DNA of 63,996 nt, filler included, from Craspedostauros australis (taxonomy: Eukaryota), in NCBI GenBank assembly GCA_030167865.1. It is 14 parts of 14 records of this genome, joined end to end, with 100 filler letters (N's around TTAATTAATTAA, not from the genome) between each part and the next. Parts side by side here need not be neighbours in the genome. Positions count along the whole stretch, not along the records: positions 7,162 to 24,836 come from JALAGF010004190.1; positions 24,937 to 32,523 come from JALAGF010004191.1; 12 more parts are not named here. The stretch is one strand, 5' to 3'. The notes under the pieces were generated by a model. It had not been told where the DNA came from, made no database searches, and worked only from the letters and a program-made list of their open reading frames with translations. A program made the translations under genes and the position numbers. Positions 1-63,996 of the stretch are shown in pieces; within the stretch, counting starts at the first letter, position 1, and each line of letters starts with the position of its first letter.

Positions 1-1709
1 GACTCCTCGCGGCTGGTCTTCTTCACCCACTCCTCCCATTCCTGGTTCTCTCCGCCGATCCACGGGGTGAGGATGAGGTTGTGCTTCTCGAGGTTGGGCA
101 CGAAGTCCTTCCACTCGGTCACCTTGACGACGTGAGCGTCGCGGACCTCCTTGGCCTTGGTGAACATGGCATCATGGATCTCATTCAGCTTGGTCACCAG
201 GGCATCGCCCAATCCATCCACCGGCATGTCGATCTTGTCGCGGTTGTACCGGATGACGCAACGGCACGTGCCGCCCTCGATATCACGTGGTCCGACCTCG
301 ATGCGGATCGGGACACCCTTCTGCTCCCAGTGGGCATACTTCCAACCTGGCTTGTAGATGCTGCGATCGTCGAACTTGACGCGGATGCCTTTCGACTTGA
401 GATCCTTGAGGATGCTCTCGCAGTACGGAGCGGCGTCCTCCAACGTCAGCTTCTTGCTGACGATTGGCACGATGACCGCCTGTAATGGCGACACGCGTGG
501 TGGCATCACCAGACCAGTGTCATCTCCGTGCACCATGATCATGACGCCGATCGTTCGCGTGGTGATTCCCCACGATGTCTGCCAGACCACGTCGGACTCG
601 CCCTTCTCGTTCTGGTAGGTGATGTCGAACATCTTTCCGAAGTTCTGGCCCAGATGGTGCGATGTGGCACCCTGGATGGCGCGTCCCGATGTGGGGATGT
701 ACGCCTCGACGGTGGTGGTCGATTGACCGCCGGCGAACTTTTCCTTCTCGGTCTTGTGTCCCGGGATGACAGGGACGCAGAGCAGATCCTGGTACACACG
801 CTTGTACAAGTCCAGCGCCTTCATCACCATGTCGTTGGCCTCCTCGGAGGTGGCATGGGCTGTGTGGCCCTCCTGCCACAGGAATTCGCGAGTTCTGAGG
901 AATGGGGTTGGATCCTTGAACTCCCATCGCACCACGTTGCTCCATTGGTTGAGCTTCAACGGAAGGTCTCTGTGCGATCGGATCCAATCGGAGTATGCTG
1001 GGTACATGATGGTCTCGGATGTTGGACGGATGGCAATTTGCTTGGCAAGGTCCGTGTCTCCGCTCTTTGTCACCCATGCGACCTCTGGGGAGAATCCTGC
1101 GACATGATCCTTCTCCTTCTCCAAACGATCTTGCGATACGAACAGCGGGAAGTACGCATTCTCGACACCGAGTTCTTCGATCTGCGCGTCAACATATATG
1201 AATGCAAGTGTGTTGTGCGGCATCGTTTGGTGAGCATTATTTGCGTGCCATTCATTCATTCATTCGTTCAATCAATCAATCCGTTTCATTCGTATCCGTT
1301 GTTGATTTGAAGAGTTCGTTCATGAGGAATGGAGAGAGACAGAGAGAGCGAAAGAGTGGGTGCATTTGGAAGAGTAGCGGACCTATGAGCAAGCGATTGG
1401 AGTTCACACCAACACTATTCCGCATGACGCGACTCTCATCCAACGAACGCTCCGCAAAGTCGCATCAAGTGACTTCGACAGGCACCACCCAGCAAACGAA
1501 CGTACCTCCTTGTTGAACCAAGCTTGGATGAGCTCCCAGATCTTGAAGGACCATGGACGCAGGATGTAGCACCCGCTGATGTCGTAGTAGGAGATCATCT
1601 CACTGAGGACGATGACATCGGAGTACCATTCTGGGAAGTTCTCCTCCTTCTTCCACTGCAGCTTCAGCAGCGTCTGCCCCTTCTTCGAGGCCTTCTTTGG
1701 GTTTGCCAT
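1..1709 (-). CDS. proS: Prolyl-tRNA synthetase, eukaryote/archaeal type; 3'-partial, copy 1
   Basis: Exon 1 is 1709-1506, a GT..AG intron spans 1505-1182, and exon 2 runs 1181-1, joining [17 protein letters not shown]. Class II motifs [33 protein letters not shown] and TSWGITTR are present. Confidence 0.95.
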
Positions 1710-2453
1710 TCTTCTTCTTCTTCTTCAATATGGATTGCACACTCTCTCTCTCTCTTTCGTTAGAGTGATGCGTGGTTGTTGTGTGCTGATAGAGTATGTG
1801 TCGCTCGCAACGTCTCTCCCTTGGCAGGCAGACTCTCGATCCAACCGATGAGAAGATCTTTTTTGTGATCTTTTGTTGTGTTTGGGTTGGTGCCTGAATG
1901 GCTTGTGTGGTTGGTCGCCGTTGTTTCTGGTGTCAACCACACAAACGCATGACCTTGTTTCCGTGTTCTGGTTTTGGTGCAGGTTTGGAATCCACTGTCG
2001 TGGGCAAGACTGAACCGGCAGCGCAACGTAGCCTACAAAATGACACTATTTATGTCCACCATCTAATGAAACGGAATGAACGATTCTTCTTCTCCTTCTT
2101 GTTGTTTCTGCATTTGTTTGCCACCAACAACACATACGAATACATACGTTTTTTATAATGCGAAACGCAGCAGAACCCAAATGTGATGGCATCATGCATC
2201 CGGCCCACTTGCTTACGTACGTACATTGGGGGCCTGTTCATTCTGTCTTGCACGTATGTTGTTGGCGCACAAAATGCTCACTGAACACTCCAGTTCCGTC
2301 TGTGCTGCAATTCTACTTTTGCCGTGAGGATGTTTCCAACGAAGGGGCCAAGCACAAGAGCGGCAGGTCTGTGCAATCACAGCCACATGTACCCCACATA
2401 GTTCGTGCAAGTAATCACCACGATCATTTCTCATTGATGAACACGACGACTTA

Positions 2454-3833
2454 TTAGAGTTCGACGTGGACTTCATCTTCGTCACCGTAGTTTCCAGAAA
2501 CCGTGTAGTCATGGTAACGGTCGCGATCGTAGGCATGGTAGACACGGAATCGATGCGCGGGATGGGTGTATTGGACGGCTGATTCACCCTTCGTGATCAT
2601 CGTGACGACCTTTTCGTCTCCGTCATGGCCGAACCAGGCAAGGAACATGTCTTCATTTTTGGCGTGGAATGTGACCTTGACCGAAACATCCTGAGGAAGG
2701 TCCTGGCCATTGAGCATGGCACTCAATGCCTTTTTGGTGATATCCATCTGGTCGTTGGTCAGTTGGGGGACGTTGGATATCGCGACGGCAGAATTGGATG
2801 ACAAATGATCCGGATTGGTTGTTCTTGGGATGACGGATATCTGTTGCTGGACCAGCCATTTCAACATGACCTGGGGAGCACCAATCTTCCCAGCACCATC
2901 TTTCTCGACGCCCAAAGTCTTCTCAAGCTGGTTGGCAACGAGGATGAGGTGGTGGAAGGCGTGCGGATGGTCCTTCCGGCGATTCCAAATTCCGTTCATG
3001 ACGTTGTAAACCTGGATATGGATGCCGTGCTGATGGCAAAGCCGGACGAGATTCGGGTTGTTCAACAGTGACCAGACGTTCATCTGGATGAGGTGTGGTT
3101 GCACACGCGCCATCTGCGTCAACGCTGTCAGATCGTGCGTGTCAAAGTTGGAGACGCCGATGCTGGCGATCATGGGGTATTCCTTGGATGTGTACATGTC
3201 CTCCAGCGCCTTCCAGCTCTCCTTCCAGGCGTTGTCCCGATCCAGGTGCGGCGCGGGGCCGGCCTTCTTGATCTCGGCAGGGAGCTGTCGCTCCTCCCGT
3301 TCGCAATTCATCCACTGGATATTATCGTAGCATCGCGGCCAATGCAATATCATGTGGACCTTCAAATCGACGTTGTCATCCAGCATAGCTTGATCCAATG
3401 CCTCCAACGACTCCAGCACCGACATCTTGGTGCGTTCGTACCCCAAGTACGTGTACCACACCTTGGTGACGACATGCACCTGCACGCGCTTCCGCAGGTG
3501 CTCGGATTCCTGGAAATGCTCCACGCCGCGAACGATGCCTTTGGCAAGGATGTGCTCATTGCGGCTTGCGTGCGCCGTGTCGATGAGACGGATCCGATTG
3601 TTCGCACGGATGCCACGATCCACCATGTCTTCAATCAGATCGCCTTGCAGGTTGCCAACCCCCATGCCAACCAATGGGATGACGGCCTCGCTTGACAGCT
3701 TTGCATTTGGAACATCGTCCACTAGGCCGTCCTTCTCCTTCAGTATCTTTCCGAGCAGTCCGCATTCCGTCCTTTCGACACTGGCTGCCACCAGCAGGAC
3801 CAGAAGTCCCAGCAACGCGGAGAACCTTGGCAT
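2454..3833 (-). CDS. Signal-peptide-bearing aldo-keto reductase family protein with a C-terminal VHL-beta-like domain and an xxEL terminus
   Basis: AKR motifs IDTA, VTKVW, LHWP, IGVSNF and VIPRT. N-terminus MPRFSALLGLLVLLVAA is hydrophobic. The protein ends in HVEL. Confidence 0.85.
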   Translation of the reverse strand: MPRFSALLGLLVLLVAASVERTECGLLGKILKEKDGLVDDVPNAKLSSEAVIPLVGMGVGNLQGDLIEDMVDRGIRANNRIRLIDTAHASRNEHILAKGIVRGVEHFQESEHLRKRVQVHVVTKVWYTYLGYERTKMSVLESLEALDQAMLDDNVDLKVHMILHWPRCYDNIQWMNCEREERQLPAEIKKAGPAPHLDRDNAWKESWKALEDMYTSKEYPMIASIGVSNFDTHDLTALTQMARVQPHLIQMNVWSLLNNPNLVRLCHQHGIHIQVYNVMNGIWNRRKDHPHAFHHLILVANQLEKTLGVEKDGAGKIGAPQVMLKWLVQQQISVIPRTTNPDHLSSNSAVAISNVPQLTNDQMDITKKALSAMLNGQDLPQDVSVKVTFHAKNEDMFLAWFGHDGDEKVVTMITKGESAVQYTHPAHRFRVYHAYDRDRYHDYTVSGNYGDEDEVHVEL

Positions 3834-4329
3834 CGTCTCAGTACACACGAGAACGAGAACGAGTCAGGGCATGTATGGTGTTGTATGTGTAGGTTGCTGG
3901 TCGTATCGGGTTGTTGCGCGTCGTTAGTTGTGCTCAAGAGTGGGTTGTCACCGATACCGTCGCCGTTGCCGTCGCCATTGTGGCTTCTCTCCTACCTTCG
4001 TCGTGGTGTGCATTTGAGGACCCCGATTTTGTGAATCTTTGTGGTCTGACACCGAATTCGACTTTTTGACGTCATCTTTTCGCGACTCGTGATTGAGATC
4101 CGTGATTCGCTATGACATCAACGAATGGTGAGACCCTGACGGCGCAACCGCCAACTGTCACCATTCAGCAACACAACCAAACACTCGCACACACTGATCG
4201 ATCGTTTGATCGGTTGATGGACCACCGTACGGAGACGAGGTCAGATGAATCAGGTGCAGGATCCATACGGAGAGGCGTGCTCGTACCATTCCATTCCATC
4301 GTCTCCGCCATCAAGAGACGTAGCGAGCA

Positions 4330-5799
4330 ATGGATGACGATATTTTTAGCAGCGCAGGCAATGTGAATCCCATGGTCCCAAGCTCTGTGGGCGCGCTCCT
4401 CGCGGAGGAGTGGATGATCGATCCCATGTCGCCGCTGCCATCCTTCTTGGAGATGATGATGATCGAGGAGACGCAGCGATCTGCATGGAAGACCATCGTA
4501 TCCAGCATCCATTTCATGGAGATCCGCATGACTCAGTATTCTATGGAGAACTGGAACAGCGAATCCATCCGAAAGAGGTACCAATCCCGTGTCTGCAAGT
4601 GGATTGTGGACACCGTCTTTCATCGGCGTCGGCAGCTGGAAGTGGCGTGTGCCGTCTATTGCGTGATCATCAGCGCCACGCTGGAATCCAGCAGCATGCA
4701 GGCGACGTTCGCGGAAGCGATGTACGGTGGCAAGCGAGTTAAGGTTGGCAAGTCGGTGGATGGGCAGAGAACTGCGCCGCTCCTGGAAGCACCCAAGCGA
4801 GATCTACGGCTGCTCGCAGCATGGGTGGGACTGAGACCATACATCTTTCACAAGCTGGAGGAATGGTATCAGCAGTATCAACAACGCCATCAGCAGCAGC
4901 AACAAGAACAAGGCTTTCACGGCACGTCGTCTGGCCAGCAATCACGTCAGATGCCATGGTCATCCAAACTGAAAGCGATTTCTGTGTGGGCATACCCATT
5001 TGCGCTGATGAGCATCAGTGGATTGCACAGAATATGTAAGCTGCGATACTTGCTCGGCAGGTCACTGTACTTTGACCCGATATCTGCGGTGTTGGGCCTT
5101 GCCCTGCGTCGTGTCACGTTGGGAGATCGGCCCAGTTCGGCACCGAACGGAACAACATCAGAAATAGCATCGGCAGAGATGGGCGGCAGAAGTTCCGACC
5201 AAGCAGGGGCGGCGATACCGCAAGGAGAGCAAAACTCAAACCGAAGCTCCAACGCACCATCATCATCATCAGCGGCATCGGCATCAGCATTAGCATCAGT
5301 ACCACGAACGCAATGGGACCAGCTTCCGAATGATGTCCGACGACAGGCTATGCATGGGATCACGGCTGTAGTTGGTGTTGCGTGGTTGTCTCGGCTGTAT
5401 AAAGAGCGCCAGCATCAGCAGAGACAGCGGAGGTTGGATCGACAGCGCGAGCGGCAACAAAACCAGCATGATCGGCAGTTCGATGAGCGGATGGCAGCGT
5501 TCAACATGTCACCTCCACGCTCATCTCAGGCAGTAGAAGCAGCAACAGAAGTCCATCGCTCGTTACCTCCGCCATCATCGCAGCCCAAAACAAGAACGAT
5601 TCTGTTGCAAACAAGGGCGCCCCATCTGTGCCCGTTGTGCAATCGACCGCGGGTGCAGCCGGCAGCTTCCACGGGTGGCTACGTGTTCTGCCTCAGCTGC
5701 TTGCTGGATTTCATCCGAAAGAATGGCACGTGCCCCATCTCGAAAATGGATTGTCCAGAGTCAAAGATTGTAAGGCTGTTCGAACCAAGGCATCATTGA
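4330..5799 (+). CDS. PEX12: Peroxin-12-like RING protein
   Basis: N-terminal PSFLE motif and a C-terminal Pex12-type RING: CPLC...GYVFCLSCLLDFIRKNGTCPIS...IVRLFE. Confidence 0.75.
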   Translation: MDDDIFSSAGNVNPMVPSSVGALLAEEWMIDPMSPLPSFLEMMMIEETQRSAWKTIVSSIHFMEIRMTQYSMENWNSESIRKRYQSRVCKWIVDTVFHRRRQLEVACAVYCVIISATLESSSMQATFAEAMYGGKRVKVGKSVDGQRTAPLLEAPKRDLRLLAAWVGLRPYIFHKLEEWYQQYQQRHQQQQQEQGFHGTSSGQQSRQMPWSSKLKAISVWAYPFALMSISGLHRICKLRYLLGRSLYFDPISAVLGLALRRVTLGDRPSSAPNGTTSEIASAEMGGRSSDQAGAAIPQGEQNSNRSSNAPSSSSAASASALASVPRTQWDQLPNDVRRQAMHGITAVVGVAWLSRLYKERQHQQRQRRLDRQRERQQNQHDRQFDERMAAFNMSPPRSSQAVEAATEVHRSLPPPSSQPKTRTILLQTRAPHLCPLCNRPRVQPAASTGGYVFCLSCLLDFIRKNGTCPISKMDCPESKIVRLFEPRHH

Positions 5800-7061
5800 T
5801 CGGGATCAAGATGGGAACTCAGTGGGGTTGGTGTGATGATGAAATGAGGGGCATCTGTATGAACACATGCACACACAAGCACAACAGCATGCGCTCACAA
5901 CAGCAATCACCCAGGCAACATCACAGCATCAAATGCCAAATGTTATGTCCAATACCGACACTACGAGTCTACAAGTCGCCAACTTCGTCTTCTTCATCGC
6001 ACTGATCCTCGGCTCAACATACAGCCGTACCTTCATGCTCGCTCCTCTCTTCAACCTCGCTCTGCGGATCACCGCAAGTCCGAAGGCAAACGCAACAAAA
6101 CAACCCAAGCAAGAATCCCAACAACATCTTGCCGCGGCAAGATTGAGCTTGGCGGAGTGAAAGGATGGTGCTGGCTGCTGGAGAGATACGGAGAACACTT
6201 GGTGAACTCTAGAGAGGAAAATGGAAATGGCAGTTGTACTCTCATGCGTCTGTATGGAGAAAGAGCAATGCACGGACTTTGCGAAATGCCTAGCTTCGGC
6301 AACAACGCCTTCCACGTTGAGAGAAGAGTGTGCCAGATGAGTACCAGTGCGGGTACTCTGGGCTGCTTTCCGTCTCTCTCTCTAGAGACACACACGCTAA
6401 GTAACTATGTTGTGCTATACTCTGCTCTACTCTACTCTATACATGATACAATCGTACGAGTGCGAGTAAGTCTTGGCACCACCACGAACAATGTTCGACA
6501 TGAAAATATCTACATATCAGTTGGGACAGACTAGCTCCGGGACTGACCCGGGACTTAACTGTCCATTCCGCGTACACAGTATTCGGTACCCAAGACCGAT
6601 ACCGTGATGAAAGGCTACCACACACACGATGTGTAGTTGAACTGCAATCCATGCGTTGCTCGCCCTCCAGCTCATGCACCCCTGCCACCTGTCCAGCTCG
6701 TCACCCTGCCGAACATACACTCATCTTGAAGCATATCCATGTGAATGGATCAGCTGCTGCTCTACGGGTGATGATACTGGAAGACTGTATGTGTGCAGGA
6801 TCAACACGGCATGCTGCTGCGCAACAAAGAACGGCTGAAGTACGACAGCACGAACCCCACCTTTTTACTCGATCGTCCCATCAATAGTAAGCTTAACACA
6901 TAAAACAAGCAATCAGAAACAATCTTCACAGCTTACTTCCAAGTTCACTACAGTTACACCATCGTCTGATACAGCTTTGCTCTCAACATCAAACGGCGTC
7001 AAAGCCGGTTGAAGGGCAGATCATTCTCCTGACAACGTGCAAAAGACACGGAACACTAACT

Positions 7062-7161
7062 NNNNNNNNNNNNNNNNNNNNNNNNNNNNNNNNNNNNNNN
7101 NNNNNTTAATTAATTAANNNNNNNNNNNNNNNNNNNNNNNNNNNNNNNNNNNNNNNNNNNN
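7062..7161. other. Artificial contig linker (44 N + TTAATTAATTAA + 44 N)
   Basis: The same 100-bp linker recurs at 24837, 32524, 34786, 37155, 39965, 41601, 43237, 48034, 54635, 58389, 61256 and 62721. It places stop codons in all six frames. Confidence 0.98.
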
Positions 7162-8870
7162 GACTCCTCGCGGCTGGTCTTCTTCACCCACTCCTCCCAT
7201 TCCTGGTTCTCTCCGCCGATCCACGGGGTGAGGATGAGGTTGTGCTTCTCGAGGTTGGGCACGAAGTCCTTCCACTCGGTCACCTTGACGACGTGAGCGT
7301 CGCGGACCTCCTTGGCCTTGGTGAACATGGCATCATGGATCTCATTCAGCTTGGTCACCAGGGCATCGCCCAATCCATCCACCGGCATGTCGATCTTGTC
7401 GCGGTTGTACCGGATGACGCAACGGCACGTGCCGCCCTCGATATCACGTGGTCCGACCTCGATGCGGATCGGGACACCCTTCTGCTCCCAGTGGGCATAC
7501 TTCCAACCTGGCTTGTAGATGCTGCGATCGTCGAACTTGACGCGGATGCCTTTCGACTTGAGATCCTTGAGGATGCTCTCGCAGTACGGAGCGGCGTCCT
7601 CCAACGTCAGCTTCTTGCTGACGATTGGCACGATGACCGCCTGTAATGGCGACACGCGTGGTGGCATCACCAGACCAGTGTCATCTCCGTGCACCATGAT
7701 CATGACGCCGATCGTTCGCGTGGTGATTCCCCACGATGTCTGCCAGACCACGTCGGACTCGCCCTTCTCGTTCTGGTAGGTGATGTCGAACATCTTTCCG
7801 AAGTTCTGGCCCAGATGGTGCGATGTGGCACCCTGGATGGCGCGTCCCGATGTGGGGATGTACGCCTCGACGGTGGTGGTCGATTGACCGCCGGCGAACT
7901 TTTCCTTCTCGGTCTTGTGTCCCGGGATGACAGGGACGCAGAGCAGATCCTGGTACACACGCTTGTACAAGTCCAGCGCCTTCATCACCATGTCGTTGGC
8001 CTCCTCGGAGGTGGCATGGGCTGTGTGGCCCTCCTGCCACAGGAATTCGCGAGTTCTGAGGAATGGGGTTGGATCCTTGAACTCCCATCGCACCACGTTG
8101 CTCCATTGGTTGAGCTTCAACGGAAGGTCTCTGTGCGATCGGATCCAATCGGAGTATGCTGGGTACATGATGGTCTCGGATGTTGGACGGATGGCAATTT
8201 GCTTGGCAAGGTCCGTGTCTCCGCTCTTTGTCACCCATGCGACCTCTGGGGAGAATCCTGCGACATGATCCTTCTCCTTCTCCAAACGATCTTGCGATAC
8301 GAACAGCGGGAAGTACGCATTCTCGACACCGAGTTCTTCGATCTGCGCGTCAACATATATGAATGCAAGTGTGTTGTGCGGCATCGTTTGGTGAGCATTA
8401 TTTGCGTGCCATTCATTCATTCATTCGTTCAATCAATCAATCCGTTTCATTCGTATCCGTTGTTGATTTGAAGAGTTCGTTCATGAGGAATGGAGAGAGA
8501 CAGAGAGAGCGAAAGAGTGGGTGCATTTGGAAGAGTAGCGGACCTATGAGCAAGCGATTGGAGTTCACACCAACACTATTCCGCATGACGCGACTCTCAT
8601 CCAACGAACGCTCCGCAAAGTCGCATCAAGTGACTTCGACAGGCACCACCCAGCAAACGAACGTACCTCCTTGTTGAACCAAGCTTGGATGAGCTCCCAG
8701 ATCTTGAAGGACCATGGACGCAGGATGTAGCACCCGCTGATGTCGTAGTAGGAGATCATCTCACTGAGGACGATGACATCGGAGTACCATTCTGGGAAGT
8801 TCTCCTCCTTCTTCCACTGCAGCTTCAGCAGCGTCTGCCCCTTCTTCGAGGCCTTCTTTGGGTTTGCCAT
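7162..8870 (-). CDS. proS: Prolyl-tRNA synthetase; 3'-partial, copy 2
   Basis: Matches 1-1709 at an offset of 7161. Exons 8870-8667 and 8342-7162. The upstream flank differs from copy 1. Confidence 0.95.
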
Positions 8871-9890
8871 TCTTCTTCTGTCGCGGTGTATCGGTATGTG
8901 TCTTTCGGTATCACCTTATTTCTTGCAACCTCTTGATGGACAGACTCTCGATCCAGCCGTTGAAGGTATGAACTAATGAGAGGATGAGGATGTGAAGATC
9001 TATTTTGTGATCTTTTGTTGCGTTTGCGTGTTGCCAACGGTTGTTTGCCATGACTTCTCGTTGTTCTCGTTGTTCTCGTTGTTCTTGGTGGTGATGGTCG
9101 GAACAAAACGATGACCTCGAGTCACAAGTGTCACAATTATTCAGTCGCGAGTTAACACGACTCATATTCATGACACGATTGAGTAACTGGAGTCAACCTC
9201 ATTCCGTCTTGAAACGGATATTACACACCCATTTTTACAGACAGACAGATAACTTTCAGTAGATGCGGTAAGTGGAACGGAATCGAAGTGGTCTTTCGTT
9301 CGCTTGTTGATCGTTTTGTTGGCTGGTTGGTTGTTGACCATGGTGGCGAGCTGGGAAGGAGAAATGCAGCAACGACAGCCTCACCATCGCCTGCAACAAC
9401 AGCACCGACAGCAACACCAAACCAGCATCGCAAACACCCGTATCTGAGGTAAGGACGATGGCGCGATGCCGCTTGTGCCGACCGTTCAGGCCAACCCGAC
9501 GACGTGAAGGACCGCGATGAGGCCCCACGAATATCAGCAACATTGGAGGGGTCTGTGGTCGAAGGGAGGATGCGGTGCGAGCGCTATTGCGCTTTCTCCA
9601 TCCAGATAAGGAAAGGACGGGACGGAGGTTGCGATGTCGGGCATGTCTGCAATGCGGTTGGAGTCCATCCCTACAACAGAGGTTGTTCTCGATGCGGAGC
9701 GACGATCATGAGCAGTAGGAAGAGCGTCAACCCACAGATAGCCCAGCCAAGCAATCAGCATTCTCACAAACAGCAATCATCTGCCTTCGTCCTTGTGCTC
9801 GATCCAACACACTCCTTTCACTCGCGAAAACACAATCATAACACAGGTCGAAAACACACGAATTCACACTCCGCACAACACACGCACAAG

Positions 9891-10148
9891 ATGCAGAACG
9901 AAGCAGGAGAAAACGTCGACCTTTACGTCCCAAGAAAGTGCTCTTGGACCACCAGACTCATCTCCGCCAAGGATCACTCCAGCGTGCAGATCAATGTTGC
10001 CAACGTCGACCCAGTCACAGGAATTGCCACAGGTGAAGCCACACCATTCGCCCTTGTTGGATACATCCGATTCAAGTCGGAGGGAGACATGGCCCTTTCC
10101 TCTTTGGTAAAAAAGAACGATGCCCTGATGCTTTCGGCAGAAGAGTAG
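9891..10148 (+). CDS. RPS21: 40S ribosomal protein S21 (eS21)
   Basis: MQNEAGENVDLYVPRKCSWTTRLISAKDHSSVQINV is the eS21 signature. 85 aa. Confidence 0.97.
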   Translation: MQNEAGENVDLYVPRKCSWTTRLISAKDHSSVQINVANVDPVTGIATGEATPFALVGYIRFKSEGDMALSSLVKKNDALMLSAEE

Positions 10149-10905
10149 ACTGGTAACTCATAGAGCGGAACAAAATAAACAGCTTTCCAACACCTCTTCC
10201 TTGCCTGTGCTGCCTGCGCCCATGTGTATGTGAGTGCTGTGGCAAATGAACATTGGACTCTCTATTCCACGAGCTATAAGACCTGGTTTGCAGAGTGGGC
10301 GATGAAGACCAGCTCGGTAGAACTGGACATCGGAGATCTTCTACAAATGATTCATAGTAACTCACGCAGAATGCTGTGTAGACTCTGGAAGAAATAGTCC
10401 AACGATGTGCGCAGCACAAACATCCCAACTATTGATCCATCATGAACCACTCTGCTGCATCAGAGCTGTCACATAGTCCTGAGATCTTTGTCACCTTGGG
10501 TGCATGAAGCTCTTCTCCTACACCCTTCCGGAATGCGGCAAAGGAAGCGCAACACTACCTTGCTTGCCTCTATTTTGAGAGATAGACGAGTCGTGGATAC
10601 CACAACTCATAACCCGCCTGTCGCCCATCATTTGTTTGTGTTCCTTCGTGCCGATCATCCAAACACCAACTCACCCGCGATGACTGGCGATCCCATCACA
10701 ACCAGAACCCGCACACCCAACACATCCACTTGTGGAGTGCCAACAGTTGCAACACTCCTTACTGACAGTCCCGGCTGAGCATCTCTCGGTCTCCGTCTAT
10801 CTCACTTCATCCATCCTCACGAGCCAAGCAGCAGACGCTCTTGAGCATACTATTATAACATAAGCGTGCATCAGTACAAGTGCACCAATCCAAATCGCAG
10901 ACAAC

Positions 10906-13900
10906 ATGGACATCTCCAACGATCCAGAGATCGAACGCCTGGGTGCCAACGCCACGGCCTTGTTCGCTCTCAAATTCTGGAACAAGATCGCGGAGGCCGC
11001 CCGCAAAGATGGCAAGCTGTTGGATCCGCTGTGGGGTGATTTCGCCGAACGATTCGGTGACGAGGAACCATCGCAGGACGGCGATGCGGTCGTCCCCGAC
11101 TGTCATTACACGAAGCACGTCGTTCTGACGGACAGCTCCAAGCAAGATCATCGGTTGTATTCGCGATTCCGTTCCAACTTTGGTGGTTTGATGGTCCAGA
11201 AGATTCCCGTCGTGGCACCGAGGTCCAGATCCGGCGGCGACGCCAATGATGATGACGATGAGCAGATCAACTTCGGTCCCAACCGGCACACCAGCGTGCT
11301 GGGCGGTGAGAAGTGGCAGACGCTGCTCATGGCGGCCGAAGGGCAGATTCCGGATTACAACTTCATGACGCTCTTGCGATCGGATGCCATGGACATGTTC
11401 TGGATGAACGAGTTGGATGTGTCGGACGGATTGCTCGTCGTTCCCAGAGCGCAGTTCCTCTACATCGAATTGGCCCGCATCAAGGAGGGACGGTACGGCA
11501 GCGATTTTCGCAAGGCACTGCAGCTCTTCGATGTGCTGACCCAGGTGGACACGCTGCGGGATGCCTTGAGCGATATTCAAGGCGAGACGCAGAACGATCG
11601 GTTGTTTGAGAGTGCGGTCGACGGGCTGTCCCTTTTGCAAACGCAATGGCCCAACCCCACCAACAACGTCCTCAAGCAGAGTGGTATCATCAAGCTCTTG
11701 AAGCGTGGCATGGCGCAATCGTTCAGTCCGGAGATTGCCGCGAAGAGCACGGACCTGCTGCATTTCTGGCAGGATTTGAAACAGCTGGCGAAGATCCCAA
11801 ACAGTCTGGGAGTGAAAGAAGGAGCACCTGCTGCGTCGACGGCCGCCATTCGCAGAGCTGGACGCTCGTTGATCCAGCAGGGCGCCACAGCTGGGAATGC
11901 AGATGCTGACATGGCAGGTGGTGATGACATCATTCCCACCTACACGCTGGACGAAGTCAAAGTCAGCCAGAATTGTGACAAGACGACATCTATGCATCTG
12001 TTTAAAACGACGGGCGTCATGCTCTTCGACGATCTCCTTTCGGAGGCACAATTGAAAGAATGTCAGCAGCAGGCGCATGCTGCGTTGGCATCGCTGAAGA
12101 CTGAGCAGCTCGAACCGCGCGGTCTCCAAGTCGATGGCATGGAGGAGTTTGATTTCGCCGAGGTCCGACAGCGTCCCGGCCATCGCGTGGACAACAGATA
12201 CAAGATCCTCGATGACCCCAAATCCCCGATCGGTGCCCTTGCTGCCGACCTCGTCAAGTCTTTGCCAACGTACTGGAAGGATGAAGGCTTCGAGGTGTGC
12301 TACGGCGGTGTCGTCCATTCCTTCCCGCGAGAGAATGAGGATGATGCCTTGCCGCCAGCCCAAATCTGGCACCGCGACGGTCCATCCATTCTGACGCATG
12401 ACCATGACACGCATTGCTTCAACGTATTCATCCCCCTCGTGGACGTCACGACGGCCAACGGCACGACGGAGCTGATCCCGGGCACGCACCGCGAGAAACC
12501 GTTCGAGGAGCTCGCCACGCAGGTCATCCCGCTCGCGCAACGTGATGCGTTGGCGCAGCACGCCAAGGCCGTCCGCGCCGATATGAAGGCCGGCAGCGTG
12601 CTCGTGTTCGATATTCGCGTGCTGCATCGCGGATTGTCCAACGCCTCCATGCAGGATCGGCCGATGCTGTACTTCACGTGCAGCAAGGATTGGTTCCACG
12701 AAAAGCACATGTTCTCGAACGAATCCCTGCGAGCGTCGCCGGAATTGATGGCTCATCAGCGGCTGCTTCAGCACACGTACAGGCTGATTGCCTCCGATTC
12801 CACAACGCCCGAATCGTCACTACCGCAATCAATCGAATTGGACTACACCAAGAACGTGGAATACGGCCATCCCCATTTCACAACGCGGTTTGATCTGCTG
12901 CTGCTCGAGGATCTCAAGTCCAACGATACAGAAACCAAATTGGCAGCGCTGCAAAACCTCGCGGCCGTGCTGGCATTCGCGCAGCTGGATTCGTCTGCAA
13001 AGATGACGACGTGCAAAGCCTTCGTGGAGTGCCTGAAGGACCCTGCAACCATCCAACGCAAACGAGATGCATTGGCGGAGGCACAGAATGCACGCCGCCA
13101 GGCCTACGCCGGGATCAATGAAGACTTCGCCAGCATATCGGAAGATATGAGCGACGTCTCGACGTTGTACAAGTTGACGGCGCAGATCGTGTTGGATGCG
13201 ATCCCGGCGCTTCAATTTTCGAAGGATCGCGACGGTCTTTGCGTTGTGTTGGCCATGTTGAAGGCATACGCTCGATCGCACGAGATGAGCGGCAGCAATG
13301 AAACTGCAACATCGTGGCAAGACTTGGAAGAGGCCTTCACGAGCTGGTGGCATGGCGGATACGACCGTTTTGCCTTGCGCCAGCCCGATGGAACTTTCCA
13401 AGGCATCGATCACGCGGCGACACCGCCATCCTGCCCGAACCTGCTGGTCGTGTTCAGCAGCTTGGGTTCCGGCATTGCCAAACCAGAATGGATCGGTTCG
13501 TTGCGATCCATCGCGAAGCAATACGAGAATACGTTGGACATTGTCCATGTGATGGATCCGGCATTCTCGTGGTACTGCCAAGATCCCAAGTGCGAGTGGC
13601 AGGGCGGTGAGTTCTACAGAAGCGAACTGCGCAAGATCGCCATGCCGTACCAACGCGTCATGTTCCTGGGCGACAGCATGGGCGCCGCCGCCGCGTTGCG
13701 ATTTGCCGATGTGATTGAGGATGGCAGCATCCTGGCCTTCACGCCGCAGGTGGACATCTCGGAGTACAGCGCCATTCGCCGCGCCGATATGGATGGCACC
13801 GTGCGCACGGCCTTTCGCGATGCATTGATCATGTCCGTGCAACAGAGCCGGGCATCGCCCATCACCGTACATTATGGCAAGGATTGCGAGGAGGATGTGG

Positions 13901-14040
13901 GGCATGTGAAGCTGCTGCCATCGAATGTGAATCTGGTGCAGCATGACTTTGATGATCACGTCCTGTCGTTGCATCTGCGCGATTTGGGGACGCTGACGCA
14001 GATGGTGGAGGATGCCATTTGCAAGTTCGTCGATTCGTAA
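10906..14040 (+). CDS. Multidomain protein: PBDC1/Chp1-like + TFIIS-N-like + PhyH-type Fe(II)/2OG dioxygenase + alpha/beta hydrolase
   Basis: 1044-aa uninterrupted ORF. GEKW..DYNFMTLLR..VPRAQFLYIELARIKEG (PBDC1). QIWHRDG..FIPLVD..NGTTELIPGTH..GSVLVFD..LHRG (PhyH). GDSMG nucleophile elbow and a C-terminal DDH (hydrolase). Confidence 0.8.
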   Translation: MDISNDPEIERLGANATALFALKFWNKIAEAARKDGKLLDPLWGDFAERFGDEEPSQDGDAVVPDCHYTKHVVLTDSSKQDHRLYSRFRSNFGGLMVQKIPVVAPRSRSGGDANDDDDEQINFGPNRHTSVLGGEKWQTLLMAAEGQIPDYNFMTLLRSDAMDMFWMNELDVSDGLLVVPRAQFLYIELARIKEGRYGSDFRKALQLFDVLTQVDTLRDALSDIQGETQNDRLFESAVDGLSLLQTQWPNPTNNVLKQSGIIKLLKRGMAQSFSPEIAAKSTDLLHFWQDLKQLAKIPNSLGVKEGAPAASTAAIRRAGRSLIQQGATAGNADADMAGGDDIIPTYTLDEVKVSQNCDKTTSMHLFKTTGVMLFDDLLSEAQLKECQQQAHAALASLKTEQLEPRGLQVDGMEEFDFAEVRQRPGHRVDNRYKILDDPKSPIGALAADLVKSLPTYWKDEGFEVCYGGVVHSFPRENEDDALPPAQIWHRDGPSILTHDHDTHCFNVFIPLVDVTTANGTTELIPGTHREKPFEELATQVIPLAQRDALAQHAKAVRADMKAGSVLVFDIRVLHRGLSNASMQDRPMLYFTCSKDWFHEKHMFSNESLRASPELMAHQRLLQHTYRLIASDSTTPESSLPQSIELDYTKNVEYGHPHFTTRFDLLLLEDLKSNDTETKLAALQNLAAVLAFAQLDSSAKMTTCKAFVECLKDPATIQRKRDALAEAQNARRQAYAGINEDFASISEDMSDVSTLYKLTAQIVLDAIPALQFSKDRDGLCVVLAMLKAYARSHEMSGSNETATSWQDLEEAFTSWWHGGYDRFALRQPDGTFQGIDHAATPPSCPNLLVVFSSLGSGIAKPEWIGSLRSIAKQYENTLDIVHVMDPAFSWYCQDPKCEWQGGEFYRSELRKIAMPYQRVMFLGDSMGAAAALRFADVIEDGSILAFTPQVDISEYSAIRRADMDGTVRTAFRDALIMSVQQSRASPITVHYGKDCEEDVGHVKLLPSNVNLVQHDFDDHVLSLHLRDLGTLTQMVEDAICKFVDS

Positions 14041-14606
14041 AGAGAGATGATGTATTATTATATAATACATTATATGATATGATATGATATGATATGGTTT
14101 TATACGAGTAAACAGACGACGATGCAGTGACATGACGATGCTGGTGTAAAGCCAAGCGATGCATGAGTGAAGGCACCAAGATAGCAGAGCAATCCAATTG
14201 TGGCTTGTGGGTGGGCAAGGATAATCTCATCAGGAGCAGGGCGATAGGCTTACGATCTATTGGTTTCATCCAAATCTTCCGATTGCAAACCACAGCAACA
14301 GTTCACCCTCCCTCTGTAGTCTTGTGATTGTATTGTATGCTTGCTATTCTATTGCATTGTATTTTATTGTATCGTACTGTATCGTATTGTATTGATAAGT
14401 TCTCTGTGCTCGTTTGCTTCTTGATACGTGTCTTTGACCATGTTTAGGTGGGGTAGGGCTTGACAAACCAAGGCCTGTTGCAATGCACACTTGGAGCATT
14501 CTTCTATTCCTCCACTCCACTCCACTCCAATCCAATCATCTATTCTGTTCGTTCCTCAACCACTGAATCTATCACACCTGTCTATCCGCAATATCTATCA
14601 ATCGTA

Positions 14607-15416
14607 TCAGTCTTGCTCTCGCGCCACCGCCGCATCGACCACCGCCATCTCCTGCGCCACTTGCCTAGACGCGCGCGCATTCATGGTATAGACTTGCGCC
14701 ACATAGGCATCATCGCGAAATCCTTCGACGCGCTGAAAGTGCTGCGCGCGCAGAACGGCCAGACGCGCCACATCCCGCGATTGCCGCGTATGCATGCGAT
14801 CATGCTTGCATTGCAACCCGCGCGTGCAAAAGTCGATGCCGTCGTCCAAGGCGTGGCCGCGTTGCATGAGCTGCAACGTGATGGCGATCATCTGGCGCAT
14901 GAGCTTGTACTCGCTGGCGTTCCACCATATGTCGTCGCGGTGCGGCATGTCCTCGCGGTGCGGCACAGCGATGGTGTCGACGTGGTCGTTGAATGAGACG
15001 CGCGGTCGGCGGTGTGCGGAGGTTGTTGTGGAGAGGGAGGAAGACGAGGAAGAGTACAGCGTCGTGCGCGCCGTGGTGGCCGTGGCAGACGACGATGCTG
15101 TTGACGATGCTGTCGACGCAAGCTCCGAAGTCAGAGGCGACTCCATGGAGCATGGCGAGCAAGTGCAGGCGCCATCTGCCTCATCTGGATGCTGCTGCTG
15201 CTGATCTTCGGACGGAGAGTCCATGTGACCTTCCATGACCTTGCGAGCAGACAACGACGTGACAGGCGTCGAAGCTGGTGACCCCGTGATGGCGGACGTC
15301 GCAGGCACTGGAGATGCAGCCGCAGCTGCAGCAGGGACAGCCGCAGCAGAGAGCAAGTCTGCGGCGTTGATTGGGTAATCAACTGTGGGAAAGTCGAAGG
15401 ATGACAAGGGAGCCAT
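14607..15416 (-). CDS. Hypothetical protein of an expanded diatom family (VSF..IWW..EY..RGL..VL..Q pattern) with a Ser/Thr-rich N-terminus
   Basis: 269-aa ATG-initiated ORF containing RVSFNDHV, DIWWNASEY, CTRGLQ and AVLRAQ, a pattern common among diatom hypothetical proteins. Confidence 0.65.
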   Translation of the reverse strand: MAPLSSFDFPTVDYPINAADLLSAAAVPAAAAAASPVPATSAITGSPASTPVTSLSARKVMEGHMDSPSEDQQQQHPDEADGACTCSPCSMESPLTSELASTASSTASSSATATTARTTLYSSSSSSLSTTTSAHRRPRVSFNDHVDTIAVPHREDMPHRDDIWWNASEYKLMRQMIAITLQLMQRGHALDDGIDFCTRGLQCKHDRMHTRQSRDVARLAVLRAQHFQRVEGFRDDAYVAQVYTMNARASRQVAQEMAVVDAAVAREQD

Positions 15417-16212
15417 GGTTCTGAGCTGGCTGCTGAGCGTATGCTATTGTGCTTTGCGAGTTGGCCTGAGTCTGCGTGTGAGCGTGATCGTGGAGCACTC
15501 TGTGGGATTTTATGGAGTCAGTTGCATCAACGTCAATGATGATGATGGTGGTGGTGATGGTGACAGCTGATTGCTTTCTTGCTCTGCCTCTTCCAATGTC
15601 GACTCTTGACTCTATCCAAAGTCAGTTGAAATGAGCTTTAGTCGTACCACACCACACCACACCACACCGCACCTCTCTCAGCTCGGATGCTTTGTTCGAT
15701 GGTCACGCAAACAGCGAACATCGCAACATCGCTCACGAAAGATTACATCCAGACGAAGTTACGATCTTGTTATGGTCTTGCTCGGGACAAACACAATTAA
15801 CCACGGTTGGACGTGCAATGACTGCACCACGAACCAATCTTATGCCTTTCACACTTGTCGCGATTGACACTGCGCACCAACTACGACTATCGCATTTATC
15901 CACGTGGAGCGGCATCGCATCGGACATACGACGACTCGCACCATGTCGCAGCGAGTGGACAAGTTTACCTCTTCTGTTCGTGTCGGTGTCCGCCCATTTA
16001 TCTCTCTGTAGTCCTGTTTTGTGTCTTATTGTGAGAATGCCAACCATCACGATGTCCCCAGTATACTGCGACTACTGCGTGGCTCCTCTTCTTCCGCGAA
16101 CTATTTGCACACCACAACCATAATCGTGACAACTGCCCTTCACGCAACAACGACCAAGACTTAAAGTACTGATCGTGATGATTGATATTTTCAATTTTTA
16201 TCCTTTCTCGTT

Positions 16213-19200
16213 CTACAGATCCCAAACGTCCACGGTGCCATCACCACTTCCATTGGCGCCATCGCCGGTATCCAACAGTTGGTTGGAAGATGTGGCGCTG
16301 GTCAGCGTGGGCTGGGAGATGCTGCGGTGGATGCCGCCATCGTCGTCATCGTCGGAGTCGTCCCAGTTACCGTCGGCGTTGGAGAAGAGGGCCAGGTCTT
16401 CCTCCAATGTCAGACCGGCTCTGGCGTCCGCGCCGCTGGCGCCTCCGTTGGCCTCATCCTCGTCGTCGTCATCTTTTCCCATGATGTGGCCTTCCGCGTT
16501 CTTGTTGGCCTTCTGCAGCTGCTTCTCAGCCGTTGCGAGCTGCGCCTTTTGCCGTGCCAGCACGTCCTTCAGCATCTCGGCGGCCGTCGTGCCACCGCGG
16601 ACTCGGCGCAGCTGTTCCGGATCGTAGCGTCCTCTGGGGATGCCTGGCTTCTCCATGTTGATGCCGTGGGCGTCGGCCCAGGCCAGCCACGGACCCCAAG
16701 TGTCGGGGTCGCCTCGTCTCAAAGTCTGATCATTGCCGATGACGACGAGCGCTCTGCGGGCACGCGTGAACGACACGTTGACACGACGCCAGTCGGACGT
16801 GAATCCGATGGCACCGTAGTCGTTGCTGCGCACGGCGGAAAAGACGACGGCCTCCTTCTCGCGTCCCTGGAATCCATCGACGGAGGCCACCTCGATGTAG
16901 GGCGGGCCGTTGTTCTGCGTGAGACGTCGGGTCATGCGACGGATCAATCGGGCCTGTGCGGAGTACGGTGTCACGACGGCGATGTCGGAAATGGCGCACT
17001 GACCGCCGCTCAGAAGCATGGCGACGACGTCGCAGGCCGCCTGCGCTTCGGCTTCGTTCAGCTTGCTCACTCCGTCGTCCATCTCCGTGCCCTTGACGGG
17101 CATGAAGGCGACGGGGAATTCCTCGCGCGGCCACGGGAATCCTGCCAGCGGACGACGCTCGGGTGCGCTGACACCGCTCAGCAGCTTGCCGCCGTAGAAC
17201 AGATCGGACGGGAACATGGCGATGGCGGGATGCATACGGTACTGCGTGTCCAACATGAAGGGCGGGACGCCGCACGCCACCATACGCGAGAAGAGGGGCA
17301 CGCCGTGTCCCTCCTCTTCGGCGCGCGTACTCAGCACCGTCGGGGGCAGCTGGCAGTGATCACCGACCAACACGAGCTGTCGGCAACCACGCATCAAGGG
17401 GACGAGGACGGCGGCTTCTGTGGCCTGCGTGGCCTCATCGATGAGGACGCGGTCGAACGTCATGGAGTCCAGGATGTCACCGCCGGAACCGATGCACGTG
17501 CAGCACACGATCTGTGCCTTCTTGAGCTGCTTGGCACGTTCCTTGTATCCCATGGCGCCGCCGCCGCCGTTGTAGCCTTGATCGGAGTAGGAGGAACTGG
17601 GCCTGTCGATGCAGTAGCGCAGGAGTTCGGGACGGATGGCTTCGGGACGACCCAAGCGCACGACACGCAGACCGGCCGCTGCGCATCCCTCGACGAGATT
17701 GTCGACGGCGATGTTGGAATCGGACGTGGCGAGGATGGGGGCCGGGTTCAATCCTCTGGCCATGGCGGACGATGAGAGACGGCCCCAGTGCTGCAGAATG
17801 CGAATGGCGACGGCCGTCTTACCGCTGCCTGGCGGACCTTGCACGAGGGTGAGGCGGTTGCTGGAGGCACCTTCGACGGCGAGACGCTGCGAGGCGTTGA
17901 GGCCGTTGAGGGAGTTGTATCGATCGAGGGCGTGCGCCGCCTCCGCGCGGATGGTGTCCTGATCGAGTCTATCCTCGCCGTTCTCGTCGTCGAAGGTCCA
18001 CGGGACGCCCTCGGCGCAGAGCGCGGCCGTGGAGGTCATCTCCCCCTTGGCCAGGCGTCTGCCACCGGGAGTCTGGTTCATGAATCGATCGATGTTCTCG
18101 TCCATGGCCGTGATGGCCTTGATGAGGAGGGGGCTGGGGCGCTTGGCATCCCTGGCCTTGGCGTGGCCCAATTCGTCGCGCGCGATGGGGCTGGAGATGG
18201 CGACGGCGGCCGATAGCTGTCGGTTGAAGCCCATGCGGTTGGCTAGCTTGTCGATGCGGTAGACGTTGCCTTCTACGTCTTCCGTGAGCATCTTGTGGAG
18301 GCGCGCGTTGCCCTTGTCCTGCAGACGCAGGACCATGGGGTTTGTGTTGCTGACGATGGCCTCGATCATGTTGCGGTCTAGACTTTCGGCGGACATGGGG
18401 TAGGGGCCGGCGTAGGGGAGGAGGGAGACGGCGTCACCGGCCTGGATGCCTCTGTTCTCCATGGAATCGGGCACGAAGATGCCCAGCTGCTCGCCGGGCA
18501 TGACGACGAGCTCGGTGGACTTCTTGCCGCGCTTGAGTCTTGCGTTGACGACGCAGACGGCAGAACGCACGAGGCGCTCGCAGGAGGCCGAGCAGATGCG
18601 GTCTCTGGCCGACATGACCTCCTCTAGGAATTCTAGCGAGATGCCGCGCACGATGCGCAGGAAGTAGGTGCGGCTGGTGGGCGAGTCGAACTCGGTGGCG
18701 ATGCAGAGGGCGTTGATCATGTCCGCCGCCGTGTAGGCGCTGCTGTTGCGCAGGTTCTGCGGCATGCAGGTGAGGATGCGCTCCGTCTGCGTGGCCGCGA
18801 GGGTGCCGGGCAGGGCGCAGTTGCGCAGGCAGTAGAGGGCGTCGTCGAACATGGCCGCCATGACGTATGCCTTCATGGCCGTCTCGAGGACGTTCGAGTC
18901 GAGGGCGTAGTTGTGGTTGTGCTTGTCGTGCAGGATCTCCCTCATGGTGTCTGGGTCGCTGTTCTCGATGCAGGCGCGGACGTCCTTGTTGAAGGCTCGG
19001 GCGGCCCTGCGGTTGGCCGCGTCGCTCTTGGAGAGGGCCTTGCCCTTCTTGTTGGACGACTTGTTTTTGGCGTGCTCCTTGCCGGTCATCTTGGTGACGC
19101 CCTTGTCCTGTTCGTCGAGCGAGGCGCTGGAGTCGTTGCGGCGCACGGCGACCAGGGTGGTGGCCGTGATGCTGACCTCCGTGGCCTTGAGTCCTGCGAT

Positions 19201-20328
19201 GGCGTCTGTGGTGGAGACCTCGTCGACCACCGGTGCTGGCTCCGGCTCATCGTCCTCCGCGGACTCCGATTGGTGCTGCTGCTTGTTCTTTCGGTTCTTC
19301 TTTCGGTTGTTCTGCCTCTTTTGCTTCTGACGAGGTTGCTTTTGGTTCTGTCCCTTGCCGTTCTGCTCCTGTTGCTCCTGTTGATTGTCGTCGCCGTTGT
19401 TGTGAGTGATATTGCTGTTGTGAGTGTTGTTATTGTTGCCAGTATTGTTATTGTTGCCATTGGCCTGCACAGCAAGCGACGGTTCCGGAGCATCCTCGGA
19501 GATGGTGGCCTCCTTCTTCTCATCATCAATGTTGTCAATGTCATCAAAGTCCTCCAATGCTGCGGCGGCCAGCCGCTCCGACAGCTGCTGCGCCTCTGCA
19601 TCGTGGTCTACGACTGCGACTGCGGCATCCGGCGGATGGGATTGTCTGGAGAGGATGATGGGAATGCCGTTGGCTTGCGACGTGCCATTGATGTTCATGT
19701 TGGAGGGAGGTGTGGGCAACGAGAGGATGGAGGGTGATACGAGCTGTGCGTTGTCACTCTTGTCACTGCTGTTGTTGTTGTGGTGGTTGGCATTGTCAGG
19801 TTCTGCGAGCGGGATCTCGTCCATGGATGGTCCATTGTTGACGGGAGCGCTGTATTTTTCCGAGTGGCGACCATTGTGGTTACCATTGCTGCGATGATTG
19901 CCATTGCTGTTGACATTGCCATTGCCACCGCTATGATGATGATTATCGCCATTGGCATGACCGTTGGTCTCCGCATCCTGGTCATCTCTGTCATTTCTGC
20001 GTCCCTTGCCGCGACCTCCTCTGCCACCGCGTCCTCTGCCATTGTTGCTGTTCCTGCCACGGCCTCCTCTGCCGCCACGACCGCCGCGTCCTCCCTTGTT
20101 GCTGTGTCTGCCACGACCGGACGACCGGCCTCTGCCACCACCTCTGCCAGATCGTCCTCCGCTGCTGCTTTCGATGCCATTCGGCGCGTCGCCATTCTGC
20201 TGCCGTGACGCATTGCGGCCGCCATTGCTGCGTCCTCGGCCACGTCCACCGCTGCGTCCTTTGTGGCCTCTGCCACGACCGCGGCCTCTTCCGCGGGCTG
20301 GTTTCGCAGCAGGAGCCGTTTCGCTCAT
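16213..20328 (-). CDS. UPF1/DNA2-NAM7-like SF1B helicase with an RGG- and Asn-rich disordered N-terminus
   Basis: Helicase motifs QGPPGSGKT, SNIAVDNL, IDEATQ, LVGDHCQLPP, QYRMHPAI, SVDGFQGREK and NVSFTRAR. No UPF1 CH zinc domain is visible. Confidence 0.9.
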   Translation of the reverse strand: MSETAPAAKPARGRGRGRGRGHKGRSGGRGRGRSNGGRNASRQQNGDAPNGIESSSGGRSGRGGGRGRSSGRGRHSNKGGRGGRGGRGGRGRNSNNGRGRGGRGGRGKGRRNDRDDQDAETNGHANGDNHHHSGGNGNVNSNGNHRSNGNHNGRHSEKYSAPVNNGPSMDEIPLAEPDNANHHNNNSSDKSDNAQLVSPSILSLPTPPSNMNINGTSQANGIPIILSRQSHPPDAAVAVVDHDAEAQQLSERLAAAALEDFDDIDNIDDEKKEATISEDAPEPSLAVQANGNNNNTGNNNNTHNSNITHNNGDDNQQEQQEQNGKGQNQKQPRQKQKRQNNRKKNRKNKQQHQSESAEDDEPEPAPVVDEVSTTDAIAGLKATEVSITATTLVAVRRNDSSASLDEQDKGVTKMTGKEHAKNKSSNKKGKALSKSDAANRRAARAFNKDVRACIENSDPDTMREILHDKHNHNYALDSNVLETAMKAYVMAAMFDDALYCLRNCALPGTLAATQTERILTCMPQNLRNSSAYTAADMINALCIATEFDSPTSRTYFLRIVRGISLEFLEEVMSARDRICSASCERLVRSAVCVVNARLKRGKKSTELVVMPGEQLGIFVPDSMENRGIQAGDAVSLLPYAGPYPMSAESLDRNMIEAIVSNTNPMVLRLQDKGNARLHKMLTEDVEGNVYRIDKLANRMGFNRQLSAAVAISSPIARDELGHAKARDAKRPSPLLIKAITAMDENIDRFMNQTPGGRRLAKGEMTSTAALCAEGVPWTFDDENGEDRLDQDTIRAEAAHALDRYNSLNGLNASQRLAVEGASSNRLTLVQGPPGSGKTAVAIRILQHWGRLSSSAMARGLNPAPILATSDSNIAVDNLVEGCAAAGLRVVRLGRPEAIRPELLRYCIDRPSSSYSDQGYNGGGGAMGYKERAKQLKKAQIVCCTCIGSGGDILDSMTFDRVLIDEATQATEAAVLVPLMRGCRQLVLVGDHCQLPPTVLSTRAEEEGHGVPLFSRMVACGVPPFMLDTQYRMHPAIAMFPSDLFYGGKLLSGVSAPERRPLAGFPWPREEFPVAFMPVKGTEMDDGVSKLNEAEAQAACDVVAMLLSGGQCAISDIAVVTPYSAQARLIRRMTRRLTQNNGPPYIEVASVDGFQGREKEAVVFSAVRSNDYGAIGFTSDWRRVNVSFTRARRALVVIGNDQTLRRGDPDTWGPWLAWADAHGINMEKPGIPRGRYDPEQLRRVRGGTTAAEMLKDVLARQKAQLATAEKQLQKANKNAEGHIMGKDDDDEDEANGGASGADARAGLTLEEDLALFSNADGNWDDSDDDDDGGIHRSISQPTLTSATSSNQLLDTGDGANGSGDGTVDVWDL

Positions 20329-21559
20329 TCTTCTTTCTTTGCCTGTGGCTGTTTGAGTGTTAGTGTGGATGTAGCGTTTGTATACGTGCCTTGCTCCTCA
20401 CTCTTGTGATTCCACTCTGCTCTACGCTGCTGATGAGTGCTTGTTGTAGTGATAGCTGATGTGCTTTGACCCTTGGCGTGGTTGGGTTGGGTTTGAGTTT
20501 TATGCCAATGTGACTCGTTGTCTTGCTGAGCTTGCTTCTGTTGATTGTGTTGCTTCTGTTGATTTGTGTTGGTTGACTGGAGCAATGCCAATCGTGTTGC
20601 TGAGCACTCGTGGCAAAGCTCTTGTTTCTCTTTCTCCTTGTGTTGTCTTGTTGAGTGTTGTCTTGTTGAGTGTTGTGCACAGGAGTGACGATCGACGAAC
20701 TAATACTCTAATCGGTTGGTTGGTTGGTTGGTTGGTCGGTCGGTCAGTCAGTCAAGTGGATGGATGGAGAGGATGGATCGTTGGATGGAATGAGATGAAC
20801 AAAGACGAAAGACTTTTCGTTCCCTCTTTTGCCTCCGAGGTTTGTTTGGTTTTTGCGCCTTCTTGCCCTCTCGCGCTTTCTCTCTTTGTTGCTTTGCTTC
20901 GTGGTGTTTCTTCCACGCTCTCTCGTACGACTACCTCGTCTCTGTGTGTGTGCGTCGCTTTTCCATCGTTTTCGTTTTTGGGTGGTGGTGACTCGTTCTT
21001 CTCCTCGCGCGTGACAAGAAGCAATGACACACACGCAGAAAGGCAAAAACCTCACACAGTCGTACTCAAAACACCGTGACGAGGCACGAATCTCAAACGT
21101 GGCCGGCTTTCGTCCACGAACGAGACATCTTCCGAGAACTAGTTGGTCATTTGTTCAAACGACTACATCGATTCCAACCGCAACGCAATTCTCCTTCCTC
21201 ATCTTTTTCATTCGACCAAGATTCTTGGAGCCGACGTCTCTCCATCCGACACCCAAGAGCAAGGGACGTGTTCTGGATTGGCACCTTGCAACTACAACAC
21301 AAACGCAAACGCAAATGCAACTGCGAGTGCCAGCGCGAGTGGAAATAGTCGTACCAGTAGGGCAAGGCATCCAATACGAGTGTTCCTCATCACCTCCTCT
21401 GCTCTATTCCCTTCTCCCTTCGCTTCACACCGTTCGTCATCCGATAGAGCACCGACAGTTGCCAAACACCTTCTCGCAATTGCTGTTGCAACACACTTCC
21501 AAAAGATCTTCCATTCCATCCATCCATCCATCCATCCATCCATCAATACAAGAGCCACA

Positions 21560-22765
21560 ATGAGAACTCATCTTGCGTCCGCACTCGCATCATCATCGTT
21601 GCTGTGCCTCGGCATAGTCGTACTGCATCACCAACTGTTGCCAGTGGATTCACTTGCATGGTCATCGTCTCTACCAGCATCATCGTCACTATCATCGTCA
21701 TCTTCGTTGTCAAGAACATCACACACACCGACGTCATCGACATTGCGTGCCACCAATGGAGAATCTGCTGCTCACCAAACCGAAGGATCATCGGCGTCAA
21801 CGACGGCTGCGGTCAATGGCAGTTCACAAGATAAACAAGCGGAAGATGATGAAGAACAGGAGATACAACGGCTCAATATTGCCTTTGTCACAGGGAATCG
21901 AATGAAGGTAAGGTCCATCAATCAAAATACATGAATGGATGGATGCATCGTCACGTCCATGTACCAAAATACACTGGAACTGGTACACTATTGGGACATA
22001 TTCCACAATCGCTCACTCGACTACCAGCCACACCAAATTCTATTTCATCTGCGACACTGCGCGGCGCTCCTGTTTTCTCGTATGGCAACCAACCAACCAA
22101 CCAACACACACATAATTCCGCATCAGGTCCGCGAACTCGAAATGATCCTGGCCGAACACGACGCACCCACGCGCGGCGCCGATCCCGACTCCTCCATCGT
22201 CAACCTGCGCATCATCCACGTCGATTTGCCCGAGATTCAAGAAATCGACACGCAGGCCATCGCCAAGGCAAAGGCCATCCTGGCTTCGCAGCTCGCGGGC
22301 GGTCCCTGCCTCGTCGAAGATACCTCCCTCAAATTCAACGCGCTCGGCGGCATGCCGGGACCCTACATCAAGTGGTTCCAGGAGAAATTGAAAAGCGAAG
22401 GTCTCTGCAACATCCTGGCGGCCTACGACGACAAATCCGCGCAGGCCGTGTGCACGTTGGCCTTTTGTCCTTACCCGCATGCGGATCCCGTCCTCTTCAC
22501 GGGTGAGACGAATGGGACCATCGTCGAGCCTGTGCCGGGACGCGGATTTGGGTGGGATGGCATCTTCGTGCCGGACGATTGCGATGTGCCCTTCAGCTGC
22601 ATGACGACGCAAGAGAAGAATGCATTGAGCCATCGCGGCAAGGCGGTGCGCAAGTGGGCGGAATGGATCGGCGTCAATCGTGACGAATTGTTGGCGCGGC
22701 AAGGTGGTCGACCCGCGATAGGGCACAAGGGGTTGGACTTCAAATGCGTCACGCCGGAGCAGTAG
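21560..22765 (+). CDS. ITPA: Inosine triphosphate pyrophosphatase (Ham1/ITPA) with an N-terminal targeting presequence
   Basis: Exons 21560-21907 and 22127-22765 (GTAAGG..CAG intron) join FVTGNRMK|VRELE. Motifs DLPEIQ, VEDTSL, GGMPGPYIKWF, FGWD and SHR. Signal peptide followed by SLAW and a Ser-rich transit-like region. Confidence 0.92.
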
Positions 22766-23195
22766 GCGGCATGTTCTCCGTCTGTCTGTCTTTCTTGGGT
22801 GGTCAGTGGTTTGAGTCGGTTGCGATGAGACATGCACGTGAAGGATGCACTATCGTGTGTTTATGGTAGTCGTCCCATACGTCTATGCCAGTCAAGAGGA
22901 AAGAGTGGTATGATCGATGGAGACAACTTCTACTCAACGACCAAACATTTCAAGCAGCAATAATGACGCTCTAACAACAGTCATAATATGCCGCAACATT
23001 TTCTCAACTTTTTCTTCATTGATATCTTGCTTGTTGGTGCGATTGCTCTTATGTGTCGAGTACTCTCTCTCTCTCTCTCTCTCTCTCTCGAGTACTTGAT
23101 GAATCGATTGCACTCTGCCATGTCTGTACTGCTCTGCTATTTACCGCGTTCAGATTTCCATCTCCATTCGCATCCATTCACACTCGCATTCATAT

Positions 23196-24026
23196 TCACA
23201 TGGTTCCAAATACGTACCCAGCATACGCACTGAACAGATGCCACAACGAATGCAGCACGATGTATGGCATGCCAGCCTCCCAAATCCAGCAGCTGAATAG
23301 AAAGCCCACTCCCATGGTGGACGTCACAACACCATCCATTGGCAATGCCAGGACGAAGGCGTCAATCGGCAACGGCGAATTCACAAACGCCGCGATGCCC
23401 GTCGCGAAGATGGTGCCGAAGGCAAACACGTAGTCCACCATCAATGCCAACCGCACCGTCTTATCTTCAACGACGGTGTTGTCTTGCGCGAAGACTTCCA
23501 ATTGCGTGTAATGATACACGAAGCTCGCGACGCTGGTGAATTCCACCAACATTCCCAAGAACCAGTTTTGAGGCAAGATGAGGACGCCGACGATGGAGTA
23601 TGCCAGGTTGGTGGCCAGGAAGGCTTGACCCACCGTCGTGCGGGAGGTTTCGGGGAAGAGGTTGGCGTAGTTCAATGCCCATCCATCCGTAATGTCGTCA
23701 AGAAACTCTTGGGCTGGCGATAGCGCATTCTGTGTGGTCGTGAGAACAATGTCGAAGGGCGAGACTATGGTGGTGGGTGCCGTCTCGACGTTTTCATTTG
23801 ACTGTTGGTGCAGGATGCAGGAATGTGGTCTGGGTTGGTTGCGTTTGCATTCGTAGGAGCATCCGTGTGTCAGTCCCTGGCGATGAGGCAGGACCTTGCC
23901 AAACCGGGCAGCTGGCGTGACGACCGAAAACGCCGTGCAAGTGCTACTGCCACCCAGGATGACAGCGACCATCATCGCCATCATCCACATTCGAGTCGTC
24001 GTCGTCGTCACCATCAGCGTCGTCAT
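23196..24026 (-). CDS. Probably plastid-targeted multi-TM protein with CREST-superfamily-like metal motifs
   Basis: Signal peptide plus CTAF (ASAFAP-like). Hydrophobic helices carry SFVYH (SxxxH), VDY and HSLWH (HxxxH). Confidence 0.6.
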   Translation of the reverse strand: MTTLMVTTTTTRMWMMAMMVAVILGGSSTCTAFSVVTPAARFGKVLPHRQGLTHGCSYECKRNQPRPHSCILHQQSNENVETAPTTIVSPFDIVLTTTQNALSPAQEFLDDITDGWALNYANLFPETSRTTVGQAFLATNLAYSIVGVLILPQNWFLGMLVEFTSVASFVYHYTQLEVFAQDNTVVEDKTVRLALMVDYVFAFGTIFATGIAAFVNSPLPIDAFVLALPMDGVVTSTMGVGFLFSCWIWEAGMPYIVLHSLWHLFSAYAGYVFGTM

Positions 24027-24665
24027 GTTCTTTTTTGTGGCAAATGGAAGGTCGTTTATTGTTACTGCTCAATAATGCAATCCCATCAAAGTGCGGAGGA
24101 TTCAGTTGTGGAAAAGAGCACTGCTCGCACAAGAGAGAGCTGCTTTTGATTGACTCTCTCTGCCTGCCTTTTTGCGAACCTCTGTTGAAGTTTTCACTGG
24201 ACCGAGAGATGATCGAATGCCCATTCTTTGCACACTCTCATTTTCTTCCAAACCACTTCGGGCCATTGTCGATGTTGACGTTGGTGGTGATGTCAACGTG
24301 ACAGTTTTTCCAATGACACAACAACGAATGAGAAAACTGGTCATTTGACGGATCCGCACGATCGAATTGCGGATTGGAAAGACGGGACTCGAGCAAATGG
24401 TAAAACTTGATACTTAGTCGTATGAGTCATTGTCTCTGTAGACGCTGGTACATTTTGTACGTCAGTCCCACGCGAAGGGGCCAAAAACCACCTTTGTGCC
24501 CTAGACGGCAGGCTAGATAGACTATTGGTGACACAAGAACTAGACTTGTGTACAATAGATACTAGTCATCAATAAGTCACCCAAGCAATCACATTGCCAG
24601 TCACACCTACGAGTCGTGTTAACAGTCAATCAAGACTGACGAGTCGTGAATCAAAATTGTAATCA

Positions 24666-24768
24666 GATTAGTCAAGACTCAAACTGAAGTCGGATGAGTC
24701 AAGGTTCCAACTGGAAGTCTGATTAGTCAAAGCTCCAGTTGGAAGAATGATTGGTCAAGATTCAATCG
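24666..24768 (+). repeat. Degenerate 27-28-bp minisatellite, about 4 units
   Basis: GATTAGTCAAG-like units start at 24666, 24693, 24721 and 24749. Confidence 0.7.
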
Positions 24769-24941
24769 TAAAAATATTTGCATATGAAAGGAATATCGCC
24801 ATCCAAACCCTGACCTCCATCCAAAACGAGAAGTCTNNNNNNNNNNNNNNNNNNNNNNNNNNNNNNNNNNNNNNNNNNNNTTAATTAATTAANNNNNNNN
24901 NNNNNNNNNNNNNNNNNNNNNNNNNNNNNNNNNNNNTCGGG

Positions 24942-27062
24942 ATGGCCATCGGGCACTTCATCGCTGATGACCATACCTGTCTGGTCCGCCTCTCTGCCAA
25001 GTCGGAGGACGGCCACACTTTGCTATGTGCCAACCTGGCCGGTGAGTGCCGCCGCAGCAACCACCACGCCCTCCGTCGCGACCCAACCCGCCGGGGCCTT
25101 GCCGGGGTATATCAATGCCTCGACACCACTACGCTCGGCGGAGCGCCTCGTCGCGACCTCATCGAAGGCAGCCACCAGAGCCAAGCCGCGTACGACTCTA
25201 CGCGGGCCTCCGCATTACGCGATCTGGAAGCTGTCGGCCAAATGGACACCACCGCCCCTGCCGAACGCAACGACAGCGATGTCAAAACGGCGGGAGTGGT
25301 CGGCTTCGACCTCGACGTCAAACCAACGGGCCGTCCCGACACTGACCCGATGCCAACCCCACCGGTTCGCGTCAAGACCGACCCCGCGGCTCTGCCCCCG
25401 ACGCTCCATCATGCGCCGCCACCCAACCTCTCAACCATCCCGGCGGTGAAACCCGATCCCGCAATCCCACGCCCAGGTCTATCCTTCAGCCAGGGAACAA
25501 ACCTGTCTCCTCCTGCCTTGGCCACCACCGCAGCCGACGCACTCATGCATGTGGTGCGCCACCAAGCGTCTCTCAACCGAGAAGCAATGGAGGTGCACCA
25601 GCGCAAGACCGAGGAGACCACACACGCCATGCTGCGAGCTCTCGCAACCCAACAAGCACAGATCACACAGCTGATCCAACACGGGCGTCCCTCTACGCGC
25701 CCCACGCCTGTAACCTCTCCCTTCCCTGCTCCGGCTCCGGTCCCCACCACCGCGTGGTATGTGGCCATCGATGGCCGACGCCCAGGGGTGTACACCTCTG
25801 CGGCCGAAGCAATCTCCCAAGCCAGCCACGGGAGCGCAGCTCGCGTACTCCTCTGCGCAACCCACGCCGAAGCCGTAGCCTACCTCCAGGCATCTGCCCC
25901 AGCAGCGCCCAGCTACCACCAACCGGCCCCGCAATACCAGCCACACTCGGCCGAAGACACGCCCCCCGTATACCCACGAAACGCACCAGTCGAGTCCTCC
26001 CCGGCCTCTGACCCCCGTCCTGATCGCGCCCCGTCTGGCTCTGCCAGCATGGGCATCGAGAAGTTCTTAGGAGAAGACCCGTCAAAGGGAGACAAGAAGC
26101 TGATCTTTGGTGAGACCATCGACAACGAGCGCCGCATGCTCAAGCATCTGGCCCCACCGCACGCCAGCCACGAAGTCCAGACCGAGCTCGCTAAGGCAGC
26201 AATCGACGTTACCAGCCAACCAGGTAAGGTCACCGACGAACGCACCTCCATCGAAGAACTCGCCTCCGCCTTCGGAGACATCCGCAACCAGACCGCCCGC
26301 TCCGCCGGCCTCATCGCCGCAGACACCAACTGGCGCACCAAGACCCGCCACGCCCTCGGTCGCATCAAGTCCTCCGAAGACCTCAGCGAACTCGCGGGTG
26401 ACTTCAACAGCATCCGCGACGACGTGATGACTCGCTATCTCAACGATGTGAGTCACATCCTCCGCCACGGCTGCTACTCCGACGAGCAGATCACCATCTA
26501 CCAACAAGGCGGAGGATGGGTCGCTGTCCTCAAGCTCTTCCTCTCTTTCTACCACGAGCTCCTGCTCAAGGTCCAAGAGGAAGCGTTCAAGACCACGGAT
26601 GGATGGGACGAGTCAGCCTGTGTATACATCGAACACTACTCCAAGGCACTCTTTGACGCGCGCAACTTCGCCTCCTCGCGCAACCTCATGATCTTCCGCA
26701 CCTACATCATCGTGCGTGAAGGAGCGCGAGGCGGTTGGTGCAATCTCAAGATCCTTGAGAAGTTCCAACAACGCGCCGTCCGCACTCTCGGATCGAACCC
26801 GACACCAAAAGGGGACGCCGACAACTCTCCCTCCGATATGGGCAGAAAGAAGTGCAAGCACTGTGGCGGGTCCAACAAGGTCCACGAGATCCGGGACAGT
26901 GGGTGCCCCTTCGGGTACCTCTTCAAAAAGAAGGTGGCCATGGCAAAAGCCAAACAGGTCGCGAAGAGCGTCAACCAAGGCGAGAAGGCCGCCGACGTGA
27001 TCACACGCATTCTGCAGGAAGCAATTTCGAAGCGCGGAGGCGGAGAAGAGGATGATGCCTAA
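24942..27062 (+). CDS. ORF1, Gag-like, with an RNase H1 N-terminal (Cauli_VI) hybrid-binding domain and a CCHC-like knuckle
   Basis: WYVAIDGRRPGVYTSAAEA...ATHAEAVAYL at about 25755-25886, and CKHCGGSNKVHEIRDSGC near the C-terminus. The frame is open to the contig edge, so the ORF may be 5'-partial. Confidence 0.75.
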   Translation: MAIGHFIADDHTCLVRLSAKSEDGHTLLCANLAGECRRSNHHALRRDPTRRGLAGVYQCLDTTTLGGAPRRDLIEGSHQSQAAYDSTRASALRDLEAVGQMDTTAPAERNDSDVKTAGVVGFDLDVKPTGRPDTDPMPTPPVRVKTDPAALPPTLHHAPPPNLSTIPAVKPDPAIPRPGLSFSQGTNLSPPALATTAADALMHVVRHQASLNREAMEVHQRKTEETTHAMLRALATQQAQITQLIQHGRPSTRPTPVTSPFPAPAPVPTTAWYVAIDGRRPGVYTSAAEAISQASHGSAARVLLCATHAEAVAYLQASAPAAPSYHQPAPQYQPHSAEDTPPVYPRNAPVESSPASDPRPDRAPSGSASMGIEKFLGEDPSKGDKKLIFGETIDNERRMLKHLAPPHASHEVQTELAKAAIDVTSQPGKVTDERTSIEELASAFGDIRNQTARSAGLIAADTNWRTKTRHALGRIKSSEDLSELAGDFNSIRDDVMTRYLNDVSHILRHGCYSDEQITIYQQGGGWVAVLKLFLSFYHELLLKVQEEAFKTTDGWDESACVYIEHYSKALFDARNFASSRNLMIFRTYIIVREGARGGWCNLKILEKFQQRAVRTLGSNPTPKGDADNSPSDMGRKKCKHCGGSNKVHEIRDSGCPFGYLFKKKVAMAKAKQVAKSVNQGEKAADVITRILQEAISKRGGGEEDDA

Positions 27063-30000
27063 CCCTGTGTTTGTTTTGATTCTACCCTCTCTGTGCTCTC
27101 CACAACTCGTGCCAACCTCCACACCAACCAACACGGCCACTGACACCACGAACATCACGAACACCACAGACCCACACACCGATACCCAGACCGCTCCGAG
27201 CGACGAACTACTGAGCCATAAACTAGTAGACATCGTCGCAATATCCAAACAACAACTCCCCCAGTCCTCTGCTTGTTCTTTGCGTTATGCAACGCTGAAC
27301 TTCGGTCTGCACATGACTAGCAGCATCTGGCCAGCTTTCGAGCATGTCCTCTGCACCCACGACGATGGCCTACCCCAAGCCTTCCGAACCTACCCGGAAT
27401 CGACTCAATACCTCGGGGCGACGGCAAGAGTGTCCCACCGGATTTTGAACAAAATTCCAGTGGACTTTCTGATCGCTCACGGGGTACGAGGCACGGAATG
27501 GCGCGATTGGGTCCTCCACTGTCGAACCGATCTACGACCTCGACTAATCATCGAGATATGGACTGGGTCAGATATGGGGTGGGTACAACATGCAGCCTCT
27601 AAGCGAGAGTGTAAGCTCTGGACAGACCTCGGATATGGAACCCAGATCAAGACCCTACCCAATCAACGAATGGGCGGCGTGGTATCAGTGACGTACACGG
27701 TGGTGGTGAGGGCGGCAACAACGTGGACGGCATCTGGCATCGAATGGCCAGACCTCCAACCTGCATCTGAACGAAGCATGGCGAATTGTCTTCGTCACTG
27801 TGGAGTTCCGCGAAGATGCTATATAACGAAGAGCAACACCCAGCTGATCATCGACAGCGCGACATCCGCAATGCCGATGGACCGGCTCACCCTTATTCAG
27901 ACGGATAGAGGCGTCCGACGCCTCTTTCCAGACGAACTGGGGAAGGCCCTGGGTAGCTCGCTCCCCGGAGAGACGCTCAGGCATGTGAAATGGCGAGTGC
28001 TTTTCCACACTCCGTCACAACACCTGCTTGAGTACCTCTCCACACCGCTGGTGGTTTTGGCTACCCAAAACCACCAGCATCTCGAACACTCCCAACCCAC
28101 GACACGACCGACAAGACGACGACGACAACGACGACGACAACGACGACATCCCCAGCTCCAAACCAATCTCCAGGACGCCAACGACGACGAGCTATCATAC
28201 CAATGGGCCCCACCTGACCTATCTCCTGACGGCGACTGGCACCAACAACGCATACACAACCTACGAACAGCATGCGCACACTATGGTGACCGATCTCCGT
28301 CCTTATTCAAAGACGGAATCGAAGACTTACGCATCCATCGCACCAACTACACCGATACTCACCCTGATCCCAAACAGCTACGAGTGCTCTGGTGGGAATT
28401 TCCCCAACAACACTGGGACCACCTACGCGAAGGGAGTCCGATGAATTTTTTGGACACCCCGGAATTTGGCTATCACGACAACAACGACATGACTCCGGAG
28501 CAACAACAAGTGGCAGCAGACTTCGTTGACGAGCTTCTCAACCTTGGCGTCGTCGAACCGCAAGACCCCCTCCATCCAGTGGTCGTCAATGCTCCGTTAT
28601 TCGCCCTTCCCAAACCAATGCAACCTGATCAGTGGCGCATCATCGCCAATATGCGCGAGAACCGGGCGAACGAATTTATTGGGGCTGATCCGACCATCTT
28701 CCCAAAAAGCCGTGACATTTTGAAACAAATGTACCATGGTGGCTGGTCAGCGGTCGTTGACGCCTCAAAATATTTCTATCAATTCCGAACTCGCCCCGAC
28801 GAACGACGATTTCTCGGTATCCAGCACCCAATTTCGAAAGAAATGTACCAATACGCTGGACTACCGATGGGATCTAGCCAATCTCCGGCGATCGCATGCA
28901 AATTCGGCGCAGCCTTCCTCCGGCTACTGCGAGAACGCTCCACGCTCTACCAAGGGGACCACCAAGCCAACATGTGGTGGACGGCGTTCGACCAAGGACT
29001 CGACTACGACCACACTATGGGACAAGGAATTGTCGCCATCGGACCGGACGGACTACCAGCTGCCCTCGCATGGGCCCACTGCGATGACTTCATCATCCAT
29101 GGGCCCACCCGCCGCAAGACCACAGCAGCCCTTTCCGCATTCCTCGATCTATCGGTAGATTGCGGTCTGCTCTGCCACCCCGGCAAATTGACCCCACCTA
29201 ACCAGGTCGTCAAATACACAGGGCTCATCTTCGACACAACCGCCACGCCACGTCTCCGAATACCAACACTCAAACGAGACAAAATCGTCGCAGTGATGGA
29301 TTACGTCGAAGCCGCACCTACCCGAGTCTCCCGACTTGCCCTCGTGGTCCTGGCCGGCATGCTGGAGAGCGTGGCCGAAGCCACCCCATCGTACCTCGGC
29401 CGCAACTACCTGCGGTCCCTCTACGCGCTCGTACACCCAAGTGAGTGGGATCAACCCGACTTGCCATACTTCAGCTACACCACCATCACCCCGGCGGTCA
29501 TGCAAGACCTCCAATGGTGGCGCTCGGCACTCACCAACGACACAGCGCGGAGCGGTCGCGCAACTCGCACAGGCATCCTGGTGAGCAGCTTCGGCGACGG
29601 CAGTGGCACTGGCACTGGTGGGACCATCATCTTCCCGCATCAACCCTCTCACATGTGGATGGGCACCTGGTCCTCCCTCGTAGCAACCCGGCGTTCCTCC
29701 AACTGGAAAGAGCTACGCACTCTGCTCAGCACTCTGGAACAAGTGGCAAACAACCCCACATCCGCCGCAGACGTCTTCGGAGCCACTTTCTTTTACTTCA
29801 CGGACAACATGTGCACCTACTGCGTCGTCGACGGAGGCACCTCCACATCACCGGAACTACACAAACTGGTCTGGAAGATCAAGCAAGTCGAGCTTCGCCT
29901 ATCTTGTCACCTTCAGGTCATCCACATCCCCGGCACGGCCATCATCACAGAAGGAACCGACGGACTCAGCCGCGGGATATGGATCAACGCCGCCCATCAA

Positions 30001-30504
30001 CGACCGACGTCGACCCAAATCTTGGCCGCATGCCTAGCGCCGGCACCGCTCAAACAACATCACGTCGCCCACATCACCTCGCTCGCTTTCCCCGGCTCCC
30101 TCACACGTCCACTACTCTGTCGATGGGATCGCCCATGGGACTCACAGAAGTGCATGAACCACATCACCCTGTGGGCGCCACCTCCAGAACTGGCATACCA
30201 ACTGATCTACTTCCTGCTGGGGTGCTGGGCGGAACAACCAATGAGCACAGGATTCGTCATCCTCGTCCCAAGAGTTCTCCAACGCACCTACGTCCGTCTG
30301 TCCCGTCATCTCGTCCGGGTTGGGGTGTTCACCAACGACGATCTGCGTCTCTCCTCTACCTCTCCTCTCAACATTCCTCACCTACTCCTCCGTGTCTCTC
30401 CCCACACTCGTTCTCTCAACCCTCCCAGACTGGACTTTACTCCCCGCTCCAGGAATCGACGGCATCACCAACGGATCGCCGAGCATTTGCACGGGCTGCG
30501 CTAA
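27052..30504 (+). CDS. ORF2 Pol: degenerate C5-MTase-like domain + reverse transcriptase + RNase H + Dam-like MT domain
   Basis: RT: PLFALPK..WRIIAN, VDASKYFYQF, LPMGSSQSP, HCDDF, YTGLIFDT. RNase H: GDGSG, SNWKEL, FTDN, HIPG..TDGLSR. MT: LWAPPP..VILVP. Confidence 0.9.
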   Translation: MMPNPVFVLILPSLCSPQLVPTSTPTNTATDTTNITNTTDPHTDTQTAPSDELLSHKLVDIVAISKQQLPQSSACSLRYATLNFGLHMTSSIWPAFEHVLCTHDDGLPQAFRTYPESTQYLGATARVSHRILNKIPVDFLIAHGVRGTEWRDWVLHCRTDLRPRLIIEIWTGSDMGWVQHAASKRECKLWTDLGYGTQIKTLPNQRMGGVVSVTYTVVVRAATTWTASGIEWPDLQPASERSMANCLRHCGVPRRCYITKSNTQLIIDSATSAMPMDRLTLIQTDRGVRRLFPDELGKALGSSLPGETLRHVKWRVLFHTPSQHLLEYLSTPLVVLATQNHQHLEHSQPTTRPTRRRRQRRRQRRHPQLQTNLQDANDDELSYQWAPPDLSPDGDWHQQRIHNLRTACAHYGDRSPSLFKDGIEDLRIHRTNYTDTHPDPKQLRVLWWEFPQQHWDHLREGSPMNFLDTPEFGYHDNNDMTPEQQQVAADFVDELLNLGVVEPQDPLHPVVVNAPLFALPKPMQPDQWRIIANMRENRANEFIGADPTIFPKSRDILKQMYHGGWSAVVDASKYFYQFRTRPDERRFLGIQHPISKEMYQYAGLPMGSSQSPAIACKFGAAFLRLLRERSTLYQGDHQANMWWTAFDQGLDYDHTMGQGIVAIGPDGLPAALAWAHCDDFIIHGPTRRKTTAALSAFLDLSVDCGLLCHPGKLTPPNQVVKYTGLIFDTTATPRLRIPTLKRDKIVAVMDYVEAAPTRVSRLALVVLAGMLESVAEATPSYLGRNYLRSLYALVHPSEWDQPDLPYFSYTTITPAVMQDLQWWRSALTNDTARSGRATRTGILVSSFGDGSGTGTGGTIIFPHQPSHMWMGTWSSLVATRRSSNWKELRTLLSTLEQVANNPTSAADVFGATFFYFTDNMCTYCVVDGGTSTSPELHKLVWKIKQVELRLSCHLQVIHIPGTAIITEGTDGLSRGIWINAAHQRPTSTQILAACLAPAPLKQHHVAHITSLAFPGSLTRPLLCRWDRPWDSQKCMNHITLWAPPPELAYQLIYFLLGCWAEQPMSTGFVILVPRVLQRTYVRLSRHLVRVGVFTNDDLRLSSTSPLNIPHLLLRVSPHTRSLNPPRLDFTPRSRNRRHHQRIAEHLHGLR

Positions 30505-31951
30505 CGGCATCAACCGCCACACCACAGCACACCAATGTCATTTCGCTAACACCGGATTCACTCATGACGGCATCACATATCAACCATGTCATACACGGTA
30601 CCACAAACTATGCTGCCGAGTCGGACCTCCTTTCCGCACGCGCCTTCGCAATCACAAAGGTCTCGTTCTGCCAGCCAACCTACGCATTCTGGGTCTCTTC
30701 GTATGCGAAGCCTGCACGGTGCGAGTACACCTCCGACGCGAACTGATTGCCAGTCCAGCGGACCATCACCTACTCCGCCTCGAACGCATGCGGATCATCG
30801 ACCTCGCCCATAACTGGGCAGCGGGAACCCTGACCACATACGGGAGCAAGATCCAGGTGTTGCGGAGGTTTGGAATGCACTACGGCATCCCGACTCTACA
30901 ACTGCCCGATCTCCAAGCACCGCCCTACTCTGCAACGATCCCGATCATGTGGGCGCAAGAACACTACGCCACACAAACACCATCGCGCAGGGACCCACTT
31001 GGCGACACCACTCTCAAGTTCAGCACGGTCCGCGGCCTCCGCAGTGCCGCATCAGCTTTCTTGACATGGAACATGTGTCTCACCAATCCCGAACACGTCA
31101 CGCTCGACGCCAAGCAACGCCCCATCGTCGTGAATGAATGCCTTCCCACCGACCATCTCAGCTACTCTATGCTGACCCAGGGCATGCGGACGCGTCTTGG
31201 CGAAGACTCCAGGCCCTCCGCCGCCCTCCTTGCCCGACACGTTCACTTCATGGACCAATGCTTCCAACGCCAGTACCAACATGCGGCTACTCAACAACAG
31301 CGACAGACGGCGGCGATGGCAGGCGTCATCAACCTCGTGGGCTGGCTGGGCTGGCTACGAGCCTCCGAGGCCTTCGGCATCTCGTGGTCGGACGTCACGA
31401 TCCTTGAACCACGCAACGCAAGCAACAACGATCTCCCACCAAATACAGGCGCAGTCCTGCTACGCCTGGCTATGCAAACGAAGTCCGATCGCAGCCGCCA
31501 AGCCGATGTGGTCATCGCTTTCCGCTCGTCCTCAGGTCTCAGTCTCGGTGAATGGCTCCTCCGCGCACGGCGCGAACGAATTCAACAACTGCCAACTGAG
31601 CTGGTGGCACACCACCCCTCGGGACGACCATGGACGTCACACTTCTACCGTACGACGTTCACATACCCATCCCTGTTGGAGCAGCAGCAACGCGGCGACC
31701 CCTTTCTACGATCGGCCATCGGTGCACAGCAAATGCCCATTCCCACTCGGTTCTACTCCTTCCACATGTACCGACGAGGAGGACGCACACACGTCTCCAG
31801 GCAGAGATCGGGATGCATGCGAGCAGCCACCAAGCTCGAGGTCTCCGAACACGGCCGGTGGCGACGCCAACGGGCCAACGAAGATATGCCCACGGCATAC
31901 CTTCAGTGGCCACTTTCTGACCGGCTGGCAATCACCGCGCTCTGCATGTGA
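30320..31951 (+). CDS. ORF3 tyrosine recombinase with an N-terminal Cys/His zinc finger; true start unclear
   Basis: Catalytic set LRASE (R), TKSD (K), HMYR (HxxR), HGRW and PTAY (Y). The N-terminus has CTGC..C..CHTRYHKLC..FVCEAC. Confidence 0.88.
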   Translation: MGCSPTTICVSPLPLLSTFLTYSSVSLPTLVLSTLPDWTLLPAPGIDGITNGSPSICTGCANGINRHTTAHQCHFANTGFTHDGITYQPCHTRYHKLCCRVGPPFRTRLRNHKGLVLPANLRILGLFVCEACTVRVHLRRELIASPADHHLLRLERMRIIDLAHNWAAGTLTTYGSKIQVLRRFGMHYGIPTLQLPDLQAPPYSATIPIMWAQEHYATQTPSRRDPLGDTTLKFSTVRGLRSAASAFLTWNMCLTNPEHVTLDAKQRPIVVNECLPTDHLSYSMLTQGMRTRLGEDSRPSAALLARHVHFMDQCFQRQYQHAATQQQRQTAAMAGVINLVGWLGWLRASEAFGISWSDVTILEPRNASNNDLPPNTGAVLLRLAMQTKSDRSRQADVVIAFRSSSGLSLGEWLLRARRERIQQLPTELVAHHPSGRPWTSHFYRTTFTYPSLLEQQQRGDPFLRSAIGAQQMPIPTRFYSFHMYRRGGRTHVSRQRSGCMRAATKLEVSEHGRWRRQRANEDMPTAYLQWPLSDRLAITALCM

Positions 31952-32340
31952 TCGCCCGCCGCTCACTTTTTCGTTTGTTGTTCCTCTTTTTCTTCCACTT
32001 CTTTCTCTTTTGGGGGGGGGACCCTCTTTTTCGGCCGCCTACGACAGAAACAGGGGGTACCGAAAGGGAGATACTCTCCCTTTGCCAGGGACACCCGGCA
32101 AAATGGGTCGAATTAGTCTATTTTGGAGCCTACTGACCCAGCCAATCAAAACTCGTGGTTTTTGCGATGACAAAAAACCCCGCACGAGGAATGTTCTCGA
32201 ATCAAATTTTCGTTCTCAGGAACTCTTTGAAGGTCATAGCTTCCAGTTTTATTTATGGGAAAACCATGGAGAAACTCCGAAAATGACTCTGCAATACTGT
32301 GCCTTGATTTAATCCCGACCAGTCGTGCGAAAACCGAACC

Positions 32341-32520
32341 CTCGATTTTAATAGCCGTCATTCGATTTATTTATCCGTCATTCGATTTAAATATCCGTCA
32401 TTTGATTTATTTATCCGTCATTCGATTTTAATATCCGTTATTCGATTTATTTATCCGTCATTCGATTTTAATATCCGTCATTCGATTTATTTATCCGTCA
32501 CTCGATTTATTTAGTTATCA
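32341..32520 (+). repeat. 20-bp tandem repeat, 9 units, with two alternating variants
   Basis: TTCGATTTATTTATCCGTCA alternates with TTCGATTTTAATATCCGTCA up to the contig end. Confidence 0.95.
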
Positions 32521-32623
32521 ATCNNNNNNNNNNNNNNNNNNNNNNNNNNNNNNNNNNNNNNNNNNNNTTAATTAATTAANNNNNNNNNNNNNNNNNNNNN
32601 NNNNNNNNNNNNNNNNNNNNNNN

Positions 32624-33998
32624 ACCGACCATGGCGCCATCGATTGCGATGTCCGAATCCACAATGATGGGCGCCATACCATAAAGCATGCCATCGATGT
32701 CTCCCTTTCCAAGGGCTTTCTCATCCAGTCGCAGATCAAAGACTGCCCATCAAGGGGTGTGACTTACAGCGACAGCCGCCATCATCATCAAATGAAAGGC
32801 ACTGACAACGGCAGAAGCAACAGCCAAGTGGAATACAACATCAAGAACGCAGATGAGATGATACAACATGATTCGGGGTCCTGGACACAAAGCGAAGTTT
32901 CCATTATGCCAAACACTGGTAGCACCAGATTTGTCTTCAAGAGGGTCGCTCCGGAATACCTCGAAAAGGACAAGCCCACCTTCTTCAAGGGCACCGTTGA
33001 TCTCGCCATGGAGGCGCACTACTTGTCAGCCTTGCACCACCCCAACATTGTCGCCCTCATCGGCATGAGCGCAAGCGAACCTTCCGTCGACCCCAACTAC
33101 TTCATCCTCATCGAACGGTTGGAGGAGACACTCACCAAGAGAAGTGAGAAATGGGCCGCCATGAATCGCATCAACAAGGGAATCACTGGCGCCTTCATCA
33201 GAAGCAAGAAAAGGGTGCAGAAGCTGCTCCACCAGCAGATGGAGGCAGCCTACGATATCGCAGCTGGCTGCGAGTACCTGCACGAGCAGAACATCATCTT
33301 TCGTAGTCTGGTAAGTGCGGCATAGTACGACTACTGATGTATGGCAGCGCCAGGCTACCATGCGCTCATCTTCATGTTATTCGGAGACTGTGCGCGTGTG
33401 CTCTGCCATTGCTTTGATCGATATTTGGCACCATGTGCTCACGCTGCCACCTTCAACGTCACTGCCACGTTCACCTCCTATACCTACGCTCACACTACAT
33501 ACGTGCACATGCAAAATCCACATACACATCCACATGCAAATGCAAATGCACGAGCAGAAACCAGACAACATTGGATTCGACTCAACCAACGTGCTGAAGC
33601 TCTTCGATTTCGGCCTGTCAAGAGAGATTCAGGAGGAGGACAAAGTCTCCGACGGATTGTATCGAATGACCGGCATGACAGGTACCTTGCGGTACATGGC
33701 GCCGGAGGTCGCCCTCGACCAACCCTACAATCTCTCGGCAGATGTCTACAGCTGGTCGATGCTCATGTGGTTCATCCTGGCCCTGGAAGCTCCATTTGCC
33801 TTCTTCACCCAGGTCATGCTCTACGATCGTGTGGTGCACCGCGGTTCGCGCCCCACCATCTTCAAGAGCTGGCCTCAGGCATTGGCCGCCACCATGCGAC
33901 GTGCCTGGGACGCCGACATCGAGAACCGCCCCTCTTTCACCGAGATCAAGCTCGTGATTAAGGAACAGCTCTATTCTATTGAGAGAGATCTAATGTAG
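32624..33998 (+). CDS. TKL-like protein kinase family protein (probable pseudokinase); 5'-partial
   Basis: Intron 33311-33557 (GTAAGT..CAG) joins IIFRSL|KPDNIGFD. Other motifs: HPNIV, LFDFGL, GTLRYMAPE, ADVYS and RPSF. Confidence 0.88.
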
Positions 33999-34885
33999 TA
34001 ACAGTAGCAGCAGCATCGTCACGCGCATTGTTGCCACAGGCGGGTCCACAGCCGCAAGTTCGTTGGCATCCGACTGCAACAACCGAGGCATTCACAATCG
34101 CATACTTACTTGGATTACACCCGGGCTACCAAAGATAGTAGAGTGGAATGGAGTAGACAGTGCACTGCTGTGTGCGGTAGATGTACCAAAGGTCGCATAG
34201 TATAATATAATATACTACTACATATTACAATACACATTGGTACGAAGGTTTGTTCGAATACAGGCTATGGTAGGTATTATGATGGAGCGTCTCACCAAAT
34301 CGAAAATTGTGTTTTCATAGTCAGTCCCACCAAACTCATCCTGTGAATGAATCGACTGCAACGAATACGAATACCAAAAGCCACGATTCCGAAAGATGAG
34401 GTGACCACGCAAAGGTCGCATGACCGTGGATGCAAACGATCCGAAATTCCCTTCTTGTTTCCATCCGTCCAAACTTCGCCGCCTGATCGCGCGCCATTTG
34501 TGCCATGTTTTCGCTTTCGCATGAGACATGCCATTCATGTGCCAACCAGCGAGAGCACACACTCAATCACACACACTCACTCACTCACTTTCGTTGATCT
34601 CTTGTGAGTGCCATCGATCACGAGCGTCACTTCCAACACAAGTAGGTCGTATTGAGCCGTCCAAATATGAGCCACTAGCTGCGAGCCACGAGCACAGCCA
34701 GTAGCCCACCGATCCCAAGAGCATCATCCATCACAAGGGCATCACCCATCAATTGATCCTTGCGCTGTATGACTACTCATATATANNNNNNNNNNNNNNN
34801 NNNNNNNNNNNNNNNNNNNNNNNNNNNNNTTAATTAATTAANNNNNNNNNNNNNNNNNNNNNNNNNNNNNNNNNNNNNNNNNNNN

Positions 34886-36532
34886 GAGAGATTGTAGGGT
34901 TGGTCGAGGGCGACCTCCGGCGCCATGTACCGCAAGGTACCTGTCATGCCGGTCATTCGATACAATCCGTCGGAGACTTTGTCCTCCTCCTGAATCTCTC
35001 TTGACAGGCCGAAATCGAAGAGCTTCAGCACGTTGGTTGAGTCGAATCCAATGTTGTCTGGTTTCTGCTCGTGCATTTGCATTTGCATGTGGATGTGTAT
35101 GTGGATTTTGCATGTGCACGTATGTAGTGTGAGCGTAGGTATAGGAGGTGAACGTGGCAGTGACGTTGAAGGTGGCAGCGTGAGCACATGGTGCCAAATA
35201 TCGATCAAAGCAATGGCAGAGCACACGCGCACAGTCTCCGAATAACATGAAGATGAGCGCATGGTAGCCTGGCGCTGCCATACATCAGTAGTCGTACTAT
35301 GCCGCACTTACCAGACTACGAAAGATGATGTTCTGCTCGTGCAGGTACTCGCAGCCAGCTGCGATATCGTAGGCTGCCTCCATCTGCTGGTGGAGCAGCT
35401 TCTGCACCCTTTTCTTGCTTCTGATGAAGGCGCCAGTGATTCCCTTGTTGATGCGATTCATGGCGGCCCATTTCTCACTTCTCTTGGTGAGTGTCTCCTC
35501 CAACCGTTCGATGAGGATGAAGTAGTTGGGGTCGACGGAAGGTTCGCTTGCGCTCATGCCGATGAGGGCGACAATGTTGGGGTGGTGCAAGGCTGACAAG
35601 TAGTGCGCCTCCATGGCGAGATCAACGGTGCCCTTGAAGAAGGTGGGCTTGTCCTTTTCGAGGTATTCCGGAGCGACCCTCTTGAAGACAAATCTGGTGC
35701 TACCAGTGTTTGGCATAATGGAAACTTCGCTTTGTGTCCAGGACCCCGAATCATGTTGTATCATCTCATCTGCGTTCTTGATGTTGTATTCCACTTGGCT
35801 GTTGCTTCTGCCGTTGTCAGTGCCTTTCATTTGATGATGATGGCGGCTGTCGCTGTAAGTCACACCCCTTGATGGGCAGTCTTTGATCTGCGACTGGATG
35901 AGAAAGCCCTTGGAAAGGGAGACATCGATGGCATGCTTTATGGTATGGCGCCCATCATTGTGGATTCGGACATCGCAATCGATGGCGCCATGGTCGGTGG
36001 CACTGCTCCCATCGACATCCTCCCACTCGCTGTCCAGACGCAGGCTGCCCTGCTGCGATGCCTGCTTGTTGCCATGGTCACGGTTGTCCTGCCTTGATTT
36101 GGATCTGGACTTGCCGCGCAGACGTCTGAGCAGGGAGAACTTGGAACCGTCCGTGGTTGGGAGGTCGTCCGTGACGGTCTCCCCCCCAAGATTGTCCACC
36201 TCATACACGATGCAAGAGCCTCCGCGACCCAAGACCCTGCCAATGGTGAGGTCCTGCGTTGCATCATAGCGCGGCAACAGCTTGTACCGGCTTTGTTGGG
36301 AGTCGTCGAGGTTGGCCCTGAGCAATGCGGATTCCATCACCTGCCGCTCGACGAGCTCCCCTACCGAGTCCAGCAAAACGGTGGTGTCAATGCTTTCCTC
36401 GCTGTCTGACATGTCGTCGTGAGACAGGGTGTTCCCATGCTCGTCGTCGCCACTCGTCGGGTTGCCTCCCGCACTCGGTGGCTTGAGGGTTTCTGGATGC
36501 AACTCATGCGGAGACAGCAGTTGGTTCACCAT
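34886..36532 (-). CDS. Same kinase gene in reverse orientation; 3'-partial, supplies the N-terminus
   Basis: 34886-35998 is the reverse complement of 32624-33736. The Gly loop VLGRGGSCIVYEV is present. Probable ATG at 36532. Confidence 0.85.
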
Positions 36533-37254
36533 GATAGCAGTGTTACAGTGTTGCAGTCTTGTGGTGCTGTCCAAGAGCAATGATGGGATGTGATCGTCGA
36601 TGCTCTGTTTGGATGGATGTCGTTGCAGCCCAAGCGGGGTTTTGTGATCGAAGTTTGTACATCAAAGAAAGGCAGGCCAAGCTGCTCGTCTGTTTCCACA
36701 GCACTCTGCCACTCGAATCCATGCGGATTGCAGCCGCAAATCGTGAAGCGTGACAGAACCGTCCCTGGAGATTCCTGTGTGGTACGGCTTCAAGTACTAA
36801 GTGCCAGTGTCATGATACAATGCAAAACGATGTATTCCAATGGAATGCGATGCAATGTGACTGTGGCGGAATCGTCCACCAGGCTCATTTTGTCACAGCG
36901 CATGCTCAGACATGAAAATGAAACTGCAGAACGCCCTCTCGCCCTCTCGCCCTCTCGCCATGAGCGTGATGCCTTGTTTGCGTTGGACGACGCTCGCGTT
37001 GGGAAGGATTGATCAGCGTGTCTGGAGATTCATGAGATTCTTGTAATCCACGATGATGCCAATGCATCACAGCGGAATTTCATCATCATGACAACGGTAC
37101 TCAACCTCGTGTCAAAGATTGTTCTCCGAACACATGATTGATCGTTGATGAGAGNNNNNNNNNNNNNNNNNNNNNNNNNNNNNNNNNNNNNNNNNNNNTT
37201 AATTAATTAANNNNNNNNNNNNNNNNNNNNNNNNNNNNNNNNNNNNNNNNNNNN

Positions 37255-39964
37255 TTTGAACCATACATCGCTGTCAGCGCGGCACGAGGTGAATCCGAGC
37301 GAGTCTCTGAGTGTCTCTGCGAGATGTGCCCTCCAAGCTGCGCCACTCGACTTCAGTCCGTAGAGTGCTCGACAGATGACGGCAATCTTTCCGGCGTCTT
37401 CTCCGAATTCAGGTCCACACGTCGTGTATACCTGTTCACGACATGGTGCATTCAGATAGGCGTTCATCACGTCGGCTGCTTGTACGTCGAGATCGTTGAG
37501 TGCTGCGAGAAGGAATGCGATTCGAACACTTTCGCGTGTGACCACACTCGCGTATGTGATGCTTGATGGCGTCTCCGTCATGTGGCCTCCGGCAACGAGC
37601 CGTGCCTTTCGTGTGAGATCGACCTTGATATCGAATATCATATGACATTCAATGTATGTGTGACCGATTGGTGGCTTGGTGTCTTCGCTCTTGATTGAAA
37701 ATGCTGGACGGACGTTCTTCATTTCCCGTTCGAGTGCCTTGCGCCATAAGTCGGTGCCTGTCTCCTCGTCAATAGCAAGTGCGCGTTGTACCGTCTTCGG
37801 CAACTCGAGGCCATATTTTTCGTTTCGTCTGAAGTATCGTTTCTGGTTTGCCATAATGATCCTGTTTCGTCGCTTCAAAGTGTAAGGAACCCACCAACGG
37901 AAAGCGGGCTCATGAGCAAGATTGTTGACGTCTGCGTATTCGGCTGTCTTGACTGGGTCGGCCTCCTTCGCGTCTCTCAAATGAATCCACGATGTGGACC
38001 CGTCCTTCCACAGTATACATAGCTTCCATCCCTTGGTTGACTTGGTTGTGGTGGTGTCGTTGACGTTTGCTGCCGTTGGTAGTTTCTTGTGATCGATGAT
38101 GTCTTCCATGAGTAGTGTCGTGTATCCGTCTTCATCCATCCGTGCGTATATGCTGTTCGCGATTTGGTTTGCGTTGTAGACTTCGCTGTGTCCGTCAATG
38201 AATTCAACCTCGTACATAGAAGTGTCAAGAAAAGGATTTGTGTGAGAACGACCAATCAACTGTCCGCTTGCATCGCGCTTGCGACGTTTCACGGTTCCGT
38301 ACTGCATGTCATCGCCAGTGGACAATAACACTCGTGCAGATAGATATCGATCGTATGCATCAGTCTCCGCATCTGCAGAATCTGACAATGGTTGCAAAGG
38401 TTGTTGTTGTTCGAGGAAAGCAATGTCTTCGGCGGTATCATCGACATCATCGCCGTCGTCTTCAGGTTGGATGCCTTCCATTCGATCTTTCCATTTCGAC
38501 TGTAGCTTGGACATGTAATCGGCCTGTCTCTGCTTGATCGCTTCACTGTTCTGGTCGGCAACGGACAAAGGAATCACAGAAGATTTAGAAACAACAACGC
38601 CGGATTGGGTGAGAACATACGAGCACATTGCCTCTCCCACGGTTCGTGAAGGACCGAGGTAGCGACCGAGATGCTTCGTATTCATTTCAGCATCTTGTGG
38701 ATTGATGTACCACACAAAGTCGAACCACCCAAATTCAGAAATGTGTGAGATGTCGGCTGTGTCACCAGTCAGAATCGTCGTTGGTGTCTGACCATGCAGA
38801 TCGTAGATTTGTAATGCAGTGTTGCTTCGGATCTCGGCGCAATACTCGAAGCAATAATCCCATAGATATGCTGGTGTGTTTGTGGATGTCATGAGTCGAC
38901 GGTAGTGACGTCTGAGCTCACGAATTGTCGCTTCAGCCTTGTTCTGATTGTGAATGTAGGCTTCGATTGGTCGGAGTGAGACCTGAGCCTTGAGAAGTTT
39001 CGCTCTGAAGTCGCCCTCGACAAGCTCTTTCGCATTATCTGGTATCATGGTGTGTGGAATTCCGTAGTCTCTGAACAATTCGTCAAGTGTCTGTGCAGCT
39101 TCGCGTCGGGCTGCCATTGGGTACACTCGGACCCAATGAAACGGCGTACAATAGATCATGGCACACTTGTTTCCGCGTATGGACTTTGTCTTCGCGATCA
39201 TCGTATCCGTGTACATCTTGGTGTTGAGGCGGCGATATCGAAGTTGCATTGCATATGGAACCAAACGACGTGTCCCCGTTGTCGTGCTGAAGTCTCTGAC
39301 AGCCAATTGTGTTGTGACGCCAAGCGTGCGCCGTGCTGCTTCAATACCGATGCGCCATCTTGCCGCCAGCTGCTCTGGCGTAACCGTCCCCTTTCGATTG
39401 GAGGTACGTGCATGTTGAATGGAATGTATTTCGCGTTGACATGTAAGTGATGAAATGTGTTGCATCTGCTTTTCTGACTCAAGCTTGGTACGAATGGACG
39501 CCTCGTCGTCCCCTGTCGACAGCTGGGCTGGATCCCAATACTGATCGGATGTCATATAGACGTGTACGCAATCATGGTCGGACCTAATTTCGTCCTGTGT
39601 AGGTTTGCGTATATGGAAGTATGAAACTGTACCATGTAGCTGAAGAGGAATATGCAGATCGTAATGTGAATGAAGAATAGAATGTGAGTGTGCATGGCGC
39701 TCATCCTCCGGCAACATCGTGAGAGGTGTTTCATTGATTGTAACGCCAGCCATGCGCAATTGGTGTGGACACAACAGCGGATGTTGTAAATTGTCGAAGT
39801 ATAACGATTGAGGAAAGAAGAGAATGTAAGTCGTGTACGAGATCGGATCATCATATGCAATTGCCGCTGTAACAATGGGTACGTTCTCGACGTCTCCCAA
39901 TGTGTCCAAAAATGGTGATGTTGTGACAGTTTGTGAGGTACGATGCACAATGTAAGCAGATGGT
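37255..39964 (-). mobile_element. Ty1/copia (CoDi-like) pol fragment: integrase, chromo-like domain, RT start
   Basis: Open frame across the whole contig. Integrase D (YTDTM), D (PDNAKE) and E (QNKAE) precede RT motifs KARLVAGGH, ADVMNAYL and ALYGLKSSG, which is the copia domain order. Confidence 0.92.
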
Positions 39965-40064
39965 NNNNNNNNNNNNNNNNNNNNNNNNNNNNNNNNNNNN
40001 NNNNNNNNTTAATTAATTAANNNNNNNNNNNNNNNNNNNNNNNNNNNNNNNNNNNNNNNNNNNN

Positions 40065-41600
40065 TACACTTTGAAGCGACGAAACAGGATCATTATGGCA
40101 AACCAGAAACGATACTTCAGACGAAACGAAAAATATGGCCTCGAGTTGCCGAAGACGGTACAACGCGCACTTGCTATTGACGAGGAGACAGGCACCGACT
40201 TATGGCGCAAGGCACTCGAACGGGAAATGAAGAACGTCCGTCCAGCATTTTCAATCAAGAGCGAAGACACCAAGCCACCAATCGGTCACACATACATTGA
40301 ATGTCATATGATATTCGATATCAAGGTCGATCTCACACGAAAGGCACGGCTCGTTGCCGGAGGCCACATGACGGAGACGCCATCAAGCATCACATACGCG
40401 AGTGTGGTCACACGCGAAAGTGTTCGAATCGCATTCCTTCTCGCAGCACTCAACGATCTCGACGTACAAGCAGCCGACGTGATGAACGCCTATCTGAATG
40501 CACCATGTCGTGAACAGGTATACACGACGTGTGGACCTGAATTCGGAGAAGACGCCGGAAAGATTGCCGTCATCTGTCGAGCACTCTACGGACTGAAGTC
40601 GAGTGGCGCAGCTTGGAGGGCACATCTCGCAGAGACACTCAGAGACTCGCTCGGATTCACCTCGTGCCGCGCTGACAGCGATGTATGGTTCAAACCTGGA
40701 GAGACGAGCGATGGGTCAAAGTATTACGAGTACATCCTCGTGTACACTGACGACATACTTGCCATATCCAAGGACCCGCGCGCTTTGCTCTCACAAATTG
40801 ATTCTTTCTTTCTACTCAAACCCAAATCCATCGGTCCACCAACATCATACCTCGGTTCAACCATTGCTCCCTTCCATCTGAAAGCAGAGCCTGAGCGGCC
40901 CAAGTGGAGCATGGGATCACAACGCTACATTCGAGAAGTCATCAAGATGGTCAAACACTGGCTCGAAGAACGTGGTGGCAGATTCCGCAACACTGCGTCA
41001 TGCGTCCTGCCAAATGGATATCGTCCAGAACTTGACTCGACATCCTTGTGTGATCCTGAAGAGATGAACTACTACCAACAGATGATCGGAATATTGAGGT
41101 GGATCGTTGAGCTGGGGCGAATCGACATATGCTGCGAAACGAGCATGATGTCAACATACTGTGCAGCGCCACGAACTGGTCACTTGCGTGCTCTCTTTCA
41201 CATCTTCTCTTATTTGAACTCACATGACCGATCACGACTGGTCTTTGATGACGCCTACATCGAAAAGGGCAACATCCAGACTCCGGATTGGACTTCTTTC
41301 TATCCTGATGCACGCGAACTGATACCTCAAGACATGCCGGAACCGAGAGGCAAGGAAGTGCAAATGACGTGTTTTGTTGATGCGGATCATGCTGGTGACC
41401 AAGTCACTCGCAGATCACGCACAGGTGTTTTGCTTTGTTTAAATTCCTCACCCATCCTATGGTACAGCAAGAAGCAGAACGGCATCGAGACTTCTACATT
41501 TGGTTCAGAATTCACAGCACTCAAGACAGCCATGGAGATTGTGATTGGCATGAGATACAAGCTTCGAATGATGGGTGTTCCTTTGGATGGACCAGCCGAC
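40065..41600 (+). mobile_element. Ty1/copia RT-RNase H fragment with an intact frame
   Basis: VYTDD, GRIDI, FVDADHAG..TRRSRTG and SKKQ..ETSTFGSEF. Its first ~630 bp are the reverse complement of 37255-37885. Confidence 0.93.
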
Positions 41601-41700
41601 NNNNNNNNNNNNNNNNNNNNNNNNNNNNNNNNNNNNNNNNNNNNTTAATTAATTAANNNNNNNNNNNNNNNNNNNNNNNNNNNNNNNNNNNNNNNNNNNN

Positions 41701-43236
41701 TACACTTTGAAGCGACGAAACAGGATCATTATGGCAAACCAGAAACGATACTTCAGACGAAACGAAAAATATGGCCTCGAGTTGCCGAAGACGGTACAAC
41801 GCGCACTTGCTATTGACGAGGAGACAGGCACCGACTTATGGCGCAAGGCACTCGAACGGGAAATGAAGAACGTCCGTCCAGCATTTTCAATCAAGAGCGA
41901 AGACACCAAGCCACCAATCGGTCACACATACATTGAATGTCATATGATATTCGATATCAAGGTCGATCTCACACGAAAGGCACGGCTCGTTGCCGGAGGC
42001 CACATGACGGAGACGCCATCAAGCATCACATACGCGAGTGTGGTCACACGCGAAAGTGTTCGAATCGCATTCCTTCTCGCAGCACTCAACGATCTCGACG
42101 TACAAGCAGCCGACGTGATGAACGCCTATCTGAATGCACCATGTCGTGAACAGGTATACACGACGTGTGGACCTGAATTCGGAGAAGACGCCGGAAAGAT
42201 TGCCGTCATCTGTCGAGCACTCTACGGACTGAAGTCGAGTGGCGCAGCTTGGAGGGCACATCTCGCAGAGACACTCAGAGACTCGCTCGGATTCACCTCG
42301 TGCCGCGCTGACAGCGATGTATGGTTCAAACCTGGAGAGACGAGCGATGGGTCAAAGTATTACGAGTACATCCTCGTGTACACTGACGACATACTTGCCA
42401 TATCCAAGGACCCGCGCGCTTTGCTCTCACAAATTGATTCTTTCTTTCTACTCAAACCCAAATCCATCGGTCCACCAACATCATATCTCGGTTCAACCAT
42501 TGCTCCCTTCCATCTGAAAGCAGAGCCTGAGCGGCCCAAGTGGAGCATGGGATCACAACGCTAAATTCGAGAAGTCATCAAGATGGTCAAACATTGGCTC
42601 GAAGAACGTGGTGGCAGATTCCGCAACACTGCATCATGCGTCCTGCCAAATGGATATCGTCCAGAACTTGATTCGACGTCCTTGTGTGATCCTGAAGAGA
42701 TGAACTACTACCAACAAATGATCGGAATATTGAGGTGGATCGTTGAGCTGGGGCGGATCGACATATGCTGCGAAACGAGCATGATGTCAACATACTGTGC
42801 AGCGCCACGAACTGGTCACTTGCGTGCTCTCTTTCACATCTTCTCTTATTTGAACTCACATGACCGATCACGACTGGTCTTTGATGACGCCTACATCGAA
42901 AAGGGCAACATCCAGACTCCGGATTGGACTTCTTTCTATCCTGATGCACGCGAACTGATACCTCAAGACATGCCGGAACCGAGAGGCAAGGAAGTGCAAA
43001 TGACGTGTTTTGTTGATGCGGATCATGCTGGTGACCAAGTCACTCGCAGATCACGCACAGGTGTTTTGCTTTGTTTAAATTCCTCACCCATCCTATGGTA
43101 CAGCAAGAAGCAGAACGGCATCGAGACTTCTACATTTGGTTCAGAATTCACAGCACTCAAGACAGCCATGGAGATTGTGATTGGCATGAGATACAAGCTT
43201 CGAATGATGGGTGTTCCTTTGGATGGACCAGCCGAC
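41701..43236 (+). mobile_element. Second copy of the same copia RT-RNase H fragment, with a premature stop
   Basis: Same ends as 40065-41600. TAC>TAA at 42562-42564. Confidence 0.92.
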
Positions 43237-44321
43237 NNNNNNNNNNNNNNNNNNNNNNNNNNNNNNNNNNNNNNNNNNNNTTAATTAATTAANNNNNNNN
43301 NNNNNNNNNNNNNNNNNNNNNNNNNNNNNNNNNNNNTCAGATCGGAAACGCCAACAACCAGCCATCAACTAACAACCAGCAAGCGTTGCCAGGAGACGAC
43401 AGGCCCCTCTGAGGCCGCAACGAAGAGAAACAGCCCACAAGGTACGCGCACATCACGAAGAAAGGGGATGGAAGCCGAGCTGATGCATGAGGAAGAATCG
43501 ACAACAGACACGCACACGCGCAGATGCACACGCGCAGATGCACACGCGCAGATGCGCACGCACACCTACACAACGGAGAGTGCATTCATTTGCAAAACCG
43601 ACGTCAACACGCACATGAGCCGCGGATAGTGTCGCAGATGATACAGCAGCACTGGTGAAACGGCAGCATGCACCAACGCTCGAGATGCAAGCTACCTGCG
43701 AGTATGAGCACCATACCTACTACGTTCCAGTCAATCTTCGCGGATCGTTGTTCAGCGGTTCTGCGGCCCCTGTCGATGATGACCATCTCGTTCAGGATGC
43801 CTCGTGTCATGCCGATGCTAGACGCGCGCTGCTTCACATTCCGGTGCTCACATCCCGCACCTACTCCAAGCCGATCTAACTCAAGCTGCTCTTTTCCATC
43901 ACCATCGTTCCTGCTCTCCCCTTCCCTTTCCCTTCCCTTCGCATGCACAACTGATGCCTCCTGTGTGCGCAATCTTGACGTGATCGAATCTTTACGATGT
44001 TGTGTCGATTGATGGATATCGTTAATCTTCATTGATTGCCGTCGTTGTCGATGCTCGCCACCACGTCTCGCGTCATTTCACACACCAACAATTCTGCTCA
44101 CACAAACGAACACATCACTGCAACACTCACAATCGTTGCCGTTCTTCGTGGGACGGAACTCGCGGCCAAACTTATGTCTGATGCTCGCATTGCCAATCTC
44201 AACCCATACGTGATCCGTACCAACCCATTCTCGTGGCACGTACGCATACATGCACACATACAAATGGGCCCGACGTGCAGAACCAAACAGTCTCACGACG
44301 GCGACGAAGACAACAGCAAAG

Positions 44322-46936
44322 ATGCTCTGCACCAACACAGCCTTCGCGGCTTTCATCGCTGTTGCCAACATGGCAAAAACCCACGCTGCCCTCCGTGGCA
44401 ACAGGATTCCTGTGGATCCAACCGAGGAACTCCAGATGATGATGATGAAGACTCGCATCCTCAAGGACGCCGACACAGATACGAAGACCAACAAGGGCAA
44501 CAAGAACAACCGAGTGCCACCCACTGAGAACCCGGCTGGTGCGGAAACAACAGCGCCAACCGCATTGCCTACTGGGTCGCCAACTGCCTCACAGACCTCC
44601 CAGCCCACCCGCCTGCCAACATCCAAACCATCAGCTGCTTCAACCGTCTTCGATTCCACCATAGAGGTCGTTTGCAAGCCAGATGGCAATACCACCCTCA
44701 CAACACAAGAGGCAAGCCCCAAGACCATCATCTGTAACTCTGCCAAGCAATCCTGCCGCGAAGCCATCAGCGCCGTCAAGGAATCCCAGCAGCTGCAGAA
44801 CTTCTTCGGATGTGCAGGAGACCTCGGTGAAGGAGATGCACGCAAGCTCTTCAACAAGTACGCGTCGCATGACGTGCTTGCTGGCCAATTGGCCCTGGTC
44901 GCTGCAACCAACAGCTCCTCGTCACCGAACGACCTGATGCAATGAAGGCAGCATGCGCGGACATCGCTGCGATGCAATCGCCTGCTGTCGCAGACCCATG
45001 CTGCCAAGGATCCTCAGGATGCACTTCAGTCACCGGTTCCGCCTCCAACTCTCCTCCATTCATGACTGTTGCCATCACTGCATGCACCGGTGACAGCGCC
45101 TGCGAGGATATGGGCCCCAATCCCCTCATCCTCGATTCCTCCTGCACTGGCACAAGTGCATGCGAGTTGACGAACGAAAATGAAATCAACCCGTCCATCA
45201 CAGGAGTCACCTTTGTTGGTGAGATGGCATGCACCACTCCTCATTCTTGTGAGGGAGTGGGGCGTCGTTCTCATGGTGATGTCACCATCCAGACCGGCGC
45301 ATGTATCGGATCAGACGCATGCAATGCATCTGGCCGCCGTGTGGAGCAATCAGCACCATCCTTTCGCTTCCGGAGTCGCATCGACATTGGTGAGAATGCG
45401 TGCGTCGGCAGCAATGCCTGCAAGGATGCCCATTCCACTGTCAATCATGGTACTGCGGGCAAGTATGCAGGCAGCCTGACCATTGGTGCTGGTGGCTGTG
45501 CCGCTGATGGGTCATGCGAGAAGATGGGCTTCCATGACAGGATGAGGACCGACCTCGTCGTCCCTCCTGGTGGATGCGGCAGTGTTGATAGCTGCAGAGG
45601 ATGCATGACGAAGACGAAGTGCAATTCTGACGAAGTCTACATCATCAGCGATGTCGATGGGGCCTGTCCAAAAGGAGGCAATGACACCAACAATAATCCC
45701 ACTGGTGACAAGGTGGATGAGTACTGTATTGGCAAGGACACCTTGCCCACAGACTCTCCAACCTTTTTCCCCACCCCTTTCCCAACGCCTGCCACGTCAC
45801 CTCCCACATCATCCCCAACAGCTCCAACTGCTTCGCCGACCTCGGCACCGACCAGCGCCCCAACGAGCGCGCCAACTTCAGCACCGACATCGGCTCCTAC
45901 CTCGGCACCGACCAGCGCACCAACGTCGCCCCCCACTGCTTCGCCGACTTCACCGACCAGCGCCCCGACGAGCGCGCCAACCAGCGCCCCAACTGCCCTG
46001 ACATTTCTGTTTGCTCTCGGAACACCAGGCACAGAGGAGGGAAAGGCACTTCTCTCCACTATCCAAAACGAAGCTGATCTCCTCGGGATCTTCGAAAACC
46101 AGGCAAGCATTGATGACGGCGTCGCTCTCTTCAATACCATAAGCGGAAAGACCGGTGTCCTCGATATCTTCAAGGCGGCCGCCAACGCCACCGGTGAGAT
46201 GTTCACGGGAACCGCAGCTGATGCCAGGCCTTGGTGTAGAATGGCAGGACGCACATGCTGCAGAGGAGACATGACCTGCTCCTGGATCGGCATCGCGTCT
46301 ATCGCTTCCAACAGTTGCATTGGGATCTTCGCATGCAACAGCATCGAGACTCAGTCCATGATCTTCGAGGGATCCTGCCGCTCTCTCGATTCTTGTTATA
46401 ACTTCAACTTCAACTCTGGAAGTGACAAGGCCTCTATCATTGGGCCAGGATCGTGCATTGGAAACAGGGCATGCGACACCCTTGCGGCATACTCCAACGG
46501 CGACGCCATTATTGGTGCAGGATCATGCGCTGACTTTAGATCCTGCGATGCCATGGGTTCTGGATTAAACAGCATCCAAGACAAGCGTGGATCCAACACT
46601 ATCGTGGGAACCGGGTCCTGTGTCAACGCCAACTCGTGCACGTACATGAACTCTTACTACAGCTCCAGCGGCCAAAGCTACCCCCAGCTCGAGGGAGACA
46701 CACTTATCGGTGATGGTACATGCGTGCCGGATGCCTCCTGCATTAAAATGGGCTACGGCTTATACTTTAACGCGGACATCATCCTCGGCGACAACGTGTG
46801 CAACGAGCCCTTTGTCGAGGCAAACGCCAACTGCAACCGATGCCAAAACGATGTTGGTACATCCAACTCCTGCACGCCTCTCACTGCCGTCTTGACCATC
46901 GCCTCCGGCAGCTCTTGCCCAGCCACCTGCACCTAA
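44322..46936 (+). CDS. Secreted Pro/Thr/Ser-repeat, Cys-rich protein (paralogue A), split by a 1-nt frameshift at about 44942
   Basis: Signal peptide, PTSA repeats and recurring xxCxGxxxC units. The two ORFs (to 44945 and from 44942) together are colinear with the single ORF at 51663-53654. Confidence 0.75.
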
Positions 46937-47193
46937 GCGGCCTGTGGGAGCAGCAGCACAAGTACATTCTTCCTCCGGTTCCGCGCCAACACCAGGTCTT
47001 GAAGGGTTTGGGCCAGCCACCTTACGGATGATGGCAAACTCGCCCTCTTCATTGGGTCTTCATGTGTTAAGAAATCCACTTGGCGTAAATTCATAGTCCT
47101 TGTTTCACACAAATTGTGCTTTATTTCATTTTGTTGTTATCGTTTGTTGTTCTCGATGACGAATCATGAGGCCAAGATTTCCATCTTGTCACA

Positions 47194-47896
47194 ATTGCAG
47201 TTCAACTAAGAACCGACTACTTTCCCTTTAGGGTGTCCCGTGTCGATGCTTGAAGTTGCTTTTGGCGCGCAATTGTCCAAACTCGACAACGGCCAGACCT
47301 TTCCTTGTCCCCCCTCTTTTCAGTCACTAACCATTCCCGGTTCTCATGCTACGGTCTGTCTAACCAACCAACGCACGTGGGAACTATATGCTCTCCAGAT
47401 CCTGTCAGATGGGCTTCACCTGGATTCCCTTCCACTGCCACAGCGTCCGCTGACTATGCCGGCTCTGTCGTGGGTAATCCAAGCTGCTTCAACCTCAGCA
47501 ATGGAATCCTAACGCAAGTCCAGACTACTGACTCCTGCTGCATCGCTCCCATCACTTCAACATCTGCTGAAGCCACAAGACCTTCTGCATGACGTCGACA
47601 GGAACCCAGAGGAGAAGGATAAAGGGAAAGTACAGCCTATTCTCAGCACTGAACTGTGAGGATCAGTGCAGAGCCGTGTCAATACATTGAATATCGTTTC
47701 TTCATCCTGCCTACTACAATACAAACTCATAAATCCAAGTTCAGATTAGTACAACACTACTACTCTATTCAATCGTTACATTTCTGATAGCCAACAGCGT
47801 TCAAGCCCAGTGAACTGCATCAATCAGCCTTCATCTGAAGCCGGCAGTCCACAAGCCCCACTCCGGTTCGTCTACGAAACGTACACGAATTCCAAC
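47194..47896. mobile_element. 703-bp insertion flanked by a 7-bp direct repeat TGTCACA
   Basis: TGTCACA occurs at 47187-47193 and 47897-47903. The paralogous empty site at 49004-49010 has a single copy. Confidence 0.65.
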
Positions 47897-48133
47897 TGTC
47901 ACACAATTTCCCATCTCCATTTTTGTATTCATGCTGTACATTCATTGTTCGACTTGTACATTTCTATTCACCTGGTGTGCCACTGACATTCTGCTGGTCT
48001 TCATAAGGTTTCATAGTATCTGCGATTCCTGACNNNNNNNNNNNNNNNNNNNNNNNNNNNNNNNNNNNNNNNNNNNNTTAATTAATTAANNNNNNNNNNN
48101 NNNNNNNNNNNNNNNNNNNNNNNNNNNNNNNNN

Positions 48134-48640
48134 CCGGAATGTGAAGCAGCGCGCGTCTAGCATCGGCATGACACGAGGCATCCTGAACGAGATGGTCATC
48201 ATCGACAGGGGCCGCAGAACCGCTGAACAACGATCCGCGAAGATTGACTGGAACGTAGTAGGTATGGTGCTCATACTCGCAGGTAGCTTGCATCTCGAGC
48301 GTTGGTGCATGCTGCCGTTTCACCAGTGCTGCTGTATCATCTGCGACACTATCCGCGGCTCATGTGCGTGTTGACGTCGGTTTTGCAAATGAATGCACTC
48401 TCCGTTGTGTAGGTGTGCGTGCGCATCTGCGCGTGTGCATCTGCGCGTGTGCATCTGCGCGTGTGCGTGTCTGTTGTCGATTCTTCCTCATGCATCAGCT
48501 CGGCTTCCATCCCCTTTCTTCGTGATGTGCGCGTACCTTGTGGGCTGTTTCTCTTCGTTGCGGCCTCAGAGGGGCCTGTCGTCTCCTGGCAACGCTTGCT
48601 GGTTGTTAGTTGATGGCTGGTTGTTGGCGTTTCCGATCTG
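48134..48640 (-). repeat. Reverse-complement copy or overlap of 43337-43843
   Basis: The same ORF translations appear on opposite strands. Includes the 16-bp tandem GCACACGCGCAGATGC-like units. Confidence 0.9.
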
Positions 48641-49723
48641 ACGATTGATCTGTTTTATGAGACTTTGTGTCGATTTCGGAGGCAACGAGGTGATTCCTGT
48701 GAGTTTGCTTCGCGGTGTTCTTAGTGAACATTCCTCTGAAGGAAGATTGGGGGATCAGTGATGGCCAATTCTTCTTCCGAAGGAAAACCGCCCTCCAAAG
48801 GAAGGTTTCCGCCCTCTCAGGAGACAGCCAACCCGAAACACCTCCAAACGCAAACTGGAGACCACACTTGTTGAGAAATCCACTTGCCGTCAATTCAGAG
48901 TCCTTGCTTCACACAAATTGTGCCATTGTTTCATTTTGTTTTGTTGTTGTTGTTCTCGTTTTCTTGTTCTCGGTGGCGAATCATGAGACCAAGATTTCCA
49001 TCTTGTCACACAATTTCCTTTCTTCATTTTTGTATTCACACTTTGCATTCATTGTCCCACCCGCACAATTCTCTTCATCTGGTGTGCCACTGACATGATG
49101 CTGATCTGCATGTGGTGTGCCACTGACATGATGCTGATCTTCATGCGGTTCCAGAGTACCACATCTGTTATTCCTGACATGCACTGCGTAAAAACAAGAT
49201 GGTATTTTCGTTACGAGCCCCTCGAGCGGGTCGACCTGCACTTAGAAATAGGCATTCTAATTCTTGGTCTGCGATATCCAAACCAAGCACATATTCGTAA
49301 TCCTTGTAATCTCCTCATAAGGAGTCAAGCAATACATTTTTAGTTGTGTCCTAGTTGAAGTTTTATGGATCTATCTATGCAAACATATCAGGCAGGTGGT
49401 CCAACAGCACAAAATTCGTTGTTTTTTGCCGAAGGTTCAATGTTCTTGGGAATCTGTCCTGAGATACCTAGTCACGGCAAGTTATTACACGCGTGAAACC
49501 CAAATTGAGGTGTAGAGTACATGGCCATGTGAAATAGGAGCTCCAAACCGCATCCCATGCAACTCTACGGTTTGGCTGGCTCGCCCGTACCCCCGAAAAA
49601 TATCTCTATCAGGTTATTTTGTACCCCGGGACTCCTTAAAGTTACAAACGATAACTCTCTATTATTTGAGCACAGAATAACTGAAATCTCAGAACAAAGC
49701 AATACTTTTTGTATGTCTTGATT

Positions 49724-51418
49724 CTATCTCGCCTCTATCGTCTCACTCTTGGAAGAGTCAGATTCAGATGTTGCCACTGTCGTGGTCGCGGCGCCATCCT
49801 TGCCCTCCAAGTAGTCCGCCACGACCTTGGCATGATCGTATCCAAACGTGACGCAATCGGGAAAGGCGACGCCGGTACGGTAATTGCCGCACACCCACAG
49901 ACCATCGACCTGCTTCTCGGCCTCCTCCAGATCCTTGATGATCTCCAAATGCCCCAGCTCGTACTGCGGAATCGCGGTGGGCCAGATCTTGAGTCCCAGC
50001 ACCTTGGGCTCGGGCGCGCTGTCCTGCAGCAGCACCTGCCGGCAACCCTTGTCGACTTCATCGATGATCTCGTCGCGCGACAATTCTACCAGCCCCACAT
50101 CGCGCGACCCGCCGATGTAATTGAGCAGGAGATGGTAATCCTCCGGCGCGCGGCCCGGAAACAGCGACGACGACCACAGCGTGCCCAACGTGCGCACACC
50201 TTCCGAGCGCGGATTCAACGACCCAAATCCCGGCAATCCCTGCAAATTGCCAAAGCCGTTGGGCAGTTCGATATCGCGGAACGATTTCTTGGGATACGCG
50301 ACGGTGACGGCCGCGACGGGCGGATGGTAGATGCCGAGGCGATCGATTTCGGCGCGCACCGTTTCGAAGATGCCCTGCGTGTTGGGCAGGACGGGCTTCA
50401 GCACATCCGCGATGGAATGTGCCGGGATCGTGGAGACGACGGTGTTGGCCTGCATCGTTTGGATGCCGTCGGGTGTTTCGAATGTGGCCGTGAAGACGCC
50501 GTCGTCGGCCTTCTCGAGCTTGATGCACTTGTGCTGCAAGCCGATCTTGGATTCGCCGAGATCCTTGCGAATGGCGTCGGGCAACGTCGACAGACCGTAG
50601 CGGAAACTGCCGGGATTGCCGTATTCGAATTCGACCCACTCTGGCTTGGGCGGATCGGCCTTGCGCTCCTTCGTGAGCTCGACCTGCCGCTTCAAGCCAC
50701 CGTAAAAGAGGGCCCCGAATTTGTTCCAATCGATGGAATAGGAGATGCGCTCGATGCGCGCGATCTTGGGCAAGGCCGCCTTCATGCTGAGCGTCTCGGG
50801 ATTGCCGGCGTAGACGCCGCTGACGAAGGGATCGATGCAGCGCAGAAAGACCTCCTCGCCCAAAATGCGCGTGACCCACTCGCGGATCGTCTCCTCCTTG
50901 CCTTCGGGCGGCGGCGCGTGTCCCAGGAAGGCGCCAATGCCAGCGCGGATCTTGCCGGGCCACGACAGCAATTCGCCGGCCAGGGCGAACTTGAGGACGC
51001 CGTTGGCACCGAAGACGAGCTCGAGCTGTCCCTGCGGTCCCTTGCCGCCGTTGCCTTTGGGCAACGGATGCAGCTTGCCGTTGTGGTTGACCCAGGGTGG
51101 CAGTGATTCGTCGGCGAAGACGAGCTGGTCGTCAATGCCGAGCTCGTGGGCGATGCGCACGATGCTGGGCTGCGTCGCGAACGAGTTGGGGCCCTCCTCC
51201 CAGACGAAGCCGTCGTCCGTCACGTGCGATTTGACGTTGCCGCCCAAGTAGTTGCGCGCCTCGGCCAGGAAGATGGATCTGCCGTCGCGATTCAGGTTGT
51301 GGGCTAACGTGCAGCCCGAGATGCCGCCTCCCAGCACCAGGCAGTCCAGGACGCCGTCGTCATTGTCATTGTCATCCTTCTTGGAGGCCTTCAGGGGGTG
51401 CAAGATGGTCGAGATCAA
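49724..51418 (-). CDS. hemY: Protoporphyrinogen IX oxidase (HemY type); N-terminus not found
   Basis: LVLGGGISG FAD motif, WEEGPNS, IDPFVSGVYAG, TLGTLWSSSLFPGRAP, LNYIGG, AIPQY and GNYRTGVA. No in-frame ATG lies upstream of the FAD motif. Confidence 0.92.
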   Translation of the reverse strand: MISTILHPLKASKKDDNDNDDGVLDCLVLGGGISGCTLAHNLNRDGRSIFLAEARNYLGGNVKSHVTDDGFVWEEGPNSFATQPSIVRIAHELGIDDQLVFADESLPPWVNHNGKLHPLPKGNGGKGPQGQLELVFGANGVLKFALAGELLSWPGKIRAGIGAFLGHAPPPEGKEETIREWVTRILGEEVFLRCIDPFVSGVYAGNPETLSMKAALPKIARIERISYSIDWNKFGALFYGGLKRQVELTKERKADPPKPEWVEFEYGNPGSFRYGLSTLPDAIRKDLGESKIGLQHKCIKLEKADDGVFTATFETPDGIQTMQANTVVSTIPAHSIADVLKPVLPNTQGIFETVRAEIDRLGIYHPPVAAVTVAYPKKSFRDIELPNGFGNLQGLPGFGSLNPRSEGVRTLGTLWSSSLFPGRAPEDYHLLLNYIGGSRDVGLVELSRDEIIDEVDKGCRQVLLQDSAPEPKVLGLKIWPTAIPQYELGHLEIIKDLEEAEKQVDGLWVCGNYRTGVAFPDCVTFGYDHAKVVADYLEGKDGAATTTVATSESDSSKSETIEAR

Positions 51419-51662
51419 GCAATCACATGAACAACTGTATCATGTCTCAAACCGTGAAGAGGGGACAGCCCAGTCGCGTATGAGATGAGGCCAACACCCA
51501 GTGCTCATAATTTGCATCCCTACTCATCCAACGTCATTCCGAGAAGCAATATCCAGCACTCTCGCCACGTACGAGTATTTCTCTACGATCATCGCAGTCC
51601 TTTGCAAGCCAAACAAGTCAAGCAACTCAACACCGATCCAATAACAGTCAATCGCAACAATC

Positions 51663-53654
51663 ATGTTCAAGGTCAAGGCAGCCGTCATCTATGCGCTCTT
51701 CCTCGCGAATGCGGCGACGACCGACGCTGTCCTGCGTGGAAGCAGAGATATGGGTGCAACCGAGGAACTTCACCTCATGTTGCAGGCCACGCGCACGCTG
51801 AAGAATGAAGGTGGCGCCGAGGGCAAAAACCAAAAGGAAGCCAACAAGATGGGGAAGGATGGCACAGCTTCACCGACCGCCAATCCGACCAGGTCACCAA
51901 CCTCCAACCCGACGTCGGCTCCAACATCTTCACCGACCGCCAACCCAACATCTTCACCGACCTCCAATCCGACGTCGGCTCCAACATCTTCGCCGATCAG
52001 CCCGTCCACGCCAGAGTCAACACCATCACTACCAGCATCCCCGAACATGTCACCAACTTCGCAGCCAACCTTAACCCTGACGTCGCTCACTGCACTGCCT
52101 ACTTCTCAACCAACCTCAGGACCGACTGCTGTACCCACTTCCGCACCGACCAGCGCACCGACGTCCTCTCCCACCTCTCATCCGACTTCCGCACCGACCA
52201 GTCCACCCACGTCCTCGCCCACCTCTCAGCCGACTTCCCCACCAACCACTCCACCCACGTCCTCGCCAACCTTCCAACCGACTGCGCTGCCCACTTTCGC
52301 GCCGACCGCCTGGCCCACAACTCCAACCGCTGGGCCGACAACAAGTCCAACTGCAAAACCCACTTCTGGACCGACCTCTGGGCCGACTTCTGGGCCGACC
52401 GCGGGACCCACGTCTCTGCCAACTATTGCTCCAACCGCAGCACCAACCACGTATCCGTCATCCATGCCCACATCCAAACCAACTGCCCAACCAACCTCAG
52501 CTCCAACCGCCTTTGACGCGACCGCGCTCGTGATCTGCATCCCATACGACACGCCATCAATCGCGCTGACGCCGCAGCAGGCCGCACTCAAGACTGTCAT
52601 CTGCAATTCGGCGAAGGCATCCTGCCGCGAGGCAATCATCGCCGTTCGCAACACCCGCGCGTTGCAAACGTACTTCGGTTGCGCCGGTGATCTGGGCGAG
52701 GCCGCAGCACGCAAGCTGTTCAATCGATACGCATCGGATCCCGTGCTATCTCGTCAGCTGGCGATGTTGGAGGTCAGCGGCACGACTTTGATCATGGCCA
52801 GGGGGGCGACGGATATTTTCAACGTCTGCATGAGCCGCGGCTTTTCGTGCTGCGAGACGGATGGTAGCTGCTTCACCACCCAGACGAACGGCTTCATGAC
52901 CGTGGCAGCCAGCGCCTGCGTCGGCGTCGGGGTGTGTGCTTCCATGGGACCAGATGCGCTGGTCTTGGGCTCTTCCTGCAACGGAGAGAACGCGTGCGTC
53001 GGAGTCAACGGGAACGACGCATCGGGCGTTGTCGTTTCCGGCGTCACGTTGGTGGGACAGACGGCCTGCATCGGCACGGACGCTTGCACCAATGCCGCTC
53101 GGTTCGCGTATGGAGACGCGGCGATTCTGAATGGCTCCTGCATTGGCCCGGATGCCTGTCGCGACGCCGGCAGACGCATCGAGCAAACTCTGCCCATGCG
53201 CATCCAGAACGACGTCTTCGTCGGTCCCAATGCATGCACTGGCAACAGCGCCTGCAAGGCGACCCACTCCACCATCGAGACCGCTGGTGGCGGAAAGAAC
53301 CGCGGCAGCCTCGTCATCGGTGACAGCGCATGCCCGCGTCGAGGTTCATGTGAAGGATTAGGACACAACGATCGCATGACCACCGACATCATCGTGCCGG
53401 ACGACGGCTGCGGTGACGTTGACAGCTGCAAGGATTGCATGACCGTCGAGAACTGCGACGCCTTCAATCAGCAAGTCTACGTCATCAGTGATGCCGATGC
53501 CGCATGTCCCAAGGACGCCGGCGGCATTGCAACAGGACTAAAAAACGAGACCTATTGCATCGACCGCGCGGAGCGGCCGACCGAATGTCCGACCTTTGCT
53601 CCGACTCCCCTTTCGAGCAGCACTCCGAGCAGCGTTCCGAGCAGTGTTCTGTAG
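51663..53654 (+). CDS. Secreted Pro/Thr/Ser-repeat, Cys-rich protein (paralogue B)
   Basis: Signal peptide MFKVKAAVIYALFLANAA, a ~220-aa PTS mucin-like tract, then KTVICNSAKASCREAI..FGCAGDLGE, which is shared with paralogue A. Confidence 0.85.
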   Translation: MFKVKAAVIYALFLANAATTDAVLRGSRDMGATEELHLMLQATRTLKNEGGAEGKNQKEANKMGKDGTASPTANPTRSPTSNPTSAPTSSPTANPTSSPTSNPTSAPTSSPISPSTPESTPSLPASPNMSPTSQPTLTLTSLTALPTSQPTSGPTAVPTSAPTSAPTSSPTSHPTSAPTSPPTSSPTSQPTSPPTTPPTSSPTFQPTALPTFAPTAWPTTPTAGPTTSPTAKPTSGPTSGPTSGPTAGPTSLPTIAPTAAPTTYPSSMPTSKPTAQPTSAPTAFDATALVICIPYDTPSIALTPQQAALKTVICNSAKASCREAIIAVRNTRALQTYFGCAGDLGEAAARKLFNRYASDPVLSRQLAMLEVSGTTLIMARGATDIFNVCMSRGFSCCETDGSCFTTQTNGFMTVAASACVGVGVCASMGPDALVLGSSCNGENACVGVNGNDASGVVVSGVTLVGQTACIGTDACTNAARFAYGDAAILNGSCIGPDACRDAGRRIEQTLPMRIQNDVFVGPNACTGNSACKATHSTIETAGGGKNRGSLVIGDSACPRRGSCEGLGHNDRMTTDIIVPDDGCGDVDSCKDCMTVENCDAFNQQVYVISDADAACPKDAGGIATGLKNETYCIDRAERPTECPTFAPTPLSSSTPSSVPSSVL

Positions 53655-53878
53655 GAGCTGCCGCTGGGACGATCCACAAGACTTAGCTGGCGCAGTTGCG
53701 ATTCGATCGCGTGAAGAATGAACAAAGCGCGATCAGTGCCGTCCTCGGCACTGTGAACGATAGCGCCAGCAAGTCGTCACGCAAGATGCGCAGCGAACGC
53801 TCGTCAAGCTTGCGTGCTCGTACACTAGAGAGTAGGTCGGATGGCATGTATTTTGTACCAATAGAGTACGCTCTGGAA

Positions 53879-54634
53879 TTACACCTTCTTACAGATCTGA
53901 ACGATGTCTTCATCGCACAGAACGTGATCTCTACCACAGCGCTGAGGCTGATGCTTGGCCGACTTGCCCCACACCCACGCATGCGAGAACTGCTCCATGA
54001 TTGCCCGGTGCAGACGGTTGCAAAATTCCTCCACCGTCGGTCGTTCGGAATGCAAAATGACCGGCTCATCGTAGTCGGGGATCTGGCCCTGCGGTTTGGT
54101 GTAGATTCGGATCATGTTGCATCGTGACCAGATCTCTTCCATCAGCTCTTCCAGGTTCCATTCGTGTTGCGATGATATCGGGACGTAGTTCTGTGGCGTG
54201 GCGTGGAATGGGTGGTGGTTGATGACGTATGGATGAATGAGTGAGAATGAATGGATTGTGAGACATGTGCGTACTCTGCGAGCAAGTTTGCCACACAGCA
54301 CATCATACATCCATCAGCAGCGTCTTCCGAACAAGAAGAGTGCGCACAACATATGCGCACACGCACGCACAGACACACAACGTACCGGCATCTGATCCAG
54401 AATATCCAGCTCTTCGATAGTGATGGCATCGATCTTGTTGAAGACGTAAAGGACGGGAATGTAAGCCCGGTTGCCTTCGATGACATCAATGAACTGATCC
54501 ACGGTGATGTCCTCCCGCAATATGATCTCCGCACACGACATCTTGTACTCCTTGCAGATGAGCCTGGCCACATCCCCGTTCATGCCCTTCGTCTGCATCA
54601 CGGCCTCCTGATAGCCGATGCCGCCCTTCTCCTT
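53879..54634 (-). CDS. DRG1: Developmentally regulated GTP-binding protein (DRG1/Rbg1-like), C-terminal part with TGS domain
   Basis: Intron 54385-54191. Motifs IDVIEGNRAYIP..NKID, RIYTKP and VWGKSAKHQPQRCG..DEDIVQI. Confidence 0.9.
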
Positions 54635-54757
54635 NNNNNNNNNNNNNNNNNNNNNNNNNNNNNNNNNNNNNNNNNNNNTTAATTAATTAANNNNNNNNNN
54701 NNNNNNNNNNNNNNNNNNNNNNNNNNNNNNNNNNATCACACGATCTGAATTGCAACG

Positions 54758-56239
54758 ATGAACACAACAACAACGACAGACACGTTGATGGACTTTGACT
54801 TGGCAATGGCATTGCGAGACAACATCGCAGATGCGATCGTCATCTCATTGGCACTTGCGGTGGGATGGGTTGTCGTCGTCTTGAGCAGACCACCCGCCAA
54901 GGATGCCCCTGCGAAGAGTCCTGCTGGGATCATGGAGTCCGTCAAGATGTTTGGATCATCCGAAGCACCATGGTGGCATCTCCAGCTGCAAGAATCCTTG
55001 GGATCGTCTATCTTCCAACACAACCTCCCGATCCGTGGTGGCACGTACGTGCTCTGCGCTGCGAAAGATCAGCGCGAGGTTATGCTTGACAAGACGACTG
55101 ACAAGCCGTTGCAACTCTATTCGAATTTCGACAGTATCATGGGACGCAAACAAATGATTTCGCGCTCAACATTCAGCCCTCTCTTCAAGAAGATGAGGAA
55201 GAGCGTCTCACACTCATTTTCCTCTTCGGATATCAACCGGATGAAATCCATCTGCACGAAGTATGTCGAAGAATGGGAAACAGAGTTCCTCGAGAAGATA
55301 GTGGATACTGATGCCACATTCGATCCATCTTTCGAACTAACAGGGATCGTATTCAAGACCATCATGGAGGCGGCCTTCGAATACAAGTCGACTTCCGAAG
55401 ACTTCGACTCGTTCGCGTCCAACTTTGAGGTGGCTGCCATTGAACTCACTTTCCGTCAAGCTACTAATCCCTTGCGGAAGGTATTCGGTTTTCTGATCCC
55501 AGAAGTATGGGCAGCGCACAAATGCAGCTCCCACTTGAGGGGCTTCGTGAAGACGGTCTTGGAAGCTTACCGCAAGAATCCCAACAAGTCGGAGAGCACC
55601 ACTGTGATCAAAGTGGTTGAGTCCAATCCGTACGATATGTCCGATGAAGAGAAGGTTGCGGAGCTACTTATTTGGCTCATTGGTGGTTTCGAGACGACGG
55701 GATACACACTCGCCAGCACCATTACGTTGCTTGCAAAACACCCGAAGGAGATGAAAGACCTGCAGCAATCGTTGTTGCAGGGTGATCCGACACAATCCAA
55801 GGATCATCTCAAGCGTGTGATCACCGAATCTCAACGAGTGATCCCTGTTGCTGCAATGGGGTCGGCTCGCTTCACCGGCCGTGATTTCATCTTTTTCGAT
55901 GAACCCTCCAACCGCAAGGTCAAGATTCCGAAAGGCGCCTCTGTGTTTCTTCCACAGATCACGGCCCACCGAGACGGGATGGTGTTCGAAGATGCTGGGC
56001 AGTTCAAACCTGGTCGATGGAAGAATCCGACCAAGGAAATGACACACAGCATCCTGGGATTCGCCTTGGGCAACCGCGACTGTCCTGGTCGATCGATGGC
56101 AATCGCTGAGCTCTACTTGATATTGTCAAGAATCTTGTCCAAGTACGAGTTCGAAGTAGTGGAGGAAGGCAGCTTATTCTTTTTCATGTTATTGAAGTAC
56201 GCCGATACCAAGCTTCGTGTGAAGAGGGTGAAGCCTTGA
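54758..56239 (+). CDS. Cytochrome P450, copy 1
   Basis: N-terminal TM anchor, I-helix GGFETT, ESQR (ExxR), FKPGRW and heme motif FALGNRDCPG. Confidence 0.95.
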   Translation: MNTTTTTDTLMDFDLAMALRDNIADAIVISLALAVGWVVVVLSRPPAKDAPAKSPAGIMESVKMFGSSEAPWWHLQLQESLGSSIFQHNLPIRGGTYVLCAAKDQREVMLDKTTDKPLQLYSNFDSIMGRKQMISRSTFSPLFKKMRKSVSHSFSSSDINRMKSICTKYVEEWETEFLEKIVDTDATFDPSFELTGIVFKTIMEAAFEYKSTSEDFDSFASNFEVAAIELTFRQATNPLRKVFGFLIPEVWAAHKCSSHLRGFVKTVLEAYRKNPNKSESTTVIKVVESNPYDMSDEEKVAELLIWLIGGFETTGYTLASTITLLAKHPKEMKDLQQSLLQGDPTQSKDHLKRVITESQRVIPVAAMGSARFTGRDFIFFDEPSNRKVKIPKGASVFLPQITAHRDGMVFEDAGQFKPGRWKNPTKEMTHSILGFALGNRDCPGRSMAIAELYLILSRILSKYEFEVVEEGSLFFFMLLKYADTKLRVKRVKP

Positions 56240-57000
56240 GGAGGAGTACGAAATAGTTGTCGCTAAGCTACAGCAAATTTTACATGTATTCGATCGTTTC
56301 AGAATCACTCTCATTTCATCAATCGCAATTTCATCTTTCATTGTGAACCCTTCAAGCGCAAGGTCAAGATCCTGAACGGTACCACAGTCTCTCTTGTGCA
56401 GACTACCTCCCACCGTGTCACGAATGATCACGTTTCGCAACACATCGCTGCCACGTCATTTTTCTGATTGTTCCTGGTTTATGTCACACCCGATAGATCC
56501 AGCATCAATGATACATCTTAATCTAGAGACACACAGAACAATTATGGCTCAATGCAAGACGCAGTCAGTCCTTGAGTAGTACTATTCAGATGATCTTGCT
56601 GAATGACGTCATTGTTCATTTCCGTTCTATCGACAGCCGTACGTTGTTGTCTCCCGCACTGGAAGTATTACTTACGGAGTACGAATAGAATAGCCCACGG
56701 AGCACCAATGATGGTAGCAGGAGATGCATTGCAGTTTTGGCGGTCCGGATCACTGCCGTTGGTGGCGGCGACAGAACGGAATAATGGTCGATCATGCGCG
56801 GAAGCAACCATCCATCGATTGGCCATCAATCGGACTTTCGTGACACATCCGCCACCAACGAAGGTTGCCTTCTTCGTTCACCCCATGCCACATACTCCCC
56901 ACGAGCATGATCAGATCACGCATCGACCCCACGCATTCCTCACACAATCTCACAAATCGAACAAAGGAAACACCAACATCACACGATCTGAATTGCAACG

Positions 57001-58388
57001 ATGAACACAACAACAACGACAGACACGTTGATGGACTTTGACTTGGCAATGGCATTGCGAGACAACATCGCAGATGCGATCGTCATCTCATTGGCACTTG
57101 CGGTGGGATGGGTTGTCGTCGTCTTGAGCAGACCACCCGCCAAGGATGCCCCTGCGAAGAGTCCTGCTGGGATCATGGAGTCCGTCAAGATGTTTGGATC
57201 ATCCGAAGCACCATGGTGGCATCTCCAGCTGCAAGAATCCTTGGGATCGTCTATCTTCCAACACAACCTCCCGATCCGTGGTGGCACGTACGTGCTCTGC
57301 GCTGCGAAAGATCAGCGCGAGGTTATGCTTGACAAGACGACTGACAAGCCGTTGCAACTCTATTCGAATTTCGACAGTATCATGGGACGCAAACAAATGA
57401 TTTCGCGCTCAACATTCAGCCCTCTCTTCAAGAAGATGAGGAAGAGCGTCTCACACTCATTTTCCTCTTCGGATATCAACCGGATGAAATCCATCTGCAC
57501 GAAGTATGTCGAAGAATGGGAAACAGAGTTCCTCGAGAAGATAGTGGATACTGATGCCACATTCGATCCATCTTTCGAACTAACAGGGATCGTATTCAAG
57601 ACCATCATGGAGGCGGCCTTCGAATACAAGTCGACTTCCGAAGACTTCGACTCGTTCGCGTCCAACTTTGAGGTGGCTGCCATTGAACTCACTTTCCGTC
57701 AAGCTACTAATCCCTTGCGGAAGGTATTCGGTTTTCTGATCCCAGAAGTATGGGCAGCGCACAAATGCAGCTCCCACTTGAGGGGCTTCGTGAAGACGGT
57801 CTTGGAAGCTTACCGCAAGAATCCCAACAAGTCGGAGAGCACCACTGTGATCAAAGTGGTTGAGTCCAATCCGTACGATATGTCCGATGAAGAGAAGGTT
57901 GCGGAGCTACTTATTTGGCTCATTGGTGGTTTCGAGACGACGGGATACACACTCGCCAGCACCATTACGTTGCTTGCAAAACACCCGAAGGAGATGAAAG
58001 ACCTGCAGCAATCGTTGTTGCAGGGTGATCCGACACAATCCAAGGATCATCTCAAGCGTGTGATCACCGAATCTCAACGAGTGATCCCTGTTGCTGCAAT
58101 GGGGTCGGCTCGCTTCACCGGCCGTGATTTCATCTTTTTCGATGAACCCTCCAACCGCAAGGTCAAGATTCCGAAAGGCGCCTCTGTGTTTCTTCCACAG
58201 ATCACGGCCCACCGAGACGGGATGGTGTTCGAAGATGCTGGGCAGTTCAAACCTGGTCGATGGAAGAATCCGACCAAGGAAATGACACACAGCATCCTGG
58301 GATTCGCCTTGGGCAACCGCGACTGTCCTGGTCGATCGATGGCAATCGCTGAGCTCTACTTGATATTGTCAAGAATCTTGTCCAAGTA
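57001..58388 (+). CDS. Cytochrome P450, tandem copy 2; 3'-partial
   Basis: Translation identical to copy 1, at a repeat period of 2243 bp. Confidence 0.93.
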
Positions 58389-58538
58389 NNNNNNNNNNNN
58401 NNNNNNNNNNNNNNNNNNNNNNNNNNNNNNNNTTAATTAATTAANNNNNNNNNNNNNNNNNNNNNNNNNNNNNNNNNNNNNNNNNNNNCATCATCATCGC
58501 AATCACCGTCGCCATTGGAGCGGAGGGATCCGTACCCC

Positions 58539-60533
58539 ATGAGTTCCCCTGAGGCAAAGAGGATGTCCGACTCCCTGCGTCCGCAAAGCGAAAATGAAGG
58601 CGGCAGCTCCGACAAGCAGTGGACGACGATGGCCCTGGAATCGGCCAATGCTCCGCCTGAACATACCGATGCGGAGGGATTCGGTGATGAAGGAGCCGCC
58701 AACCTCACGGGCAAAGTGAGCAAGGGAGGCGACATCTACAGCCACCTCGACGTATTGCCCAAAAATGTTCACGACAAGGACGATGAAGTGCTGGACGTTC
58801 CGCTGGATGAGCTCAGGGGATCGCGGTTCGATCGGCTGATGGGATCCGGCGAGCGAAAGCTGCTGAAAATCTACAAGCGTCTATACGGTGACAAGTTGCC
58901 GCCGTCGGAGATGATCCGAACGCTCACGCTGGCAATGACGCTCTTCTTCATGATCGGTGGCTACTGGTTGCTGCGTTCGCTCAAGGACACCGTGCTCATG
59001 ACGCTGTGTGGCGTCCAGGCCATCCCCAAGGCGAAGATGCTCTCCGTCTTCGTCGTGCTGGGCGTCGTTTCCATCTACAATCACCTCCTCGACAGCAGCC
59101 TGCCCAAGCATCAGCTCTTCTACATCTTCGGATCCTTCTACTTCTGCCTCTTCACGGTCATCGCTCTCTTGCTCAGGCACCCCACCATCGGCATTGACAA
59201 CCAGATCCAGTCGGAGGCCAGGCTGCTGGGTTGGATCAGCTACTGCTCCATCGAGAGCTTCGGAAGCGTCATGGTCAGCCTCTTCTGGTCCTTCGCCAAC
59301 TCCAATATTTCCCTGGAGACCGCCAAGGCCAGCTACGGCGTCATGGTGGCGACGGCGCAGATAGGATCCATCATCGGACCGGCCATCGTCAATCGCTATG
59401 CAGAGGTCTGGGGACCGGCCAACTGCTACATGCTGGGTGCCATGTGCATGCTGCTGCTGCAGGCCAGCATGTACAACTACATCCAGAACTACGGCTCCGC
59501 CGAGCAGAGGCAGGAGAAGGAGGAGCAAGCGGCGGGATCGCCGGCCGGCAGCAAACCCGCGAAGAAGCAAAAGGCAGGCATCCTGGAGGGCCTCGTCCTC
59601 TTCTACAAGCACAATTACGTCAAGGGTATCTTCGCCATCAGCTGCCTCTTCATGGTGGAGGTCACCATCATCGACTTCATGCTCAAGGTCCTGGCCAAGG
59701 AATTCTTCTCCACCGAGTACCCGTGCGACATGTCCGATCCGTGCTACGACGCCGAGACGGGCGAATTCGGTCTCACCAAGGAGGCCACCAACGCCATCGC
59801 GTCCTTCATGGGATTGTTCGGCGTCGCCACCAACAGCCTCAGCTTCCTCTTCAGCCTCCTGGGAACGTCCGCGGTCATTCGGTATCTCGGCCTGCGCACC
59901 ACCCTGCTCCTCTTCCCATCGCTGTGCCTCATCGTCATCATCTGCGTGCGGTTACGACCAACGTTGCAAGTCGTCTTCGCGGCCATGATCATGCTCAAGG
60001 CCTGCAGCTACGCGCTCAACAATCCCACGAAGGAAATCCTGTACCAACCCACCAGCCCGGCCGTGCGGTACAAGGCCAAATCGTGGATCGACATATTCGG
60101 CGCCAGAGGCAGCAAGGCCCTGGGCAGCGTCGTCACGAACGCCTTCTCGTACTCCGCCAAGGTCCTCGTGGAGAACGGCAGCCTGGTGGGCATCTGCGTC
60201 GCCAGCTTCTTGATTTGGAATGCGCGCTTCATGGGGCGCCTGTTCGACCAGTACACGGAGACCGGTTACATCGTGGGTGAGGACGACAATCCGGAATCGC
60301 AAAGTATCGCGATGGCGATTGTTCAGAACAAGCAAACGGGCACGAGCTGCGCGCTGAAAAACGGCGACCATGATGGCGACGACGATCATGATGATGATGA
60401 CGACGACGACGAAGGTGAGGAGGGCATGCTCGATGATGCGGAAGGGGTGATTCCTGCTGGCGGTGATGCTGGCGAACAAAAACAGCAAGAACAGACAAAG
60501 CGAAGTGCCACGGCCAAAGTCGCCATGGTATGA
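58539..60533 (+). CDS. NTT/TLC-family nucleotide transporter; possibly 5'-partial
   Basis: About 12 hydrophobic segments with [29 protein letters not shown] and [19 protein letters not shown]. Confidence 0.85.
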
Positions 60534-61012
60534 GCGTCCAATCGACTTGGTCCGCATCAAGCTTCAGATGGATGCTCCCCGCCATCAAGACCGTTGAATG
60601 GCCGTTCGCCAAACTGCATACAGATAGAGAAACCGTTGCACACACGCAGCTTCCCATCCTGCCGATAATGGTGCACTGCACTTCGTCTTCTGTTGGGAGT
60701 CGGAATCGGATAGTGATCGCAGATACAGAGATAGGCCATATCCGTAGTCCAGAACACATTAGACTAGATGTACAAACCAAGAGCGGGCCAATGGCAGACG
60801 GAGTATGTGCTGAATGGTATTTCATCCAAGACAAAAAAATGAGGCACTTGTCAGAGAGAACCGAGCAACACAGGGGTCTTCTTCGAGGTCTTGCTCTCCT
60901 TTGTTTCCAAGACCGTGCTAATCATGCATTCTACAAGGACAGAAGGTAAAAGAAGGTCTCTGATGCATTAGTACATATCCATAATGATTTTGGCCTGGTA
61001 CTGGCCTACGTA

Positions 61013-61119
61013 GCTTGCGTCCGGACGCAAATTGGACGCTCAGTTTGCGTCCCCACGCAAATTGGACGCTCAGTTTGCGTCCCCACGCAAATTGGGCCAA
61101 TTTGCGTCCGGACGCAAGC
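61013..61119. repeat. 107-bp element with perfect 23-bp inverted ends and internal 30-bp direct repeats
   Basis: GCTTGCGTCCGGACGCAAATTGG (61013-61035) and its reverse complement (61097-61119). Confidence 0.9.
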
Positions 61120-61355
61120 GGCGACTCAACGGACTCGCCCAAATACGCTTTATGAGAAGCCGTTTTTTTTCCAAACCCTTTTTCGCTGGCCATCTCGACT
61201 CACGACATGACTCATGTCTTAGTTCTATAATAATCGCTGCAGTTGTGGTAATTGANNNNNNNNNNNNNNNNNNNNNNNNNNNNNNNNNNNNNNNNNNNNT
61301 TAATTAATTAANNNNNNNNNNNNNNNNNNNNNNNNNNNNNNNNNNNNNNNNNNNN

Positions 61356-62720
61356 TGGACAAGACAATGGGGCAGGCCCTGCAATCTGGGCTGGTATCAG
61401 CTCTGTCATGTTTAAGGCCATGACAAGACTGGGCCACACGTTGGCCTTGGCCAGTCTGCCGGGAGAGTTCATACCAGTGCTAGGCTTGGCGTTTGTTGAT
61501 GATACCAACCTGATCCGACTCGAGCAACGGGAGCACGACGGTGCCGATACCAAAGCCTTGAAACAGACAGTCCAGGATTAGAGCCAACTGCTGCAAGTCA
61601 CAGGAGGAGTGCTGGTACCAGAGAAGTCAGCATGGTGGGTCATCCAACCCGAGTTCAACACCGATAAATGGGAACAGTGCGATGCCGAGGCCACCACCAG
61701 TATTCGCATCGACGAAGGAAAAGGTACAAGAGCGGAGATCCCCAACAAGACGATGGATCAGCTGCTGTTCACCCTGGGCGTGCTCATCAAGTTCGACGGA
61801 GACAACGGGGAGCAAGTGAGGCAGTTGTGAAAGAAAGCCAAAGACTTCAGAGGAAGGATGCGTACTGCGCATATCTCTCCAGAGGACGCAAGATCGGCGC
61901 TTACACTGAGATTCATGAAGATGATTGAGTACGCCTTGCCGCTAGTCCAGCTCACCCAGACGCAGTGGCGATACATCATGGCGCCGGCACTACTAGTGTC
62001 CCTGCCAACGATGGGCTGCTCACGAACCTAGCCAAGACATCTGGTGTACGGTACGAAATCCCTCAGAGGATTGGGCATTGTAAACCCTGCCAATTCCCAG
62101 CTGATGGCTCAGATTCAGCTGGCTTTCGATGAGGTTCATTGGGGGCCCAGACCGGCAAGATGATCAAGTGCTCGGTGCAAGCGCTCAAGGAGGAGCTAGG
62201 GGTAGGGAGTTCCTTATTCCAATACTTGTATGCTTGGCTCGGACATTGCACAACCAAATTCTGGATTGCTGGTCTGTGGGGTCAACTCCAGGGTACCAGC
62301 ATTGAGGTGTGCGAAACAACGACGTCCAGCGAAACGCAGCGTGAAAGTGGCTCCTTTCTGATGGATATCTGGATCCGGCAGCAGGTGAAGGGGGCGCAGC
62401 TCTACCACCTGAGCATGTGCATCAAAAACTAGGGGTGTTGCGATTGTCAGACATCGTGTCAGTCGAAGGTACCAGGATCTTGTCGGAGGCGCATGACGGA
62501 ATACGGGCGTCCATCATACCAAGATGATGGGCAAAGCAACCACAGAGATTACCAAGTGGTTGGTGGAAGGAGTGGCAACAGTGGTGCAGATTGATATGGT
62601 ACCAAGGAATAACGCTACACTGATCATTGGGCAAGCGGCACTGCGACGACAGCTCGTGGCGATGGTGGAAGGAGCCATATCAAGATGACATCTTGGACCT
62701 GGCTGCCTCTCCAATTCTAT
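61356..62720 (+). pseudogene. Decayed non-LTR retrotransposon RT (Ambal-like)
   Basis: GQDNGAGPAIW, GLAFVDDTNL and TGGVLVPEKS, with several in-frame stops and frameshifts. Confidence 0.75.
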
Positions 62721-62820
62721 NNNNNNNNNNNNNNNNNNNNNNNNNNNNNNNNNNNNNNNNNNNNTTAATTAATTAANNNNNNNNNNNNNNNNNNNNNNNN
62801 NNNNNNNNNNNNNNNNNNNN

Positions 62821-63996
62821 GGCGTTCACATCCAACGTACTGATGACACCATCACACTCACACAACCGCAACTCATAGATCGAATCATACGAGCAGCCAA
62901 GATCAATCCTGACTCACCAGGACGAACCAATTCGACGCCAGCCGTCAAACCACTCCTATACAAGGACACCAGTGGCCCTGCTGCTACTTGGCAATTCGAA
63001 TATCGGTCAGTTGTGGGGATGCTCAACTTCCTCACATGATCGACAAGACCTGACATCTGCTTCACAGTCCATCAATGCGCACGCTTCATGGCTCATCCGA
63101 TGAAGTCACACAAAGATGCCATTGAATGGATTGTACGATACCTCGCTCACACATGGGATATGGGACTCCACATCTCATCTACCAATGACTCCATTCACTG
63201 CTATGCTGATGCAGACTTNNNNNNNNNNNNNNNNNNNNNNNNNNNNNNNNNNNNNNNNNNNNNNNNNNNNNNNNNNNNGTTGTCCTGTATGAAGGATTCC
63301 CCATCATATGGAACTCCAAACTGCAAACAGAAGTCGCACTCAGCACCACAGAAGCCAAGTACATGGCTCTCAGCCAAGCTCTATGAGAGGTTATACCCAT
63401 CATACACCTCATCAACAAAATGAAGCAGCACATATCGTCATTCAACACTTCTCCGCCAACAGTTCACTGCACAGCATTTGAGGACAACTCCGGTGCCCTC
63501 GAACTCACAAACGCACCCAGAATGCGTCTTGAAATAGTGTGAAAGGCTGATTTATGATTACATGACTTGCGTCTTCTACTGCAGTGCGAGATTGAACGAG
63601 GGCATGCATGCATCGTGCGAAAGCACGAGGTGCAGGCTCTCAGTTTTAGTAGAGCAGTGATCAAACAGGATGACCGATGACTCTGACGTCGTCGATCTGC
63701 TGACCGAACGAAGGATGGCGATGCTTGAAGATGTTGCATCATCGTCTGAGGATCTGAAGCTTCAATGAACATGGCAGAAGTCGTAGGATGATGGAGGAGT
63801 TGTGTTTTTTGGCGCGAACTTGTTGTTGGCGCCATTTGTTGATTGGTATCTTCCACCGAGTCCCCAGTCACGGATACCGAGACGACTCGATGGACTCCAA
63901 CAATGCGTCCTCGTACCAAACACATCAATGTCAAATACCATCACTTCCATGAAGCTGTCAGCAAAGGGCTCATCACCATTGAAAAGGTCGACACGT
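62821..63996 (+). pseudogene. Decayed Ty1/copia RT-RNase H fragment of a different family
   Basis: LTQPQLI, YRSVVGMLNFL, RPDI..VHQCARF, YADAD, SKLQTEVALSTTEA, FEDNSGA and RTKHINVKYHHF. Contains stops and an N gap at 63219-63278. Confidence 0.88.
63527..63902. mobile_element. 376-bp solo-LTR-like insertion with 5-bp TSD ATGCG
   Basis: ATGCG occurs at 63522-63526 and 63903-63907. The ends are TCTTGAA...TCCAACA. Removing the insert restores PRMRPRTKH. Confidence 0.8.

Follow-up and report, generated by a model that had tools for sequence, protein, structure and literature searches.

A coding-intact tyrosine-recombinase retroelement with a predicted methyltransferase fold in pol and a zinc-finger recombinase in Craspedostauros australis

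Results

Contig and open reading frames

A single contig of Craspedostauros australis (assembly GCA_030167865.1) carries a coding-intact tyrosine-recombinase (YR) retroelement, and this contig is very probably the internal part of a DIRS-order YR retrotransposon with Ngaro-like gene order, which belongs to a large diatom-type and marine family. The stretch of DNA that was analysed (the window, 63,996 nucleotides, filler included) is composed of 14 small contigs joined through 13 artificial linkers. The whole of contig 3 (24937-32523, followed by the next linker) is occupied by the element (Table 1). Contig 3 is unplaced and holds the element alone, with neither flanks nor either element end, and no terminal repeats were found within it. 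Hence, the edges 24937 and 32150 given in an earlier, sequence-only reading are not ends of the element, since the first is the first base past a linker and the contig continues to 32523.

Table 1 Features of contig 3 and its 5' edge, in window coordinates.
Feature	Position	Strand	Details
Artificial linker, 100 nt	24837..24936	.	N44-TTAATTAATTAA-N44; sets 5' edge of contig 3; outside element
ORF1, gag-like, 706 aa from ATG	24942..27062	+	Frame open back to first base of contig
RNase H1-type hybrid-binding-domain-like segment	25755..25883	+	ORF1 aa 273-315; Cauli_VI below cutoff
CCHC-type zinc knuckle of gag	26853..26906	+	CKHCGGSNKVHEIRDSGC; pattern C-x2-C-x3-9-H-x3-8-C
ORF2, pol polyprotein, 1150 aa from ATG	27052..30504	+	1167 codons stop to stop, from 27001
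Predicted C5 DNA-methyltransferase-fold domain (pseudo-DNMT)	27283..28086	+	pol aa ~95-362; AF2 model, Foldseek
Reverse transcriptase core	28696..29229	+	pol aa 566-743; motif C AHCDDF; RVT_1 E 4.1e-5
Putative RNase H	29578..29985	+	pol aa ~860-995; D866, E904, D935, D987; place after RT
Conserved pol C-terminal domain	30013..30501	+	'W[FA]PPPE...VPR...WHxxQAExxRGL'; family alignment
ORF3, tyrosine recombinase, 568 codons stop to stop	30245..31951	+	Conserved protein from ~C82 (30488)
Dual-coding pol/YR overlap	30473..30504	+	pol end ...HLHGLR* and YR ICTGCA from same bases
Cross-brace zinc finger of recombinase	30488..30715	+	C82, C85, C98, C115, H120, C123, C154, C157
Recombinase catalytic domain	31208..31948	+	aa ~322-568; R372, K413, H507, R510, H536, W539, Y552
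G9 run after pyrimidine tract	32012..32020	+	60 nt past YR stop
Tandem array, 20-nt unit	32322..32521	+	TCGATTTa/tTTATCCGTCAT-like; runs into contig end

The three long stop-free frames claimed earlier were recovered at 706, 1150 and 568 codons, and with a stop probability of 0.031 per codon derived from base composition, the log10 P of such frames is about -9.7 (ORF1), -16.0 (ORF2) and -7.8 (ORF3). The last 11 nt of ORF1, its stop included, are shared with ORF2, which is shifted by +1 from ORF1. Since no in-frame stop separates the ATG of ORF1 from the start of the contig, the true start of ORF1 is uncertain. The CpG richness of the element had also been set against decayed transposon fragments elsewhere in the window, which is a weak and non-discriminating contrast: the observed/expected ratio is 1.05 in the element and 0.66-1.21 in the other 13 contigs (at least 0.85 in 10 of the 13), and the other transposon pieces are Copia sequences cut by contig ends, with frames open for 903, 512 and 287 codons. 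The 20-nt tandem array is the probable reason why the assembly broke at the end of contig 3, and tandem arrays 3' of YR were also found in six relatives (L019, L021, L024, L029, L031 and L080).

Gag and pol

The C-terminal half of ORF1 (aa 375-675) matches the ORF located 5' of pol in 13 of 22 long relatives, and of 18 family gag ORFs, 11 (this copy counted) have the zinc-knuckle pattern close to their C-terminus. The proposed hybrid-binding domain is clear in the gag of 3 of 14 relatives, where it exceeds the cutoff at the same place (L041, 1.3e-19; L048, 1e-5; L076, 2e-4), but in this copy the Pfam Cauli_VI match is below threshold (E 0.17 and 12.6 bits, where the cutoff is 21).

For pol, 255 homologues were found at 43-53% identity. 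RVT_1 (Pfam) was matched in all 26 family members examined (best E 4.3e-10), and the family RT profile matches Ty3 RT (E 7e-5) and MMLV RT; on these profile matches, the RT is clearly of the LTR-retrotransposon type, with the anticipated HCDD at motif C. An RNase H probably follows, as suggested by its position and by four acidic residues (D866, E904, D935 and D987) which are invariant in alignments of 26 and 31 sequences, and the region has no Pfam or PDB sequence match. Pfam reported no rve integrase in this copy or in 26 relatives.

The N-terminal part of pol is predicted to adopt a C5 methyltransferase fold, which is conserved yet catalytically dead. Its AF2 model (pLDDT 83.6) gave 243 PDB matches at E<=0.001 in Foldseek, led by M.HhaI (E 1.3e-12, TM 0.63-0.65) and then by DNMT2 and DNMT3A. 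The catalytic Pro-Cys at motif IV is absent from all 97 alignable relatives, and Pfam DNA_methylase has no match in 26 of 26 family pols. Other positions are strongly conserved (E185/W187 in 95 of 98 sequences and R237 in 97 of 98), and the domain of this copy shares only 23-30% identity with its relatives. The earlier designation of a pseudo-DNMT is supported. The layout proposed with it, gag-RT/RH/MT-YR as in DIRS, does not apply, because the methyltransferase-like fold is of C5 type and lies 5' of the RT, and no Dam-type methyltransferase was detected after RNase H.

Tyrosine recombinase

ORF3 has no Pfam or PDB sequence-profile match, and Pfam Phage_integrase (PF00589) likewise failed to match in 23 of 23 recombinase family members. 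On its predicted structure and motifs, it is assigned to the tyrosine recombinases of the Cre/Xer/lambda type. The AF2 model of the catalytic domain (pLDDT 88.3) retrieved Cre in Foldseek (E 4.5e-5, probability 1.0), and Cre, XerH, the Tn1549 and lambda integrases and Flp were matched at probability 0.9-1.0; VIA-align against residues 131-314 of Cre gave Z 15.9 and an rmsd of 2.8 Å over 174 residues. The catalytic set is complete, as had been proposed, and among 23 aligned homologues R372, K413 and W539 are invariant and R510, H536 and Y552 occur in at least 90%; the family varies at H507 of HxxR, which this copy has.

The recombinase also has the Cys/His-rich N-terminus expected of a zinc-finger YR. 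Seven Cys are invariant in 34 sequences and H120 is found in at least 90% of the 23-homologue alignment, and similarity to known fingers is weak (MID1 B-box, E 0.014; single members, C1_1 4.7e-4 and PHD 0.022). The bases of the last pol codons, read at +1, also encode the first CxxC of this finger. This arrangement is general in the family: of 70 pol ends, 65 have the finger motif across the pol stop at +1 and none has it in the other frame, and YR is shifted by +1 from pol in all 19 loci compared. The two ORFs overlap by ~260 nt here and by roughly 20-470 nt in relatives. ORF3 has no in-frame ATG before M182 (30788), which lies past the zinc finger. By hand count, an in-frame ATG ahead of the conserved YR start is present in 39 of 66 family copies, and in 19 of the 66 the open stretch ahead of the finger has no listed ATG.

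Relatives and repeats

The family is very large, mostly unannotated and apparently uncharacterised, and occurs in diatom-labelled and marine/aquatic metagenome sequence. Of 598 candidate metagenome loci, 481 were confirmed, and the YR clusters numbered 1,640 at E<=1e-3, 1,126 at E<=1e-10 and 477 at E<=1e-30. Where these relatives carry a label, it is diatom: the top three Atlas clusters are labelled Bacillariophyta (score 0.98), and a Cylindrotheca closterium protein (P0162) is among the pol homologues. In 22 long loci, the gene order was gag-pol-YR in 13, a pol-YR-gag wrap-around in 2 and pol-YR in 7. Because of this gene order, the constant +1 frame of YR and the dual-coded finger, gag, pol and YR are parts of one element and not neighbours. 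The combination of hybrid-binding domain, pseudo-DNMT, HCDD RT and zinc-finger YR had not been recognised from described DIRS, PAT or Ngaro elements, and we found no description of it in the literature searched.

The repeat architecture was taken from relatives with 35-45% protein identity in short-read metagenome assemblies. In L029, repeat A (1-130) recurs as A' (8010-8139) and B (7224-7350) as B' (8154-8280), and in L041 B is duplicated at the contig end; the A-B-A-B pattern was seen in only these 2 of 80 loci. No inverted repeats of at least 40 nt were found in 22 loci. As for the type of termini, which had been left between ITR/ICR and split direct repeats, the repeats seen in these two relatives are split direct repeats of the Ngaro/PAT type and not ITR/ICR, whereas the C. 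australis contig itself is without termini. In this contig, the G9 run is proposed to mark where the internal B repeat begins or to act as a polypurine-like primer site; a similar GGGGGAA run opens the duplicated B block in both L029 and L041, and many relatives have G-runs 3' of the YR stop.

Discussion

Besides a DIRS-order element, three other readings of this copy were considered. First, the copy may be an immobile relic, either single, non-autonomous or domesticated, whose frames are still open by chance, and would then not belong to the young, active family suggested earlier for this genome; we regard this reading as unlikely. Several observations fit such a relic. Only one copy was found in the window by blastn, the contig is an unplaced leftover without termini, and the DNMT-like domain has lost residues conserved in the family (V230 instead of Q in 92 of 98 sequences, Y232 instead of R in 85 of 98, and A97 instead of G in 75 of the 78 sequences with a residue at that position). 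The nearest proteins among the candidates from a collection of 5.8 billion proteins share 53% (pol) and 49% (YR) identity, and the exact ORFs of this copy are not recorded there; however, TE proteins of unplaced contigs are often missing from protein collections, and their absence says little. The lack of an ATG before the zinc finger also points to a relic, but since 19 of 66 relatives share this feature, it may be a functional state with a +1 shift or a non-AUG start. Against a long-dead copy, three stop-free frames of such length are unexpected, and the catalytic residues of RT, RNase H and YR are all present.

Second, the element could strictly belong to the PAT/DIRS1 group, if the ~160-aa domain after RNase H were a degenerate Dam-type adenine methyltransferase to which an N-terminal DNMT fold had been added. 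This domain is placed where the methyltransferase lies in DIRS1/PAT pol as described in PMC3266345 and PMC4157794, its 'TLWAPPPE...ILVPRVLQRTY' resembles by eye the 'VWLNPPYS...MLLPADNSTAW' of phage T1 Dam, and a gag zinc knuckle and split direct repeats would suit Pat1-like elements as well. Among named Atlas clusters, the best for pol aa 1005-1167 is a nematode-labelled eukaryotic one with PF05869 Dam on 11% of its members, but its score of 0.87 is below the tool's own bar of 0.9. Moreover, Pfam gave no Dam match at E<=0.1 in 26 of 26 pols, and NCBIfam gave nothing. In hhalign, the alignment of the domain reached a probability of 0.2% against T1 Dam alone and 0.3% against a 15-sequence T1-type Dam alignment, and a different segment from that matched by eye was aligned; as the reference alignment is shallow (62-86% identity to the T1 protein), this test is weak and not decisive. 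Overall, we consider a Dam-type domain improbable.

Third, an episomal circle, a tandem array or DNA of another organism from the culture, present as a stray contig and not as a host chromosomal insertion, is very improbable. In its favour, the contig is unplaced and holds only the element, its GC (57.5%) is higher than that of several neighbouring contigs, five of 22 relatives assemble as circles of ~8.4-10.2 kb through a head-to-tail YR-noncoding-gag junction (exact end overlaps of 111-127 nt) and four more (L014, L034, L047 and L048) read from YR through non-coding sequence into gag. Against it, short-read graphs yield the same circles when multi-copy elements or split direct repeats collapse, the extra A-to-B adjacency in L029 and L041 is not predicted by a simple circle or tandem, other window contigs have similar GC (0.55-0.56) and CpG values, and diatom-labelled relatives lie on contigs of 243 kb (P0149) and 1.02 Mb (P0168).

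For the DIRS-order retrotransposon that we favour, the following cycle can be proposed. A full-length RNA would be translated into gag and pol, and YR would arise either by initiation at an internal ATG close to the pol stop, present in many relatives and absent from this copy, or by a +1 shift that fuses it to pol. RT and RNase H would then produce cDNA, from which the split direct repeats (A1-[ORFs]-B1A2B2 in two relatives) could restore a complete form, circular or with a circle junction, which the recombinase would insert by site-specific recombination and not by DDE integration. The dead DNMT fold would be kept under selection, most plausibly as a nucleic-acid-binding/base-flipping module or as a decoy or partner of the host 5mC machinery, and not as a methylase. 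In addition, the zinc finger may steer the choice of target or chromatin.

Comparison with known systems

Among the closest known systems, the Ngaro elements (DIRS order) described in the stramenopile Cafeteria burkhardae (PMC8547959; classification in PMC4157794) resemble this element in layout. As in the account of PMC8547959, three ORFs of the same orientation encode a gag-like protein, RT/RNase H and a tyrosine recombinase, with neither a DDE integrase nor a detectable Dam-type methyltransferase, and the A1-[ORFs]-B1A2B2 arrangement, with internal repeats 3' of the recombinase, is seen here in L029 and L041. In contrast, pol here has the predicted C5-MTase fold at its N-terminus and a further conserved domain at its C-terminus, YR has an N-terminal zinc finger and is missed by PF00589, which recognises the Cafeteria YR, and the unit of the circular assemblies is longer than the ~6 kb given there.

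In Symbiodinium dinoflagellates, SymbioDIRS-Dnmt3 (de Mendoza et al. 2018, PMC5890265) resembles the present element in being a DIRS-type YR retrotransposon whose Pol contains a cytosine-methyltransferase domain, in its A-coding-B-A-B repeats and in an RT that has diverged too far for the Pfam seed, as its authors also note. Its DNMT is reported there as a Dnmt3 that Pfam detects, with its catalytic positions conserved and with activity in de novo CG methylation, whereas the fold here has neither the Pro-Cys nor a Pfam match, M.HhaI and DNMT2 rank over DNMT3A in the fold search, and the hosts belong to another group.

DIRS1-like and PAT-like elements (Piednoël et al. 2011, PMC3266345; Szitenberg et al. 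2014, PMC4157794) are presented in these sources with gag, RT/RNase H and YR and with overlapping pol and YR frames, and the gag zinc finger of Pat1-like elements and the split direct repeats of PAT are likewise shared. They differ from the family here, in which inverted terminal repeats were not found in 22 relatives, no Dam-type methyltransferase is detectable, the pol/YR overlap is short and does not extend long across pol, and RT motif C is xVDD (HCDD in this copy), as against YL/IDD of DIRS1-like pol. Finally, the CryptonS DNA transposons of oomycetes and Phaeodactylum (Kojima and Jurka 2011, PMC3212892) also place a eukaryotic tyrosine recombinase in a stramenopile host, and the Atlas look-alikes of YR include oomycete 'core-binding domain' clusters. 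However, Cryptons as outlined in that paper carry no gag or RT, whereas the YR here is joined to a retroelement by the dual-coding overlap.

The element on contig 3 and its contig

The element on contig 3 is a real, coding-intact copy of a tyrosine-recombinase (YR) retrotransposon. Its three long ORFs, claimed to be stop-free in the sequence-only reading, are open over the lengths listed in the table, and, judged from base composition, such frames would occur by chance with log10 P of about -9.7, -16.0 and -7.8 for ORF1 (gag-like), ORF2 (pol) and ORF3 (YR), respectively. Every next frame is +1 relative to the preceding one. The accessory domains proposed in that reading could be recovered for the most part, including the pseudo-DNMT fold, the AHCDDF RT and the zinc-finger YR, but the hybrid-binding domain was sub-threshold in the window copy and passed in only 3 of 14 relatives. 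The element is the sole content of contig 3, and no second copy was found in the window by blastn. Since it fills the contig behind an artificial linker, the start at 24937 that had been taken as its edge is the contig edge, and the supposed end at 32150 is exceeded as well, because the element continues to 32523 with a 20-nt tandem array abutting the next linker. The CpG richness that had been read as its mark is not distinctive, because its observed/expected ratio of 1.05 falls within the range of the other 13 contigs (0.66-1.21). The proposal that the family is young and possibly active could not be confirmed either.

Features of the window and their positions
Feature	Position	Description
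Contig 3 (element)	24937-32523	7,587 nt
ORF1	24942-27062	706 aa, counted from an ATG that lies 5 nt into the contig; frame open to the edge
ORF2	27052-30504	1150 aa
Inverted repeat within ORF2	28047-28078	Perfect, 14 nt, 4-nt loop (GCTGGTGGTTTTGG/CCAAAACCACCAGC)
ORF3	30245-31951	568 codons, stop to stop
Tandem array downstream of YR	32322-32521	Array of a 20-nt unit
Copia-type RT (RVT_2) fragments	37255-39964, 40065-41600, 41701-43236	Open frames of 903 and 512 codons span whole contigs; one of 287 covers much of its contig
Cytochrome P450 ORFs	54749-56239, 56992-58388	Two, on contig 11 (54735-58388)
N gap	63219-63278	60 N
Linkers	7062-7161, 24837-24936, 32524-32623 and ten more	Sequences on either side are juxtaposed artificially

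The window is made up of 14 short contigs (1.2-17.7 kb) and 13 identical 100-nt linkers (N44-TTAATTAATTAA-N44). Several contigs share 100% identical ends, namely contigs 1 and 2 over 1,718 nt (1-1718 and 7162-8879), contigs 4 and 5 over 1,113 nt, and the groups 6/7/8 and 9/10 (630 and 508 nt), some of them in reverse orientation, and between contigs 7 and 8 the identity is 99.5% across all 1,536 nt. These end-sharing contigs look like assembly leftovers, or like alternative branches or haplotigs from a single assembly graph. Contigs 1 and 2 begin with the same tRNA-synthetase ORF, and the first 1,411 nt of contig 11 recur exactly at the contig end, giving two cytochrome P450 ORFs. TE fragments elsewhere in the window had been described as decayed, but the Copia RT pieces are truncated by contig ends and their open frames show no visible decay.

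Family size and host labels

The element has many homologues. For the YR, 48 were found at 37-49% identity, and for pol, 255 at E<=0.001, of which the listed 120 showed 43-53% identity. At least 481 metagenome loci were confirmed from 598 candidates, and the YR clusters at 50% identity numbered 1,640, 1,126 and 477 at E<=1e-3, 1e-10 and 1e-30, respectively. The best 150 YR matches in the representative library were family members only, so they speak for family size and supply no outgroup. Among the matches listed, no relative was closer than about 50% identity to the window copy, and the exact sequence of four ORF versions was absent from the protein collection. Host labels, where present, were diatom: one protein belonged to Cylindrotheca closterium, and the three best clusters of the Atlas protein-cluster look-up were labelled Bacillariophyta (0.98). 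The lower Atlas rows for the YR were labelled Phage_integrase, core-binding and ALOG/Phage_integrase. Two relatives' proteins, P0037 and P0147, are deposited as bacterial MAG proteins, labelled 'MAG: bacterium' and 'MAG: Plesiomonas shigelloides', and most likely come from eukaryotic contigs mis-binned into bacterial bins.

A zinc-finger tyrosine recombinase

No Pfam family was reported for ORF3, Phage_integrase (PF00589) was matched by none of 23 YR homologues at E<=1, and the PDB profile matches of the ORF3 family contained no YR at E<=10, only antibody and B-box noise. The AlphaFold model of ORF3 (43 sequences, pLDDT 88.3), which begins at residue 95 and therefore omits the first CxxC of the finger with no effect on the catalytic-domain result, resembles Cre, XerH, the Tn1549 and lambda integrases and Flp in Foldseek (best Cre, E 4.5e-5, probability 1.0), and VIA-align of its C-terminal domain with the catalytic domain of Cre gave Z 15.9 and rmsd 2.8 Å over 174 residues. 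The complete catalytic set (R, K, HxxR, H/W, Y) reported earlier was located in the window copy at R372, K413, H507, R510, H536/W539 and Y552. Of these residues, R372, K413 and W539 are shared by all 23 aligned YRs and R510, H536 and Y552 by at least 90% of them, and H507 is variable. By the modelled fold of its catalytic domain together with the R-K-H-R-H/W-Y residues, ORF3 thus qualifies as a member of the tyrosine recombinase superfamily. Its N-terminus carries a cross-brace zinc finger with the ligands C82, C85, C98, C115, H120, C123, C154 and C157; all 34 sequences compared keep its seven Cys. The finger resembles B-box, PHD or C1 fingers only weakly. The PDB profile search returned just the MID1 B-box (E 0.014) and FYVE (E 4.7), and the type was left as 'cross-brace'.

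A methyltransferase fold with no nucleophile at the head of pol

The N-terminal ~270 residues of pol are predicted to form a complete C5 DNA methyltransferase fold (pLDDT 83.6). In Foldseek, the model matched M.HhaI with E 1.3e-12 and TM 0.63-0.65 over ~320 columns that include the target-recognition domain, and the next matches were DNMT2, M.HaeIII, M.MpeI and DNMT3A, the last ranking below HhaI and DNMT2. The pseudo-DNMT of the sequence-only reading is thereby borne out in the model. At motif IV, the family reads PVDLLVV-E/D-x-G and the window copy IPVDFLIAHGV (H-G-V); the Pro-Cys nucleophile is found there in no member, and an alignment of 98 pols, of which one is misaligned, has no positionally conserved Cys. 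The ENV-like residues E185/W187 are retained in 95/98 pols, and R237 in 97/98. The window copy departs from its relatives at V230 (Q in 92/98), Y232 (R in 85/98) and A97 (G in 75 of the 78 with a residue there), and by these substitutions its DNMT-like domain is more eroded than theirs. Family searches were blind to the fold: PF00145 (DNA_methylase) was found by Pfam in 0/26 pols, NCBIfam returned 0 families on the same 26, PHROGs gave single-member weak matches only (phrog_116 'DNA methyltransferase', E 0.011 in 1/26), and phmmer with pol alone gave 0 matches in PDB. The perfect inverted repeat within ORF2 is located between the DNMT-like fold and a linker of low complexity that is rich in Arg and Gln.

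RT, putative RNase H, the C-terminal domain and gag

The RT assignment is secure. RVT_1 was matched in 26/26 relatives (best E 4.3e-10), with the window copy at E 4.1e-5 and under the gathering score, the pol family profile matches Ty3 RT (E 7e-5) and MMLV RT, and motif C reads AHCDDF, in keeping with the HCDD RT noted before. Downstream of the RT, where RNase H is expected, four acidic residues are invariant (D866, E904, D935 and D987), and from these and their position we infer a putative RNase H; the region gave no Pfam match in 26 pols and no relevant PDB profile match. Pol ends in a further conserved domain of ~160 aa. As a candidate for the Dam-type MT of DIRS1/PAT elements, this domain had an Atlas lead of 0.87, which is under the 0.9 bar, and PF05869 (Dam) was found in 0/26 pols. 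Its hhalign probabilities were 0.2% against phage T1 Dam and 0.3% against a 15-sequence alignment of T1 Dam relatives, a shallow reference since these relatives are all 61-98% identical, and the candidate is therefore unsupported.

In 13 of the 22 long relatives, the ORF preceding pol shares conserved sequence with the C-terminal half of ORF1, at whose end a CCHC-type knuckle stands, as in 11/18 gag ORFs by a strict pattern. The RNase H1 hybrid-binding domain (PF01693) reached E 0.17 and 12.6 bits in the window copy, short of the 21-bit cutoff; the relatives in which it is above the Pfam cutoff carry it at the syntenic gag position.

Gene order and the dual-coding pol/YR junction

Of the 22 loci of at least 7.8 kb, 13 have the order gag-pol-YR, 2 wrap around as pol-YR-gag and 7 show pol-YR, so that pol-YR synteny holds in 22/22. 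The YR frame is +1 relative to pol in 19/19 loci, and the same nucleotides encode the pol terminus (WHxxQAExxRGL*) and, at +1, the YR start (G-T/I-x-N-R/K...CxGC). At 65 of 70 pol ends the finger motif spans the pol stop at +1, and at none of the 70 does it do so in the other frame. By a script count, 43/66 rows have an ATG 30 or more codons ahead of the residue equivalent to G127, and in 19/66, the window copy among them, the open stretch before the finger has no in-frame ATG. One relative's protein of 967 aa, P0298, runs from the C-terminal half of pol (RT end, RNase H and C-domain) in frame into the zinc-finger YR, and is either a natural pol-YR fusion or the product of a one-base indel. 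Taken together, the dual-coding junction, the irregular ATGs and the P0298 fusion are compatible with YR expression by internal initiation in some copies and by a +1 shift in others. Another relative's protein, P0313, carries a partial match to RNase H in front of the YR.

Repeats and missing ends

Within contig 3, which is itself without element ends, the search for terminal or inverted repeats returned just the 20-nt tandem array and chance-size matches, and self-BLAST of the 22 relatives of at least 7.8 kb detected no inverted repeats at or above 40 nt. The contigs of five relatives were assembled as circles of about 8.4-10.2 kb, because their ends overlap exactly by 111-127 nt, and in four loci (L014, L034, L047 and L048) the YR is followed by about 1-1.5 kb of non-coding sequence and then, without a break, by gag. 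Two metagenome loci were informative on the repeat pattern, and the other 78 were uninformative or assembled as circles. In L029, block A (1-130) occurs again at 8010-8139 and is followed by block B (8154-8280), which is first seen at 7224-7350, right after the YR stop; in L041, B is duplicated likewise. This arrangement is the A1-[ORFs]-B1A2B2 pattern of split direct repeats. In both loci B opens at a GGGGGAA run, and the window copy has a G9 run 60 nt past the YR stop. Judged against relatives, several hundred bases are missing from contig 3, namely the 5' leader, the whole of A and the remainder of B.

The cis motif GGGAGATACTCT after the YR stop was rejected as a family signal, as only the window copy and L041 have it in common among 81 loci. 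Tandem arrays with unrelated units of about 20 to 173 nt are present downstream of the YR in L019, L021, L024, L029, L031, L080 and the window copy, which suggests a conserved habit, not a conserved sequence. Two of the continuous loci are irregular: L034 jumps from the pol start to mid-YR, and L048 departs from the family sequence ~190 nt into a second gag and enters 2.4 kb of unrelated DNA with a 491-codon ORF. Both are possibly deletion derivatives, nested insertions or chimeric assemblies.

Discussion

The interest of this element lies chiefly at the family level, in the conserved dead DNMT fold, the zinc-finger YR and the dual-coding junction. First, a nucleophile-less DNMT fold is kept across a family of at least 1,640 YR clusters, which raises the question of what a retroelement gains from a dead methyltransferase, and this question is sharper in hosts whose main 5mC targets are transposons. 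Second, the dual-coding pol/YR junction offers a concrete site for recoding tests. Third, because the YR and the DNMT fold escape Pfam, domain-based TE pipelines would see just a weak RT and misfile such elements. A far-reaching reading, which we offer tentatively and consider rather unlikely, is that the family is an undescribed superfamily-level lineage of YR retrotransposons, abundant in diatoms and other marine protists and defined by a selectively kept dead C5-MTase fold, a chromatin- or DNA-reading zinc-finger YR and a conserved +1 shift at the pol/YR junction. Under such a superfamily-level reading, the fold at the head of pol would bind or flip bases in cDNA or target, or might alternatively interfere with or exploit host 5mC silencing; the cross-brace finger of the YR would read chromatin or DNA; and the YR would be made through the conserved +1 shift at the dual-coding junction as a pol-YR fusion.

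In literature searches outside Repbase and the bioRxiv supplements, no account of a diatom YR retrotransposon carrying this domain set turned up, and we provisionally regard the combination as undescribed. Among the Phatr3 diatom repeats, DIRS is present as a category only, with 14 annotations and 18 kb (PMC5859163), and it is likewise a mere category in the repeat table of F. cylindrus, with 'Gypsy/DIRS1' in C. tenuissimus.

Compared with known systems, the element has one trait of the DIRS order, an LTR-retrotransposon-type RT beside a YR in one unit, and no rve (DDE integrase) family was reported by Pfam. The DIRS layout (gag-RT/RH/MT-YR) assigned to it earlier could not be upheld. DIRS1-like and PAT elements carry a Dam-type MT after RNase H, whereas none is detectable in these pols by Pfam or by hhalign against the shallow reference, and the inverted terminal repeats of DIRS1-like elements were not seen in the 22 long relatives; the pattern seen in L029, and for B in L041, is that of split direct repeats. 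A1-[ORFs]-B1A2B2 repeats typify Ngaro, PAT and VIPER elements (PMC8547959, PMC4157794, PMC6681497). Ngaro is the closest described layout by gene order, by the relatives' repeat type and by the lack of a detectable MT. The pol/YR overlap is long in DIRS1-like elements, as described by Piednoël et al. (PMC3266345), but short and dual-coding in our element. DNMT-carrying retrotransposons are a recent theme, with SymbioDIRS-Dnmt3 and Gypsy-Dnmt3 (PMC5890265) and Dam-bearing DIRS and LTR elements in a 2026 preprint, and the methyltransferases in all of these look active. SymbioDIRS-Dnmt3 is the closest by methyltransferase theme; its DNMT is Pfam-detectable, catalytically conserved and active (PMC5890265), whereas our element has the fold and lacks the catalytic motif.

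Follow-up and report, generated by a model that had tools for sequence, protein, structure and literature searches.

The closest described systems are the SymbioDIRS-Dnmt3 retrotransposons of Symbiodinium, in which a C5-cytosine methyltransferase (C5-MTase) shares the Pol ORF with the reverse transcriptase (RT) and the tyrosine recombinase is encoded in a separate ORF (de Mendoza et al. 2018, PMC5890265). One of the two SymbioDIRS-Dnmt3 arrangements given there differs in domain order, so that an N-terminal position for such a domain would not be unexpected, and retrotransposon DNA methyltransferases (DNMTs) were reported in the same source to carry out de novo CG methylation in yeast. Captured DNA methyltransferase domains are also present in the retrotransposons KnitGypsy-Dnmt3, SymbioLINE-Dnmt and the EpiLTRs, the last of which combine an adenine with a cytosine methyltransferase; unlike the element examined here, these belong to Gypsy, LINE and chromovirus-like classes, have charophyte, dinoflagellate, Cymbomonas and Euglena hosts, and carry domains that are described as catalytically conserved in the relevant parts of the two reports (PMC5890265; bioRxiv 10.64898/2026.05.21.726589). 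A word-start search of the main text of the latter returned no diatom, stramenopile or haptophyte, though a Haptophyta-Heterokonta DAM clade is mentioned in its section 5. Among host genes, DNMT3L, DNMT3B3 and plant DRM3 encode catalytically dead versions of the DNMT fold, which act as partners of active methyltransferases (PMC4534369, PMC7608744, PMC2965745). The literature searched gave no report of a tyrosine-recombinase retroelement with a catalytically dead C5-MTase fold, and no description of tyrosine-recombinase retroelements of such a kind in diatoms.

An element that likewise has a predicted C5-MTase-fold domain in its Pol ORF, with the recombinase-like ORF separate, was examined in a window of 63,996 nucleotides (the whole stretch of DNA that was analysed) from Craspedostauros australis, assembly GCA_030167865.1, where it occupies contig JALAGF010004191.1 (Table 1). 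Artificial N44-TTAATTAATTAA-N44 linkers bound the contig on each side, host DNA is absent from its flanks, and the element is probably truncated at both contig ends. Since ORF1 begins 5 nt past the contig start, its 5' end is perhaps cut; its C-terminal half is kept among relatives (22-29% identity in 24 loci by tblastn). The ATGATG start of ORF2 overlaps the final codons of ORF1, and the encoded Pol can be aligned over its full length with 17 long relatives (alignment A2) at 33-40% identity. Pfam RVT_1 was matched by the window Pol at E 4e-5 and 23.9 bits, under the 29.6 cut-off, which is exceeded in relatives (38.1 bits for P0040, for example). The element family is composed of gag, Pol (with MTase-fold domain, RT, RNase H and C-terminal domain) and a recombinase-like ORF. 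An array comparable to the one that lies 3' of ORF3 is present in the relative L003, with 27-nt repeats at 8026-8436.

Table 1. Features of the element, by position in the window and by Pol residue.
Feature	Window position	Strand	Pol residues (aa)	Remarks
Element contig	24937..32523	.		7587 nt
ORF1, gag-like, 706 aa	24942..27062	+		no Pfam family
ORF2, Pol, 1150 aa, no stop	27052..30504	+
C5-cytosine-methyltransferase-fold domain (predicted)	27274..28053	+	75-334
LRYATLNFG			77-85
Strand 1 and loop at motif I place (LRYATLNFGLHM)	27280..27315	+		position in predicted topology
IPVDFLIAHG			135-144
Motif IV strand IPVDFLIA and 8-residue loop HGVRGTEW at Pro-Cys loop place	27454..27501	+
RPRLIIE			162-168
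Motif VI equivalent RPRLIIEIW	27535..27561	+		E168 aligned to HhaI E119
DLGY			192-195
MGG..TVVV			207-219
Motif VII (WTDLGY) and motif VIII equivalent (MGGVVSVTYTVVVR)	27619..27711	+
Target-recognition-domain equivalent	27739..27876	+		family's most conserved motifs
RRLFPDELGKALG			289-301
HTPSQHLLEYL			319-329
Motif IX (GVRRLFPDELGKALG) and motif X-like helix (HTPSQHLLEYL)	27910..28038	+		aligned to HhaI 271-315
Conserved linker, MTase fold to RT (WxPPDLS..W, HRxNY, LWWEFPxxHW)	28198..28416	+
Reverse transcriptase core	28696..29229	+	549-726	CDDF at 29080-29103
RNase H-like part (GDGSGTGTGG ... YFTDN ... TDGLSRG)	29593..29976	+		motif and position only
Pol C-terminal domain (LWAPPPE ... VILVPR ...)	30049..30501	+		conserved in 24/24 aligned
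ORF3, recombinase-like, 387 aa	30788..31951	+
Tandem array, 20-nt repeat, 3' of ORF3, ended by contig end	32302..32523	.

The N-terminus of Pol had been described in the initial annotation as a degenerate C5-MTase fold within an intact ORF; the seven motif strings named there are all present in ORF2, and profile searches, AlphaFold, Foldseek and VIA-align agree with that description. An AlphaFold2 model was generated from an alignment of 68 family sequences (A1, which took 67 of the 150 relatives listed, all of at most 480 aa and chiefly from the higher ranks), and P0139, an RHS/FG-GAP repeat protein judged to be a spurious match, was kept out of the alignments. The resultant model has a pLDDT of 89.7 and a pTM of 0.87. 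When the domain model was compared with solved structures by Foldseek, the fold of M.HhaI was matched with an E value of 1.4e-12 and a TM score of 0.72 (2zcj), and all 34 rows among the matches listed (ranks 1-50, one chain per entry) were C5-MTases or close kin. The close kin in question, among the matches listed, included Dnmt2 and a C5-carboxymethyltransferase. VIA-align against 48,161 chains placed C5-MTases at each of ranks 1-19 (Z 12.5-20.6), with M.HhaI at Z 20.6 over 261 aligned residues (rmsd 3.1); the best matches were M.HhaI, M.MpeI and Dnmt2 (Z 19-21), DNMT3 reached Z 15.4, and generic Rossmann methyltransferases scored Z 9.3 or less and covered the Rossmann half alone.

Searches at the level of sequence profiles point in the same direction. 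The profile of the 68 members gave 13 matches at E<=10 among the sequences of solved structures, every one of them M.HhaI or M.HaeIII (best E 0.0011; wild-type HhaI 0.0066), and its alignment with HhaI is colinear across motifs VI-VIII and IX-X. PF00145 was matched by 8 of the 68 members and is the sole Pfam family matched by more than one of them; P0045 (27.7 bits) and P0055 (27.2 bits) lie above its gathering score of 22. The first Atlas match for the domain was a PF00145 cluster at 0.78, which is under the level that counts and is taken as a lead only. Comparison of A1 with 12 enterobacterial Dcm proteins by hhalign was not significant (Probab 0.70, E 0.081), the Dcm profile being shallow since the matches listed were only orthologues of at least 74% identity. 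The case for a methyltransferase fold rests on the family, since the window copy of the domain alone gave neither a match nor a usable fold: it has no Pfam match and no phmmer match among the sequences of solved structures, and its single-sequence AlphaFold model has a pLDDT of 34.5. A word-based homologue search with Pol aa 55-345 retrieved 0 of 1249 candidates, and no second copy of the domain was found in the window, where tblastn was significant for self alone (all others E>=0.61). Collectively, the models and profiles indicate that Pol aa 75-334 is a complete C5-MTase fold, as predicted, and a very divergent homologue of these enzymes, in which both lobes of the modelled domain are kept, namely the Rossmann lobe (motifs IV, VI, VII and VIII) and the target-recognition part with motifs IX/X.

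M.HhaI (10mh, 2zcj) is the closest solved structure and retains in common with the family the equivalents of E119 and R165, but identity is 12-13% and the family is without the Cys81 loop, FxGxG and the GN of motif X. The catalytic Pro-Cys, the absence of which had been noted previously, is indeed found in the motif IV loop of none of the 183 unique members; any cysteine at all is present in that loop in 30 of the 183, with no conserved Cys column, and the loop is 8 residues long in the window copy versus a family median of 17 aa. At the motif I place the family consensus is (Y/F)G-T-(I/V)-(G/D)-x-G-L as opposed to FxGxG, and no conserved acidic residue follows strand 2 at the motif II place, SAM-site assignments for motifs I-III being by position in the predicted topology and not by residue-level structural alignment. 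The two columns of the motif X GN, by a HMMER-based assignment, read R/N/D/G and R/H/Q/N, with no GN. The SAM-site residues of motifs I, II and X are not kept across the lineage, from which we infer a loss of SAM binding, and the domain looks catalytically dead throughout.

Other elements of the active site fared differently from what had been annotated. E119 and R165 of M.HhaI hold the flipped cytosine. The ENV motif had been listed as absent, yet 152 of 192 members, the window copy among them, retain its glutamate; in that copy the place reads LIIEIW (ExW), with changes confined to the N and V. The reported absence of QxRxR applies to the window copy, which reads VSVTYT, with V and Y at the R163 and R165 places, and which is without the family Q-x-R-L at motif VIII; it does not apply to the family consensus, which keeps Q-x-R there, the R165 equivalent being kept in 151 of 199 members and the R163 place being mostly Q. 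The kept glutamate and arginine could be structural rather than base-binding. The family differs from SymbioDIRS-Dnmt3, the domains of which are recognisable DNMT3-type enzymes in the parts of PMC5890265 drawn on here, in that the window copy is unseen by Pfam, Pro-Cys is missing and the catalytic residues are not conserved, and in that its recognition lobe is full-size and nearest to M.HhaI, M.MpeI and Dnmt2 as opposed to DNMT3.

Conservation of the domain among related elements was examined also. A total of 167 relatives were recovered at E<=1e-3 among 1.84 billion cluster representatives. The domain is present in 88 of 88 Pol relatives of at least 1000 aa, which were found by their RT-to-C-terminus part alone and are 41-52% identical over that part. 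Among 48 metagenomic loci with enough sequence upstream, it is present in 47 (46 by script, and one more after a false miss was corrected). The search for related loci employed alignment A2; when P0001 was used alone, 0 of 143 pattern matches were confirmed. Uninterrupted ORFs of ~1100 aa holding the domain were identified in 30 loci. Values of dN/dS for the domain in five pairs were 0.31, 0.36, 0.11, 0.14 and 0.065, as compared with 0.03-0.09 for the RT-RNase H-C-terminal part in the four pairs with estimable dS, and in the two youngest pairs the domain values of 0.31-0.36 are three to four times those of the RT. Judged by these ratios (about 0.07-0.36), the domain is under purifying selection.

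Within the domain, 22 columns are at least 90% conserved, 9 of which lie between motifs VIII and IX, and the motifs of the recognition part read W-x-W-P, RPMxNLLxPxG and DPMP in the family, as against IEWP, RSMANCLRHCG and SAMP in the window copy. The latter agrees with the family at 86% of 35 strongly conserved columns (median 94%; 27th lowest of 134) and is without the Q-x-R-L, GP..K and DPMP residues of the family. Since this copy is more divergent than most, with a loop cut to 8 residues, weaker constraint upon it is possible. Cylindrotheca closterium is the source of one named relative, and the Atlas clusters matched by ORF3 bear a Bacillariophyta label, in keeping with the assignment of the element to a diatom lineage. 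The domain is a fixed component of Pol in a family of high abundance in assembled metagenomes, with at least one named diatom among its hosts, and the earlier claim that the region is conserved in a retroelement lineage is borne out by the full-length relatives and by the recombinase-like ORF downstream.

That ORF (ORF3) follows Pol in each of the 34 loci that have space for it. Its invariant residues R191, K232, R329, H355, W358 and Y371 are consistent with the catalytic pattern of tyrosine recombinases, and it has an Atlas score of 0.97 to clusters with Phage_integrase and ALOG; profile searches gave ORF3 no Pfam match and no solved-structure match, and its putative recombinase identity rests on the motifs and this language-model lead. 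No terminal repeats were found in the window contig, itself cut at both ends. Contigs of three relatives have identical ends, indicating a circular-type assembly, and L003 has a 43-nt repeat 5' of gag and again 3' of ORF3. PAT-like and Ngaro elements have their gag, pol and recombinase in this same order. The family shares with DIRS1, PAT-like and Ngaro elements a gag, an RT-RNase H and a recombinase-like ORF, but an N-terminal methyltransferase fold does not feature among these in the portion of Piednoel et al. (2011, PMC3266345) drawn on here.

The initial annotation had further proposed a Dam-like remnant after RNase H (LWAPPP..VILVP, at 30169-30273), and hence two MTase-like modules per element. 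A Dam-like MT in that position is expected in DIRS1 and PAT-like elements, but none was detected in the window family. A profile of 24 C-terminal domains matched only CENP-T (E 0.49) and no methyltransferase among solved structures, and none of the 24 members matched a methyltransferase Pfam family. The C-terminal domain has PPPE (WxPPPE) as opposed to the Asn-Pro-Pro plus aromatic residue of the available text of bioRxiv 10.64898/2026.05.21.726589. Given that no methyltransferase match was obtained for this domain, a second methyltransferase module, while possible, is not accepted.

With regard to function, for which DNA/CpG binding, targeting or anti-silencing had been suggested as possibilities in the initial annotation, the domain is probably a non-catalytic, nucleic-acid-binding pseudo-methyltransferase module of Pol which has lost the Pro-Cys and the SAM-site residues. 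Binding of nucleic acid, rather than methylation, is made probable by the missing catalytic cysteine, and a binding role is suggested by the fact that the recognition lobe is the best-conserved part, that about three-quarters of members retain the E119 and R165 equivalents, and that the catalytic loop varies or is deleted. Contact would be made via the enzyme's former DNA-binding surface, with a ligand that would be common to all members, for which the element's own cDNA or its junction, or the target DNA of the recombinase, seem most plausible. A more specific version, which is possible but should be regarded as unlikely, is that of a base-flipping reader, in which the kept cytosine pocket and recognition lobe would bind one defined DNA feature without modifying it, and so either steer the recombinase towards the site of integration or shield the element's cDNA or new insertions from host methylation.

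Alternatively, the domain could act as a protein-protein regulator or decoy that pairs with a host DNMT and thereby blunts or recruits methylation of new insertions, a role in which, by analogy with known dead DNMTs, we place rather little confidence. Action by partnership is established for dead DNMT paralogues, and DNMT3L, DNMT3B3 and DRM3 resemble the present domain as dead C5-MTase folds retained by selection in a non-catalytic role (PMC4534369, PMC7608744 and PMC2965745). The fold here is similarly kept while Pro-Cys and SAM motifs are lost, and in Phaeodactylum, transposable elements are reported to be overexpressed once DNMT5a is lost (Hoguin et al., in the part drawn on here). However, those three are host genes with active paralogues as partners, whereas the domain described here lies within a retroelement polyprotein and is structurally most similar to monomeric enzymes of bacterial type and to Dnmt2, with DNMT3 scoring lower; moreover, conservation that is highest in the recognition lobe and includes the cytosine-pocket residues favours nucleic acid over a protein interface.

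The domain might instead be a structural scaffold for Pol, aiding its folding or multimerisation or positioning the RT or recombinase, and kept for its bulk with no specific ligand. In-frame fusion to the RT in all 88 full-length relatives, the conserved linker that follows the domain, and a dN/dS below 1 yet above that of the RT would fit such a role, which seems improbable nonetheless, as it leaves unexplained both the near-invariant, surface-type recognition motifs (RPMxNLLxPxG and DPMP) and the retention of the E119 and R165 equivalents. It is very improbable that the domain still methylates DNA, cDNA or RNA via unconventional residues since, to our knowledge, the catalytic cysteine is required by all known C5-MTases, and the family offers neither Pro-Cys nor a conserved loop cysteine, FxGxG, motif II acid or motif X GN, the window loop being reduced to 8 residues. 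What speaks for activity is the complete predicted fold, the kept ENV glutamate and R165 equivalent, and the precedent of active DNMTs inside retrotransposon Pol (PMC5890265). Equally far-fetched is a decaying relic of a formerly active captured DNMT with no present function, as the loss of catalytic residues, the divergence of the window copy and the dN/dS of the youngest pairs might suggest, given universal retention among full-length relatives at 41-52% identity elsewhere in Pol, the uninterrupted ORFs, dN/dS of 0.065-0.14 in older pairs and the 22 highly conserved columns.

Retrotransposons with active DNA methyltransferases are known, and are recent and much discussed. The present family takes this one step further, with a predicted methyltransferase fold that is without its chemistry and yet is retained under selection as a constant component of Pol across an abundant marine retroelement lineage. 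The domain is invisible to routine domain searches, and surveys based on PF00145 may well undercount methyltransferase-derived modules in mobile elements. The family provides a concrete and testable example of a pseudo-enzyme that is carried by a transposon and stems from the principal silencing enzyme of the host, and the domain a handle on DNA recognition by the tyrosine-recombinase retroelements of diatoms. Should the base-flipping reader prove true, it would amount to a transposon-encoded anti-silencing device fashioned from the silencing enzyme's own fold.

Since the window is made up of separate contigs and not of one molecule, with artificial N44-TTAATTAATTAA-N44 joints at 7062-7161, 24837-24936, 32524-32623 and ten more places and an N60 run at 63219-63278, adjoining genes give the element no genomic context; other contigs hold host genes and fragments of unrelated retroelements. 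The only Pfam match in ORF2 is RVT_1 (aa 549-726, E 4e-5), at 23.9 bits and thus under the 29.6 cut-off. The ATGATG start of ORF2 lies inside the final codons of ORF1 in a different frame (27040-27062; ORF1 ends GAT GAT GCC TAA), an overlap that could be used in termination-reinitiation or frameshifting. The cut contig of the window shows no definable terminal repeats. A tandem array is present 3' of ORF3, and a comparable one (27-nt unit, ~15 units, 8026-8436) follows ORF3 in L003, a metagenome-contig locus encoding a 38%-identical relative; a short-period array may be a shared structural trait of the 3' region.

Features of the element contig and of other contigs in the window
Feature	Position	Size	Remarks
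Element contig	24937-32523	7587 nt	three ORFs, same orientation
ORF1, gag-like	24942-27062	706 aa	begins 5 nt past contig start
ORF2, Pol	27052-30504	1150 aa	
C5-MTase-fold domain (predicted)	27274-28053		Pol aa 75-334
Strongly conserved linker, MTase fold to RT	28198-28416		Pol aa 383-455; WxPPDLS..W, HRxNY, LWWEFPxxHW; several invariant residues
ORF3	30788-31951	387 aa	
Tandem array	32302-32523	20-nt unit, ~11 units	ended by contig edge
Copia-type RVT_2 reverse transcriptase fragments	37207-40008 (-); 40017-41648 (+)		two contigs
Host genes in long uninterrupted frames	54749-56239; 56992-58440; 58437-60533; 16213-20397 (-)		two cytochrome P450s, TLC ATP/ADP transporter, SF1 helicase (AAA_11/AAA_12)

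The initial annotation had proposed that Pol begins with a degenerate C5-cytosine methyltransferase (C5-MTase) fold, and the motif strings that it quoted are all present in ORF2 where it had placed them. Taken alone, the window copy gave no Pfam match, no match among solved-structure sequences and no word-based homologue; a single-sequence model of the domain was useless (pLDDT 34.5), and its Atlas assignment to a PF00145 cluster, at 0.78, was sub-threshold. An exhaustive phmmer search of 1.84 billion cluster representatives, with aa 55-345 as the query, recovered 167 relatives at E<=1e-3, including 43 at E<=1e-10 (top E 2.2e-26), and the query was aligned with 67 of the 150 relatives listed (alignment A1). 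When the A1 profile was searched against 177,635 solved-structure sequences, all 13 matches at E<=10 were to M.HhaI or M.HaeIII (top E 0.0011; wild-type HhaI 0.0066), with profile positions 105-180 corresponding to HhaI 107-183 (motifs VI-VIII) and 238-281 to HhaI 271-315 (motifs IX-X) in colinear order. Compared by hhalign with 12 enterobacterial Dcm proteins, which make a shallow profile, A1 scored weakly and without significance (Probab 0.70, E 0.081), although the order from motif VI to IX was colinear here too. PF00145 was the sole Pfam family matched by more than one A1 member (8 of 68), and relatives P0045 (27.7 bits) and P0055 (27.2 bits) exceeded its gathering score of 22 bits.

Supplied with A1, AlphaFold2 returned a model with pLDDT 89.7 and pTM 0.87, for which all 34 Foldseek rows listed among ranks 1-50 were C5-MTases or close kin (Dnmt2, C5-carboxymethyltransferase). 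M.HhaI, the comparison suggested in the initial annotation, was matched at E 1.4e-12 (TM 0.72/0.65 across ~330 columns, 2zcj), followed by Dnmt2, M.HaeIII, M.MpeI, Dcm-like proteins and DNMT3A/B. When 48,161 representative chains were compared with the model by VIA-align, C5-MTases filled all of the top 19 positions (Z 20.6 to 12.5; rmsd 3.1 across 261 residues for M.HhaI), ahead of generic Rossmann methyltransferases, which reached Z<=9.3 and covered model residues 20-170 only. Profile and model together indicate that the Pol domain is a genuine if very divergent C5-MTase fold, as had been proposed, and that it comprises both lobes.

The residues expected at the catalytic and SAM sites were examined in 244 family sequences (235 unique) aligned to an HMM of the domain. 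The motif IV strand is well kept (P-V-D-L-L-V-V-D/E), and is followed by a variable loop with a median of 17 residues, shortened to 8 in the window copy (HGVRGTEW). None of the 183 members with both flanks has Pro-Cys in this loop, which bears out the predicted absence of the catalytic dipeptide, and any cysteine occurs in 30 of the 183. Positions assigned via predicted topology and the HMMER alignment indicate that the strand-1 loop reads (Y/F)-G-T-(I/V)-(G/D)-x-G as opposed to FxGxG, that the family alignment has no acidic column after strand 2, and that variable polar residues stand in place of the motif X GN. The claim that ENV is absent did not hold for its glutamate, which is present in 152 of 192 members, the window copy (LIIEIW) included. 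The equivalent of HhaI R165 is found in 151/199 members (Y in the window copy), and motif IX is almost invariant (R 149/160, E 153/157). The target-recognition part is the variable part of ordinary C5-MTases; here, 22 columns reach at least 90% conservation, and 9 of them fall between motifs VIII and IX (RPMxNLLxPxG, DPMP). A subgroup of relatives (P0045, P0055, P0093, P0074, P0112 and P0046) has a more canonical motif VII-VIII, e.g. G-S-P-V-x-Q-x-R, and reaches or nears the PF00145 threshold; its members provide a helpful link from the family to ordinary C5-MTases. No Pro-Cys follows the motif IV strand in P0055, P0074 or P0093, the three inspected in the alignment.

The domain is retained across the lineage. 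Long relatives (alignment A2) match the full Pol at 33-40% identity, through MTase fold, linker, RT, RNase H-like and C-terminal domains, and RVT_1 lies downstream of the domain in 18 of 39 relatives scanned. Searching with the RT-to-C-terminus portion alone (aa 380-1150) gave 258 proteins at E<=1e-10; 114 of those listed were new, and the 88 of these that are at least 1000 aa long all have the domain, in 83 cases almost in full. One relative bears the name of a diatom protein, 'unnamed protein product [Cylindrotheca closterium]'; another, P0403, carries the label of a metagenome-assembled genome of a bacterium (Plesiomonas shigelloides), probably a binning error. An A2-based scan of metagenome contigs yielded 74 loci, and a script found the domain in 46 of the 48 with at least 1000 nt upstream of the linker/RT, L007 being a false miss from the criterion used and L061 the sole real one. 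The domain lies within ORFs of at least 700 aa at 30 loci, an ORF3 homologue follows Pol at all 34 loci with room for one, and gag, MTase fold, RT, C-terminus and ORF3 occur in the same order at 14.

Nei-Gojobori dN/dS values for the domain, compared with the RT-RNase H-C-terminal part, were 0.31 and 0.08 (L034/L035), 0.36 and 0.09 (L034/L038), 0.11 and 0.05 (L009/L015) and 0.14 and 0.03 (L012/L017); for L044/L047, with dS near saturation, the domain gave 0.065 and the remainder was saturated. Purifying selection therefore acts on the domain, at a strength two to four times lower than on the polymerase core. The window copy is intact, yet on the divergent side, retaining 86% of the 35 columns that are strongly conserved, where the family median is 94% (27th lowest of 134).

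ORF3 matched no Pfam family as a single sequence, and its family profile had no match in Pfam or among solved structures. In an alignment of 17 ORF3 sequences (A4), R191, K232, R329, H355, W358 and Y371 are invariant and arranged as they would be in a tyrosine recombinase. Atlas placed ORF3, at 0.97-0.98, beside eukaryotic clusters labelled Bacillariophyta and clusters with Phage_integrase (13%), Phage_int_SAM_1 (11%) or ALOG plus Phage_integrase (93%/86%). Because of these residues and neighbours, the element is likely, but not proven, to be a tyrosine-recombinase retroelement. The Pol C-terminal domain is also conserved (24 sequences, A5; W-x-P-P-P-E-x-A-R ... P-R). Neither Pfam nor a profile search of solved structures with A5 found a methyltransferase, the top match in the latter being CENP-T (E 0.49), and the family has PPPE where the DIRS-type adenine methyltransferase pocket, in the available text of bioRxiv 10.64898/2026.05.21.726589, is Asn-Pro-Pro with flanking aromatic residues. 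The Dam-like assignment was thus not upheld, and a second methyltransferase module at this end stands as a suggestion.

Identical contig ends were found in L003 (1-127/10068-10194), L023 (1-127/10222-10348) and L017 (1-111/9041-9151), delimiting units of 10067, 10221 and 9040 nt, and L028 is circularly permuted, with gag after ORF3. These arrangements are circular-type assembly, which could stem from copies in tandem, from terminal repeats that have been collapsed or from circular forms of the element's DNA. A 43-nt direct repeat with 86% identity in L003, at 257-299 upstream of gag and 7769-7811 just downstream of ORF3, may belong to split direct repeats like those of PAT/Ngaro elements.

The C5-MTase fold in Pol is a real feature, and the domain is very probably a C5-MTase homologue without catalysis that has been kept by selection. 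The simplest reading, and one that we somewhat favour, is that it would serve as a non-catalytic nucleic-acid-binding module, via the ancestral DNA-binding face of the fold, since the full architecture persists despite lineage-wide loss of the nucleophile loop and conserved SAM-site signatures, the family keeps counterparts of the two residues with which M.HhaI holds the flipped cytosine, the recognition lobe is the most conserved part, and the domain is obligatorily fused to RT and under purifying selection. It is unlikely that this fold is instead a DNMT3L-like partner or decoy for host methyltransferases, and a little less likely still that the RT-fused domain is a mere scaffold. It is very improbable, with the nucleophile loop lost, that the domain is still active as an enzyme, and equally so, with selection evident, that it is a neutral relic. 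Were nucleic-acid binding its role, the ligand would be a single one common to all family members, since the recognition lobe shows no variation; candidates are the element's own cDNA or junction, or the target of the recombinase.

Active DNMT domains occur within the Pol of SymbioDIRS-Dnmt3, SymbioLINE-Dnmt and KnitGypsy-Dnmt3 (PMC5890265), and in the Pol of the EpiLTR retrotransposons (bioRxiv 10.64898/2026.05.21.726589). In contrast to these, as far as the available text of both sources describes them, the present family is diatom-linked, catalytically degenerate throughout and unseen by Pfam in most members, and has a full recognition lobe; its shape is nearest to M.HhaI, M.MpeI and Dnmt2, not DNMT3. 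No such domain came up in literature searches on DIRS, Ngaro and tyrosine-recombinase elements, diatom DNMTs and retrotransposon pseudoenzymes, nor is one described in the available portions of the main texts of Hoguin 2023, Piednoel 2011 (PMC3266345) and Maumus 2011. Active DNMTs in retrotransposon Pol were thus known already, and what is new is a lineage-wide degenerate form in a diatom-linked element.
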